A stretch of DNA of 56,812 bases, counting the filler, from Sphacelaria rigidula (lineage: Eukaryota): assembly GCA_964200075.2 (NCBI GenBank). It is 6 parts of 6 records of this genome, joined end to end, with 100 filler letters (N's around TTAATTAATTAA, not from the genome) between each part and the next. Parts side by side here need not be neighbours in the genome. Positions count along the whole stretch, not along the records: positions 37,943 to 47,327 come from CAXNAA020008619.1; 5 more parts are not named here. One strand, 5' to 3'. The notes below the pieces were generated by a model. The model was not told the DNA's origin, did no database searches, and was given only the letters and a program-made list of their open reading frames with translations. Made by a program: the position numbers and the translations under genes. Shown here piece by piece: positions 1-56,812 of the stretch. How positions within the stretch are numbered: position 1 is the stretch's first letter; every line of letters begins with the position of its first letter.

Positions 1-1817
1 TGAGAGTACATCCCCCCCCCCCTACCACAATAAACCCCTGCCACCAGCAACTGCCCCTCGATAGCATTCGGGTCTATATAGTTTATTGCTTCTACAGTAA
101 CCGCAGAAGGTGCCAAAGTAGGCGAGGGGGGGGGGAATGGGGGCATCGCTCCAGCTTAAAGCCCTCCGGTACTCACAGCTGCGCGATACCCGGAGAGCAA
201 AAACTCTTCCTCACCCCGTTCAACCATGGTCAAATGCTGCTGCACCCCAATTGAGTAAACCTTACCTGTCTCTTCGCTCCTGCCAAGCAAACGCCCATGT
301 ACGACCAGCATCCATCTACGCCGACAGGGAAAAAACATTCCCCCAAAAACTTGGCGGGCTGTCGGCGGATAACATTTCGGAATGAAATCCATGGGGGCGT
401 TCGAAGGTTTCACTTATTGAGCGTGAAGCCTCGTTTGCGGTACAATTTTTCGGCTCATAGTCCAGGAGAACATTTGCGCCAGGGGGTGAGGCTAATGGTG
501 GGAGTTTCGAGGTCATGTCGGAATTATAATGATACCAAGATATTCCTAGTTTAGCGATCTCCTTACGTAGCATCAGAATGGAGCATACCTTGAAATTTTG
601 GCGCTAAGACCATTTTTTTTGTTGACCAATACCGAATCTGGCGGGACGCCAATCTGTGGCCAATCGGGGGGACGCAGATTCGCGAAACTTGAATCCGTGT
701 GTGTACCTTATTATGACTTCACAGATTTGTTGAAGTAGTCCGGCACACGGAGGGTCATTTTCCGCAGGGGTGTGGTATCACAGTAAAGCCGAACAACAGG
801 CGGGCAGTGAGTCATCCTTCAAGAGCAGCGTCGTACTGTAGTACCCTAGGGTATCATGCGGTGCAGTACACTCCACCATCACAACAGTACATGATAATGC
901 CGAGTGGTAAGACATGATGGTACAGTCGACATTGCGAGAACAGTACACAGTGTGTGACAAAAGTTCACGAGTGCATTTCCGTTTATCACCCTGCAAGTAT
1001 AGCGGCAGCAGAGAGTAGGACCGTACAGTACCGTTCGTCATGATGATACGTACAGCAGTGCAGTGCCGCATATTATTACCATCGCCGCAGGGTACGGCGT
1101 CAACACTGCATATCCGCTCGTCAAACCCCGTGCGAAGCTGCTCCTGCAGCTGACACTGGCAGGCACGCGTGCCAATGCTGTCACGAGACTGTCTGCTGCT
1201 GCGGCTGCAAAAGTATCAAACCCCAAGCGAGGCGTCGCAGCACCATACTGACAAGAAAAAAGAAACAAGAAACTGAGAGACAGGGATACGGCCATCGCCT
1301 ACATCGCCGCTGTAGCAGGGCTTGAGCGGTTCGCACGCACGGCGCATGCATGTTTCCACCACGGACGGCAGATCATGACCCACTAAGCGCGGAACACGTC
1401 GAACGCCCGTTGCACAGGCCAAAACAGGGGGCAATTCTGCACGGTTTTTCCATACAAGCCGCACATTGTTTCTCCCTCGACCGTTTCCGGCCGACGTTAT
1501 GATGCCCAGAAAAAAGTCCAATGATGAGCCTGTAGATGAGGATGTGATCCAGGGGCGACGTGGGGCACTTTGCGCTGAAGGGGTCGAAGCCCGACCAAAT
1601 CCGCCGCTGCAGTCATTTTTTTTCAAAAGGATACGGCCGGTGACAAAATAGTATTGTATAATTCGGTGAGGACGAATCGATCTCAATGTTCTCATACGGG
1701 ATAGTCCTGAACACCAGAAATGAGATGGAGTCGTTCGGAAGATCTCGATGACAGAGATTCTCGAATGCACATGGGTTCTCGTTCCTTTTTGTTCCTCAAT
1801 CCCGGAAACACTCGTGT

Positions 1818-1932
1818 CAGAGAGGCAAAGACAGACAGAGACACAGGTGCAGAGAGACAGACACACGGAGGCAGAGAGACAGACACACGGATACACAGAC
1901 ACTTAGAGGAAGAGGCAGAGACAGACACACAG
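1818..1932. repeat. Degenerate (GACA/GAGA)n microsatellite
   Basis: agacagacagagacacaggtgcagagagacagacacac... visible directly. Confidence 0.85.
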
Positions 1933-2624
1933 ATAAGCTGCTTCCTAATCCCTCCGCTCTCCAATGTTTCTCATTTCGGAAGCCGTCGATTTCCCCGCAC
2001 GGTGTAACTTCGGTGCCCACAACCGCCGTTTGAACCCGGCCCGGTTTACTACAAGTACATTGTTACCACTTTGCCCTATCTTGAACTTGAGGTGCGAGAC
2101 GTGGTCTCACCACCCCCGCGCCCCGTCCCGCTTCCGTTTCTCTCGCGTGTTCGTTCTTGTTGTTGTTGTTACTTCGGTTGTGATTTTATCACCAGGTGAC
2201 GAGTGCAGCGAACGAAGTTCGGCTGGGGCAGTTTTTACAGAGTTTCCCTCTCCGAGGTAACGGGGAGTACCACTTTCGCTTCCGAGCGCCGGATCAGATA
2301 TCGGGCTACTGCTGGATGGTGAGAGACGGGTGCTTGACGAGAGCGTGACTGGTATGAAAGTTGGCTACATGAAAATGGTTCACAAGTGCGGAGATGAACG
2401 TGTGTCGGTATCTGCGTTGGTGTGTGTGTCGGCAATCTTGACCTTGCCATAGCGCCTTGGCGAATAAATAGGTCCGGTGTTATAGAGCCCATCAAAGTTC
2501 TGTGGCATGTACTTACTGTGTGGCTTTGGCAGATGAAATGCCGTTCGATGGGTAGCTCGAAACAAGCCAAGAATCAAAAATGGTGTGTACATCACTGTCG
2601 TACGTGTCAACCCCACCTTCCCTT

Positions 2625-2780
2625 GCTCCGTCTCGAAAGGGATGCATGGTCTACGATCAAACGACTGAGGCAAGCAACAAGCCCCCCCCCCCCCCCACGG
2701 TGCTCAGTCTCAAAAGGGATGAGTGATCAATGGTCAAACGACTGAGGCGAGCAACAAATGAGTACGCCCACCCCCCCCCC
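2625..2780 (+). mobile_element. Two tandem 5'-truncated 3' ends of a non-LTR (LINE) retrotransposon
   Basis: gctccgtctcgaaagggatg...ggtcaaacgactgaggcRagcaacaa(atgagtacg) followed by C-runs; same sequence as the LINE terminus at 24879-25010. Confidence 0.85.
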
Positions 2781-2855
2781 GCCCCCCTCTCCTCTGTGTC
2801 CCCGCCGGCCATCGACCACCCCCCTCCTCTGCATGAACTTCGCTCATTGGTACAG

Positions 2856-5800
2856 GATGTGAGCGACTTGTCGGCCGTGCTTCCACGATATGACAACGCC
2901 GTCTGCGCTAAGGCCCTCCGGTTGGACCGCCTTCCGAAGCCGCGATCGTCGCGGCTGCGCAGGAAGGCACCGTACGGAGCCTCGGCGTCAGCTGCTGCTC
3001 AACAGGGAAAGCGGGGAGTGGGCGTGGGCAGCGGTGGCGGGATGGGAGGAGTCAGGAGTCGCCCGGCAGAACAGCCGCAAAAACCAGCCACGAAGGTGAG
3101 GGATGGAGGGAGTAAGAAAATATTGGATACGGGACGGGACAGAGCGGGTGTACGTCAAGAGCGGTGAAAGTCGCTTTTCGACCCCATCGAACGCCGAAAA
3201 TGCCGTCTTTTAAAAACGAATGCCTGATCGTCCCGCGGGCAGTTTGGAGTACGACGATTTATGCGATAGTACCACTTCGTGTGGGGGCCAATGCGTTGCA
3301 AATCAATCACTAGTGCACATGTTGACCCTGTGACAGCATTTTTCGGGTGAATGGACGGCCACGCGGGATAATATCCGCTTGAAATGACCTGCTGGGTGGG
3401 AGGATCCCGGCACACTCTTGAAGATTGTTGGTGCGTGCAGTGTGAGTCTGCGTAAAAAAAACCCCAGAATGTGCACTTTGGTACAAGCCGATGAAAAATG
3501 CCGGACTTGCACCCATTTTTGTGGAAAATCGAGGAGGTTGTTTGTATTGTAGTAGACAAAAGTGCACCACTTTTGTTCTTCTTTGGTCGTTTTTTCCCCT
3601 TTAAGTCAAACTGCACACGCACCAAAAATCGTCAAAATATGCTGGAATCCTCTCAGATGGTACGTACGTACGTTTGAGCAACCCGTTCCGATTTGGCCGT
3701 AAAGTCGCCTGGGCGTGTGTCCGCCCGAAAAATGCCGGGCGAAGGTTCTTGTTGAAATTGTTTTGATCGGTTTCACTTTTTGGCTCCGTAAGAAGTGTGT
3801 TTTTTTGGCTTTTGTATGGCCGCTGAGGGGGTCGAGTCAGACATTTAGCTTGCGGATATTTTTCTGGGGGGAGGGGAAATACTGCATGTGTAGTAGTTAG
3901 TGTCTTTGTGTTGATGGTTGGGTTGGCAAATTGGAGCTTTTGAGGGGTCTATATCACACAGCTTAGCAGTCGCACCTGTTTCTCCCGAAGGTTCCGTGGA
4001 CAGAAGAACAATCCAGTACCGTTGCAGTCATTCAGCCTCATTTGTCTTGTCTGTGTCCGGATCTACTGAGTGACACGCGGCTCCCGTGATGATGTCGGGG
4101 CAGCAGGGTATGTGTGTGCATTTTTGCCACGTGGGGTGCCGCCAGCCTTGACTCCCCACTCTTTTCTTGTAGTGCGGAACCGACCCGATTCTCGTTGGCT
4201 GTATTTTCCCGTACGAGCTGGTTCACGGCTTTTGACCCAAAATGCATTCGTCAGCAAATACCTATCGCAATACCTACCCAAGAGTCGCATACACGATGCC
4301 ATTTTTTTACAGTCATGTACAACTAAAGAAGGTGACATAGCCGCACTTTCGTTCAAGGCCATGGCGATGGCGCTGAGGGAGAAAATGTGCCTCGATCAAT
4401 CAGTGCCCTTAAAATAGTTCTAAACTTGAAAACACGATTTTTCAACACAGTTTCTAGCCAATCTCCACGTGCTTCATTCACATCATAGTAACCGCCATCG
4501 GCTCGAAATCTAACGAGAATATATATGGGATCGAATTATACCCCCAAATCGTCGTATTTCGGCGATATGAGGTTTGGCATCATCAGATTTCCACTGATGG
4601 TATGCGCTGAATACCCACGTTCAACCTACGTTCAGCCCCTCAAACTTGACAGTTCGGTAGGCATCGGTGCTCCAGATGGGAAAACGTACGGTCGCAGATC
4701 ATTTCGAAATTTCTCCGCGGCTTACCGGCTTGCCGGGGTCTTCATGCCGAGACCCCCCGGAAACCGGTACAGAATGATGCGATGGAGTCCTTGTCATGTT
4801 GAGCGTGCCCGAAAAATCGTTTCCACGCTAGAACGAAGTAGTGAGGAGTTCCTACCTTCCGAGTTCACATTATCGCACGAAGGCGCAAAAAGTTTTTGCA
4901 ATTATTAGAGTTTGACCCTGAAAAATTGCACACATATACTACGGGCCCGTTACGAAACTTTCGATGGATATTTTTATTTCGCTCGTTGTAGGGGGGTCCT
5001 ATAAGGGCAAGGCACTGCACTGCCCAGGACGCTGGAACCCCCCTCCCCGATAACCGGCGAAAAGAAAACACCCTTTAAAGGTTTCGTAACGACCCATATA
5101 GTGTGTGCGTGTGTGCAATTTTTTCGGGTTCAGCTTCAAGAAACGGCATGGACATTTTCAGATAAGTACATACTAGGTCATGTACGTGAACCAGCCTGTG
5201 CACCGTGTGCGATCGCCGGGGCAGGGGCAGTGGCACGGTGGTTTGCAGCATGAGAGGCCTCGGAGCGCATCTCCTGCCACGCACCACCATGACATACACG
5301 GTGACATTCGTCGAAATTCCTCCCAGGTGATGACCGATGATGCACCAGAGTCGCCTCGAAATGCGACGCACGGAAGGGGGAAGGAAGTTTCGGGGGAAGG
5401 AGGGGGGGTGGTGGTGGATTATTACTGTAGCAACTTTGCAGTAAGGACGGGCGGGATGGTAATTCTGTGTGAACCCACATGAAAAGTCTACATGTGTTTT
5501 CCCTATGGGTCTTATCGTTGAAAGACTTCTCGCGTCTTGTGCTTGCCATATTAACCGGAGGGCACAACACACGCTCTCGATCCCCCTCTATTTTTGGTCG
5601 ACGGGTAGGTACACTACTCTACGCTGTTGGATCAGATGCACTTCCGACCCCAAGAAGGGCGAGCAGCCTACCGTGATGACGCCAAACTCGTTGCTGTTCA
5701 TTGTTTAATTGAGCCCATGTTTAATGCTCGTTCATTCGCCCCTCCCTCGAAACGAACAGGGTAAGAGCGCAACCCCACCGCACAACCACGCGGGCAGGAA

Positions 5801-8575
5801 ATCCTTCGCGGGTGGCGCAAATGGAGGAGGAAGCTTGGGGAGGGGCCCACCTCCGCCTCCGCCGCCGCCGCCGCCGCCCGCAGGCGACCCTGAAAATCTG
5901 GAGGCGTTTCTTTTTTCGGACTCCCCAGTTCAATCGCCACGGTCTGGCAGAGCTCCATCTGGCAGCGATTTCCAGGTCCGTGGAGCAACCGTAGGGCATT
6001 TTGTTTTTTCTGTTTCCTGTTTTGATGCGTTCATTGAGGGTGGGGAAACAAGGCGAGGAGCGGGAGGGGGGGGGGGAGGCGAAGGAGGATTCAATCGATG
6101 TGTCTCTACACATCTGTGTAGCCTTTCCAAGTTGTCCACAGACATGAGGGGGTAGAAGAGGCGTGTTTTTTGTCTTGCGCGCTTCAGTGTGGGCCGGGAA
6201 GATCGGAGGAGGGGGAGGGGTGGGGTCGGCTCTTACACGGGGGCACTGGGACCACAACTCAGCTGTCGGGGGCAACATATATGCCTGTCCCCGAGGCCGA
6301 AAGCTAGCGCTGCGGGGAGATGCGGTGGTGAAATTTCGAATGCCAAGTGGTGCTGGGGCACGGAGGCGGCGGGGGGGGAACGTACTCATTCGTTGCTTTC
6401 CTTAGTCGTTCGACCCTTCACCACGCATCCCTTTCGAGACGGAGCACCGTCTCGGGCGCAGGAGGGGGGGGGGGAGGCGAGGATATGAAGACGACACGGC
6501 GAGAGTGAAGCTACCCTGAGTGCTTCCATCGGGCACAAAAGTGGCAGCATCATACGTTATACCTGTGTTTTCCCTCGGTGCATCTCCTCCTGTTTCATGT
6601 TTCGTATTTCTTCGTTGTATATACTGCCGCAAGCAGCCTCTCTTCTCGTGTCGGGTTGTGGTGTTTTCATGTGTTTTTGCCCACCTTGTGCTCTGTATGT
6701 CGCTTCCCATGCTCACTCACCACGTCCACCACACCGTGTATCATTTTTTTGCGAACAACACGCCTGAAAGCAGCAGCACTTAGGAAGCAGCAACAGCAGC
6801 AACAACAGCAGCAGCGGCAGCCTAAACGGTGTCAGCGCTGGGAACGCCTCCACAGTCCCCAACCCCTCACCCGCCGCCGCGGGAAGAGCGGGAGGGGACC
6901 TACTCAACTTCGGCAACACCGGCGGCGGCGGGGCGGCGGCCGCGGCCGCGGCAGCTGCAGGGGCAGCGGCCAAGACCGGCCTTGCAGGCTCGGCAAGAGC
7001 ACGAGCAGCACCGGGAGCAGCGGGGTCACCGAGAGCTTGGGGCGTCCGCCCCCCGCAGCCTGGCGGGGGCGCGGGCGATAGGAGTCCTGTCCAGCCGTCG
7101 TCTGTTAACGCCGGCGGGGCGCGGCGGCAGACGATGGCCGGCGCGCCCACTCCCGCGGCGTTCGGGCCGAAGGGCGGTGCTGGTGGTGCGAGGATGAACG
7201 GGCGACCGAACAGCGTACGTAACCGAGTGATGTTGTGAAAGTACACGTGCTGACAAGTTGGGGAGATATAACACGTGTGAAATTGGTCCTGCAGCTATAC
7301 TCTGTCTCGAAAAATTGTCATCCAATCCAACCCAACCCAACGCAACCCAACCCCAACAATATAAGAAAAAGTCCAACCGAACAAATGTCGTCTAAACCGA
7401 ATTTCCGGAGAAAGTTTTTGTCACGAGGTTCAAGACGTCCATACCCCCGTCGCTCGCCCATCTTGGACGTGTGCAATTTGGCAGCATGGGGGAGAGCGAC
7501 ATGGTCCTTAATGGTACGCTTCCTTGTGTTCCGATCACTAGAGGCCTCGTGTGTTTATCATTTTTCACATGTCTCTGGAAGGTGCTGGGTTATGTAGTCG
7601 TGGGCGAGAAAGGCTAGGCGAAGCGGGCGGCAGGGTGGGTTGTACTGCTGCGTCTAGTATTGGGGTGTATGCTCGTCGCGCGCGTTTTGTGTGGTTTTGT
7701 TTGTTGTCCTCGCAATGTTTCCATCATGATGTGGCCCACGGAACACGCGCGCTTCGTCCGGGAACAACGTCGGCATGAGGTTACAGGCAGATCGTGTCCC
7801 CGGAGGCGAATGGACGTACTCATCTGTCGCTTGCTTTGGTCGTTTGACCATTGCAACAGCCATCCCTTTCGAGACGGGGCACCGTTCCTACTCCTAATGG
7901 AGACACCTCCAACGTTTCGGCGCTCACTACGTTAGCTTCTTTTGTACGTGACACAAGAAGCCTTGACGTATCTCATCTCGTTCCTGTTTCGCCGCCTGTG
8001 ACCACCATCTGTCTTCAATTATAGCGATCGTTTCCTCGCTGCTGTCTGACGTATCAAACGATTTCATGCCACCTTTGTTTGCTTCCCGCATTTCCCCCCT
8101 CTAACGCTTCCCGTTCCTTCTCGTGTGGTTCACATTCTGCATACACATATTCGCCCGAGTAGATTTTGTCCACATTTTTTTGTTTTATTTCGCGTATCTT
8201 GTTGTTTCGACTTCTTGAGGGAACTTCCGGGGTGTTCACTGCTATACTAGAGCGTCTACATGAATCAAGTCGGCACTTTCGTTCGTGGTTGCACACGCGT
8301 GGATCAACCGGGAACATGAGTCCGTCGATCGTTATTTGCTGCGTTTCTATATATATATATATATTAATGATGCTTGTCCCGGCGGCTTACTTACTCAATT
8401 TTACTGGGTGCTTTTGTGTATGTTTGTGCAGGTGTCGGGGGGAGCTGCGCCTGATTTGATGAATGTGAATGGGGCAGGTGGTGCCGGGAAAAAGTCTGGG
8501 TACGTGAAGACGAAGATTGAAGATAGGGAGAAGGAGCTGCAGGACAAGCAGGAGGAAGCCAAGAAAGTATTGAAG
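2856..8575 (+). CDS. Internal exons of an intron-rich host gene, possibly auxilin-like/J-domain protein: exons 2856-3095, 5195-5326, 5760-5975, ~6771-7214, 8432-8575
   Basis: Five AG/GT-bounded, all phase-0, open exons (DVSDLSAVLPRYDNAVCAKALRL...; GPPPPPPPPPPPAGDPENLEAFLF; GGDLLNFG; KKSGYVKTKIEDREKELQDKQEEAKKVLK). DLL motifs, low complexity and the start of a coiled coil resemble the region preceding the J domain of auxilin-like proteins. The J domain itself is not in the contig, so the product call is tentative. Confidence 0.6.
6381..6455 (-). mobile_element. LINE 3'-end fragment
   Basis: cgtactcattcgttgctttccttagtcgttcgacc...ccctttcgagacggagcaccgt, the reverse complement of the family tail, flanked by G-runs. 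Confidence 0.85.
7814..8012 (-). mobile_element. LINE 3'-end fragment
   Basis: acgtactcatctgtcgcttgctttggtcgtttgaccattg...gagacggggcaccgttcctactcctaatggagacacctcc; matches 18973-19170 and 24879-25010. Confidence 0.85.
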
Positions 8576-9386
8576 GTAAGTGTATCATCATATACGTTGG
8601 ACGTATGCTTGTTTGCTCAACCGTTTTGCGCGTTTTTTTAGGGAGGCAGGGAGGGAGGGGTGGGTGGGTGGGAGGGGGAAATGAGTGGGGTTGTACAGTG
8701 CACAGCACTGTACGAGTTTTCAGCGCTGTATCCCGTCACGGAATATCCCGATGCATGAGTAAGCGCACTCACAAGTTACTTGCAAGCAGTAGGCGAGTAG
8801 AAGTTGAAAGTTGGGCAAGTGCGTTTGAGGCTGTGCATCTTATTGCGGGAGTGGTCAACACACCCTGTGTGCAACCTCACGGATGTTTCGTCGTGTCATA
8901 CCACAGCGATGATTGATTTTTGATTGAGTAATTGATTGATTGTCGCACTTCAGCTGACCCCCCAGGGGTCCAGGCGTGGTCTCATGATACACGTACCCGA
9001 CAAGAACGAAACCGAAACACGCTCTAAGGAAAAAGAAGGAACAGAACAAAACAAAAATTCGAAACAGAATGACGTAGCAGACGAAGTCGTAACAAAAAAA
9101 AAAAAGTCAACACAAGCAAAGCACAGCGATTTCGCAAACAATATCTCGGAGTCTCTTGACAGCCCAACGTACGGTTATGGAGAGTTGAACCCGAGTTCGT
9201 AGCTCGATTTTGCATTTTGCAAGCCTCTTGGACAGTCATAGAGAAGGGACCAACCGTTTGGATACTGACCAAATGATGTGAGAATGGTTCTTTTCACGAT
9301 AGCCCCCCCCCCCCCCCCCCCCCCCCACCCCCAATGGAAAAAAAATGAGGTAAAACACAAAATCAAAACAAACCCCACCCCTAAAA

Positions 9387-9486
9387 NNNNNNNNNNNNNN
9401 NNNNNNNNNNNNNNNNNNNNNNNNNNNNNNTTAATTAATTAANNNNNNNNNNNNNNNNNNNNNNNNNNNNNNNNNNNNNNNNNNNN
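9387..9486. other. Artificial contig linker (N44-TTAATTAATTAA-N44); also at 18873-18972, 28358-28457, 37843-37942, 47328-47427
   Basis: The identical 100-nt spacer, with stops in all six frames, occurs five times and separates pieces of 9385-9386 bp (size-sorted contig concatenation). Confidence 0.98.
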
Positions 9487-9635
9487 CGTTCAGCGGCCGC
9501 CGCAACTTCTTCTCTTTCTTCGACCGATGGTACGTGGCTAGACTCGCTTCCTGCTGGATTCGTACTACTGGAGGGTTTCGGTGACGGCACATCGTTGAGG
9601 TTCCCCGGGAGTGCGATACTACCCGGGGCGCACCT

Positions 9636-11674
9636 TCAGGTGGTGTGCTCTGCTCCGTCTTCGTGTTCGCTCTCAAATTCGAGTCCGGTAATAGCGGAAA
9701 TCATTTCAAGTTGCTCAGGGGATACCGTGATGCGGCGTCTTTTGTTGGGTTGTTCTGATTCGTCAGCTTGGTGTGTACGTTTCGCGCTTCCTGGTTGTGA
9801 TCGGTATGTCTGAGAGTAAAAGCCCCTCGGTAAGATATTTACCTCGTGTATGTAGGGGCACCGAGGGCGTCTGCACTCTACCCCAAAGGCGTGTCGAAAG
9901 CAAATTCGTGCGTTGCGCAAGAAATCTGTTATCTCCGTACGAGGAGAATCTGGTGAAGGGGGGTTGCTGATCGTAGCCGTGCCCACTTGGCCCTGGGTTG
10001 TAGTTGGTGTGGAACCTCCCTGGTATGTACTTGTGTGCGAGGTGTTATTGAATTGTTGGGTTTTCCCCGAGAACGGTACACCGTGCTGACCCGGAACTGA
10101 GGCGGGTTGGTTGGAAAAGGCTGCTACTGTGTTGTGACAACTCAAGGTAGGATTTCCCGTCTGGCACGTAGGAGCGCAGTGATGACATGATAGGTTTGGC
10201 GATTGCCATATACTTTGTTGGGAATTAGAGCAGATGGTCGGGTTTGGTTGTATGTTTACGCTGCCTACGTTGCATGCTGCTATCGCGTGGTGTCTGGCAA
10301 GGAGTGCCTTTTCCAGATCTTGTTTCGACTGTCCCATGAGAGCGCGAAGTTCAGCGATGGACGCTGCGCGGGACGTATTGCGTGAGGTAGGCTTGGTGGT
10401 GGATGTTGAGTCTAGGTACGCAGTGCTTCTGTTTCCCAACAGCTTCACAAAGTCGAAGAAAATTCTCTCAGCTACATTCCCTCTGTTCGCCATTCTTGCT
10501 CCCAACGGATCTTGTGCTTCTACCCGCAAGGGTCGTAGTTCTAGTGACACTCTCATCACCTGGTGGTGCATGATCGATTGCAGGCTAGACTGATCCAGGG
10601 CAGAGGGGATGAGTAGTCTGAGAGCTCGTTCAATTAGATCATTGAGGTGAGATTCGGAAATATATCTCCAAAAATAGATCTCTTCGGATGCATGAGGCAT
10701 TTCAGAGTCTACAGTGAAGGCCCTGTAGAGCAACACTAAGCGGCGTGCGGCGGCCGACCAAGCTTCCCCTTGTTTGATCGTTATGTTATCTAGGGCGAGT
10801 CGCGCGACCTCTGTTGCTCCGGGTTGGAGGGCGGATTCCCGTACTAATTTACGGAGCCATTCTGTTACTGAGACTTCGTCGGGTTGTAGTGTTATGAATG
10901 ACCCGTGTATGGTGGGGACTTCCACAGCTCTACCACTTTGTAGTTCGTCGTGAGTGCCTAGATAGTCTGCCAGTAGTTCGCTAAGTAGCTCTATACGGGA
11001 AGACGACATCCCATCCGGAAGTGGGCGGTAAACTCCGGTTTGAGTGTTGGTGTCATTGGGGAGGGCCCATATCCCTTGGTCCATATTTCTGAGAGTCTTA
11101 GCCAGCTTGTCGCAGCGAATATAACTGCGCATGTAGTGTGAGATGTTTCTACTTCGCCCCCACCTAGTCCGACAAAAACCGGTTCCGAAGCATTTCCTAG
11201 CTTACTGTGTATGCGGCGGATGGCTTTACTGCGTGCGTCTGGAGATAGTTTATGGTTGTACGTCATACCTGGGGTCCCTTGTGAGGTGACGGTGGCACCC
11301 TGCTGGAGTACCTGTTGTTGTGCCGACGACCCGCCTCCCTGGTTGGCTGTGGTTACTGGTACGGTTGGTGGTTGCGCATACCCCTGGTGGTGCTGGTTAG
11401 CAGCTTGTGGATAAGGGCGTGGTGGGGGTGGAGGCGGCACTACATTTCCTTGTTGTGGATGGGACACTCCCTGTGCTGGTTGTTGTTGGGGAGGAGGGTA
11501 AGGAGCAGGGGCACCCTGTTGTCCTACGGGGGCGACATACCAACCACCACTGGCAGGCGGGGGAAGTGGTTGAGCTGCCGGGGCCGGTATTTGGACCGGT
11601 TGAGCCTGGGGGGGTGCGTGCTGGTAGGCTCCCCCCACTTGTCCGATCGCAGCGGCATGCGCGTACATGTTCAT
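9636..11674 (-). pseudogene. gag: Gag-like ORF of Ty3/Gypsy LTR retrotransposon (P/Q-rich N-terminus, C-terminal CCCH finger), one frameshift at ~11110
   Basis: ORFs 10991-11674 and 9636-11132 join into one protein collinear with 53985-55670 (VPTIHGSFITL..EWLRKL..ALDNITIKQGEAWSAAARRLVLL..SEMPHASEEIYFW vs VPGVTGNFIRV..EWLRKL..ALHNMKLPKNESYVAAAHWLILL..ASPHLAEGEYF*). Contains CFRHAFGVECRRPRCPYIH. The homologous C-terminus in contig 6 directly precedes an aspartic protease. Confidence 0.8.
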
Positions 11675-13299
11675 GCTTACCTGTCGTGAATAGCGTGAGG
11701 ATGTGCGTATGGTTTTTCAGTGCATGAGTGTGTATGCTACGCATGCTCAGAGTGGTTGTTACCTGAATCTATGTCGAGGGTGTACCGCCCGGTGTAGGAG
11801 ACGTCGGTAAAAAAAACAAGAGTAAGTACGGACTGATAATAAACCAAGTGGCAGTTACTCGCTATTTTGTTGAGCTGCTCAAATCAAATGACCCAAGACT
11901 TCGTCTGAAAGAAAAAAATGAATATTGACAACACAAACTAATATTAGCAACACTTGGATCCCCGTCGGCACTTACCCAGCAGGTGAAGTATACCTTGAGT
12001 TTATGTTGGGCGTGACTCGACGTACAAAAATGCGGGGGAAAAAAAGAAGGAGAAAAAAAAATGGGGCTGAAGAACAAATGTGTAAAAGCCAATGAAGAGA
12101 AAAGGAAAAAAATATATGAAACGCTGGTTGATGGTCGCTTGCGATTAAACGATCCTGCATGACGATTTATTTTGTGCGGGACATGAGCCTTTCCCCTTTT
12201 TTCGTTTTCTTTTTGGTATCTGTAGTCAGTTGACTGGGTTGTTGATACATAATGTTGTCATGTTAGATGATAATATTGATTGGCATTTCAGGGTTGTTGT
12301 TGATGGAGTGAGTGAGCATCGTTTTCCATCAGAGGTTGTTACCTGTCTGATCCGGGGTGAACAAATGCTGGGGAACCTGTTTTGTTACCGATCATGCGTA
12401 AAAGTAAAAAATAAAAAGGACTGGGCTCATGTCTCGCATAAAAAAACTTCATGAGTTCCGAATAGTCTCGCCAGTTGTCCATGTATCAGCGGTTCGGGTC
12501 ATAGTGTGCGCGGAGAATTTGCGCGCGGGGCGTCATTTACGTTAGGGGGTACGGAGTGATCAAGTGTGGCTGTAGTCCAGAGTCGTGCGGGTCAGTAACC
12601 CGTGTATTACCGCTGATCGGACCTTACATCGATGGTGGGGATCTCTGCGCATTGCCCGTTGTTTCGTGTAGTTCATCGATGGGCGGAGGGCATATATATT
12701 TAAAACTACAATTAAACTCTCCCATGAAAAGTGTGGCGTGGGAGTCGCTTGTGGACAAACAGGGACGGATGTCGCGTTTTTCTTTTTTCCTGCGGTCTAA
12801 AACAAAAGCAATTTCCACTGGTGGCGGCTGTAGTTAATTCGCGCATTGCATGTGTGATGTGTTTCGGGGTGTGTAAGAATAGTTCATGTTGATGAAAATC
12901 CCAAGTGTGTATCGTATAAATATCATGCATAGGTTACACGTCAGGTCTACCTCAGTGTAGTTTTATACGAAAGTTGATCGAGGCCGCCACCCGGGGAAAC
13001 ATATTTCATTGACTCGCACAAAAGAAAGAAAAACGTGCATTCGTTGTGTTCGGTCCAACCTAGCAACCCGCTGATTTACATATGCCTGGGTAGGGTTCTA
13101 GTTTTCAGGCTCTCGGTACAATATCCCAAAATCTACTGTGTTCGTACAGCTCTTACCCTGCTGCGCTGTATTATGTGTGTAATCTATCGTTGCACCCCAC
13201 CTGTTTGACTTGCCCGTGTTTGCTGATGTGAAGCGCATTGTTTCGTGGTATCAAGTCGCATGCATGTATCGAGTGCTTTACAGACCGTCTGCGGGGGAA

Positions 13300-13720
13300 T
13301 CCCGCGAAAAAAAACGATCCGCTCTGGCACACAAAACAAACAAACCAACTGCGGACCCCACTGGGCAAGTTGCTCAGGTGGGCACCTGCGAACACCTCCG
13401 GTGATGGGTTGTACCTTGTGCTGCTGTGAGGCCGACTACTGTTACCAATCATCACTGATGGTACAGCAGCTTCATGCTGGGTTAATCTGTTTGCCTCACA
13501 CTGCAGTGCGTCCCGTGAGAAAAAAAACGATCCGTTCTGGCCTGCAGAAACACACAAACTGCGGACCCCCCTGGGCAAGTTTCTCCGGCGGGTACCTGCA
13601 AACACCTCTGGTGATGGGTTGTACCTTGTGCTGCTGCGAGGCCGACTGCTGTTACCATTCATCACTGATGGTACAGCAGCTTCATGCTGGGTTAAATCTG
13701 TTTGCCTCACACTCAAGTGC
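13300..13720. repeat. Tandem duplication, two ~210-bp units
   Basis: aaaaaaacgatccg...ggtgatgggttgtaccttgtgctgctg...ggtacagcagcttcatgctgggttaa(a)tctgtttgcctcacact occurs at ~13300-13511 and ~13512-13720. Confidence 0.92.
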
Positions 13721-14608
13721 CTGATGCGTCTTTGATGGGACGGTGGTAGACGACCATGACCGAATGGGTGTACCTGTAGCTGCACCCATGTGGTATTTTT
13801 ATTTTTACCTCGTTTCGGCAGAGCTTTGATGTCTCAAAGCTGCGAGCACGGCGTGCAATCACGATTGCTCACGCATCTTTCCAGCGCACCTCGTGCCGTG
13901 TTTGTCGTCGAGAGTTTTGATGTATTACAGCTTCATGGAGACTACCGCATGTGAAAGGTGAGATGAGGCAACTAATTGTTCCTTTGACTCGGGGTGCAAA
14001 TGCTTGCACGCCATGACGATTGAGGGGTTGTAACAAAGAGACATTTCGTAGAAAACAAAGTCCGCTCTGCTGGTCTGGCTGCTATCAACATTTCATCCTG
14101 GGAACCTCACGCTGCGTGCGTGCGTTTGTCTCTCCTGCTCTCTCGAATTGAATACCATGTCGCAGACGCAAAGATGTATCTGTGTTAGACACGCAATGAC
14201 CTCTACCGATCGGGGACACGTTTCACACCAGACTTCGCTGGCTACCTAATTACCGTGACACTTTCATTCCGATACGGTCAAACCTACGGTAGGAACCACG
14301 CAACACAGATTGGATCTTGCCTGTCTCAGTCCTAGTGCAGAAGTGAAGATGTGCGCAAGCACCTTGCTCAGCATGTGGGTCGATCCTTGGTGGATGATGC
14401 GTGTCGTTAGCAGTGGTTAGCAGATACGAAGTGCAATACAATAGTCGGGCGACGATTATCAGTTTTGCCTTCAGAATTGGTTTGCTTTCGTGTGCTTTTC
14501 TCTGTGGCCCGGTAGGGGACGGAGTTGCACGATATGTTTCCCACCAAGTCATCATTAGACTGAAGAAGGTGTAGCCATCATCCAATTGCTCTATAGTCTA
14601 CTATACAG

Positions 14609-17437
14609 GGTCATTATCCACCCTATAACACTACGTCCTCTCCGGCAAGGACGCGAAGACGAAAAAGATTGCAGATGTGAGACCTTTGGTCACTCTCGCG
14701 TACATCTGGAGTTGTCACGACAAAACGTGGCCGCTGACAAGTGTGGTGCAGGCCCGCCTCGAGAGCGAAGATTCTATTGGCAAGGTACGGCGGATCGAGT
14801 CGCGTAAGGTATGTGGAAGCAGATACTCCACGTGAGGATGAGAGTAGAGCGCTGAACAAGAGTGAGTATGAAGATTCCGTTTCTTTCAGCGAGTACATCG
14901 TCCCGCGTGTGCTCTCCTGCACCACCGAGACTGGCGTGTGTTCACAGCTGCACATTTGAAATCTTAGTCAGGGATACGAAGGGTGCTGGTGGCGACTTAT
15001 GACAGGGAAGTATATCTGGCGTTGTGGAGGGGCTTGTCGGGGTGAAAACGAAATACTCACTGATTGATTGCATCTCACTATCCAACGTGATCCACACTCG
15101 TATTATCACGAAGATGTTGCTAACCGCATTTTCCAATATGACCGTTCGGGGTCGGGCAAGATCTCACGGCTCCTGAAGTCACATGATATTGCGTAGTGCT
15201 TAACGTTGTCGTAACCAACAGAGTACTTGACGGCTGTTGAGGATTTACAACGCCATCATCGATAAGCAGCTTTTGTTTCCCCACCCCACACCCCTATGGA
15301 TTCAAACTTCGGCCGATTCATCCTGCGCCTGAAACTGCCCCCAAAACCTCGGCAGAGATCTCCTTCAACAGCAAACCTCGCCGCGTGGGGGGCCCTTTTT
15401 GGCCTCGACAAACAGTCGCAGTTCGAAGACAACCTCCGCCGAATCATTTGCAAGCAGGGAGTTGGGAGACAGGCCCTTATGTGGGCGCAACAGACGAAGC
15501 CAATCCAAATACTCCGCGGCCTAGGATGGAGTCTCCTGCAGGGGATTCAACGAGACGACACATTCGACCAAGAATTTGTGAAGGCGGAGGAGGCCCAGGC
15601 AGAGTTGGAATCGGGGACTGATGACATGCCTCACGTCGATGGCGGCAGACACGGTCGAGGGGAAACAATGAAGCGTCTAGGCGAGGACGAAAGCGCCCCG
15701 TACTCTTTTGCCCGTCAGCTTCGTGGAATGATCACCCATAAAATGGCGAAAGAAATAGATGGGAAGGTGGCCATGGCAAGGATGGAGGGGTTCATGCGAG
15801 GGCCCTTTAAGGGGCACCTGTGCAACATCAAGTCCAAACAGCTCCAAAAGAATCAAGGACGGGCAGAATCGAAGGACAGGCGCGCCAGCAACAAGTCAAA
15901 CTTCACCATGGGCATTAATGAACAGGCGCACATCGCTATTACGGCAGATCTGATCCAGTTCGACATGTTGACGATCGCCGAGTTTGTGAGTACAGGATAA
16001 CGTAGAGTGTGATATCGGTCGAGAGTCCTGCTACGACAGGCGCATAGGGGGTGTAAGATTCCACGAGGCAATTGGTTCATGTGTGCTTTCGCCGACATCA
16101 GACACTCGCAGTGCGCTGTTTTCGGGGTGCAACCGGTGTGTAGCAGTGTGAACGATCCATTTTTGTGTACAGCGATAGCATTCGAACAACCGTTGCAGCT
16201 TCCAGCGACTCGCGGAAGGGCTCATGAGATCCAGTCATAAGGTTGTATAGAGAAGAAGTCAAGAACCTGAAATCGTTCGGTAAAGTGTCCGCGCGAAGTG
16301 TTCGCGCGCTGCCCATGCTAGACTTATCTGGTATAGCAAGCCCTGCCGTCCGTGGATTGCTAACAAACAGAAGCCCGGATCCAGTCAATACAGCTCGTCC
16401 ATCCACTGCTGCCAAACGACAAATTGCCACCCCTGTACAGCTTATGCCACCATCGAATACAAAGGGAGAGGCGCCAACGAGCCTGGAATCGAGGATCAAC
16501 GGCGTGATATTCATAGTTATGGGAATACTGCACGCGGCTGCACACAGTCGACGTAGGAACACAAGTAAGAAGGCAGCCGCGGATTTTGACGCTGTTGCAC
16601 GGCATCTGAGGGACGGCCCCTTCGTGTCATCGTTACTGAGCGTCAACGCTGCTCATCGCGTCAACGACGAGCTGTTTCTATCAGATGAAGAACGAGATCG
16701 CGTCAGACGCGCACGCAAGGCCATGACCGCAGGAGCAGACGATGGCGCCATGCACACCACGACGAAGGAGGCCACCGGTCACAATACGACGACAACGGCA
16801 TCAGGTAAGCAGTAGCCTATCGATACCCCGTTGGTCGTTGATTCCCACACGTTGGTAGACACTGTCTTGCCTCTGCGGAACGGAAATACCTGGTGTAGGC
16901 ACGGTGCGAAGAGGAAATGGAGGCGTGAGACGAGGTCGAGTGCACGATAGGAGTGGGCCTAATCCCTCAACGTCCCATGCAGTGCAGCCCGCTATACACC
17001 GGCGCAGCGCAGACACCCGCCGACCAGCAATAAGTCGGATTGTCTAATGCTGAGTGCGTTCCAACATCACCCGCTGCTGCTTGTTCGCAAAACAGCAGGC
17101 CTTGTGACTTCGTCGCTGCAGAAACGACCGACACCCATCACTGCGATGTCCGCATCCTCCCTCTTGCTATCGTTTGTCATTAGAGCACCCTTTTATCTCC
17201 ATCTTCATGCCACTTACTACACACATCCTCCCGATGTGCATGAAACGCTACGCACTCGACGCAGACGCGGGCGTGGGATATACGCCGATTAAATTTTTCA
17301 CCGTACAAAGCGCTGACTCTGCGGTAAGGGAAGCAGTCGTCAGCCTTCGTCCGCAGGACGTTAATCGTCTGCGACAGCTAATCGGACATGCGGGAGGTTC
17401 ACTGCCCGTCAACATTCACCTGCCGGACGAGCGGTGA
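14609..17437 (+). pseudogene. Decayed multi-exon gene of unknown function, antisense to gag
   Basis: Protein-like blocks 14609-14808 (YVLSGKDAKTKKIADVRPLVTLAYIWSCHDKTWP..., then GTATGT donor), 15296-15986 (then GTGAGT), 16243-16805 (then GTAAGC) and 17184-17437 (after tttgtcattag). A few in-frame stops; no family recognised. Confidence 0.45.
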
Positions 17438-18610
17438 GACACAATGACTCGATGTGACATAGATAAATCCAACGTCAGTGGTAACTTTGCTAGTACTGGA
17501 GACACGAGGCTATGGTAGGTTGTGTATAAAGTATGCACACTGCGATACAGTCACACGTGCGATGAGGAAAAGGGTCACAACGCAAACTCCGCTCAAACGC
17601 AAGAGGTCATGGAACCCTGCACAGTGTTACTCAAGAAGCGAGTGGTGAAAGAACAGGCAAACAGGTAGGATTCACTGGGCGATCCCCCTCGCCGACCACA
17701 GACACAAACGGTTGGTTGATCATTGACGCCGAAACGAATAACAAAGTAACAGGCTTGATTGATTGCGAAAGAAACGAGTGGTCGAGGATGGATGAAGGGG
17801 CTGTCCCATCTTAGCGAAGCGTGTCCCCGTACGATCCGTAGGACAAATACTGTCAAACCATGCCATCCACATCAATGAACGCTTCATACACGAGAGTTGA
17901 GGAAGGTGTTTTCTGGTCTCAGAGTCCGACTGGAAGGATTGAATGGCAACATTTTAGAGTGAAAATGTTTTTCAGATTCAGAGCGTGTTTAGTCTTGGCT
18001 GCCACCTTGCATACTGCACCTCTGAAGGTCGAGGCTGGCATCCAATACAGACTATTCGGCTGAAGTGTTTTAGTTTTCATAGATAGCGAGTTAAACCTGT
18101 CTCTCCAACTTCACTGGCACTGCACGCGCTCGCGCCACACGCGACAATTCGGTCGCCCCTAGAACAATTCCACTATAATTTCGATGTCCATAACGTGGAG
18201 GATGTCATCCTATTCGCAGACGTGGGTACTAACGAGTCCTGTGGATGGCATATCATGCTACATTGACTTATTACGTCCGGCTCCCTTGAGAGTAACGCAA
18301 ACGATAGTGTTGTGGAGGACGTAACACCTATAACAACATATATATTCGTGACATGGAGAGTAGAGCGCGAATTGAGAGTGACCTTGATCATTCGCTTAAA
18401 CTTAGCCAATTTATCATTCCGTGTGTCCTGTTCTTTGCCTCTATCATTCCCGTGTGCTTCCAGCTACACGTCGATATCCTGATCAGTGATATCAAGCGCC
18501 TTAGTGGCAAGCTACTACAGAAAGAGTATCGGGCCTCGTGGAGGGACATGTCGGAACTGAAACGATGAATCCATTAATTGACCGCATTTCACTCTCAATC
18601 GTATCATCTA

Positions 18611-18625
18611 CTCTCAATCTCACCA
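18611..18625 (-). promoter_or_regulatory. Candidate tRNA primer-binding site (TGGTGAGATTGAGAG), 6 nt inside a putative LTR end (...AGAACA at 18632)
   Basis: TGG-start motif, 10/11 identical to the candidate PBS at 49472, in the same orientation as gag. Confidence 0.45.
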
Positions 18626-18972
18626 AAACATTGTTCTATCCATATTCCTCCGGAGGGATGCGCGGCCTTGGAGACTGAAATCAGGCCTGAAAAGGGTGCA
18701 ATCCAGGCGGCGGATATAAAAAAATGCACACGTGGAGACGTTTCATTCCTCTGAAGGCGTGCGCGTAAACCCTCTGCACGATCGCAAGAAGACAGGTCCT
18801 AACAGGATTGCCAGAAAAATGACAAGGTATTTTGAAATGAGAATCCACCGCTCCCCGGGATTGTGTCCATTTNNNNNNNNNNNNNNNNNNNNNNNNNNNN
18901 NNNNNNNNNNNNNNNNTTAATTAATTAANNNNNNNNNNNNNNNNNNNNNNNNNNNNNNNNNNNNNNNNNNNN

Positions 18973-19170
18973 TTGTTGCTTGCCTTAGTCGTTTGACCAT
19001 TGACCACGCATCCCTTTCGAGACGGAGCACCGTTCCTACTCCTAATAGAGACACCTTCAACATTCTGGCGCTCATTATTTTTTATGACGTTTCTTCCATA
19101 CATTACACAAGAACCTCTTACATATCTTATCCCCGTCCTGCTTCGCCGTCTCTGGCCACCATCTATTAAC
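18973..19170 (-). mobile_element. LINE 3'-end fragment
   Basis: Translates to ...NERQNVEGVSIRSRNGAPSRKGCVVNGQTTKASN, the family ORF2 terminus; its 5' junction lies at a G-run. Confidence 0.85.
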
Positions 19171-19614
19171 TGGGGGGGGGGGGGATTATGTTTTTTTTTG
19201 TAGACAGGAAACACAATATGACCCGCCTGCCGTGGAACGGTTCCAAAATCTTCTTCATAGAAGGAATGTGAGGAGTTAAATGTTATCCAGTTCACGGAAG
19301 GAACAGGTAGATCAGCCTGCTGCAGTGCAATGAAAGATGTATCGGTTGAAGCGGCCACCCTTCAGGCTGCACCCCACGAACTGGTGTACCGTCACCGTCT
19401 AAGGATTGACGAGGAAGGTAAACATTTCGAGGGCCGGGCAAGTCAATGATTCGTGTGGGGGGTACTTGGATAAAATGGAAACGAGCTTTGGAGCTGGACG
19501 CTTATACATGTGCAGACATGCATATGAACTTGAAGATTCTAGGTTCAAGATCGTCGAAGAGCTCATTATCATTATTTGCTCGTCGGATTGCTGACTACTC
19601 CACTCAAGCCGTTC

Positions 19615-19850
19615 ATCATGAGCAATCACTCGAGTGCTAGCCCTGTTGTTTTTTTCTACAACGAGCAATGACTCGAGTACTCGCCCTATTAATTTGTATC
19701 GCCAAGGAGCAGCCCAACGAGTGCGAGTGCCACGAGTCATACTCGTGCTCGTCCGGCGTGTGAAAAAACCATAGGGCGAGTACTCGAGCCATTGCCTGTG
19801 TTGGACAAAAAAATCATAGGTCTAGCGCTCTAGTCATTGTTCGTCGTGGG
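19615..19850. mobile_element. Foldback/MITE-like palindromic element built from ACTCGAG subrepeats
   Basis: acaacgagcaatgactcgagtactcgccctat (19658-19689) is inverted at atagggcgagtactcgagccattgc (19771-19795); a second, outer arm pair is also present. Confidence 0.7.
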
Positions 19851-22024
19851 AAAAGTCATGACTACGAGTCAGCGGTCTTGGTGAAGACAACTGAATAACT
19901 CGAGCACACGAATCGTGCTCGTGGTGTTTTCAAGAAACATCAACGAGTGCACTCGTTTCGACAAGTAATGACTCGTCCGACGTATGCAAGTTTTCGCCGA
20001 CAAAATGTATACACAGCATACGCAACTACTGCAGTGCATCCATCCTTGTGCTCAACTCCTGCTTTATGCTGCAGGGTTGCGACCGTAGCTAGCGATGAAT
20101 GGTGTGTACTAGTTTGCATGATCATGCGAACGGATGGTATGTGGCGCGGTGGTCTGTCAGTTAGGGGTCAAGCGCCTCTTTGTGCTTTTTCCTCGCATGT
20201 TTGTCAGACAAAGGCGAGCTTGATTGTTTTTCACCTCTTCTCCGCTGTTGAGACCACCAAGGCCGTGTCTTAGTATATCATTTTTCGATTGAAAACATGC
20301 GGCGGAAAGCAGAAACTGCGATGGAATAGGTCGCAATTTGAACTAGCGTCTAAATAAACTACGACAGCTGACTAACAGTGCCGGTATTGGAAGGATGAGC
20401 CTTCGTTTGTGACCACGGGTTCGAGAGATCGGACTAATGTGCGGAAACACTAATGTAATACAAGAAAAGCTGAAATCACGGCCTATAAAATGGGAGTCTT
20501 CCTTTCCCACCGTACATTTTCCATATAAAAATGATATGTGAAGGCACGCCGTAGTGATAAAACAATCGTTGATGCCAACTAGGAGGAGCAGAATGCTGTG
20601 AACATATGCGATGGCAATTGTTTTTTCCACCGCACTTTTTCGAGCGACAAAAACATATACGAAGATATGTAATCTATGGGAGAGTGTTGACGTCGAAATA
20701 TGATGTTTCACTGCTGGTACACACCATCCGCCTTTGCTTGCTTTGGCGCCCACCCGCGACGGGCAGGAATCACTAAACCAAACCCGATTGGCCCCTCTGT
20801 ACCTCTCCATGCATGAGGCTCGTTCCCCAGTTGAGACGAACGCCTATTCCGTGGCAACAGAAAAGGTGAACACCGGTCGCTTAGCGTTGTCCACTGACCG
20901 CGAAAGGAACAGGTACCAAAGGAACAGGTACGGTAGGTACTGATATATTGAAATACCGGGGTATCGTGGGTATCGTAGGCACGACACTTGAAAATACCCG
21001 ATTGGGTCGGTATCGGTAGGGTATGAGATGTCCGAAATACCATCACGGGGTACCTGCCTTACCCTCTATACCGATTTCAAAACTGCCACCCGGCAGTGCG
21101 GAGGAGCGTTTGAATTCCCTGTGCGAGTTCGGAAGTCAAATAATGGATGTGCCCAAGGTGGGCAGCGCAATCCCCACACGCACACAACGCACAACGCTAA
21201 CCTGCAGACCTCAAAGCACATAGTACCCGATCATAACCACCAGCTGGATTATTGCAACCAGCTGACAGGGTGAGATACCCAATCCATGGATCGATCATGA
21301 GTACCGCGTGGTGATTTTCGTGGTGATTTACGTGGGTGCAGAGACGAGAGCACTCTGAGGATAGAGCAGTACGAAGTGCAAATTTGAAATTCAATGGTCA
21401 GTTTTTCATCTCGAGGGGGTAGCGCTGTATTTTGTGGCACGAAGGAATTGCAGTAGTACGCAAGACCAGGGTTTGCCTCTCCATGTGGTTGTACTTTTTC
21501 ATGTAGAGCACCCGGCAATGGCGCAGTAATAACGGTATATATATGTATCTGTCTAAATATGTATGTGCGGTTATTTATTTGGTATTCTGGCACCTTGTTA
21601 TCTATTTTGTATGCCTCCTGCGATCCCTTACCTTTTTATATGCTTTTCCTTCTCATTTCATTCTCTCTGCTTGTTTGCACGTGGAATTATATCGAGTATG
21701 ATGATCATCTTCGACATAAATGATAAAACAATGTACAGCACCGTAACGAGGATAAAATATGTGCATCTATTTACCCAGATAATCACACTACATAATAACA
21801 AGTTCATTCGAATTGATCCAAACACAAAAATCAAGGGGAATCAGGGTATATATTACTCGTGAAAAGAAGACATACCTGCTCTGACAACTTCTGGCCTTTG
21901 CGTATTTTGGGACCCGCTGCAGCACCGTTGGGATCGCATCGCGTCTGGTGTTTACCGGGTATGTCCCCGGTATTTCCCGGGGTATCCCATACCGTGGTTT
22001 GTGTGGGTATCGTAGGAATGAATT

Positions 22025-22500
22025 TTAAAAATATTTGATTGAGCGGGTACGGTAGGTATTGAAATCTAGAAATACCGTGGTATCGTAGGTATCGTAAATA
22101 TGAGTTTTGAAGATACCTGATTGAGCGGGTAGGACAGGTGTTGAATTATCGCAATACCGTCGTATCACAGGCATCGTAGGTATGGCATTTGAAAATACCC
22201 GATTGAACGGGTACAGTGGGTGATGAAATCTCGAAATACGGTGGTATCGTAGGTATCGTTGGTATGATTTTCGAAAATACCCGATTGGGCGGGTACGATA
22301 GGTATTGAAACCTCGAAATGCCGTGGTATCGTGGGTATCGTACGTATGCCATTCGAAAAGCTCGATCGAGCGGGTACGGTAAGTCTTGGAACCTCGAAAT
22401 ACCGTGGTATCTTGGATGTCGTAGACATGATATTTGTAAATACACAATTGATCCCGTATCGGTAGGGTGTGAGATGTTCCAAATACCGGAACCGGGTACT
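22025..22500. repeat. 82-bp minisatellite, ~5.5 copies; an isolated related unit at ~20925-21045
   Basis: gattgRRcgggtac..ggtattgaaatctcgaaataccgtggtatcgtaggtatcgt recurs at ~22037, 22119, 22201, 22283, 22365. Confidence 0.9.
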
Positions 22501-24144
22501 GGTATCTACCAATAACCTAGGGTGCCTGTGCAGTCTGTAGTGTCACCACATTCATTAAAACTGGAGACCCGTTAGCTGCCCGTAAATAGAGCGTGACTGT
22601 AGGCACCGCACTTTTGTGTAGTGTATTGCGTGCTAATTTTTAATAGCAGCAGCTCGTCGACGTCGCACATCGCACACTCGCGAGTACCTGTGAAATGGAC
22701 CGCATGTCACACCTCCCTATCAGGGAGGCTTCAAGCGGTAGCGGCCTCTGTACTGTACAGTACAGTATATTTACACTGTACAGACAGTACAGTATATTTA
22801 CAGATAGTATGAAAAAAAACCAAACCTTACTCCTTACTGTATATATTTCTTATCATATACTATAATACAGTATATTCAGAGTGTGAGTATTGTGTACTGT
22901 ACACGCGGTCGGTTTGACGCGATAGCGCCCCCTTGTACAAAGCAAGTGCGGTACCTCCCAATAAGACCGCCGTCACGCAACCGTAGAGTGCTACATATTA
23001 CTTACTGCACTATGTGCCAAAACGGGTCTAACCTCCAAGCGTGAGTTAGTTTGATAGCGACGACACCTCGATAGGCAGGTCACACACGACCTCACCGTGC
23101 ACAGATACACCAGAGGCTTGTCCTCACATGATCGCGGCATTTCTTCGCAGACGTCAAACCCTATTTGGCCACCACGCCTCCCAGCACAGATAAACATGAG
23201 CCGCGGCCGCCTCTATGAGTGCGTCACCATTCACACTAGCGTCCAGCCCCGGGGTTGGCCCATTGCGTATGCGCCACCTCGCCCCGACAGTCGCTGCAGC
23301 CTCGTGAGCGAACTCTCGAGGACGGTGTGGTAAGTTTTCGCAAATCTCCAATAATTGGTCCGCAATAGCGGTCGCATCTCCGTCGATGTGGGCGTCAACC
23401 GCAATGCGCACTGGATACTCGTGGTGGGGGCTCGCGTGTTGCACCATTACGTTGTATACCGGATAGAGGTGTGCAGGTAGTACGAAGCCCAGGCGTCACT
23501 GAAGATACAGACACAGTGTGCCGAGCGTGCTCCAACACATACTTGTATAATTTGTCATCTGTGGTTGATATAGCTTGACCAAAATCGGTTTTGGGTGTTT
23601 GCAGCGAGATAGTCTTATAGGTCTTACGCTACCGGAACAAAGGTGCTCATCTTGACGACCGTGATTGATCAGAATGGTCATCCCGCGCCTCACGGGCGTC
23701 GTGCACAGCTAATAATTTTCCATGGGAAACTTCCAAACACGCGTTGTTGAGTGCGTGAGCTGCTCTGATGCTCTGCGGAGACCCCCCCCCCCCCCCCTAA
23801 AAAACCACCCCCCCCGAGCTCTGGAAACCCCGGGATGTCTCGAAACTGACGGCCTGTACAACTGTTCCGAGGCGATGCTCGCTGTCTGAGGGTTGAAGTC
23901 GATTGTGTTATCTGCCGGTCATCATTCAGAGGTTTTTAAACTTTAGCCGCTGAGCGTGCAAAGCAACACTTCCATTTGCTCGGAATTTTTGTCCGGAATT
24001 CACTTTCTCTAACATGCCTGGGCTACTTGCTTCTGCATCAAAATCATGTAGTAGTTTTCCGAAATTAAGCAAAACCAACATGACCCCCCCCCCGTACCCA
24101 TCACAGTCTTGGATCGGAAATGACCATACTGCACACATACACAG

Positions 24145-27025
24145 CTGGGGCTGAACGACGATGCCAGCATGGCAAGCATGTCTCCGGGAGGGATGTCCGT
24201 GTCCTCCTTCGGTAGTAGCGTGCTGGGAGCCAAAGAAGAGCGCGCAAGGGAAAAACGGCGCCGCGAGGAGCTGAGAAGGAAGCTGGAGGGTCTACCTTCG
24301 GCCCAATACGAGTACGAGCTCGTTGCTGCAGAGGTGGGCGCAATTGATTGTCCGGTGGACGGGGGGGAAGAGGAGGAAGCAGTGAAAAGTTGAGTGGATG
24401 CACTTTTCAAAATTTGCTCAGGGTAGGGTAGGGTACTGAGTGTGATATCTTCTGAGATGCCGGTGTATTGGGTATACTGGAACACTGAGTATTTCCGACA
24501 GTCAACATAAGTACCCTGCGAAGTCTGGAATACCCCATCTCGGTGTGCCGGGTAGACGGGTTTACCCCAGCTCGTATCCCCGAATACATGGTTGGAACAT
24601 TTTTGAAACGTCGCTAAAACCCTAACTCACACCCTAATCCGTACCCAAGGCATACCCAGAACCCTCGGGCAAGGGGGCGTGCAAGGGGTGCCTTGGGCAA
24701 ACAAAGTGTGCGTTGGCAGACCTTACAAGCGGCGCCGATTTTTAATAAGATGCGTTCTGTGCGCGTTAGGGAACACTCGGGACTGTCAACGTCACCAAAG
24801 ATCCGAATATCGATGTTTACTCTAAAATCAAGCATGTTTCAACCATGGATTTGGAGATACGAACCGGGGCGGGGGGGCGTACTCATTTGTTGCTTGCCTT
24901 AGTCGTTTGACCAGTGACCACGCATTCCTTTCGAGACGGAGCACCGTTCCTACTCCTAATAGGAACACCTTCAACATTCCGACGCTCGTTACATTTTTCT
25001 CATACGTTACGTGAAAACTAGGGCTGTGAACTGGCTGCTCTGGCCAGTTAAGTTTAAATTGGCCGCGCCAGCGGCCAGTACATCGATTGATTTCCAGTTA
25101 ATCGGCTGCGCCGAGTACCTGGAAATCAATCGGCGGCGAGCGGCGGCTGGTGAGGGGGCCCCGCGGGAGCGCCGCCGGAGGCGAGAAAAATTGCAATATT
25201 TGGCTTGTTATTCCTTCAAAAATGTGGAAAATTGTAGAAAACCTAGATGTCTTGGATGACACAGGAGTGCCCGACAAAAAAGACTACGAGATCCTATGTA
25301 CCGCCCCGCCCCCCCGCCCTTCTCCCCCCCTCCCCCTCCCCGCCTCCGGCGGTCGTAGGATCTGTTTTCTTCACATCAAGAAACACTCGATAAATAGCCA
25401 GTTTGAGGCGACTTGGGTGAGGTAGCGCCCATGATTGTTGGCCTTATCTATCTGCCACCACAAGATGTGATGCACATTGGGCGCAAATTGACGGTGCAGA
25501 TAGTTGCGTCTAGCTTGATTGAGCAAGCAGTGCACAGCATAGTGGTATTTGTCTGGTCTTGTTCTTGTCGTGTAAGTGTGATGTGCAATGTATTGCAGAA
25601 ACCCATAAATGTAGCTTGGCCTTACTTGGCTCCGAAGGTAAGCGAAGAATTAGAGCTTCATGAACACGAATTATAATTTTTATATACCATTTTTGTTTTT
25701 CTTCATTTTCGTTTTTGTTTTATTGTGTATAAGATTTAGTACCTCCCCCCCCCCTCCCCTCGAAATACTCCAGGATTCAAAAAAGGGGCATAGGGTCTCG
25801 GGTTGTTTTTGTTGGGGCACTCTCGGATGACATTCAAATCCCATTCAAATCGGTGAGCGATTCGAAAACCATTCATCTGTACCATGCAGCTGCAGACTCT
25901 CCGTCAGGAGAGGATAATGCAATCAAGCCAAGGCTGGTAGCACGCGGAGCGCAAAATGATTGAAAACGATTGACGTCCGGACCCACCAGCACGCATGCAG
26001 TTGAATTGCAAACCATGGTGTACTTTGTATTTTGTGGTCGCGGATTACCGTTTGTGTGCTATTTTTGATTCCAGATGTATGTCGTGCTATGAAGCGACAA
26101 ATCTGGCATATATCCGCAATATCACTTCGAGGTGTAGTGACCACGAGTACTGTCCTGTACTATCTGTACCTGTACTGTTGTCAGGTGCAGGCCCTAGTCC
26201 TGTTGCCGTTTTGCTCGTGATCATGTAAGCATCTTTGTCATAAACGCACTATACTAAAAATAGTATAAACATAGCCGGTAACGGCAAACTTGAAATAAAC
26301 TGGAGTTCTCATCACCAGTTCCAGTTAAACTCCAGTTCCAGTTTAACTGCCAGTACAAACGGGTCCAGTTCACAGCCCTAGTAAAAACCGGTTCCATATC
26401 GTATCCCCGTCCCGTTTCGCCGTCTGTGGGCACTATCTATCTCCTAGTATGGCCATCGTTTTTCCATTCTGTCTCCTGCATCATACGATTTCATGCCACC
26501 TTCGTTCGCACCCCACGTTTTCCCCTCTAGCACGTCCCGTTCCTCCTTGCATAGTTGACATTTTGCCACTATGTGAGTTCCGCTTTCTATTGCTTGACCA
26601 CAGGGGCAATTCTGTGCATCTACGTCCTCCTCCTCTCGACTACTGGTTAATCTCTTTCTTTTTTCTGGCAGGTCCAGGTCCCCCACCCAAAATCGCATTT
26701 TCCAAAGTTTCGCCGCGTCAATTGGGCCATGTAGATGTGTTTTCACCCGTATCCCCTGCTATGAACTGGGATACGAACTGGGGGGGGGGAACTCTACTGG
26801 TACGGGGGAGGGCGCGTCAGCTCGATAACAGAAGAACAGTTGAGAGACAAAGATGTTCTTGTTTGCACCTTTCGCACAGGTGGAGGGCGAGACCGACGGT
26901 GCGCCTCTCCACGAGGAAGATGCGGCCGATCGCGGTGCTCGCTTGGCAAGAGAGCAAGCTGCCCGAGAGGAGGCGGGGTTCCGGAAGCGCTCTCAGGCTG
27001 TCCAGAGGGATCTACCCAGGCCAGG
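24145..27025 (+). CDS. CDC5: Pre-mRNA splicing factor CDC5/Cef1, two internal exons: 24145-24333 and 26880-27025
   Basis: LGLNDD...EELRRKLEGLPSAQYEYELVAAE spliced in phase 0 to VEGE...EEDAADRGARL...RKRSQAVQRDLPRP, matching the CDC5L region LGLPAPKNDFEI...EDAAD...AVQKDLPRP; canonical CAG/GT sites. Confidence 0.88.
24879..26770 (-). mobile_element. 5'-truncated LINE (ORF2 C-terminal zinc finger plus 3' end), split by a hAT MITE, in a CDC5 intron
   Basis: 26444-26746 encodes RFWVGDLDLPEKRKR...CPCGQAIESGTHIVAKC (LINE ORF2 C-terminal CCHC) and continues at 25010-24879. TSD-like GATACGAACYGGGG at 24856-24869 and 26770-26783. Confidence 0.85.
25019..26380. mobile_element. Non-autonomous hAT-like DNA transposon (1362 bp)
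   Basis: Perfect 16-bp TIRs TAGGGCTGTGAACTGG / CCAGTTCACAGCCCTA, 8-bp TSD GTGAAAAC / GTAAAAAC, subterminal CCAGTT repeats; no transposase ORF. Confidence 0.9.
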
Positions 27026-27864
27026 GTGGGTTGCTGGATATTGACCCGAAGGCGGGACGCTGTGGAGGATGATGCACAGAGTTTTACACCCTGGATAATG
27101 ACAACATAGTACATTGTCAAAACATGTACTGCGACAGCACGGCATCTGTTGTGTATCGCAAGAGACGCAACAGTCGGCACTGAACGCATTCCACTTTTTT
27201 ACAACGTATTCTATTTGTCATTATCCAGGGTGTGCAGAGTTTTTATCCCTTCTTTTTCCTTGCTCTCATTTCCTTCTGGAGGGTGACGGTAACTGTGTGT
27301 GCTGTTGATTGATACGTTTTGTTTTGTTCATTGTTCGTGGATAATGATTGACTGCAAATTGTGTGTTGTGTGTTTTGTTTTTGCTTTTTTTTACCCATGT
27401 GAAAGTGGATGGCTGTACTCTGTGTATGCAATTTTGTATCTCGTCGTTGTCGTGCAGTACTTGTTTTTCGTGTTGGCATCATCCAGTTTTGGTATGTTGG
27501 CCTTGTAGAGTGTTTGCAATTTTTTCTGTCTTCATGCATTATTGAGGTATTCATGCGGTCACTTTGTTCATGTTTTATATTGGCTTCTATACGAATGCAT
27601 ACCTTTGGCGACCGATAATTGTATGGTCCAAATACGGTGTTGAGAAACATGAGCGTCCAGGAAAAGATTGAGGGGAGTCTATATTCGATTGATGAATTAT
27701 CGCACTTTAACTAATCCGGGAAGCCTCCCGTGACAGAACAAGTCTGAAACACTCGCATAAGAAAATCGAAGAAAAGAGGAATAGAACAGACAAACAGAGT
27801 AAACGAAGAATATAAGAGAAGGAGAAAAAAGAAGAAAATATCCCAGAAAAAAAGAAGAGAGGAG

Positions 27865-27980
27865 AGGAAAGGAAAGGAAAGGAAAGGAAAGGAAAAGAAA
27901 GGAAAGGAAAGGAAAGGGTTTCGTAAGAGACACAACACTTTACAAGTGAAGTACTGTAACGAAACGAAACGAAACGAAAC
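27865..27980. repeat. (GGAAA)n and (GAAAC)n microsatellites
   Basis: Direct inspection. Confidence 0.9.
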
Positions 27981-28474
27981 TGATATCCAAGGCGATATTC
28001 AACTATGAAAAAGTCGTGAAAATAGACGATTGAACACGATCCACTTATAAACTTGTAAAAAACGTGCTATAGATGGAGTCATACCACAAAACGTTAACCC
28101 CTGACTTGAGCAATACCGTAAGCTGAATATCTTTGTGGGTGTCGTGATACTGATTTTCGCACAGTAACTGATCCCAGGGGCACCCAGGAGGTCGCAAGAT
28201 GAAACGTCATTTTCCAGTCAAACGAAATATTCTAAGTTTGGTGGGGAGCATTGGATTTTTGGACGTGTTGATTGGTCTTGCTTATTTCACCCCCCCTCCC
28301 CCCCGAACTCCCAACCTCACCGCCCCAACAATGCCCCCAGCAACACCACCCTCCCGCNNNNNNNNNNNNNNNNNNNNNNNNNNNNNNNNNNNNNNNNNNN
28401 NTTAATTAATTAANNNNNNNNNNNNNNNNNNNNNNNNNNNNNNNNNNNNNNNNNNNNCCCCCTCCTTATGCTCC

Positions 28475-28561
28475 TTCTCGAAAGGGATGTGTGGTCAATG
28501 GTCAAACGATGGTCAATGATCGAACGACTAAGGCAAGCAACAAATGAGTACGCCCCCCCCC
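28475..28561 (+). mobile_element. LINE 3'-end fragment ending in a C-run
   Basis: tctcgaaagggatgtgtggtcaatggtcaaacg...actaaggcaagcaacaaatgagtacgccccccccc. Confidence 0.85.
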
Positions 28562-28820
28562 CTGTACATTTGGTGTTGCGGATTGAATGATTACTCCCGC
28601 ACCCGTACCAAACTTCCTTCGCTACTCACGTCATCAATTTTTCAACGACGAAAACCAGATACTCGTGAGAAAAGAACGCAATTGAGTTGCTCGTATCTGC
28701 TGGAGATCGAACCCCCAACCCGCTTCACCTGGCTTCAAGGTTTACCAGCCAGACCGCGGAGGCGAGTTTGTGTCCGTTTTAATTTCCAACCATTGTGCGC
28801 ATGTCTACGTTGCCGTGCAG

Positions 28821-29794
28821 CACCTATCTACGCTGCCCCCGAATGAATGGACGGACTCGGTGACAGAAGATGGAGAACTGGAGACGCAGCCGATGAAAGA
28901 GCTAATTAAGCTAAAGACAGCATTCGCTCAGGCCCGTCGGCTCTTGCGGGAAATGGGAGAGGTAGAGCGGAATTATTCTTTACTGGGAGTCCGGCTGTCT
29001 TTTGTAGTACTGCCCCAGGCAGAAGAAACTTGTGAAGAAGAAGCTTGAAGCACATGAACCATGAATCGACCAACTTGGAAGACATCTTCAGGAGTGTATC
29101 GCCAGTACAAACGAGCGTCATAGAGACTATTTGTGTCTTACCACCGTGATCGAAGTGCTCCGGTTGATGCATGCTGTATATGCTGTATGAGCTATTTTCA
29201 GCTGCACCACATCGACAGGTGTTTCGTACATGTTCCGAACTTGCCACGTAAGAACCAAGCGCCCCAACAAAATAGTGATGCCGCGCACACACTACTTGGG
29301 GGTCGCGTTTCCGGTTTTTCATGTCGCCATCTAAAGGACATGGGTACCGTGAATTTGTATGTGTCTCGAATTTCACCAAGGAATTTCAATGTGCGTGGTC
29401 TGTAATTAGTATTTGCTTGCACTTGAAGCCAACACCATATCCCGCCTGCGTGTTCTGGCAGCATGCGGGGGTGCCCATCGAGCCTCCTGTGCAAACGGCA
29501 TTGGTGGACGCCACGTGCGACCTTCCTGGGGTCTTGTGTGCTGGGGTGCCTGGCGCGGGGGGAGTGGATGCGGTTTTTGCCATCACCGTAGACCCAGATT
29601 CGGAGGGCGGAGTGCGAGAACTTTGGGCGAGGTGGCGAGTAAGGGGCGGGGACGTTGCCTCAGCGAATGGTGCACTGGTGGAGGCGCCGGAGAAGGGTGG
29701 TGGGGAGGGATTTGTGTGTCCCCTGTTGCTCGCGGCTTCAGAAGGTGGCCTTCAAGGGGGCATGTTATGCACGCAACAGATGGCTTGGGAATAG
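28821..29794 (+). CDS. PMK: Phosphomevalonate kinase (ERG8/plant type, GHMP family), last two exons: 28821-28961 and 29462-29794
   Basis: AFAQARRLLREMGE|HAGVPIEPPVQTALVDATCDLPGVLCAGVPGAGGVDAVFAI is the characteristic ERG8-type C-terminal motif; phase-0 CAG/GT junctions; stop TAG at 29792-29794. Confidence 0.92.
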
Positions 29795-30867
29795 ATCCTA
29801 CCCGTACAGGGTATTCTTGGTGTAGTGGCGCTTGGTTTGACGAGCGGCGTGATATTATTGTCAAGTTAGCGGGTAGGGGGAACACGTCGAACGTACTGCA
29901 AGGTCGCTTCAAGTCGTATCAATCACACTTGTACTGGCGTCGTGGAAGAGAGCGTCGCCGGAGCGTCACCTTTTTGTGGTCAAAGTTTTGAGATCCGTGA
30001 TCAATATAATAGCTGTCATCGTCTGGTTTGTACAGAGGCTGTCCCGACGAATCAACAGTAGATGCAACAGGAACGTTTGGTTAGCTCGAACACATACACC
30101 CCACACCCCACGTTGACGAGCTGACAGATCATGGACACGAAACGCTAAGTCTATCTGGTGAAGGAAATATTCATGTCTTGAGCAGGTTTCAATCTACACC
30201 CCGTTTCCTTGCTATCGCCCAGGCCCATCTTGGCTACCTCGCAGCGCTTGTGCCGTGCCCTGCGCGAAAGCGAGTGTGTGCACAGATACGGGGGGGGCTT
30301 GGGGCTGAAAGAGAATTGGGCTTCCATAATCGTTTCTTGTAATTGATTTTTCTTCTGCTAGAACTTTCTCTTGCTGCAGCGCTTACTCTTGGTGTGCTTA
30401 CCGGAACTTTTCTTCGTGCGAGCATGGCTTTGTCCACAAGTGACAAACTCGCCACGGCTTGTCGCTGGGTTTTCGCCGTAACCCCCGAACTCGGATTTGG
30501 TGAAGTTCTCCTTCTGCGCAGCGTGGCATGTCGAAATGGGCATGGTGTACGAGTTGCAATGGGATTTGGGGAGCACAAGTAACTACTTTCATATGGTGAC
30601 AAAAATAACTTGTTATCGCGCGTGATCTTACGAGACTCTCGCAACTCCAGTTGGTATCGAAAATCCGTGTTGCTGCAAAGAGAGGTGTGGATGCTTGTCC
30701 GAAAAATGGATAGCTTTGCCTCCACGTATGTGCGTAGGAGAGAGCTCACGAATGAGGGACGTTCTCAACCCTTAACGGCGAGAGTAGGTCATCTCTTGAA
30801 TCAGCATTAGTTCACCTGAAAAAAATATGCATGATCCAGATGGACTACCCTCGCGGTCTACGGCTTG

Positions 30868-31035
30868 ACGGGAACTTGCTTTCAGGCTTTTTCGACTTTT
30901 TCGGGAAAAATTGTGACTTCTCAAAAACAAGAGCGCTGAAAGAGTAATTCCAACGCTGAATTTTCCGAGTGATATTTTTCGGGAAATTATTTTCTCCGAA
31001 AAAGTCGGAACAATCTGAAAAAAACAGTCCCGTTC
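30868..31035. repeat. Imperfect inverted repeat (MITE-like hairpin)
   Basis: acgggaac..tttcagg..tcgactttttcgggaaaaatt versus aattattttctccgaaaaagtcgg..ctgaaa..gtcccgt. Confidence 0.6.
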
Positions 31036-31179
31036 ATAACGACCCTAACGAGACCTTAGACTTGCATTTGCGTTGCATGTGATTACACAATATGCGAGCG
31101 CATCGGAAGAGGGAAGCGTTGTGAATTATGTGCTCCCCGTCTCGCTAAATATCCACAGCCTACATGTTTGAGTCATTAA

Positions 31180-31627
31180 CCCTTTTGGCACTGGTGACGG
31201 AAAAGTGTACATTTCGAGGTGCCGTTTTTTTATGACATCTTGTTACATTTTTACAGCTTTCACGCATCATGACTAATAGCCCGAGCCGTGTTTTTCAGAC
31301 CCGTATAAAAATGTATATACGAAAAACAAAGCTGTGGTGCCAATTTTTGTTTGTGTAAAGTTTCGGCACGCAAGTGCCAGTTTTTTTCTTTGTGCACTAA
31401 GTTGAATACACTTGACCCGTTGCGTCCCTTCCTTGCACATAACTAATCCGACAGCACCGGGGTGACACTTTTGGTGCGCGCTTGACGCACGCTAGTGGAT
31501 TTTTCTCTGGCCATCCGCCGTGAAAATGGTTGCCGTCGGTCGTTATGTTCCCATCTTTTCTTCTTTGCGAGAGCTCGAGCCAATGAGACGTCTGGCCCGG
31601 GGACGGAAGGGGAGGGTTCCCAAAGGG
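31180..31627. mobile_element. Possible piggyBac-like MITE
   Basis: TTAA-CCCTTTTGGCAC at left and GTTCCCAAAGGG-TTAT at right (10/12 TIR match, degenerate TTAA TSD). Confidence 0.4.
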
Positions 31628-33330
31628 TTATTGAAATATGTTCCCCATTCGTGAAGCCAAAAAAAAATGGCTATCACCATCTATCTGCCTCGCCTTGCTG
31701 ACACCGGTGCGGCACTTGGGCTCAGAATCTTCGTCCCTCCCATAAGCGGTTGTTTCGATGTTCTAGAATGTCTAGCAGAACCAGTCGCCGCTGGACTGAT
31801 CACCCTTGCCCCTCCTGAGACCGGCTGCTCCGAGGCAGCAGTAGTTTTCACCGGGCTAGTGGCTAAACTTGTCTTCGTTGCGCCCCTATTGGACCCCAAG
31901 CTAGACGGCGCTGCCGCCCCGCCATCCAGCTCCCCGGCCGGTTTTGCTGTGGCGGGCGCGTAGGCGTTCCCTGGCTGGAACACGGGTCGCACAATCGTCC
32001 AGAGATCAAGGGGGTTTCATGTTATGACACCACAGCACGATGGCGTGAGAGCCTCGAGTTCCTATTTCTTCTATGGGGTACGAACAGCCCCTCTGTAGGT
32101 TCTAGTGTGAGGTTCTTATTCAGGCACCACAACTTGTGGTAAAGTTCTTTATATTTTGAAAACTTCGAGCCTGCAAGCTTTCAAGTGGTGGGTGGCACCA
32201 CCTGTAAACATTTGCGTCATCTCATGCATATCCCAGCACGATGTGGTGAGCCTCTTCACTGGCGTTCTACAAAAAACACTGTTCACCGAGTACCGAGAAC
32301 TTTTTCTTAGCAGGGTCTCTTTTTCAACCTCGACAATTTGAAAGAGTCCATTGAAGATGCTATCACACGTCGTTATTCCTCGAAACAACGAAAGCAGTAG
32401 TCCACTCGCGCCTGAGGGTGCATACCTCTTTTTCACCGTTCGATCTGTCGGGATCTTCGACCGCGTAGACCTTATGGGTCTTCACAGTACCCCAGCTCAC
32501 GGCCTTTTTTTGTTCCCCCACAACGTTGGTGTTGCCGACGTCAGATCCCGCCTCGTTTTTAGTCTGCGAATCATTCTGCGCCTGTACAACGACATCTGTT
32601 TGCCCCCAGTTGAGTGAGACACGTGATCCGCGGAGGGTGTAGGACAATGTGAGTCGTCGGTCCACCCAAGAAGTCTGGAATGAGATTAATCGACGAGCAA
32701 GTCCAAATCGATTGTTCTGTAGTCGGCTGTTCCTGAGGTGGATTTTCGCGTGGCATTGCCAGTGAATGACAGTAACAGTTGCACCATTGGTGTTTCTTGA
32801 TTGGTTTCATCCATTTTCGCACATGAAAATGATTCGCGCCATGAAATCCAGGTGTGGCCTCAAGACACAGACGTACCCGAGGTGAACAGGGGCAAAACAT
32901 GCGCCGAAAAAAACGAGAGAAATGACAAAAATGATAAATGCAGCAGAAAACAAAAGAAAGGAAGAAAGGGGGGGGGGGGGGAGAAGCAAGTAAAAAAAGA
33001 AGGAAGGAGAAAAAGAAACGACAAAACTACATTCGAGAAGGGAAGAGAGAAANNNNNNNNNNAAAAAGAAAAAAAAAAAAAGGAAAGGGGGGAGGGGGGG
33101 GGGGGGGGGGAACGCCAGTCCAAAAAGTAGGAATGAGTACGAGAAAACCCCAACATACTTCTGTCAAGGCTCGAGGTAAATAAGGTAAGGAGTCTGGACG
33201 AAAAAGAAACACGTGGAATCGGGTTGCGACTCAGCTCTCTGAACACCATACTATCATTATCAAGCCAGGGACTCTCAGGCGTCAACTCTCTAGGGGGAAA
33301 ACTAAAAAAACTCATGTAGCTAGCTCAGGG

Positions 33331-33372
33331 TGTACTCATGATCATGCATGCCATAGCCAAAGGACCATTGAT
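33331..33372 (-). mobile_element. 42-bp extreme 5'-truncated LINE tail (second subfamily) with a perfect 16-bp TSD
   Basis: TGTAGCTAGCTCAGGG at 33315-33330 and 33373-33388 flanks tgtactcatgatcatgcatgccatagcc..ggaccattga; the same tail occurs on + at 37944-37998. Confidence 0.8.
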
Positions 33373-36007
33373 TGTAGCTAGCTCAGGGGGGAAACATTGC
33401 TAGTCTACAAAGTGTTGTCCATGAATATATTGTACCACAAACGGATCATGACGTTTTTCTGGCTCGGAAGGTGATCGAAGCGGATCCGCAGAAATGGTCA
33501 GCTGACCGGGGTCTACTGCCCATGCATTTGATTACTGCACACTCGACTCTACGCACGGGGCAAGAAAAAATCGATTCGGACCCCCTCAAAAGAGTTCAAT
33601 CACCTAGTCTGAACCGCTACGTCGTGTGGAGTATCGACCGGGCGAGAAGAAAACACTTCCGAAAGAAATAACGAGCAGCTTGAGTCTTCACCTCATTCCT
33701 GCTGGCAGCGGAAATACGGCAATTTTCAATCTGTGCATGATTTCAGTGCGTTACCATCTTTCGCATTTTTGCGGAAATATCGAGCGCCTAGTCATGCGGG
33801 AAAGCTTCGCGCCTCCCCCGTGGTCGTTATCCTAGTAACACGGCGTAGACACTGAATGGTAGATCCCCAAGGCGTTGTGTGCATGGCTTGTGGGGTGTTT
33901 TTGCTGCCCGAATGTTTCGTTTTTACATTGCTGCTGTCATGAACGGCTCTTCTGGTTATCGAGAGCACAAGCGTGCACAAGTTCTCGTGAATCGGCGCTT
34001 GTCCACGCCTTGTGCAGCCGGGGACAGTGGACCTCAGAAGGTGATGGGTGGTTGCGTCTCAGATCTGTGTCATCACATCCCTGCATGCTTTTCTCCTCAT
34101 GGTCCGTACGTTATCATTGTTCACAAGCAGAGTGTTTTTGTGGAGGGCAAGGTGTTTTTCAAGAAGAATTCAAGAAGATGAAAAACAAATGTTGGAAGAA
34201 AGAACTAAATACTTTCGAAAATGGTTTTCGGGTGGAGGCAACGGGGGCTACAGCAGCGACCAGTGAAATGACATTTCTCGCGCAGTGTTCTATTGCAGTT
34301 GCAATTTTGGTCCCCTCCAGACGCGCCCTTAAAAACTGGGGCTCCCAGTTTATATACCAGAAACTTGTTCCGAGGCTGGTCATTCACAGCTGGTGGTGAC
34401 TATCACACGAGTATATACCCAGTAGAACATTATACCGGGAAGAGATGGATAGATCCCTTGAGACCACGGGCTCGTTACGAGAAAGGAAAGGGGTTGGAGG
34501 TGTCATGGAGGAAATGCATGTAATGGCGATATGCCCACCAAATGTAGACATGCTATAGCGTAGGGTTCGAAGGCCATCACCCAAGCTCATCCCGAAAATG
34601 AAAAGACTTTGTCTGATACTATCGTAAACAAGAGCACAACACACGGGGGTTCGGCACAAGCAGTTCTGTATCCTGCAAACGACGAACGATGGACACAAGG
34701 GGCGTGACTACCGTAGTAGCTCGCAGCAAATTGTGCACGCGTACAGCAGCAGCAACACCAACAACATCTGACCGACGAAACAACTTGATAGCACCAGTTT
34801 TAAATGGTCGTTGGGTTAGTACCGCATTCTTTTCGCGTAGCGGGTTACCGGATGGCGAGAGACTCCCTGCGGGTTCCGGTACCGCTACCGACCACTGGTT
34901 GATTGACTGTTTTTTTGGTTGGTTGTAGTGCTCACGTTAAGGTATCCCAAAGCATCCAGGCGTGGTCAATATCCACAAAATAGATGTACCCACGGCTAAC
35001 AAAACGAAAGCACTCGCTGAAAAAAAAAGTGAAAGGAAATTGGAAGATTGAAATAAAAAGGTACAACAAACGAAGGGAGTAAACTGAAAAACACAAAAAG
35101 TTGGTCAAAGCAAAAACAAAAGAAGGTAGAAACACGGTTCGGACGAAGACATCGTGATTCTGTGGGAGATATCCCTTAGCAGTGACATATCAGAGACTGA
35201 TGTCACACATGTATACAGACCCAGTGCAAGCAGGGACGAGGTAGGAACGTTCCGGAAGGACCAGATTCCCCGAGGACCCTGTAATGCCAACGAAACTAGA
35301 CAACTCGGGGTGATGCCAGGAAGAGCCTAATATTCAGGACGGTCCAACATCCCCCGAGGAACCCGGTCGCCTCCAGCGACCACTCTGTGTCTGACCCACT
35401 TCTTGCCTACATCTCACAAGAGGAAATCATCGTCAGCTTCGGAGTTCCCTCGGCATCAGGACGATATCTCTTGGAACAGCCTCTTCCTTAGTCTGTCCCC
35501 CCTTGGATACGTCCTCCTTACACTGGCGACACCAGATTAAAACTCAAGTAAGACATCTAGTAGTAGGGCACACGTCTTTCATAAGAAGAAATCCGCCCAC
35601 AAAAAATTCACTAGAACAACTACTCAGGGAAGGGCCACCGCGAAGACCCTCCAACATTCAACCGCGGCCGTCACACCATCAGCTTCCACCTCGGCGGCGA
35701 AATCGGCAGAGTCCAGAGGCGCAGCACAGTCAGTAGTACCTGCGCCGGCCGACACAACGCTGCCCGCTCAACCCCCGTATAGCCACGGGGGGAAAAGCGA
35801 CAGCGACAACTCCGAGGGCTCTGAGCGGAGCAACGATATCCGTCAGGTGTCCACCAGTAGGTTTGATGCGCTTCGCGACCCCACCAATTTATCCTCATCC
35901 TCTACACCAACCCCTACGTCACAACCCACCGTCAAAGAAAGGCAGCAGAGCTCGCATATAGGGCGTGGGAGAGGAGTGACGAGGAGGGGACGGAGCCAGC
36001 TCCGTGG

Positions 36008-37400
36008 GTGATTCAAGCTTTGGGGTTTTCAGTGCCGCAGGAACAGGGAGTTTCACAGGTATCGAAATCGAGCAACCCAGTAGCGTCGGAAATAGAACAT
36101 CTAAGTAACCGTACGATGCTACAAAACAATACAAGTAAGCCCCAGAATAGTGTCAACGATCCAGTCGATAATTTCGAGGTCGAACTGCCTAACACTACGC
36201 CGATCCAATCCACAGAGAGCTCAGGGACTTTGACGTTAGAACCGCCAACAAGCCTCACTAACGTACAAGAAAACAGCCACAACATAGAGCCTCTGCCTAG
36301 TTCAGTGCTGACTCCGCCATCTACAAGCCAGAGTAGCACCATGAGAACTCAATTTTTTTCGATGAAACAATCGGATCTTCCATCAACGTCAATCCTAGAA
36401 GGAAAACGGAGTGAAGACGTGCCAGCAATTCTTGATGCGTTTCTCAATCGAGTTAGGGTTCATGCCCCTGAAGATTGCACAGAATCCACAGTACAACGGC
36501 ACGCCATAAAACACTTACCACTTATTCTCAGAGGGTCAGCAGAAAAGCTATACACCCCTCTCGGAAGCGGAAAAGTAGAGTGGCGTCCACTAGCTGTACT
36601 GCAGGACCTCAAATCGAGAGGAGAAGATACCGCACCCATCGCCCCGGAAACATGGACAGAATGGGTAGCGGCCTACACTCATCGCTTCTCTCCACCAAAC
36701 CAACCAGCAGTGTTTGCCCGTGCAATAGCCGATCTGAAACAAAAAAAAGATCAGAACGTAGACGGCTATGCACTGGAGTGTACGACTTCGATGGACAGAT
36801 TCGTGACCGAGCCTTGCGGTTGAAATTCCCTGGCCACGACACGCTTCGCTTCATAATAGACATGATCACACCAGCAGCATTTGAGACCGGGCTCAAACCC
36901 CATATCAGAGTTGAAATGATGAGAGAAGATAGTACGCTCGACTTCCAAACTGCGACAGCACGAGCGAAAAAACATGAACAAAACAATCTTCGCACATGGC
37001 CAAACCAAACGGGAGACACTCCCCATGTCTCGGCCGCAACTGTAGATTCCCCACGTCCACAGCTAGCGGAAATGATAGCCGATCATGGCGCAATCCCCAC
37101 GGATCTTCAGTCGCAGTCAAAAACGATCAAAGGAGAGAGAGGGACAGCGGAGAAACGGTCTGCTAGCAGAGACAGGAGCGCGAATAGATCAGGGGGAGAG
37201 TTGAAAAAAGCACGCTTCAAAGACAGTAACGATAAGAGTACATCCAACGACAAGTAGTTGAGCGGTAAAACGAAAAAATCGGTCCGTTGTGAGCACGCAC
37301 CATGCAGGTACAAGAACACACACGAGACAGCGGATTGCCGCCTTATGCAGAGCCATGTAGAGTTTGCTAAAAAGTACAACCCGTGAAGGCGCCCAAGAGA
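36008..37400 (+). pseudogene. gag: Gag of a second Ty3/Gypsy-type LTR retrotransposon family (frameshift ~36815, stop 37255)
   Basis: TWTEWVAAYTHRF...IADLKQKKDQNVDGYA (retrotransposon gag core), AFETGLKPHIRVEM, and a zinc-knuckle-like CEHAPCRYKNTHETADC at ~37288-37340. Confidence 0.7.
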
Positions 37401-38179
37401 AGACCCCTCGTCTGATCAGGGCAAAAACGGTAAATTTTCACGTAGAAAATCTAGGGAAACAGAAGAACGCGAAATCGTCAACCCTCTGGCTCGTAAGATG
37501 GGAGAGTTTCATTTTTCTGACAGTACGGCAGACCAACCACGGAGAATGCGTAAGAGGTCTCGGGTAGAGGTCAACCATGTACGGGATGAGCACGAGCAGG
37601 AGCATAGCAGCAGAGAGCAGAGTACAAATAGCGAATGCGTAGAACAGATGCAACGTATATTTTTAGCTCCGCAGGCGGCTTTTGTGAGTAACTCATTGAA
37701 GAAAAATAAAAAATCGAAACACCAATCTTCGTTTTCAAACCCGGCCCTAAATGATCACTGTTATGGCTGTTACAACGCATCTTCGCTCGCAAGATATACA
37801 GTTGCACCTTTAGAGTCATCCTACGATAGGGGGGGGAGTATTNNNNNNNNNNNNNNNNNNNNNNNNNNNNNNNNNNNNNNNNNNNNTTAATTAATTAANN
37901 NNNNNNNNNNNNNNNNNNNNNNNNNNNNNNNNNNNNNNNNNNAGGGGTGCGAGGTCAATGGTCTGATGACTATGGCATGCATGATCATGAGTACACCCCA
38001 GCAGCACCTCCATACCCCCATCGTGAATATCCAAAACAAGTCACACACCGATGTCAACACCGTCAAAACTGTCGATAATATAAGCCCCTGACGACCTGCC
38101 GTGCAGCAACCAATGTCGCTGGTGAACTCGAAACAAATATACAGTGACAAACACACATATGCAGGGACTTGTATTTCAT

Positions 38180-38600
38180 CGATTACGCCGCAATTTGAGT
38201 AAAGCCTTCTCGCTCATCCCTGTGGCAAACAATTCGGTTCATTCCCCTTTGTGCAATGATATGGCATCACGGGAGCGAAATATGAAACCCAGAGGGGCTG
38301 GAGAGGATGAGGAGTATGCACTGTTGGACATTACTCTACCTCGTCTCTCGAGAAGAGTATATATAATAGGGAACGATACAGAACTCGATACTGCAATTTT
38401 GCACCGACCTCGACTCTCGACATCTCGGATACAGTGCCTGTCTCAAAATGGGAAGTAGTGGTCAGTTTCTCCCATACGCCCCCTTCGGCCTGAGCGTAGT
38501 GCCACGGACTCATTCATACTTGCAATACATTACCGGTGAACGACAGGAGGAATGGGGCACCCATTGCCCGCACATCGTCGTGACACCGTAGACGTACAGA
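38180..38600 (+). pseudogene. Highly decayed retrotransposon integrase core
   Basis: AFSLIPVANNS, IIGNDTELDTAIL (cf. SDNGTEF) and PYAP...LQYITGERQEEWGTHCPHIV (cf. integrase QxDWDxxLP region) appear in the expected order across frames. Confidence 0.4.
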
Positions 38601-39137
38601 CAGAGAAGCCCCCCTACCTGCATCATTACACGAAATGCAACTCAAGACGGCACGTAACCTATTACATTGTCATTACAACGACAAAAAATGCAAGAGGGAC
38701 ATTCTTGCCCCCGGGAAAAATCATACCCCGTACACAGGTCTCGTCACCCCCCGAATGTACGTATGGAGATCAACTCAAAACGTATGGGGAGTAATGACAC
38801 GTCAGCTTTCGAAGCTACAAGATATAATACAACCTGAATGATAAAGCGGTTTTGTATACGTATACGCCTCCAGCTTACAGGCAAATATTCGGAGTACTGA
38901 AGCATGAATCACAACATCATCTGACCGTCTCCACCACCCACACCCGTACCCACCACCCCCCCTCACTCCCCAGGAGTACTCACTAGCCATGAACTCCGAC
39001 GACGTAAGATCTCCAATGTGAGCTCAACCCCCTTCTCATGAAGGCTGCGTGTATAGCGCACCACCTCGATGTCTCCTTTCACACCATCAATATCTCCAAC
39101 AAACGTCATTTACATTTTTCGATCGGTCGCCCATCGC

Positions 39138-40961
39138 TCACCGCAAAAGTGCTGGCCTAACGCGCGGGTTGGCCGCTTCCCCAAATTCGGTGCTATCGAC
39201 GCGCAAACTCTGCGACACAGCGGCAAGCAGGGTCGCCCCGTCCGGTACAGGCTTCGGGAAAACGCCAGCTGCGCCAAGCTTCCGATACCGCAACTCGTCC
39301 GATTTCGAACAGTTTGCTGAGCACATAAAGACGGTTGCGTTGACCCCACGTGACCTCAGCGTGGAGATATAGCCAGACCCGGTGATTTCACTTCCGCGGA
39401 AGCACTCGTCCAAAAACAAGACATCGTACGGTAACCCTTGTGTTGTTTTCTCGAGGCACTCCGGTAGGGAGGATGCTGTATCTACTGTCCACCCCAACGC
39501 ACCGATGGGTTCTCGTGTGAGCTTGCGCACAAGAATTCGGACATTGATGCTCTCGTCGTCTACTATCAATACCCTTAGCGATTGAATGGCCGTCGCCGGT
39601 ATACCCTTCTTTTCATACCCGCGGCAGCGCCCCTCTGCCAACACACTCGGCGGCCAAGGTTTGAGCAGCGAAGCGGACAAAGGGCTGGTAAGGATCGCGC
39701 TGGATGGTCCACACGTGGAGACTTCTTTTAACGATACCGTGAACGAAAAGGCTGTCCCGTGTTCCATGTCCGGAGATACAGGAGGACTAGAAACACGTAT
39801 TTTGCTTCCCATCCGCCCGACGATTACGCTTGTCAAGTATAGCCCTAGTCCCGTGCCCGAGCTTTTGTGAAACGTTTGGAATTTCGTGAACATGGCAGCT
39901 TGCTCCGCCGCCGATACCCCGGGGCCGTTGTCCTCCACCGAGAAGACTATCTCGTGGCTGTGACCCGTACGCCTTACCACGTTCATGCATAGACGAACAA
40001 GGCCCCCGTCTCCAACGTACTTGACGGAGTTGCTCAGCAGGTTTATTAGCACCTGCGATAACCTCGTGCTGTCCGCCAAGTAGTACCCGCCCGTTCCCTC
40101 CCCGGGCACGAAGATGCAGCGCGTTCCACGCGACGTGGCACTCAGAGCGCTTATCCGCACAGCGTTAGAGCACAACTCCGTCAAGCACGTCCGTGCAAGG
40201 TTCAGCGGCACACCAGACTCGAGTTTTGCTATGTTGAGAACATCATCCAACAACCGCGTGATGAGCTCCCCGCCGCGCATGCAGCTTTTGAGGTGCTCCA
40301 CGGTGGCGTGATCCAGGCCAGGGGTTTCGAGTAGCATGCTCTCAATCCCGTTGACCACATGATTTAGCGGGTTGCGGATCTCATGAAACAAATACTGGAT
40401 CATCCGTTGCTCCGCCCGCAGTAGTTTCCCCTGCTCTCCTATAAACAACCACCCCAGTAATATCAACGCGCACACAACCACTGTAATGATGACCGTTACC
40501 CATTGCCTCACTGTCCTCAGACGGTTCACCTCTGTTCTGCTCTCTAGCTCCAACGAAAGGACATAAGACTCCATGGCGTACAAGAATGCAGTGCCTTCCT
40601 CAAGCACATCCGCAAATTGGTCTCCCGCCAACGCCTCCAAAAACTTCTCAAACTGATGTGCAGTCTCGGCAGACTGAAGATATTCTTGAGCTTCCTTGAA
40701 TTGAACCAAGACACGGTCGAACACGGCTCGCGCGTGGGCAGGTGCGCCGGGGTTGAGCGGACAATACAGCGATAGCCGCTGTGACAACATTCTTTGTCTC
40801 CCCGCCCTATTGATGCGAGTTGCAAGCGACGTTATTGCCGAGTACGTGAAGCCTTGCAGATGAAACCCCCAACAGATCACCCCAGCCACATTTGCTAAAG
40901 CTAACGCTGACGCGACACTTGTAGCCAAGCGTGGCCTGTTTTTATCGGAGGTAACACACAT
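39138..40961 (-). CDS. Intronless membrane hybrid histidine kinase: TM - NarX/PilJ-type sensor - TM - HisKA - HATPase - receiver (607 aa from first ATG)
   Basis: P-box-like INRAGRQRMLSQRL after TM1; TM2 WVTVIITVVVCALILLGWLFI; H-box YLFHEIRNPLN; N-box QVLINLLSNSVKY; G1 VEDNGPG; F-box MFTKF; G2 GTGLGL; receiver LIVDD...LFLD...SAN...FPKP. Single uninterrupted ORF. Confidence 0.95.
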   Translation of the reverse strand: MCVTSDKNRPRLATSVASALALANVAGVICWGFHLQGFTYSAITSLATRINRAGRQRMLSQRLSLYCPLNPGAPAHARAVFDRVLVQFKEAQEYLQSAETAHQFEKFLEALAGDQFADVLEEGTAFLYAMESYVLSLELESRTEVNRLRTVRQWVTVIITVVVCALILLGWLFIGEQGKLLRAEQRMIQYLFHEIRNPLNHVVNGIESMLLETPGLDHATVEHLKSCMRGGELITRLLDDVLNIAKLESGVPLNLARTCLTELCSNAVRISALSATSRGTRCIFVPGEGTGGYYLADSTRLSQVLINLLSNSVKYVGDGGLVRLCMNVVRRTGHSHEIVFSVEDNGPGVSAAEQAAMFTKFQTFHKSSGTGLGLYLTSVIVGRMGSKIRVSSPPVSPDMEHGTAFSFTVSLKEVSTCGPSSAILTSPLSASLLKPWPPSVLAEGRCRGYEKKGIPATAIQSLRVLIVDDESINVRILVRKLTREPIGALGWTVDTASSLPECLEKTTQGLPYDVLFLDECFRGSEITGSGYISTLRSRGVNATVFMCSANCSKSDELRYRKLGAAGVFPKPVPDGATLLAAVSQSLRVDSTEFGEAANPRVRPALLR

Positions 40962-41854
40962 CGTTTTGATTGCACAGGTCACACGCGAAGCAGTATATGG
41001 CTTGTATTGAGACAGCAACTGCGGAAAGACTACTAACGCACGCACTGAAGCAGATCAATAAAATTTGGAGAAATGAAACTCGGTTGGATGGTTCAATCAA
41101 GCGAAAATATGCGAAACAGCATGCAGGTCTGGGTGAGAAATCGGAGCTGCAAGATACTACTTGTCAGGAATCGAGAAGCAGAAACCCAATGGTAGCGTGG
41201 GTGCACCTTGCCCGGACGTTGACGTGAAACGAGTTCAAAATGTGGCGAAATCAGGGTCTAGACGGCCAAGATGTGGCGTAGATCATAGAGGGGTTGTTTG
41301 AGGTTGTCCTGGAGGCGGAACTTGTGCCAATCAGAACGGCAAACATGATACTGCGGCGAGACCAAACTATCCAAGGGAGAATTAATAGATCACAATATCT
41401 TCGCCAACACGCCTGGCTGAATCCAGATACAGCGGGGAAAATATTGTAACATTGGGCCCTACCAGTACCGTAAAGTTGTGCAGACTCCCTGCAGGGGGCC
41501 ACTTTAAGAGCTCTCGTCGCCAATCGGGGAGAGGCAACCGTGAGTGCTCGATAGTATTTTAAGAAATGCAAACTATTCCACAACCATCTCACGCTGACAC
41601 GCACACAAGACAACTCGTGAACAAGTCGATTTTCGAATAAATAAAAAACTCGCGAACTGCAACTTTACAACAACCCTCAAAGCGCTGAGACAAATTTCCG
41701 GCGATGCTCCCCCACGAGCGCACATCTTTACCCGAAAGCGTCAACAAACCGTGGCGCAACCGATGGCCACGGTCAGTCTGGACGAATCACATTGACTCTT
41801 CAGCGTTCGTATAGACGCGTTGCTTGGTAAATAATCACATGTCGGACAGGTCAG

Positions 41855-42248
41855 CTCCTTGTAGCTCGAGCTAGCTCTTTTTTAGTGTAGCTTCCTACTG
41901 AGCTATGAGAGCTACACAAGCTACGCATGTTTGTCCTGGGTGAGCTCTGAGAGCTATATGAACTACGCATGTGTACCCTAGGTGAGCTACCAACCCGTAG
42001 TTCATCAGCTCATATTCGCCCTGAGTGAGCTATAAGAGCTACATGAGCTACGCAAGTTTACCCTCGGTGAGCAACCACCCCGTAGCTCATCACTTCATGT
42101 TCGCCCGGGGTGAGCCATGACAGCTACATGAGCTACGCATGTTTGCCCTGGATGAGCTGTGAGAACTTCAGTAACTGCGCATGTTTGCTCTGGACGAGCT
42201 ATGAGAGCTACGTGAGCTACGAGTGTTTGTCCTGGATAAGCTATCGGA
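41855..42248. repeat. GAGCT-rich minisatellite element, copy 1 (~42-bp unit built from 9-bp subunits)
   Basis: gagctatga-gagctacRt-gagctRcgc-atgtttgccctgggt repeated about 8 times. Confidence 0.9.
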
Positions 42249-42740
42249 CGTGCAGTAGTCACCAGTCACAAAATAGCACCGTTCAACATCGCAGCAGGCA
42301 ACCGCCCTGCCACCGTCATGGTATCAGCATTCGCTTCGTTTTCTTAGGTGAAGTTGGAATGCTCGGTGCGCATAAGTTGTCGCCTTCGGTACAGCTTCGC
42401 ACTATTGCTAATCTCGCCTGTGCACGTGCAGCTAGAAGAAGACCGTGTAGACCGTGTGAACGATTCGTGATCTACTCGTACTGCACAGCAGCAACGCTGC
42501 ACTACCATTTCTGAAGAGTTCATCACGCCTTCCACCATCGTTGTGGATGATATGGCAACGCAAAACCGTTGCCATGCGGCTTGTCTCTTAGCTTGGAAGT
42601 ACCGCTGTGCTGTTTGTATTGCTGTACCGTACCGCAGTGTAGTGTACCATTGTGTTCTGCATTGCACGGTGGAGTAACGTAATGTACTGCACTGCACTAT
42701 AGTTTCAGAAACGGTACTTCAGGCATTATTTCAGGAAACT

Positions 42741-43214
42741 CTAAGGCCGCTCCTTATGAAAAACAAACAAAACGTTCTGCAAAAATGTAATTGTGATCCT
42801 CCTTTGACGTTTTACGCCCTAAAAGAGAGCTAGGCGGAGTTTGACACCTCGGAATGACTTGCTCTACTCGTTGAGACGGTTCCAGGACATCTTCGTGTTT
42901 TCCGGTGGACGCAGTTTTTTTTTCTACCAACTTGCATTTTTGTCCAAGAACAATCACGAACGGTCAAATCTAGAGAAACTCATCTTTTTATCATTTGTTT
43001 ATCTGGACTCGACCGTCTCTGGATGAACATGTTTGTTCGGTCAACATAAAAACTGCAGCTACCGGAAACGCGAAGATGTCCTGAAGCCGTCTCAACGAGT
43101 AGAGCAAGTTCAAACTCCGCCTAGCTCTCGTTTAGGGCGTAAAACGTCGAGGAAGGACGAGAGAAGCATCTTTGTAGGACTCTTCTTTTCGCTTGCCAAA
43201 AGGAGCGAACTTAG
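42741..43214. mobile_element. MITE/foldback element with ~180-bp imperfect TIRs
   Basis: gacgttttacgccctaaaagagagctaggcggagtttga...acttgctctactcgttgagacgg is inverted at ccgtctcaacgagtagagcaagttcaaactccgcctagctctcgtttagggcgtaaaacgtc; ends ctaaggccgctcctt / aaggagcgaacttag. Confidence 0.85.
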
Positions 43215-43395
43215 GGGCTATGGGCTAGGGTGTCTTACAAAAAATATTAACTGCAAAAGTGCGGCAGGAAAGAAAAATTCCGATCTTACAAGTCCACGTC
43301 ATTCACGTTATTATATGTCTTCAACTCCTGATCACAATTCTTCACGCGCGGCCGGAAGGCGAAAAACGGAAAAGCTCCACACGTGAGACAAATCA

Positions 43396-43817
43396 CCTCC
43401 CTGTAGCTCGAGATGAGTCTTTTTGAGCGTAGCTCCCCACTGAGCTGTGAGAGCTGCATGTGCTGCGCAGGCTGCCCCTACGTGAGCTATGAGAGCTACG
43501 TGAGCTGCGCATGTTTGCCCTGGGTGAGCTGTGAGGGTTACATGAGCTACGCATTTTTGCCCTGGATGAGCTATGAAAACTACGTGAGCTGCGCATGTCT
43601 GCCCTGGGTGAGCTACCAATCTGTAGCTCATCAGCGTATGTTCGCCCTGGGTGAGCTATGAGGGCTATATGAGCCACGCATGTTTGTCTTGAGTAAGCTA
43701 CCAATCTGTGGCTCATCAGCGCATGTTGACCCTCGGTGAGCTATCGGGCGTAGCTTACATGTACATATTTGACTACAAGTGAGCTACGGCCCGCACATGA
43801 GCTAGCTTACGAGCTGT
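43396..43817. repeat. GAGCT-rich minisatellite element, copy 2 (direct orientation)
   Basis: Same leader (ctccYtgtagctcgag...tttt..gtagct..actgagct) and same 42-bp unit as 41855-42248. Confidence 0.9.
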
Positions 43818-44304
43818 CCAATGTATGCAAAAAGGGATAGAAATGCTCAGTCCAATCCATACGCGACAATATATCTATACGGTGCGGGGGAGCGGTGCAC
43901 TGTCGAGATTGGCTTCAACAACGAAAAATCATCGGACGAGTCACTTCAAGGAGCAACACAAAGATAGTCTTCAACTGAGTGCAACAGGACTTGACTGAAA
44001 TTCTTGGCGGTCCGCAAGTTGAGCTCACCGCCTGGCCATCCATCTTTTGGTGCGCGGTATATACATTAGCAAGGGTCTTCTTGTGTGCAGCAATGAGCCG
44101 GTCAGGGACAGCTCATACGGTTCGAGCGAGCTACCTTCGCCTGCCAGAAGAAAGACGCGCGCGGATGAAGATTCGGCAAACAAGAGGAATGATGAAACGT
44201 CTCCACGCCCTATGCATCGCATGCGTCGGCTCTCTGGTATGATATTTCTCCTCGGAGGGTTAGGGTTAGGGTTACGGTGCCTCCCAAAGTTAACCTTGTT
44301 TACG

Positions 44305-44392
44305 CTGTGCTGTGCTGTGCTGTGTTGTGCTGTACTGTACTATGTGCTGTACTATGTGCTGTGCTATGTGCTGTGCTATGTGCTGTGCTGTG
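44305..44392. repeat. (TGTGC/TATGTGC)n microsatellite
   Basis: Direct inspection. Confidence 0.9.
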
Positions 44393-45814
44393 CCACGTTC
44401 ACTTGTTTGTTGGTGGGACGGCGTAGTTGTCGACACAGGAAGTTTTCGCTTGATTTGCTCTCGCTGGGCCATATCTATGAAATAAAGTCAATTCACGCAG
44501 CAGGCTACACATACTGCAGAACTGAAAACGTTTGATTTTCATCAAACACCGTAGCGTATTCATCTACGCGCCAAGCTTTCGCCTTGCTTTCCTCCCGCTG
44601 GCCCGCAGTCGAAAATAACTGCCTGTCGCAATGCCGACTAATCGCACTACCAATCTACCTGGTACGCTACCGCTGTTCTAACAGGTATCCATTTCTATCA
44701 AGAAAACACTCGAGTTCTAAATTGCCAATTAACCAGATCTAGCGACCTATAGCTCTGAGTACAACAGCAGAGGCAGTTCAAAATGGTTGTGTTTAATTTG
44801 AAGCCGATTGCATCATAAGTGATTATATACACGAACGTGCTGGGCATTCTGCTGCCAGACGAAACAAAGCTATCCATGTGAACTTGTTTTAGGAAGATAC
44901 ATTGCGTTGTTGTTTTTCATGTCGTTTCTCGCGGATTCACCACTCTCGGGAAAAAGAGGTCCGGCTTTGCCAAAACCCTCCGCGGTAGAAAGCAACAGCA
45001 CTCCTTATTATACAACACACCATCATGTCCCGGGCGGTCAAGCTGGTACACCGACGGTCGGTGTCGCTTGAACGGACCTAATGGGTTCTGCGGGCACCAT
45101 ATATGTATAGTACTTTCATGCCGAACCCGATCTTCATCGTCGAAAGCATGATGACACGCGTAGCAACATGAAATATCAATCCGAGTGAGCCGGCTCCGGG
45201 TTCGCTGATGATTATTGTCCAACCCTCGACAACAACTTGTTGGGATGCACGACAAACGTTACGGGCAGGGCGAAAAATGTTGCACTTCGAGTCTTTCCAA
45301 AAGTGCCGTTCGTAACGGTAAGGAAGTGGATAAAAGCCGATGAGGAGACCGCGTGCGCCCGAAACATGGATGTGCTTGGCCAATCTACGTTGGCCACCGG
45401 TATCCTGCTGCCGATGATTTGCATGCAGCGCCAAGAGAAACAGTCGACATCGTCAAGATTCGCAAGCTACAACTCAACGGCAGCTGGATGTGCGGATGCG
45501 CGCGCACATTACAGAAAGAACAAGGACGTTCCAGACTCAGGTGGCACGACATGAAACCTCCGCCTTGTGGCCATTAGATTGTGATGCATTACAGTGCATG
45601 ACGGTATCTACGAGAGTGTGGCACAGTAAAACTGGCCACTTGCATGAATGCAAGTGGACCCAGGCCGAAAATCAGCCACGACTACTATCTTAGTTATTGG
45701 ATGCATCTATCTCCTTCACGGTTGTGGGCTAAAATGGTGAACAGACGGAGTGGTCTTAGGTGTGGAAGTAGCTCTACATGAGGTTTAGTAGATTTAGAAC
45801 CCCCCTCCCCTGGA

Positions 45815-45900
45815 GCGCTCCGTCTCGAAAGAGATAAGGGGTCAATGGTAAAATGACTAAGGCGAGCAACAAATGAGTACCCCAGCCCTGCCCCTCCCCC
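45815..45900 (+). mobile_element. LINE 3'-end fragment
   Basis: gctccgtctcgaaagagat..ggtcaatggtaaaatgactaaggcgagcaacaaatgagtacccc. Confidence 0.8.
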
Positions 45901-46417
45901 CGCAGCGCCGAAAATAATTAAAAAAAAAGTGCTGAGGGTACAGGGCAAACTTGTTTACTGCGCTTGGCATGAATGATTTTCAACATTTTTTCGGGGAATG
46001 CGGAGCGGATGCCTAGTATCCCCCGTTCCCCAAACTTTGGAATCAAACGTCTACCGTGATGAGCGGTAGCACACGGAAATACTGTTTAGAATCACCAACT
46101 ACCAACAAATGACGAGATCCGCCCTGTTCAGCCGGTAACTACTATTATAAATAAATAATAGTAATATTCTAAAACGCAGTTTCGGCGCCCATGCGGCTGC
46201 CCTTCGACGGACTGCTCTGCTGGCAACCATCAATTATTCAATTTACATTGATCGCATCCTCAATAACCACTGTCGCCGAGAGACACACTGCCTTGGTTGG
46301 GATCGCTCTTCTTGAACGCTGCGGCGTCAGCAGCAAAAACTGTACATGTACAGTAGTTTACAGCTAAAATAGACAATTTTCTTACTCTCTTCGTAGTCGG
46401 CGATTGTAAGCCGGTTC

Positions 46418-47200
46418 TAAATTTTGGGGTCACCGTGTCTCGGCCGACGGCATTGCACCCGACTCAAAGAAAGTGGACGCGTTGCGATTAATGTCAATGC
46501 CTACCAACGTTGCTGAGCTGCGTTCGCTTTCGAGGGGGTGAAGCTATTATCGAAAATGTATCCCCAAGATGGCCGCCCGTACAAAAGCCACCAATGATTT
46601 GTTGAAAAAAGGGGTGGAGTTCACGTTCACGCCAGAAAACGCGGCTACCGTCTGTGACATTATGGAAGATTTGTCTAGCACTAATGTTCTGGCTTTTCCT
46701 GACTATGAGGGGTGCTGCGTCTGGTGGTCGTCCTTTTGTGTTGGTCACTGATGCCAGCAAGAAAGGACTGGGGGCTATGGTGGAACAGCGCCAGCTACGT
46801 GGATCCGTGCGGCCTTTATGTTTTTTTAGCCGGAACACGTTGCCGAATTAAAGGAATCGGACGGCCACTGAGTTGGGAGCTGGCGCTATAGTGTGGGCTG
46901 TGAAGAAAATTCGGCCTCTGTTTTTTGGGGTGCCTTTCTAGATTTACAACGATCACCAGCCTCTGCGCAGTCTGTTTAGCTTAACAGAGAAGGTGCCGCG
47001 GGTTCAGCGTTGGCAGGATTTTCTTAGGGCGTACACGTACGGAATTTTCCACAAGCCAGGTGCCTCTAACTCCAACGCCGACATGTTGTACCGACTGCCG
47101 CAACCTCATAGCCCGGAGGAAGTTGGCGAGCGGTTCCAAATCACCGACCCTGCCGATATCGATATTTACTTCATTGGGGCAAGTGGTATCGTGCCTCGTG
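46418..47200 (+). pseudogene. pol: Ty3/Gypsy pol fragment: RT C-terminus, connection and RNase H
   Basis: GHRVSADGIAPDSKKVDAL...YYRKCIP...LLKKGVEF...VLAFPDY; FVLVTDASKKGLGAMVEQ...PLCFFSR; IYNDHQPL; RVQRWQDFL...HKPGASNSNADMLYRLP; several stops and frameshifts. Confidence 0.95.
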
Positions 47201-47427
47201 GCTTTGAACGTCACGTTTGGGTGGGCTCCCCGGCGGGTCAGGCTTGCCCCAGGGTCTTTTTTTTTTTGACTTCCCCTCGCGGCGAGGTTCAAGGGGAGGG
47301 GGAAAGAACACTCGGAAAGTCGTTGACNNNNNNNNNNNNNNNNNNNNNNNNNNNNNNNNNNNNNNNNNNNNTTAATTAATTAANNNNNNNNNNNNNNNNN
47401 NNNNNNNNNNNNNNNNNNNNNNNNNNN

Positions 47428-48110
47428 ACTTCCACCACTACTTCGATGCATAGCTCCCCCCCCCCCGCCCCGGTGTCCAGTAACACCGTTACTGGTAAAC
47501 CGTGGCTACTTTTACTGTGGTGCCAAACTCTAGCTTGCACCCACAGTTGCTGTGCATCGCTACCATTTACCGCTGACAAAATATCCACGCACACGCTGTC
47601 CCCCGTGGACTGCGGCCCCAGGGCGCACCCTCACTCCTCGCTTGTGGTGTCGCAACGGTTGCTCAGTGCATCAACCGTCTCGACTCCCTCCTCCTCGTCG
47701 CCGCTTTCTGGTTTGTCCAGCCCGGGGTCGAACCCCCGATCTTCGTGCTGGCTGTCAATCAACCCGAACAACTTCCCCAGTTGTAGGCTCATCAGCCTGT
47801 CCCTCTTCGTCTTGGGCTTTGCTTGTCTCCGCTCCGGTTGCTTGTAATATCCGAAGGGAATTCGATCTTAATCATGGGAGTAATTGCAGGCGCCCTCTGA
47901 GTCCTTGCTTCTGCAGTCTCGTCCATATGCGTGGTTAAAACACACCCCCAGAAAACGTATGGCGACGTCGCGCTCCCCCTTGGGCGCATTGCGGGCAGGG
48001 AGGAACCCGGTCGCCGGTGCTTCTCCTCGCGTGTCAAACTTGACACGCTTGATGGGCTTAGCTGATTCTTGCCTCGGGCGCTCCTGTGCTCCACGAGTAG
48101 ATGAGGATGT
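47428..48110 (-). pseudogene. Gag C-terminus (CCCH finger) followed in frame by aspartic protease start; part of the inverted segment
   Basis: VCFNHAYGRDCRSKDSEGACNYSHD*DRIPFGYY (cf. ICFRHAFGVEC...HEVNILPRGFY in contig 2); TGA at 47631-47633, then in-frame ...LPVTVLLDTGAGG (retropepsin active site). Confidence 0.88.
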
Positions 48111-48111
48111 C

Positions 48112-48818
48112 CCGACTAAACTAGTGCACGACTTGTGGACGGGATCATGGACGGTGCAGTAAGTGGTGATACCAGGCCTCAGCCTTGAGGTGAGTATGCA
48201 GGGACGCAAAGTACGAGAACGGACGGTGTCGGCAGCCAATGTGAACAAATTTCATGTGCGCCCTGAACAGCTGCGACACCCGTTTCCGGACGGGTACTCT
48301 CAGTTAGCATGGGGGGCTGATCTGGGTTTGGCTGAGGGGATCGAGGTCGTCCCACAACTGTACACATTGACAGATAGGAAAGTGGTGCTAGGAGCAGGAT
48401 CGTCATGGGAGTGGGCCTATCGAGGGTTATTTCATGACCGAGCTGAATCTCATTGGCTTTCTGAGGAGGAAGTGTTGGACAGTTTCACTGGGTTGCAGCT
48501 GGACGTGTTTCATGCTTTGTGGGAACTATATCACCCGCAAGCCAAACCACGCCCATCTGTTACGCCATCTCGAGCCGAAGGAGGCTCTATTGCTCGGGAT
48601 GAAGCTTTACGACAGATTCCTCGAGGGACAAAGTCCGTAAACGGTTTGTAGACAACCAAGGTGAGCAGCAGGAGTTCGACGGAGAGGTGTTCGATTTCCG
48701 TCAGCCGTATTACCGTATCAAGTATGAGGATGGAGATTGGGAAGAGATGACGTCGTTGGAGGTGCGAAAATTTACGGTGAATGGGCAAAATACCGGAACA
48801 GTTTCAGGGTCTAACTGA
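48112..48818 (+). pseudogene. Integrase C-terminal region: GPY/F-like motif, chromo-like domain and Tudor-like domain (frameshift ~48633)
   Basis: KLVHDLWTGSWTV; YTLTDRKVV...WAYRGLFHDRAESHWLSEEEV...FHALWE; GT(K)VRKRF...EFDGEVFDFRQPYYRIKYEDGDWEEM; followed by PPT and LTR. Confidence 0.7.
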
Positions 48819-49086
48819 TGGAGAGAAGAGACCGTTTCTGCACGGTGTTTAAATTCCCTACGTGGTCTAACCCGGCAGAGCAGTCAACAATACAGCGGAC
48901 CCCCCCCGGGTGGGATAGACTCGTTTCTGCAGGGTCTGGAAGTGCCCTACGCGGTCTAATCAGCAGAACGGTTATCAAGATCGACGGCTACACCAAGACG
49001 CCGAGTAGTCGGGAAGAGGGACATGGTATCGCGGCGATCCATCGTGTAAACCACGTTCAGTCCCAGGATTTTTCAATCCTAGGACT

Positions 49087-49486
49087 GAGGGGGGGTGTTC
49101 CGGATCGCAGCGTGGCGTGATGGAGATAGTACGATGATGGGTCGTCGGTTTCAAAACGACACTATGCCCGAAGGGCTGATTGCGGGAACTGGCTAGTACC
49201 GTGGTCAGGGGTCAAGGCGGTGTAATCCGTCGAAAGACGGTATACATAAACATGCCTCTTTACATCTGGCTGGATCCGGTTCTTTACAAGACTCGATCCA
49301 GCTGCCACCCTGGGATTCACTCTCTTTTGAGTGCTGAGGTAAACCCCACCAAGAAAGGAAAAGAAATCGAATCGACCTGAAGAGGTGATCAAGATATCGT
49401 GACACTCGTCGTGTATCGTTCTGCACTGGACTTGCCCACGTGCTGTGAGCTTACGCTTGTTTCAGACATAATGGTGAGACTGTAAC
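49087..49486 (+). mobile_element. PPT (49087-49095) - single LTR (49096-49468, TGT...ACA) - candidate PBS (49472-49486)
   Basis: GAGGGGGGG immediately before TGTTCCGG; ...TTTCAGACA taa TGGTGAGACTG. The LTR right boundary is inferred from the PBS because no second LTR copy is available. Confidence 0.6.
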
Positions 49487-52400
49487 GAGGTTGATTTAGA
49501 TAACAAGTAGATGCATGAAGGTCGGCAAGTAGTTAGAAATGAACTAGTACACAATCAGAATGGTGTATTTTCAATGTGTTCCTGCGTATTCATAATGATG
49601 TATATCAATCATCACGCATTTGTCTATGCATGCTTTGACTTAACTAGATACTTCGCTCTAGGATATCGCCTCGCACAGTAGAGATACGCATGTCAACAAC
49701 AACACTGGCCAACACAATTCTGTTTGTATCATGGTGCTTCCAACCGGGACTATTGTATCGCTGTATACCATCTGTGGGTTCTTCAGGAAGGTACCATGCT
49801 GCAGGAGGAGATGTCTAGCAACGGCTGAGGGATTCGATTTTCTTTATATGCTTTGAAGTATTAAACAAGAATACATGGTGCAACCTCGTCTGCATCACCA
49901 TGCCAGATTTGTGATAACAAGGACATAACTTGACAGAAAAGTAAACAACTATCATGATGTTCGCTGGGAGAGACACCCTCACGTTAGGCGCCAGTACAGA
50001 GGTAATCAAAATGCGGAAACTCATGTGGTCAGGGTGGGGACAATCAACCCACTCCGGAGAGCGGACCGCTTTTGGGGAGAAACAACGAAGATGTTGATCA
50101 ATAACGCACATTCTACAAAAAATAGTATTAAAACGGTGGAATCGGGTGATCCCAATCTGTACTAATTTGCAAAAATTATGTTTCTATTGCGGAACGCGTA
50201 CGAAACTAAAACAGGAGCGAACGTCAACCAAACAGAGCCATCATTACACGATCATGCGTAGAGATGCGCTCAATCGAGCAAAAAGGAAGTAGTCCGGACA
50301 GACCCTACAAGATACAATTTTGAAAAGAACGTCAAGACGAGTCAGCTGCCCAGGCGGGCGTTTGAATTCTGAGTGCGCACATGTAAAATGAATGGAGAAC
50401 ATAAAGCACCGCCACATACGTGACCAAAAGGGCACATACCCATACAGCTAACAATAGAATGGCGGGTCATTTGATTTAAAATCCAGACCCGTCCGAAAAA
50501 CGACGTCTGTTTTTCTCTTCGAGGTCGTGGACCAAAAGTTAACCGAGGCGTTACCCGCGGGTGTAAAAGTAAATCAACTGGTCAGCAGGCGATCGCGTAT
50601 GCACTTTAAGTCGCTGCCTACTGGGTTTATCCGGCGCCACTGAAGATGTGTGTTTACAGCGTTAAAATGGCGATCATTGTTTACCGCTGGGCTTTATGTG
50701 TCTATCAATGTTACAGTAAAACAGCATGTGAAGGGGCGATTTTTCGCGTGATTAGTCACCTGCGTAGGTACATAAAAATTAGGTCAGGCACGATACTGCT
50801 ACATGCTGACATCGTCTCCACACCACGCTATAAAACGGCTGTAGGCTTGCTGTGCACAACGCACGGGTGTGGTGGTACACCGTCCGTTTCCAGTGAGGTA
50901 AAACACCTGAAGGCTAGCTTGTATACCGCTCAGCGGATGTTGGATGTGCGCGCCCCTTCTGTACAAGTCAGCCGGTGAAGCTGATTTGCACCTCACAAAA
51001 ACAGACGAAAGATTTTCAGGCTCGCATGAACCATATCTTTAGGTGCACGAGTTCCTTTAAGAGCATAAAATGATGTATCCATGCGAAGGCGAGACACCCT
51101 TTCTGCCTACAATGCTACAGCTGTGAATAGTAGCCATCGCTGTGATGAGAGTTAGCTAATGCATGTCTGCAACCACGGGAAACCCCACAAAGGCAGTCGT
51201 GCCGAGAGCATTGCTGTACGATGTACAAAGAAAGTATCCGTATACATTTTGTTTAGTATAATTACGGATTATTTGACCATTGGATTGACCGCCAGCGCTC
51301 GAGTTCATGGGTTGAAGAACTAGGCAACGTGATCAGTCAACCTTGTGCTACCATGACAGTTGTAACCCCTGGAGGAAAAGATCGTAATGATGGCACTTGG
51401 CGCGTGCTATCGGGGGGTTAGATTCAAATTTATGAGCCGTCACTAATGTGAAACCTCAGACTGGGTATGATGCCTAACACAGCGTGCCGGTGCCACCTCG
51501 GATGTTATCAATTCTCAGACGGCGATAGAGAGAGGAACATGGAGCCATGATAGGTGTACTCACAACTCAAGCGACTTCTGATGTGAGCTGTGGATTATAG
51601 TGTAATGAACACCGATCTGGGTGCATTTCGCACCAGGCTACAGCTGTGGTTACCCTTTTCGAGACTCGCGCCTCTCTTTGAGTGATCCAGACTGATAATT
51701 TTTCTAGAAAGAGCCGGTGAACTTTTTCTAGAAAGAGCCGGATCTATTAGCGATGGTTGATTCGACAGGATCAAGGAAAGATTTTCATAATCTTCATTCT
51801 GCTATACTGGTTGTTGGATTATCCACGCAACAGCTGCGGTGCGCCCGGTTGTTGCCGAGTGATGCAGTTGCAAGGGGCAAGGTTATGTTGTCTTCAGCCA
51901 TCGTGTTACCGTTACGATAGTCTACCGGTGAAGCAGGTTATCCCGGGATTGTTGAAAGCGGGGTATCACGACATATGTATGGATAGTCACTTATTCTAAA
52001 ACTGGGTCGAGACGTTGAATTATACCCTCTACAGACGACCGGTTGATTGAGTTGTGACTGCGCTTACAAGAAAGGCGGTATATAATGTATTGACTGTTCA
52101 CAACCCAGTACGAGTATATTGACTCTGTATTCAATCTAGTAATGCACATGTAGTATGCTTTTCAAGGCAGAACAAAAAGGGTCCTTTCAGATTTTAGCTA
52201 TACTAGGTGTTACTGTATTATTGATCGATTTGCACACACGATGCGGGGCAATTAACAGAATTCGAAGAAACTGATCATGGGCGTACACCACATCGAGCAG
52301 ACCCACGATGATTGAGTGATCGAGCAGTATTGAACTGTACGGTGGTTTGGCATCACTGCATGTGATTAGCTTCACGACGCAAGCACTGTATTAAGGCCGG

Positions 52401-53984
52401 TAGCCAGGACCGGATGTTCCAGTTCGTTCACTGAAGCCAGCTACGCTTAGAGTGTGCTGTTATTTCAAATCATTACATGCAGCCACAAAGCCGCCGCGTG
52501 TTGTTATCTGTCTTGAACCAGCAGTTTCAGAGTGCTGCTCATGTTGAGTATGGTGTTGAGGAGGATTGCGGTTAGCCTTTAGACAACAAGAGCAGGTCAT
52601 CTGTTGAATGAGCATCAATTTCACGCAGTGGTGTAGAATGTCTGCGTCTATGACCAAAACGCATTGTGACCTGTCTACAGTGAATCTCCAGTGAACCATT
52701 TATTACGAAGGTTACCACACATGAGGCATTTACCCTACCTCCTGGTCAGGGGGGGTAAGCACTGATAGTCGGAATGTTATTGTCATGAAAATGGAAGTAA
52801 CCATGACGTGGTTCTCACTACTAGGATAGCTCAAGGCTGTGGGGTGTATTTCTATGGTGTTGAATAGACCTGACCCAACGGTGTATTGTAGTTAGTTCAC
52901 GTCTTTAAATACATGAAAGGATCGTTTCCAAGTGTACTCAAACGCTGATCATAATATTGTTTTCTCTTCCGCAATATTGATTCGACGATTCCTGGGGAGG
53001 CGGATTATCAATCCATCAGTCATGGATCCCCTAAGTATTCCACCCATGGCTGCGTTGGTCACCTCAACACTGCCGCGATTGGACAACTACTACTGAGAGT
53101 GTTGCAAGCCAAAAGACCTGCACAAGGCTACCCGACGAACGTTCCCCCCCCGATTCCCGTTGTCTGTCTACTCTGCACGTGCTGGCGACCAACTACAAGA
53201 GTCGATCGTCTAATCGGGCATGTTTTGACCACCTTCGGGTTCTTCTGGATAGGGCTTCTGGTCTTGAGGGTCTACGGACTCCACGCATTCTTTTGCCGAA
53301 ATATATATATCAAAGAGAAATCGACAGAGTGGTTGGCTGGTGCTGAACAACGAGAGTAACAATTGACGACATTATGCACTTTGCTAGCATATAAGCCAGA
53401 CAACGTGTGAATGAATTGGGAAATTCGTGTGATTTCGAAGTATGCGTGTGTTATACAATAGGCTCACCCACAAGCAGGCAGGAAATCGCTACATACAGGG
53501 AAATGAAGGAGGACGGAGGACCAAGATAGCAACACCGTGCTCGTTCGAACAGATTATGGGAGCCATTTTTCCCCCCCGCGTGCTCTTCCAGGTTGACAGG
53601 AGGCCGAGGCCTGGGAGAACATCCTTGATTATTCCCCATTTAGGGAAATCCGAGCCGAATGCTCATATGAACCCGCCCCACGCGATCAAATTTTATGTCA
53701 TGCTTTCCTGCTTTCCGGTTCCCCCTTGTTCACCTTCCCTTTCTGCTTTCCACTCTTGTACCCTGATGGAAATTGAGGCTGTATGTTCTATCCCATTGTG
53801 TCTTTTCGCCGTTGGTGAGTTCAGGACGTTTCTCACCCCATTCTGCTCAACGCGCCCACGAGACGGTGGGGTACAGTGTCGATATTATGAAGTACGTTTG
53901 ACTGATGTTATTTTATCCATGTGGCATATGTGTGCAGGTTATCGTTTCAAGTACCGAATAGCCAACTTGAAAATCGGCAAAAGG

Positions 53985-55670
53985 ATGAGCGGAAACCCCT
54001 TGAACCCGCAAGCCCAACCCTTCTACCCATCCGGGTTTAGTCAACAGCCTCCAGTGCAAGCCCCTCAACAGCAGCAACATTTCGTCCCTGTTCAGCAACA
54101 ACAGGCTGTTGCACCCCCTCAGCAACAGTTTGTTGGACCTGTTCAGCAACAGCAAGCCGTCGCACCTTCTCAGCAACAGGTTCTTGGACCTGTTCAGCAA
54201 CAGCAGGCTGCCGTACCTTCTCAGCAGCAGGCTGTTGGACCGCTTCCGCAGTAACAGGTGGCCGCACATCCTCATCAGCAGGTTCTGCAACAGCAACAGC
54301 AAGGGTACTTTGGTCCGATGCCTCAGCATGTCAAGCCGTCTGTTCCTCCGCCTATTCAGCCGGCAATGCCAGTCTCTGTGCCTCAGGGGGCTCATCAAGC
54401 CCCGGCCGCTGGAAATTTCACTCATTCCCAGCTGCCACCTCCACCGCCGTTGCTCCCACAGCGCCGCTCGAGATTTACGGTCGCGCCAGACCCGGTTAGT
54501 CTCTACTGCAGTCCGTTCTACGGATCTCTCAATCCCTCTGGTGTAACCCCGGCAGCCCAATCCAGGCTGGATGGGCTGACTCCGCATGGGGCCACGTACC
54601 CTCGTGTTCCCGCACCATACCCGTCTGATCACAACTGGTCGGCTGCACTGAAACACCAACAAGCGATGTCCCGTCAAGCAAACCCTTTGGCCAAGCTTCT
54701 CGGTTCCAAAGACACCGACACCATCGTTTACAAGGCACGGTCTGTAGATCACAATGCAGAACTGACTTATCATAGCTCCGCGGTCTTGTTCGCGAACCAT
54801 TTTCGTACCACGCTTGGGTCGTATGAAGGGGGAAATTGGAGGGTCGCTACTGATGCACACATGACCAGTAAGCCGCTGAAACCACAAGCGGATCAGTACA
54901 CAGATAGACGCAGGGGCCTTCTGATGCGTGCAATGCTGCCTACTTCCGCAGCGTATACGGAGATGACAAGTTGGAGGGAGAACCAGATCTCGGTACCTGG
55001 CGTAACAGGAAATTTCATACGCGTACCGTTTGGAGACGTAGCCGCTCTGGAGTGGCTCCGGAAGCTAGCAGCGAAAGAAGCGAGGATGGGTGTAAACCAT
55101 GCACAGACTGCACTGCACAACATGAAACTACCCAAGAATGAGAGTTATGTAGCAGCCGCTCATTGGCTGATACTGTTAACTATGGCAGCCACGGTTTCTT
55201 CAGCCTCTCCACACCTCGCAGAGGGGGAATACTTCTAGAGGGCAACCTCGGAAGTTTGGGTCTTACATATGTGCAGCACTTTCCATAAGTTGGTAATCCC
55301 CAACCAGACTGCACAAATCGTATCACATACGTTACTACAAACACCCAACAAAGCCTTAGAGGACGACGTCGGCTCCTTACCAGTTCACCATGGAGACCCG
55401 TGCAGCCCCGACATGAAGAAGCGAGGGCGTCGCACGTATCATATATGTAGTGAATTTGTATCGGCCATTCAACGTCACTGTGAATGTTCTAGAACATCTA
55501 CTGAGGCGATGAATAGCGCTACTGCAGCATTAACACGCCCCGCACCCAAGCCCATATACGCGGGGTTGATGGAAGTTAAGAAGCGACTCATGCAAGAAGC
55601 AGAGGAAGAAAAATAAGGGCAAGACTTCGACTCCGTTGCTACCTTCAGCAACCAAAAGGCGTCAACACCA
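53985..55670 (+). pseudogene. gag: Gag N-terminal and central part with ~51-nt PVQQQQAVAPxQQQ repeats; in-frame stops at 54252, 55236, 55614
   Basis: One reading frame, collinear with the contig-2 gag through VATFSNQKAS (cf. VAAFSNQPAS); upstream acceptor tgtgtgcag suggests a 5'-UTR intron. Confidence 0.8.
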
Positions 55671-55671
55671 C

Positions 55672-56812
55672 GACCTGCTTCATTAAGTTCTCTCAACACG
55701 GATAACAGCTGGGTCTTCTGCGCCGGACCCAACTGGCCCATGTTCGCCTCCGTGAGATCTACTCCTGTGGCTTCAGTTGTGTCCTTCTCCATTTCGGTTG
55801 GTTCCGGAGGCTGTTGGGAAGGGGCTGGCGTAGTCCCTCGATCCTCCAGCCTCGACTTCAGCGTGGTTCCCGTGTCGGACACATGAACATTTTGCAACCA
55901 CTCGCGATCTCGAACATTCATGGCCACAACCTTCGCCACTACCATACCTTTCTTCACCAGGCGAGTACTCTTGGCCGTGTTGACCACCTTTCATACTAAC
56001 GGCAACTGTGGGTCCCACCACTGCACTCCCCTGGCTACCTCTATCTCGGCTTCCTCATCTAAATCGGACAACTTTCGAGGTTCGATCAACACGAGTTTTC
56101 GTTCCTGTGGTTGAGGACCTCGCACATAGCCTGGAACTAGCTCGCTAACGAAGCCTTCTAACCTTGCGTCCTCCGTCAGCCGCAGAAGCCATTGAAGTGT
56201 AGCGTCGTCCTCCCACGCCGCTCCAAGGCTCTTCCACACCTCATCCCATGCTGCCAGATCGCTCTCTTCCGACAACACCCTTGTCGGGTCGTCACTGAGC
56301 GCGCTTGGCTCGACAGCACAGAAGAGATTCCACCTTACCGAATCTCCTTGGCCGGTGAGGTGATCGGTGTCAACAGCTCCGAGTTTTGGTGAACCATGAG
56401 ACACGAATCTTACCCACGGAGCTTCCGGCGAAGGTCGAAATCCTGATCGACCTTCAAAAGACAGTGTACTCTTGTTCCTTCTAAAGAAACTTGCCCCCAA
56501 AATTAATCCGTACTGCAATCCATCGACCACCCTGACCCATACTTTCCTTATCCTATCCTTTGGGTGGAACCGAATCGGGATTACCGTTGACCCTAGAATC
56601 TTCATCGGAGGCGTCCGGCTGTCACCAGGGTGTGCTGCCCTCAAAAATCCTGCTCCCTATCGCTGCAGCTTGCCTGTGATATTACCCCACGTCACCAATG
56701 ACTTCCACCACTACTTCGATGCATAGCTACCCCCCCCCCGCCCCGGTGTCCAGTAACACCGTTACTGGTAAACCGTGGCTACTTTTACTGTGGTGCCAAA
56801 CTCTAGCTTGCA
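55672..56812 (-). pseudogene. pol: Pol N-terminus: aspartic protease and spacer up to the start of the RT region; part of the inverted segment
   Basis: VLLDTGAGG...MKILGSTVIPIRF...VRVVDGLQYGLILGASFFRRN (retropepsin ILG motif)...LGPAQKTQLLSVLRELNEAG. Confidence 0.88.
56701..56812 (+). repeat. 112-bp terminal direct repeat of contig 6 (= 47428-47539)
   Basis: 111/112 identical; the first and last bases of the same contig. Confidence 0.97.

Follow-up and report, generated by a model that had tools for sequence, protein, structure and literature searches.

The window analysed here is a 56,812-nt stretch of Sphacelaria rigidula DNA (assembly GCA_964200075.2), made of six 9386-nt pieces with N spacers between them. 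On its minus strand lie two copies of a gag 3' end that runs into a TGA, a short spacer and a predicted hairpin (copy 1, at 9487-11716, and copy 2), together with a third fragment from further downstream in the element. The window is without any full-length copy, and its pieces stop or are disrupted ahead of the reverse transcriptase; both copies are defective, copy 1 through a gag frameshift near 11111 and copy 2 through an in-frame TAA in gag and a truncation. The features are these:

10991..11716, minus: copy 1, Gln/Pro-rich N-terminal part of gag, an ORF in a frame that differs from that of the core
9639..11201, minus: copy 1, gag core, a 521-codon ORF with capsid-like domains, a C-x8-C-x4-C-x3-H finger and an acidic tail
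9636..9638, minus: copy 1, gag stop codon TGA (from the sequence and the ORF)
9629..9635, minus: copy 1, 7-nt spacer AGGTGCG (from the sequence)
9603..9628, minus: copy 1, predicted 26-nt hairpin with a lower stem of 7 bp, an upper stem of 3 bp, a bulged U between them and a 5-nt loop (from folding)
9487..9635, minus: copy 1, frame open past the stop for 49 codons to the end of the piece (ORF)
47634..48251, minus: copy 2, gag remnant with finger and tail, in-frame TAA at 47868-47870, truncated upstream (from reading frames)
47631..47633, minus: copy 2, gag stop codon TGA (from the motif match and the sequence)
47624..47630, minus: copy 2, 7-nt spacer GGGTGCG (from the sequence and the two-copy alignment)
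47601..47623, minus: copy 2, predicted hairpin with a lower stem of 5 bp, an upper stem of 4 bp, a bulged A between them in the 3' arm and a 4-nt loop (from folding)
47428..47630, minus: copy 2, N-terminal part of the protease in the frame of the TGA, with DTGA at 47477-47466 (from reading frames)
55991..56812, minus: third fragment, from a near-identical element: its protease and the region after it, interrupted by stops and a change of frame (from alignment and reading frames)

On the minus strand the gag of copy 1 ends in ACC ACC TGA (TGA at 9638-9636). A sequence-only reading of this DNA had noticed a stop, a spacer and a hairpin at this point, and we recover all three, with the hairpin at 9628-9603: its 5' arm consists of CCCCGGG (9628-9622), a bulged T (9621) and AGT (9620-9618), its loop of ATCGC (9617-9613), and its 3' arm of ACT (9612-9610) and CCCGGGG (9609-9603). 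The frame had also been said to stay open for 49 codons past the stop, and it does so, down to 9487, where the N spacer starts and the end of the piece cuts the copy before any protease. The 49-aa product of this post-stop frame has no relatives among longer proteins, and the +1 frame is likewise open, from 9700 to the piece end. For comparison we used contigs assembled from four public sequencing runs (X1, X3, X5 and X7); the public runs listed bear codes or just the labels algae or marine metagenome, and none of them is recorded as RNA. Those of X1, X3 and X7 differ from the window by a 2-letter length at 11111 that leaves a single gag frame, and we therefore regard the gag of copy 1 as frameshifted in the window. 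The TGA and the hairpin are spanned collinearly by one contig of X3 (3038 nt) and one of X7 (2498 nt), both of which extend past 9487, and two others (X1 record 1 and X5 record 18) have zero other letters at the junction.

In the case of copy 2, the finger frame, the TGA and the protease motif LLDTGAGG share one frame, with DTGA lying 52 codons past the stop; the interval from TGA to DTGA has no in-frame ATG, and the +1 frame closes ~22 codons past the stop. The in-frame pol that had been expected from sequence is thus proven in copy 2 and in that copy only, since copy 1 ends before the protease. The two gags are related at a distance, residues 415-469 of the copy 1 protein matching 47999-47823 at 34% identity (tblastn). 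The third fragment is far closer to copy 2, with 56701-56812 identical to 47428-47539 at 111 of 112 bases, and it can be aligned to P0035, a gene model for gag-pol.

Modelling of the upstream protein points to a retroelement capsid. The AF2 model of copy 1 gag has a pLDDT >90 over approximately residues 30-260, and in a structure search with it the five best of the 50 rows, and 18 rows in all, were retroelement capsids. Residues 22-135 correspond to the N-terminal domain and 128-264 to the C-terminal domain, at middling Z scores of 5.5 to 7.3 (Copia 7.3, MLV CA-CTD 7.2, PNMA2 6.5, MLV CA 6.2, RSV CA 6.0 and Ty3 CA-NTD 5.5); Foldseek, run with the same model, matched no PDB entry at E<=0.001, and Pfam gave nothing for gag, the tails or the protease. 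The downstream protein, in turn, models as a retropepsin. The protease part of copy 2 is 81% identical to P0156 over the 25% of the query that aligned, and all 10 structural rows obtained with the ESM Atlas model of P0156 are clusters with retropepsin families (RVP, RVP_2 and Asp_protease_2) at TM 0.60-0.70, rows 1 and 10 being without a family over the aligned part. The protease region of the element carries the motifs DTGA and ILGASFF, which we take to be retropepsin marks; phmmer of P0156 against PDB sequences returned nothing meaningful, and an AF2 model of the protease, with a pLDDT of 36, was left out of the structure search. Two gene models link the gag of relatives to reverse transcriptase, RNase H and integrase: P0035, with RVT_1 at 619-681 (weak), RT_RNaseH at 805-885 and rve at 1093-1179, and P0102, with RVT_1 and RT_RNaseH_2. 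The order protease, reverse transcriptase, RNase H, integrase is that of the relatives' gene models only. The element is best explained as belonging to a family of Ty3/gypsy-type LTR retrotransposons in which Gag combines a capsid-like core with a CCCH-type finger.

Copy 1 gag has 686 representative relatives at E<=0.001. The sequence-only reading had named conservation at the gag stop across the family as the place to look, and none of the 44 relatives that reach the zinc finger continues into a protease; they end 21-116 residues after the last His of the finger (median 65). These 44 are what is left of 56 aligned rows after removal of the window's own row, of P0015, which is identical to it, of P0025, which is misaligned and lacks the finger, and of 9 rows that stop short of the finger. 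Among the 150 hits listed, all 35 that reach profile position 555 or beyond end between -49 and +31 residues from the profile end. These protein ends indicate that the gag stop is family-wide and not private to dead copies. When the copy 2 junction was used as a query, read through with X, the only match was P0156, whose protease starts past the junction, and no junction-spanning protein was found; scans of viral, metagenome and genome contigs with the gag protein and alignment found no DNA of the relatives. A scan of viral contigs with the junction motif gave 8 loci, which we set aside as chance hits because they are without gag or protease similarity and have a GC content of 55-71%.

The sequence-only reading had further stated that a diverged relative shares the motif with no evident nucleotide similarity nearby, and both statements hold. 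TGA followed by RGGTGCGCCCYGGG is common to the two copies. The window has two minus-strand matches to the motif TGARGGTGCGCCCYGGG (9622-9638 and 47617-47633) where 0.03 are expected; none of 100 shuffles contained two. In the two-copy alignment, identity is 1/12 columns before the TGA and 15/17 from the TGA onward: conservation sets in right at the stop and returns in the region of the 3' arm, over an island of ~40 nt. The spacers differ at their first base only, GGTGCG being present in both, and the hairpins begin at the same 7-nt offset. Between the two DNA copies, the only ones compared here, the base of the stem carries a single one-sided change, C-G to U-G, whereas the upper stem is made of different sequence (AGU/ACU in copy 1, GGGC/GUCC in copy 2). 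The codon before the stop also varies, ACC in copy 1 and GAG in copy 2, and the base after it is a purine. A purine after the stop favours termination unless a structure assists.

A third lineage probably carries an equivalent island. Two relatives of the P0001/P0002 type, P0068 and P0097, are shifted in frame and ~37% identical to copy 1 gag; at the point at which P0001 and P0002 terminate, both carry PEGAPRG...H.RGT, the peptide that the island gives when translated in the +1 frame. Since this lineage is deduced from peptides, every third base is indeterminate; the determinate bases of the back-translation equal those of copy 1 at 20/26 positions in P0068 and 18/30 in P0097, and GGTGCG is compatible with both. 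The determinate bases include zero-frame third codon positions, which argues for a constraint at the level of the RNA and not of the protein. The tail of P0130 gave no match to the island in any frame, and we excluded it from the argument.

Folding treats the two copies unequally. A 43-nt stretch of copy 1 is predicted to fold at -21.2 kcal/mol (z -2.9), a value equalled by 2/200 dinucleotide shuffles, with -16.4 kcal/mol for the 26-nt hairpin itself; the corresponding 44-nt fold of copy 2 is put at -18.3 kcal/mol, and 68/200 shuffles are as good, so that the hairpin of copy 2 on its own is no better than shuffled sequence. An equally stable hairpin anchored 6-9 nt past the stop appeared in 10/300 shuffles of copy 1 and 40/300 of copy 2. 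The folding method predicts no pseudoknots, and by eye copy 1 offers just a 4-bp complement, between AUCG in the loop and CGAU 16 nt past the 3' arm. In the Dictyostelium element Skipper, the stop is followed by a potential pseudoknot.

Taken together, programmed UGA readthrough driven by the spacer and the hairpin is, in our judgement, the best reading of these junctions, and probably the correct one. Gag would terminate at the conserved UGA, and the ~40 nt directly 3' of it would act as a recoding signal, composed of a sequence-specific 7-nt spacer, RGGUGCG, and a GC-rich hairpin with the base CCCYG paired with CGGGG. With the UGA in the ribosomal A site, the hairpin would stand at the mRNA entry channel and slow termination, and in a small share of ribosomes a near-cognate tRNA would decode the UGA; these ribosomes would proceed in the same frame through protease, reverse transcriptase, RNase H and integrase, the outcome being abundant Gag and little Gag-Pol. 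We infer the formation of the hairpin in RNA, the stimulation of readthrough and its efficiency. The recoding signal proposed by the sequence-only reading therefore stands as regards the stop kept family-wide, the in-frame protease of copy 2, the conservation from the stop onward and the likely third lineage, all testable sequence-level predictions having come out favourable as far as alignments and frames indicate; what it said of readthrough itself keeps the standing of an expectation, and the pol frame is proven in one copy.

Several known systems resemble this arrangement, each of them with differences, and the comparisons that follow hold for the excerpts of the cited sources available to us. 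(i) A spacer of 7-8 nt before a stem occurs in MuLV, tobraviruses, furoviruses and Drosophila hdc, the last in a UGA-A context (PMC3159437). MuLV also shares the in-frame gag-pol stop, a short sequence-specific spacer (8 nt in MuLV, 7 here), a compact GC-rich structure and a protease in frame (PMC3159437, PMC2194720). However, its stop is UAG and not UGA, it forms an H-type pseudoknot whereas only a hairpin is evident here, host and element family are unrelated, and there is neither sequence similarity nor an Rfam match between the two: Rfam, its gag/pol readthrough models included, gave no relevant match at E<=10 in 9487-9800 or 47428-47800. (ii) Alphaviruses, tobraviruses, furoviruses and Drosophila hdc and kelch have a UGA (UGA-A in hdc), a conserved 7-8 nt spacer and a stem, but their stems are typically at least 12 bp and extend over ~100-270 nt, in contrast to the compact 23-26 nt hairpin found here (PMC3159437); moreover, those are RNA-virus or cellular genes and this is a retroelement. 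(iii) In Tca2 of Candida albicans, gag and pol are separated by a UGA, which is followed by a short spacer and a predicted 3' structure; this element, however, belongs to the Ty1/copia group, its spacer is 8 nt long and purine-rich, and its structure is a pseudoknot (PMC2194720). The Tca2 junction alone gave no readthrough in S. cerevisiae (PMC2194720), which counsels caution for the Sphacelaria element too. (iv) The fission-yeast Ty3/gypsy elements Tj1, Tosmo1-3 and Tcry1 have an in-frame TGA between Gag and Pol and conserved nucleotides around the stop, as here, and transposition of Tj1 is reported to require the stop (bioRxiv 10.1101/2022.12.06.519325). Their context is a short one of 8 nt, GAA-TGA-CT, whereas here the junctions read ACC-TGA-AG and GAG-TGA-GG, so their motif is absent from both; and conservation here spans 40 nt with a hairpin, whereas structure goes unmentioned for theirs in the excerpt available (bioRxiv 10.1101/2022.12.06.519325). 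(v) Skipper, a Ty3/gypsy element, is expressed across an in-frame stop (Leng et al. 1998, as cited in bioRxiv 10.1101/2022.12.06.519325) that separates gag from the protease gene, as in our case; its Gag finger is CX2CX4HX4C (PMC5006619) in contrast to the CCCH type found here, and the sequences are unrelated. The sequence-only reading, which had invoked MuLV and taken Ty3/Gypsy elements to use mostly frameshifting or a single ORF, thus undersold the precedent, in-frame TGAs having already been described in the fission-yeast elements.

Which other readings of the junction have to be weighed? The stop may be conserved and pol nevertheless be expressed from an internal promoter, by internal initiation or by a bypass that needs distant sequences, the island then serving another RNA function, for example dimerisation or packaging via its self-complementary CCCCGGGG blocks. 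The palindrome CCCGGG, held by both arms of the copy 1 hairpin, could indeed pair between two RNAs as well, and Tca2 offers a parallel, since its junction was by itself insufficient for UGA readthrough in S. cerevisiae and contained a minor promoter (excerpt of PMC2194720). We nevertheless think this unlikely: the island is tied to the stop by conservation that sets in right at that codon, its 7-nt spacing suits the structure-dependent readthrough sites described in the available part of PMC3159437, and copy 2 has no in-frame ATG from the TGA to DTGA.

It is also conceivable, and we consider it quite improbable, that RG/GTGCG is a 5' splice site just past the gag stop, joined to a distant acceptor downstream and yielding a gag-only mRNA, with the hairpin modulating the donor, alongside or instead of readthrough. 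Such a site would agree with GGTGCG being kept in both copies and compatible with the back-translated P0068 and P0097, and retroelements are known to produce gag RNA by splicing, Drosophila copia and Arabidopsis Ty1/copia elements among them (excerpts of PMC2194720 and PMC5580714). This donor, however, would lie after the TGA, so that the unspliced RNA would still require a bypass of the stop and splicing cannot bring pol into play, and it would account for ~9 nt and not for a 40-nt island with two complementary arms. The X3 and X7 contigs cross the site collinearly, although their RNA origin is a guess and contigs are silent on absence. Likewise, the contig layout over 9487-12000 has no joints, and no loose end at GTGCG among those listed; this is no evidence against splicing, because all four runs are represented by contigs, which cannot show absence.

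A ribosomal frameshift upstream of the TGA as the route to pol is hard to believe, since the openness of the +1 frame in copy 1 (9700 to the piece end) is countered by copy 2, in which the protease motif lies in the zero frame and the +1 frame soon closes. Scarcely credible too, and already disfavoured, is that the TGAs are inactivating mutations in dead copies and the motif a remnant of shared ancestry in GC-rich DNA: each copy in the window does have defects elsewhere, and GC-rich DNA folds well by chance, as the 68/200 shuffles equalling copy 2 illustrate, but no relative among the 44 passes this point into a protease, the motif occurs twice against 0.03 expected, identity rises from 1/12 in the flank to 15/17 from the stop, the island probably extends to a third lineage, and the junction is present in public-run contigs, without a single differing letter in X1 record 1 or X5 record 18. 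Selenocysteine at the UGA was set aside too; in eukaryotes it would need a SECIS in the 3' UTR.

The general picture does not change with programmed readthrough at this junction, because MuLV already established in-frame-stop expression of gag-pol with a structure on the 3' side, and in-frame gag-pol stops are known already in MuLV, Tca2, Skipper and Tj1. If confirmed, it would add a structure-dependent UGA readthrough site from a lineage for which we found no retroelement recoding signal described in full-text literature searches; in the main text of a survey of brown-algal transposons, supplements apart, the words readthrough, frameshift and stop codon are absent (PMC12477816). A bolder proposal, which we rate as rather unlikely, is that UGA, RGGUGCG and the hairpin (CCCYGGGG paired with CCNCGGGG) form a distinct, compact and portable class of eukaryotic UGA-readthrough stimulators, fixed across deeply diverged lineages of a large family of retrotransposons with an unusual CCCH-finger Gag, and perhaps doubling as a 5' splice site, such that the Gag:Gag-Pol ratio would be set through both splicing and decoding. 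The signal is short (~45 nt) and, if confirmed, could become a tool for leaky-stop expression in algae. Annotation would benefit as well, as gene finders split such elements or invent introns at the stop, P0035 and P0102 being examples.

Two observations on the comparison contigs may be added. The copy 1 junction is also covered by two short, diverged contigs, which differ at 12 letters (X1 record 2) and at 9 (X5 record 17). In the X3 contig, 17 of the 18 differences from the window fall within 9789-10976 and at most one within 9487-9788, a distribution that gives a weak hint of extra conservation near the junction.

The gag-like frame of copy 1, the gag-pol junction found where piece 2 (9487-18872) has its lowest coordinates, spans 521 codons (11201-9639, minus strand) and is closed by a TGA, which is followed by a spacer and a hairpin. 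The sequence-only reading had proposed this arrangement as a readthrough signal and had pointed to a diverged relative with nearly the same motif. The text that it gave for copy 1 matches the minus strand base for base, and the relative lies in piece 6 (47428-56812), likewise where the coordinates are lowest. The elements, read from the sequence, are:

9638-9636, minus strand: copy 1 TGA
9635-9629, minus strand: copy 1 spacer, AGGTGCG
9628-9622, minus strand: copy 1 hairpin, 5' arm CCCCGGG
9621, minus strand: copy 1 hairpin, bulged T
9620-9618, minus strand: copy 1 hairpin, AGT
9617-9613, minus strand: copy 1 hairpin, loop ATCGC
9612-9610, minus strand: copy 1 hairpin, ACT
9609-9603, minus strand: copy 1 hairpin, 3' arm CCCGGGG
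47633-47631, minus strand: copy 2 TGA, with the spacer GGGTGCG next
47623-47601, minus strand: copy 2 hairpin, CCCUGGGGC, loop CGCA, GUCC, bulged A, CGGGG

In both copies the hairpin starts 7 nt past the stop. Past the TGA, copy 1 remains open for 49 codons, to 9487, as had been claimed; its +1 frame is likewise open past the junction, and protease in the zero frame is seen in copy 2 only. There the zero frame leads into LPVTVLLDTGAGG, with DTGA 52 codons 3' of the stop, and upstream the region that matches the copy 1 zinc finger (34% over 59 aa by tblastn) sits in the TGA frame; gag, stop and protease therefore share one frame in copy 2.

Similarity between the copies is concentrated in an island of about 40 nt that begins with the stop: only 1 of 12 aligned columns is identical before the TGA, as against 15 of 17 from the TGA on. 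The next 5-9 nt vary, after which the region of the 3' arm is, by eye, again alike (CA-S-TCC-(A)-CGGGG-R-AC); beyond it similarity is lost. The pattern TGARGGTGCGCCCYGGG matches the window twice (9622-9638 and 47617-47633, both minus strand), with 0.03 matches expected. The island can also be followed in the database proteins P0068 and P0097, frame-shifted members of the P0001/P0002 group with about 37% identity to the copy 1 gag: where P0001 and P0002 stop, they read PEGAPRG and then H.RGT, which is what the island encodes in its +1 frame (PEGAPRVVSHSRGT in copy 1, SEGAPWGRSPRGT in copy 2). Their back-translated determinate bases equal copy 1 at 20 of 26 (P0068) and 18 of 30 (P0097) positions, and their Pro-Glu fixes N-G-A at the end point of the in-frame relatives, for which TGA is the sole fitting stop. 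The determinate bases occupy zero-frame codon positions 2 and 3, so all four lineages agree at the synonymous sites that follow the stop (..G, ..C, ..C, ..G). Such agreement speaks for a constraint acting on RNA rather than protein, an argument weakened by GC-rich third positions. As to stability, the 43-nt stretch of copy 1 folds at -21.2 kcal/mol, equalled by 2 of 200 dinucleotide shuffles; the stability of the 86-nt fold is not unusual. When shuffles were scored for a closed hairpin starting 6-9 nt past the stop and at least as stable as the real one, the copy 1 hairpin (-16.4 kcal/mol) was equalled in 10 of 300, and that of copy 2 in 40 of 300.

The stop itself is a property of the family. 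From 56 aligned rows we removed the window sequence, its identical match P0015, the misaligned P0025, which has no finger, and nine rows short of the finger; all 44 remaining relatives end 21-116 residues (median 65) past the last His of the finger, and none of them reaches the protease. Among the 150 matches listed, 35 extend to profile position 555 or further, and every one of these terminates at -49 to +31 residues relative to where the profile ends; only three of the 150, P0034, P0035 and P0102, exceed 1000 aa. P0034 is a gag whose N-terminus is long and rich in Gln and Pro; the gene models P0035 and P0102 link gag with RT, RNase H and integrase, in the Ty3/gypsy order, and leave out the stop together with most of the protease as if these were an intron. 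Such an intron over the gag stop is a systematic annotation artefact for this family. Contig ends may have shortened some of the tails; had gag and pol formed one continuous frame, it would still have been visible.

The layout of the island (UGA, conserved 7-nt spacer, GC-rich stem) matches that of structure-dependent readthrough sites, and we therefore read it as a candidate readthrough stimulator, which would yield a minority of Gag-Pol product. In MuLV the spacer is 8 nt long and the structure is a pseudoknot; spacers are 8 nt in tobraviruses, 7 nt in furovirus CP and 8 nt in Drosophila hdc (UGA-A), and the proposed site of action of the stem is the mRNA entry channel (PMC3159437). A caution comes from Tca2, whose junction resembles the island, yet whose sequence alone gave no readthrough in S. 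cerevisiae and contains a minor promoter (PMC2194720). The rival put forward with the original claim, that RG|GTGCG is a splice donor making a gag-only mRNA, fares less well: (i) the donor would fall 3' of the stop, giving a gag-only mRNA and no pol expression; (ii) it leaves the two complementary arms unexplained; (iii) contigs from the public sequencing runs X3 (3038 nt) and X7 (2498 nt) are collinear with the window across the site and extend beyond 9487, although their RNA status is a guess and contigs cannot show absence. Splicing is possibly a second function of the island.

In-frame gag-pol stops are already known, in gammaretroviruses, Tca2, Skipper and the fission-yeast Ty3/gypsy elements Tj1, Tosmo1-3 and Tcry1 (bioRxiv 10.1101/2022.12.06.519325; PMC2194720), and the present putative signal adds another example. 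The fission-yeast elements keep GAA-TGA-CT, the stop being reported essential for Tj1 (bioRxiv 10.1101/2022.12.06.519325); the island differs from them in stop context and in having a structure. From MuLV it differs in the stop codon, and it shows a hairpin, not a demonstrated pseudoknot. The words readthrough, frameshift and stop codon are absent from the main text, as available, of an Ectocarpus transposon survey (PMC12477816), and in full-text literature searches we found no such signal described and no case in algae or stramenopiles.

The island sits in a gag family without a Pfam model, and Pfam gave no match for the protease either. A profile of the gag core retrieved 686 representative proteins (E<=0.001). 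The AF2 model of gag (56 aligned sequences), confident over residues ~30-260, had no Foldseek match; an exhaustive structural aligner ranked at the top Copia capsid (Z 7.3), MLV CA-CTD (7.2), PNMA2 (6.5, twice) and MLV CA (6.2), with RSV CA, Ty1, Ty3, Arc, PEG10, MOAP1, HERV-K, FIV and EIAV lower down. Retroelement capsids make up 18 of the 50 rows, and with Z values only middling it is on this enrichment, not on any single row, that the probable assignment of the core as a retroelement capsid rests. The usual Gag finger is a CCHC knuckle; here it is CCCH-type, C-x8-C-x4-C-x3-H (residues ~430-455 of frame 9639-11201, minus strand), preceded by a motif strongly conserved across the family, AA..NQ.AS.PG.HGVPF. 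The copy 2 post-stop product is 81% identical to P0156 over the aligned quarter of the query, and all 10 structural rows for the P0156 Atlas model are clusters with retropepsin families on record (TM 0.60-0.70), 2 of them having no family that covers the aligned part.

Both window copies are defective. Fourteen entries for public sequencing runs, drawn from seven studies, contain part of the stretch; nine contain at least half of its words, and none of the listed runs is catalogued as RNA. The junction is unchanged in the main contigs of four runs, with zero other letters in X1 record 1 and X5 record 18. At 11111, contigs of X1, X3 and X7 differ in length by two letters, which unites 11716-10991 (Gln/Pro-rich N-terminal) with 11201-9639 (core), and the window copy thus has a gag frameshift absent from other copies. 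Copy 2 is a dead fragment, with a single in-frame TAA in gag (47868-47870). Piece 6 begins and ends with direct repeats (47428-47539 and 56701-56812, 111 of 112 bases identical), whose sole difference creates a TAG in the right-hand one; they are either two copies of one protease region or an assembly wrap-around beside a poly-G run. On the minus strand the right-hand repeat runs on, with stops and a frame change, into what is left of the protease (VRVVDGLQYGLILGASFF) and a post-protease region. At ~55610 this broken fragment adjoins, in opposite orientation, a third gag-like sequence, whose N-terminus is made of Gln-rich repeats and which has an internal stop (54252-54254, closing ORF 53433-54254); the arrangement suggests nested or rearranged elements. 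The gag remnant of copy 2 is truncated by an open frame (48163-48651) that may belong to the end of a further inserted element.

The 56,812 bases comprise six 9,386-nt pieces, with N runs that include a TTAATTAATTAA linker between them (1-56812 is not one contig); features around 9387-9486, 18873-18972 and the remaining joins are artificial products of the joining. The overlap in the separate retroelement may be a frameshift-type gag-pol junction of an unrelated family. Further features are:

53433-55601, plus strand: third gag-like sequence, 25% identity to copy 1 gag over 305 aa
48163-48651, plus strand: 162-aa open frame, opposite to copy 2 gag, no Pfam match
35867-36820 and 36472-37254, plus strand: separate retroelement, two overlapping frames; weak Pfam Retrotrans_gag match (E 6.5e-4, below cut-off)
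39138-41054, minus strand: hybrid histidine kinase open frame, 638 aa; Pfam PilJ-like N-terminus, HisKA, HATPase_c, response-regulator receiver domain
21989-22499 (piece 3) and 41836-43744 (piece 5): diverged tandem or dispersed repeat arrays, 74-81% identity
2624-2787, 18973-19083 and 45800-45901, for example: short repeat family common to pieces 1, 3, 4 and 5

Follow-up and report, generated by a model that had tools for sequence, protein, structure and literature searches.

The DNA analysed here (hereafter the window) is a stretch of 56,812 nucleotides from the Sphacelaria rigidula assembly GCA_964200075.2, and it contains a reading frame for a hybrid histidine kinase of bacterial appearance. 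This locus raises the question of whether the kinase is a gene of the alga and, if so, what its sensor perceives. A preliminary description, made from the sequence alone, had read the locus as a complete and intronless TM-sensor-TM-HisKA-HATPase-REC frame with a NarX-like, nitrate-binding sensor, kept intact among repeat and retroelement DNA and possibly linked to phaeoviruses. It had proposed a phylogeny as a check, and had held that the reading would fall if the contig were a chimera or contaminant or if the gene were never expressed.

In the available sections of sources that include 10.1101/2024.02.19.579948, the functions of phaeoviral histidine kinases are stated as unknown. Such kinases are known from both phaeoviruses and brown algae, and for several of them a transfer between virus and host is assumed. 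The kinase classes named in the available sections of a set of sources including that one and PMC6324907 are MASE1, CHASE, ethylene-binding-like and phytochrome. Our search of the full-text literature, whose scope did not extend to Delaroque et al. 2001 and Table S20 of 10.1101/2024.02.19.579948, found no PilJ- or NarX-type sensor tied to a brown-algal or phaeoviral kinase.

Gene structure and transcription

An uninterrupted frame of 607 codons was found on the minus strand (39138-40961), and it encodes two hydrophobic segments and the Pfam domains described below, in agreement with the complete frame claimed earlier. The claim that it has no introns did not hold. The runs X4 and X7, both from one study, were taken as RNA only by a guess and by the splice junction that they carry, none of the runs being recorded as RNA. 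The X4 contigs span 38023-38950 and 38927-40936 and the X7 contig spans 38059-40936, all with zero mismatches to the window, and past 40936 they carry 193 and 207 further letters as loose ends. The first 30 letters of these loose ends match the window uniquely at 44030-44059, the remainder being assumed collinear with it, and the contigs connect 40935 to 44029 over a GT-AG intron on the strand of the gene. Exon 2 begins with the third position of a codon split with exon 1. Since the ATG at 40961 lies inside the intron, it is absent from the mRNA, and the start codon lies in an upstream exon; exon 1 has in-frame ATGs at 44222, 44066 and 44039 in a frame open from 44339. Every recognised domain falls within one exon (Table 1). 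X4 and X7 covered the exon at a depth of 13-17 and the intron at one of 0-3.7, the poor cover beyond 40936 not being taken by itself as a finding. By these contigs, the gene appears to be transcribed from at least two exons, in a genome of the brown-alga type.

Table 1 Features of the kinase gene and its surroundings, in window coordinates.
Feature	Position	Strand	Details and evidence
Weak Retrotrans_gag match	35867-36820		
3' untranslated region	38023..39137	-	At least about 1.1 kb; X4 and X7 contigs
Exon 2, coding part	39138..40935	-	TM1, sensor, TM2, HisKA, HATPase_c, REC and stop codon (39138-39140); ORF, Pfam; RNA-like contig matches stop at 40936
REC	39219..39572	-	D468, D469, phospho-acceptor D518 (39408-39410), S548, K570; Pfam E 9.7e-10
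HATPase_c	39726..40073	-	N307, N311, D344, G346, G348, G369, G371, G373; Pfam E 5.6e-21
HisKA (DHp)	40212..40412	-	Phospho-acceptor His193 at 40383-40385; Pfam, H193 invariant in 20 sequences
Transmembrane helix 2 and short exit	40428..40514	-	Residues 150-178; hydropathy, AF2 helix 116-184
Extracytoplasmic four-helix-bundle sensor, PilJ type	40512..40859	-	Residues about 35-150; Pfam, hhalign, AF2, Foldseek
N-box	40779..40814	-	Residues 50-61; exact pattern match
Transmembrane helix 1	40863..40928	-	Residues 12-33 of the 607-aa reading; hydropathy, AF2 helix 9-65
Intron	40936..44028	-	3,093 nt; GTGAG donor 44028-44024, AG acceptor 40937-40936
42/85-bp tandem repeat array	41899..42244	.	Very high-copy, inside the intron; TRF, contig depth
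Second 42/85-bp tandem array	43441-43744		TRF
Exon 1	44029..44236	-	Reach of assembled transcripts, 193 and 207 nt
RT_RNaseH fragment	46606-46848		

Domain organisation of the kinase

HisKA (residues 184-250, 33.9 bits), HATPase_c (residues 297-412, 75.5 bits) and Response_reg (residues 464-581, 39.0 bits) all scored above their Pfam gathering scores (26.9, 26.4 and 30.2, respectively), the combination that identifies a hybrid histidine kinase. In an alignment of 20 family sequences (alignment A1), H193, N307, N311, D344, G346, G348, G369, G371, G373, D468 and D469 were invariant and D518, S548 and K570 were at least 90% conserved; equating these columns with the residues of the ATP-binding and receiver boxes is a reading of the alignment. 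So read, the ATP-binding boxes and the receiver aspartate appear to be intact. The frame is open and the catalytic residues are all kept, which bears out the earlier view of a gene kept intact. About 17 residues separate the end of the second membrane helix from His193, and the helix at residues 116-184 is predicted by AF2 and hydropathy to run continuously toward the H-box.

The sensor has a PilJ-type fold

When the single sequence was searched against Pfam, residues 45-103 matched PilJ (PF13675) with an E of 2.1e-5 and 25.0 bits, below the gathering score of 26.6; the relative P0011 scored 26.6 bits, and EsV-1-14, a kinase of Ectocarpus siliculosus virus 1, gave no Pfam PilJ match at E <= 1e-3. 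Alignment of A1 with alignment A3 (22 proteins, of which the five scanned carry double PilJ domains) by hhalign matched the sensor to the PilJ family with 98.3% probability (E 2e-14, 105 columns, query residues 44-141). When 1.84 billion representatives were searched with residues 1-185, the search that also supplied the proteins of A3, 32 of them matched at E <= 1e-3, and PilJ was above its gathering score in 11 of the 13 that were scanned, taken from 30 new ones.

The AF2 model (pLDDT 91.5) has helices at residues 9-65, 77-95, 98-112 and 116-184, and together with hydropathy and the structural matches it describes an antiparallel four-helix bundle between two membrane helices. Foldseek placed NarX and NarQ at ranks 1-7 and McpN at ranks 9-10, none at E <= 0.001, so that the ranking is a lead only. 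The best structural match over the sensor and both membrane helices was NarQ, aligned by VIA-align over 171 residues with an rmsd of 2.6 A and a Z of 12.9, values under about 13 being commonplace among helical bundles. The four-helix sensors of Adeh_2942, PcaY, KinB and Tar scored no more than 1 Z unit away from NarQ, so that VIA-align fails to tell them apart. No nitrate sensor was found by phmmer with residues 1-185 against PDB sequences, where all matches were at chance level and the best (E 0.12) were to unrelated cannabinoid receptor and cadherin chains. These results indicate that the sensor, of about 115 residues, is very probably homologous to bacterial PilJ-type domains.

The N-box and the putative ligand

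The motif INRAGRQRMLSQRL is present at residues 50-63, as was noticed earlier. Residues 50-61 fit exactly, as a regular expression, the published N-box pattern [IVL]-[ND]-x-A-G-x-Q-R-M-L-[ST]-Q (Martin-Mora et al. 2019, PMC6381276); in the available part of that paper, its authors expect a chance match in well under one sequence. G54, R57 and M58 occupy the positions that contact nitrate in McpN, and alignment A2 shows no variation at G54, M58 and Q61. Of the 15 family sequences in which this region is present, 14 have the G-x-x-R core and only four the exact pattern. The contact residues Gly, Arg and Met are invariant or nearly so in family members that are 27-91% identical to the window protein. 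With the P-box motif of NSHKs, A-I-N-x-A-G-S-L-R-M-Q-S-Y-R-L (PMC8199190), the protein shares G54-x-x-R57 and is identical at nine of the 14 specified positions. The first sensor helix thus contains an exact N-box, by which McpN, NarX and NarQ hold nitrate at the dimer axis, and the exact N-box and the G-x-x-R core uphold the earlier assignment of the motif to the nitrate-binding region of PilJ/NarX-type sensors. As described in the available part of PMC6381276, PilJ itself, the namesake of the domain, binds no nitrate and is without an N-box; a nitrate ligand is therefore not deducible from the fold or the family alone.

With moderate confidence, we favour the view that the locus is a transcribed and spliced gene of the brown-alga type for a membrane kinase of the EsV-1-14 family with a nitrate-type sensor. 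A dimer of this kinase would bind nitrate, nitrite or another small oxyanion of this kind on the extracytoplasmic side, with Arg57, Gly54 and Met58 of both subunits contacting the ligand. Binding may shift the helices and alter autophosphorylation at His193, the last sensor helix being predicted to cross the membrane and continue toward the His193 box without a HAMP domain. The phosphate would then pass from His193 to Asp518, on to a histidine phosphotransfer protein and finally to a response regulator.

The same receptor kinase might instead have as the ligand of its sensor another small molecule or a partner protein, or have none, the N-box serving structure or dimerisation; we regard this as possible, at odds that are clearly against it. 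PilJ-type and other four-helix sensors take many different ligands, the structural scores above fail to set the nitrate sensors apart from PcaY, KinB, Tar and Adeh_2942, and outside the motif the bundle shares no more than 14-19% identity with NarQ, NarX and McpN. In addition, the clade of the viral and Ectocarpus kinases has Ser for the Ala before the Gly in eight of eight sequences and a Cys-rich insertion that is absent from the bacterial domains. Against such a ligand, however, speak the exact fit to a pattern with so low an expectation of chance matches and the retention of the contact Gly, Arg and Met across so divergent a family.

Comparison with known nitrate sensors

McpN (PA2788; PDB 6GCV), the nitrate chemoreceptor of Pseudomonas aeruginosa, has a PilJ-type ligand-binding domain which, like the sensor studied here, is a four-helix bundle between two membrane helices, and the N-box pattern that the window protein matches exactly was derived from homologues of this domain. 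The two sensors aligned over 100 residues with a Z of 11.3, an rmsd of 2.3 A and 19% identity. McpN signals via HAMP and a methyl-accepting domain to a chemotaxis kinase, whereas the window protein, the product of a spliced eukaryotic gene, combines a kinase of its own with a fused receiver.

NarX and NarQ of E. coli (PDB 3EZH, 5IJI and 5JEQ) are nitrate/nitrite sensor kinases in which, similarly, a four-helix sensor lies between two membrane helices and a membrane-proximal P-box has the G-x-x-R core. All NSHK DHp domains are HisKA_3 (PMC8199190). In the window protein, neither HAMP nor HisKA_3 was found in Pfam at E <= 1, and the DHp domain matches HisKA (PF00512); unlike NarX and NarQ, it has no GAF-like domain and has a fused REC. 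Membership of the NarX/NarQ family was rejected on the absence of HAMP, the presence of HisKA in place of HisKA_3 and the fused REC, the sensor module alone being common to both. The NarX-like character that the preliminary description claimed for the sensor thus holds for that module, the transmitter being of another type than in NarX and NarQ.

The same domain order as in the window protein was found in P0062, P0137 and P0143, presumably bacterial hybrid kinases of the type PilJ-HisKA-HATPase_c-REC(-Hpt). An exact N-box is likewise present in P0137 and P0143, but these two have an Hpt domain, which is absent from the window protein. P0062 is about 24% identical to it, and kinases of the P0062/P0137/P0143 type form a distant outgroup in the tree described below.

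In other lineages, NarX-like histidine kinases are reported from Klebsormidium, Selaginella, Physcomitrium and a dictyostelid, with N-terminal sensing regions that the authors consider possible horizontal acquisitions, in the available part of Kabbara et al. (PMC6324907); their likeness to the present kinase is taken from this description. The Ectocarpus classes described in the available part of the same paper are MASE1, CHASE and phytochrome, and NarX-like is not among them.

A kinase family shared by brown algae and EsV-1

The 20 best protein matches (E <= 1.5e-41) include Ascophyllum nodosum (53% identity) and two Ectocarpus species (34-36%); the match after these has an E of 1.6e-29 and covers just 33% of the query, and bacterial matches are limited to the kinase core. 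In Ectocarpus siliculosus virus 1 (EsV-1), which has six hybrid histidine kinases, EsV-1-14 is also among these matches and aligned over 90% of the query with 34% identity (E 1.9e-67; tblastn E 7e-73). It has the same order of membrane helix, sensor, membrane helix, H-box, ATPase and REC, a nearly identical H-box motif, with H193 and 36 other columns invariant, and the G-x-x-R-M core of the N-box. EsV-1-14 has two departures from the N-box, where the window protein is exact, and its clade has the Cys-rich insertion that the window protein is without; the window gene, in contrast to the viral one, is split by a 5' intron, and viral neighbours were not found beside it.

In a quick tree (SH-aLRT support only, midpoint root, with P0122 and the window's own partial call P0003 excluded), the 20 family rows stood apart from four PilJ-kinase outgroups with an SH-aLRT of 100, and the window gene fell outside the EsV-1-14/Ectocarpus clade, each clade having an SH-aLRT of 98. 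Its own clade has nine members, 51-91% identical to the window protein, one of them on an Ascophyllum contig of 1.24 Mb. Since the quick tree leaves the branching order of the clades unsettled, it does not fix the direction of transfer; the phylogeny proposed earlier thus yields the family, with EsV-1-14 and brown algae in it, and not the direction. By these comparisons, the kinase belongs to an EsV-1-14-type family found in brown algae, other assemblies and EsV-1. When viral contigs were scanned with the protein and with A1, the EsV-1 locus was the sole match (one of 43 and one of 147 candidate stretches, respectively), the scan patterns being short and mostly from the H-box, so that divergent viral copies may escape them.

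We tentatively suggest that brown algae may have a cell-surface nitrate/nitrite receptor in the form of a His-Asp phosphorelay kinase, and that phaeovirus genomes may carry the same type as EsV-1-14. If true, stramenopiles would have in it their first candidate for a receptor of external nitrate, and it would give one phaeoviral histidine kinase a concrete ligand, and a nutrient-status input to host development or to viral latency and reactivation would become testable. Nitrate is an important seaweed nutrient, and such a receptor would therefore be of interest to algal physiologists and virologists. The N-box assignment provides a specific and cheaply testable ligand hypothesis for one kinase class, and the spliced copy without viral neighbours illustrates cleanly how such a kinase can exist as an algal gene.

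Genomic surroundings and constraint

The surroundings contain a gag match, an RT_RNaseH fragment and 42/85-bp arrays (Table 1), as expected from the repeats and retroelements claimed earlier. Among 143 ORFs of at least 100 aa in the whole window, no giant-virus gene family was matched, the single match being the weak gag, and between 31 and 50 kb four of the 111 ORFs with a length of 55-99 aa had a match, none viral. When 21.6 kb of EsV-1 around EsV-1-14 was compared with the window by tblastx, the kinase alone was matched; badly decayed viral genes could escape these searches. The gene stands alone and is not within a recognisable viral insertion. The phaeovirus link proposed earlier thus survives as a full-length relative in EsV-1-14, with no recognisable viral insertion around the gene and a clade separate from the viral one. 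Standing outside any such insertion and carrying a 5' intron, the gene behaves like one of the alga, irrespective of where it first came from.

It would nevertheless be conceivable that the locus is the remnant of an old, decayed phaeovirus insertion, incidentally transcribed and without function for the alga. Genes of viruses nearly always consist of a single exon. All the domains lie in one exon, the family is common to EsV-1, and repeats and retroelement debris surround the gene. P0122, a relative of 251 residues, is truncated and has Gln in place of the nitrate-binding Arg, which suggests that some copies elsewhere decay. The available part of 10.1101/2024.02.19.579948 also reads the often-monoexonic histidine kinases of brown algae as viral acquisitions. 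We nevertheless consider such a remnant improbable, since giant-virus genes were not found over 39 kb on one side and 16 kb on the other, the gene has acquired a 5' exon together with a spliced intron of 3.1 kb, 607 codons are open with the catalytic residues retained, and the clade of nine has a copy on a long Ascophyllum contig. It is also opposed by the polymorphism: when the window is set against the X3 contig, seven of 1,798 sites are different in the coding part (four synonymous and three not; pN/pS about 0.25, from few sites), less than the 3' untranslated region (nine of 1,138) and the intron (17 of 938).

An assembly chimera, or a bacterial or viral contaminant off the algal chromosome, to which the bacterial-looking domain set and the regular N runs in the window (which make continuity unreadable from the sequence alone) might point, is scarcely credible, because contigs of the DNA-type runs X1 and X3, from two studies, follow the window collinearly over 38000-41874 in one piece and include the ORF with its flanks on either side, the transcript shows GT-AG splicing, and the nearest relatives are brown-algal, bacterial matches being restricted to the kinase core. 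The preferred reading, a spliced algal gene for a kinase with a nitrate-type sensor, is consistent with this continuity. The summed contig depth of X1 was up to 282,614 over the tandem array at 41899..42244 as compared to 67.9 for its flanks.

Reading frame and transcript of the kinase gene

A minus-strand open frame runs from GTG 41045 or ATG 40961 to the stop at 39138-39140; counted from the ATG it holds 607 residues, the numbering used here, and it is the longest frame in the window (runner-up, 521 codons). Translation, Pfam and hydropathy showed that the ORF, domain order and sensor motif of the preliminary description, whose quoted motif string is residues 50-63, were all real. Hydrophobic stretches (ca. 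12-33 and ca. 150-178) flank the sensor on both sides. A weak second ATPase model was the sole further Pfam match at E ≤ 1, and no HAMP, HisKA_3, GAF or Hpt was found in the kinase protein at this threshold.

Domains of the kinase (residues) and features around it (window positions)
Feature	Position	Strand	Evidence
PilJ (PF13675)	residues 45-103	-	Pfam, E 2.1e-5, 25.0 bits; slightly below 26.6-bit gathering score
HisKA	residues 184-250	-	Pfam, 33.9 bits
HATPase_c	residues 297-412	-	Pfam, 75.5 bits
Response_reg	residues 464-581	-	Pfam, 39.0 bits
42/85-bp tandem repeat arrays, two, in kinase intron	41899-42244 and 43441-43744		TRF; summed contig depth
Weak gag-like frame (Retrotrans_gag)	35867-36820	+	Pfam, 20.3 bits, under cut-off
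RT_RNaseH fragment	46606-46848	+	Pfam, 32.9 bits, above cut-off
PTM/DIR17-type Tudor domain, 71-aa exon-sized frame	48603-48815	+	Pfam, 33.0 bits, cut-off 27.2

The stretch 38000-42500 was found in nine sequencing runs from three studies, and four of these (X1, X3, X4 and X7) were compared with the window. The DNA-type runs X1 and X3 each gave one contig over 38000-41874, collinear with the window. X4 and X7, both from one study and called RNA by a software guess, gave contigs with zero mismatches (38023-38950 and 38927-40936 in X4; 38059-40936 in X7), the match of which ended at exactly 40936 and was followed by 193 and 207 other letters. The placement of these loose ends rests on their first 30 letters, which occur a single time in the window, at 44030-44059, and for which 0 of 100 shuffles gave a match. 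On the gene strand, the junction reads ...GCG/GTGAGC at 44029/44028 and ...AACAG/G at 40936/40935, which makes a 3,093-nt intron with canonical GT-AG ends, and the depth of X4 and X7 was 13-17 over the exon and 0-3.7 over the intron. A processed DNA copy at another genomic site is a less likely source of the same junction; we read the X4 and X7 contigs as a spliced transcript of the kinase gene. The gene had been described as intronless, which is contradicted by the intron that these contigs span, and this is the one correction to the earlier observation.

Because the splice joins 44029 to 40935, ATG 40961 is intronic. In exon 1, the frame in phase with the kinase stays open from 44339, and its in-frame ATGs at 44222, 44066 and 44039 give proteins of 663, 611 or 602 residues; the assembled transcript ends at 44222 and 44236, and its first ATG is that at 44222. 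The sequence is the same from residue 10 of the 607-residue reading on, and therefore every domain call holds. The 3' UTR spans no less than 1.1 kb. In five of eight close relatives (P0002, P0004, P0006, P0008 and P0009), the gene calls start at a Met in the middle of the sensor's N-box with TM1 cut off, which suggests that an upstream exon with the real start codon was missed in these gene calls as well. Immediately 5' of exon 1 of the window gene, there are three telomere-like AACCCT units (minus-strand reading, ca. 44256-44274) and a GCTGT/12-mer microsatellite (ca. 44304-44393).

Between the X3 contig and the window, there were 33 differing sites over 38000-41874: 7 in the coding part (1,798 nt), 9 in the 3' UTR (1,138 nt) and 17 in the intron part (938 nt). 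The coding differences were four synonymous and three nonsynonymous ones (A597T, C325R and H102Y; pN/pS ca. 0.25). Small as they are, these polymorphism counts agree in direction with the open frame and with residue conservation.

A kinase family of brown algae and a phaeovirus

The protein search returned 864 proteins at E ≤ 0.001 from 8,000 scored candidates. The best 20 formed one block (E ≤ 1.5e-41), and the next match (E 1.6e-29) was confined to the kinase core, a third of the query. The block contained an Ascophyllum nodosum protein, partial and encoded on a 1.24-Mb contig (53% identity), and proteins of two Ectocarpus species (34-36%). EsV-1-14, a hybrid histidine kinase of Ectocarpus siliculosus virus 1, showed 34% identity at a query coverage of 90% (E 1.9e-67), and its tblastn match to the window had E 7e-73. 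The alignment of the 20 sequences has 37 invariant columns, including His193 with its box, the ATPase Asn, Gly-1 and Gly-2 boxes and the receiver acidic pair, and Asp518, Ser548 and Lys570 were conserved at 90% or more.

A quick maximum-likelihood tree (SH-aLRT support only, midpoint root), from which P0122 and the window's own partial gene call P0003 were excluded, set the family apart from four PilJ-kinase outgroups with support of 100. Within the family there were three clades: the window's clade of nine rows including Ascophyllum (support 98), the EsV-1-14 and Ectocarpus clade of eight rows (support 98), and a third clade of three sequences taken from metagenomes and ENA. Of 2.9 million viral contigs, scanned twice, EsV-1 alone matched; these scans and the family members together indicate that the family is common to brown algae and one phaeovirus. 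P0062, P0137 and P0143 have a domain order equal to that of the window kinase but are distant relatives. P0122, a protein of 251 residues from outside the window with 43% identity over the sensor, ends soon beyond the H-box, with Gln in place of the nitrate-binding Arg; it is likely a decaying copy in another genome.

Six hybrid kinases are reported for EsV-1 and three for other phaeoviruses, in an account that states their functions as unknown (PMC11890097), and it has been proposed that phaeoviral kinases might connect viral activation to cues (PMC12993054). Several Ectocarpus kinases are described as viral or virus-related (PMC6324907), and the MASE1, CHASE and ethylene-binding-like classes look acquired from viruses (10.1101/2024.02.19.579948). 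Where it treats NarX-like kinases, PMC6324907 reports them for streptophytes and a dictyostelid, not for Ectocarpus. Our literature search, which did not reach Delaroque et al. 2001 and Table S20 of 10.1101/2024.02.19.579948, returned no paper in which a kinase of brown algae or phaeoviruses is tied to a sensor of the PilJ or NarX type.

The PilJ-type sensor and its candidate ligand

With residues 1-185 as query, phmmer found 32 matches at E ≤ 1e-3 among 1.84 billion representatives; three of these, each a family member, were at E ≤ 1e-30. When 13 of the 30 new matches were scanned, PilJ was well over the gathering score in 11, which were chemoreceptors, multi-PilJ proteins and kinases; the remaining two were a truncated family member and a short protein without a match. 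The family profile aligned with a profile of 22 phmmer-search proteins (all five that were Pfam-scanned have double PilJ domains) at 98.3% probability (E 2e-14, 105 columns), and the alignment spanned query residues 44-141, the entire bundle beyond the motif. The AlphaFold2 model of residues 1-185, built from a 20-row alignment (pLDDT 91.5), has predicted helices 9-65, 77-95, 98-112 and 116-184, the first and last of which extend into the membrane segments. Foldseek with this model gave no match in the PDB at E ≤ 0.001; ranks 1-7 were NarX and NarQ (E 0.047-0.13) and ranks 9-10 were McpN, a nitrate chemoreceptor of Pseudomonas aeruginosa. The top VIA-align match was a NarQ sensor-plus-membrane fragment (Z 12.9, rmsd 2.6 Å, 171 residues), with other four-helix sensors within 1 Z unit of it and such Z values common for helical bundles. 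The fold, therefore, indicates a four-helix sensor only. The EsV-1-14 and Ectocarpus clade has an insertion with two conserved Cys and, in the sensor, another conserved Cys (alignments A1 and A2), all absent from the window's clade; disulfides from these Cys would fit an extracytoplasmic location.

Residues 50-61 match the published 12-position N-box pattern exactly. In McpN, nitrate is contacted by Gly58, Ala59 and Met62 and hydrogen-bonded by Arg61, R61A abolishes binding, and PilJ itself, without an N-box, does not bind nitrate (PMC6381276). Against the NarX/NarQ P-box motif, which has a G-x-x-R binding core according to a review of nitrate-sensing kinases (PMC8199190), 9 of 14 specified positions were identical, with G54-x-x-R57 at the core. 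Among the 15 family sequences holding the region, Gly54 and Met58 were present in all and Arg57 in 14, the exception being the truncated P0122. The full N-box pattern occurred in 4 of the 15; Ser replaces its Ala in all eight members of the viral/Ectocarpus clade, and EsV-1-14 deviates at two positions.

The earlier reading of a NarX/PilJ nitrate-sensor-like domain holds for the PilJ-type domain, the exact N-box and the G-x-x-R core, but not for the kinase family. A NarX/NarQ-family kinase is ruled out by the lack of HAMP, by HisKA in place of HisKA_3 and by the fused receiver, and the sensor module is the sole part in common. TM2 and His193 are ca. 17 residues apart. The architecture is that of a hybrid kinase, the catalytic and phospho-acceptor residues are intact, the PilJ-type sensor contains an exact N-box and the transcript is spliced. 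Very probably, the gene is an expressed algal member of the EsV-1-14 hybrid kinase family that has such a sensor; it joins two known kinds, namely phaeovirus-type hybrid kinases and PilJ/N-box sensors.

It is the motif that speaks for nitrate specifically, and we give nitrate or nitrite an even chance of being the ligand. The kinase would act as a dimer that may hold nitrate or nitrite between its two Arg57 side chains, outside the cytoplasm. The continuous helix 116-184 would transmit the change to the DHp domain and alter His193 phosphorylation, and the phosphate would pass to Asp518 and on to an Hpt protein and a response regulator. The ligand hypothesis backed by the N-box is concrete and open to testing.

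Genomic surroundings

All 143 stop-to-stop ORFs of at least 100 aa in the window, the kinase aside, were scanned, and one had a Pfam match at E ≤ 0.001, the sub-threshold gag-like frame. Of 126 ORFs of 55-99 aa in 31-50 kb, 15 overlapping the kinase ORF were dropped; the other 111 gave four matches, two of which were RNase H models on one ORF and one an Ig match at chance level. The RNase H fragment and the gag-like frame are decayed retroelement remains, one on each side of the gene, and the Tudor frame, which lies downstream of the promoter side of the kinase gene, probably belongs to a spliced host gene. The summed depth of the intron arrays in X1 reached 282,614 versus 67.9 for the single-copy flanks; the 42/85-bp unit is extremely abundant in this genome. 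The retroelement and repeat surroundings claimed earlier were, thus, seen.

The virus-derived origin proposed for the gene, alongside a bacterial one, may fit its kinship with the EsV-1-14 family, as may transfer from alga to virus, but no viral genes were found around it: the scanned ORFs, among which badly decayed viral genes could escape, contained no capsid, polymerase, packaging ATPase, integrase or other giant-virus families, and tblastx of 21.6 kb around EsV-1-14 against the window showed nothing beyond the kinase. There was no second kinase copy or fragment in the window. The kinase gene is solitary, amid repeats and retroelement debris and outside any recognisable viral insertion.

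The 521-codon frame (9639-11201, minus strand) is not of low complexity and matched no Pfam family at E ≤ 0.001. Near its C-terminus is a zinc-finger-like C-x8-C-x4-C-x3-H motif, and its upstream end is overlapped by a 241-codon frame. A host exon and a transposon protein are both possible readings of it. Five identical blocks (44 N, 12 bases, 44 N) recur with a period of 9,485 bases (9387-9486, 18873-18972, 28358-28457, 37843-37942 and 47328-47427), and P0003 is recorded on a contig of 9,385 bases; this looks like an artefact of record cutting or masking rather than biology. A 10-N gap at 33053-33062 is separate from these blocks.
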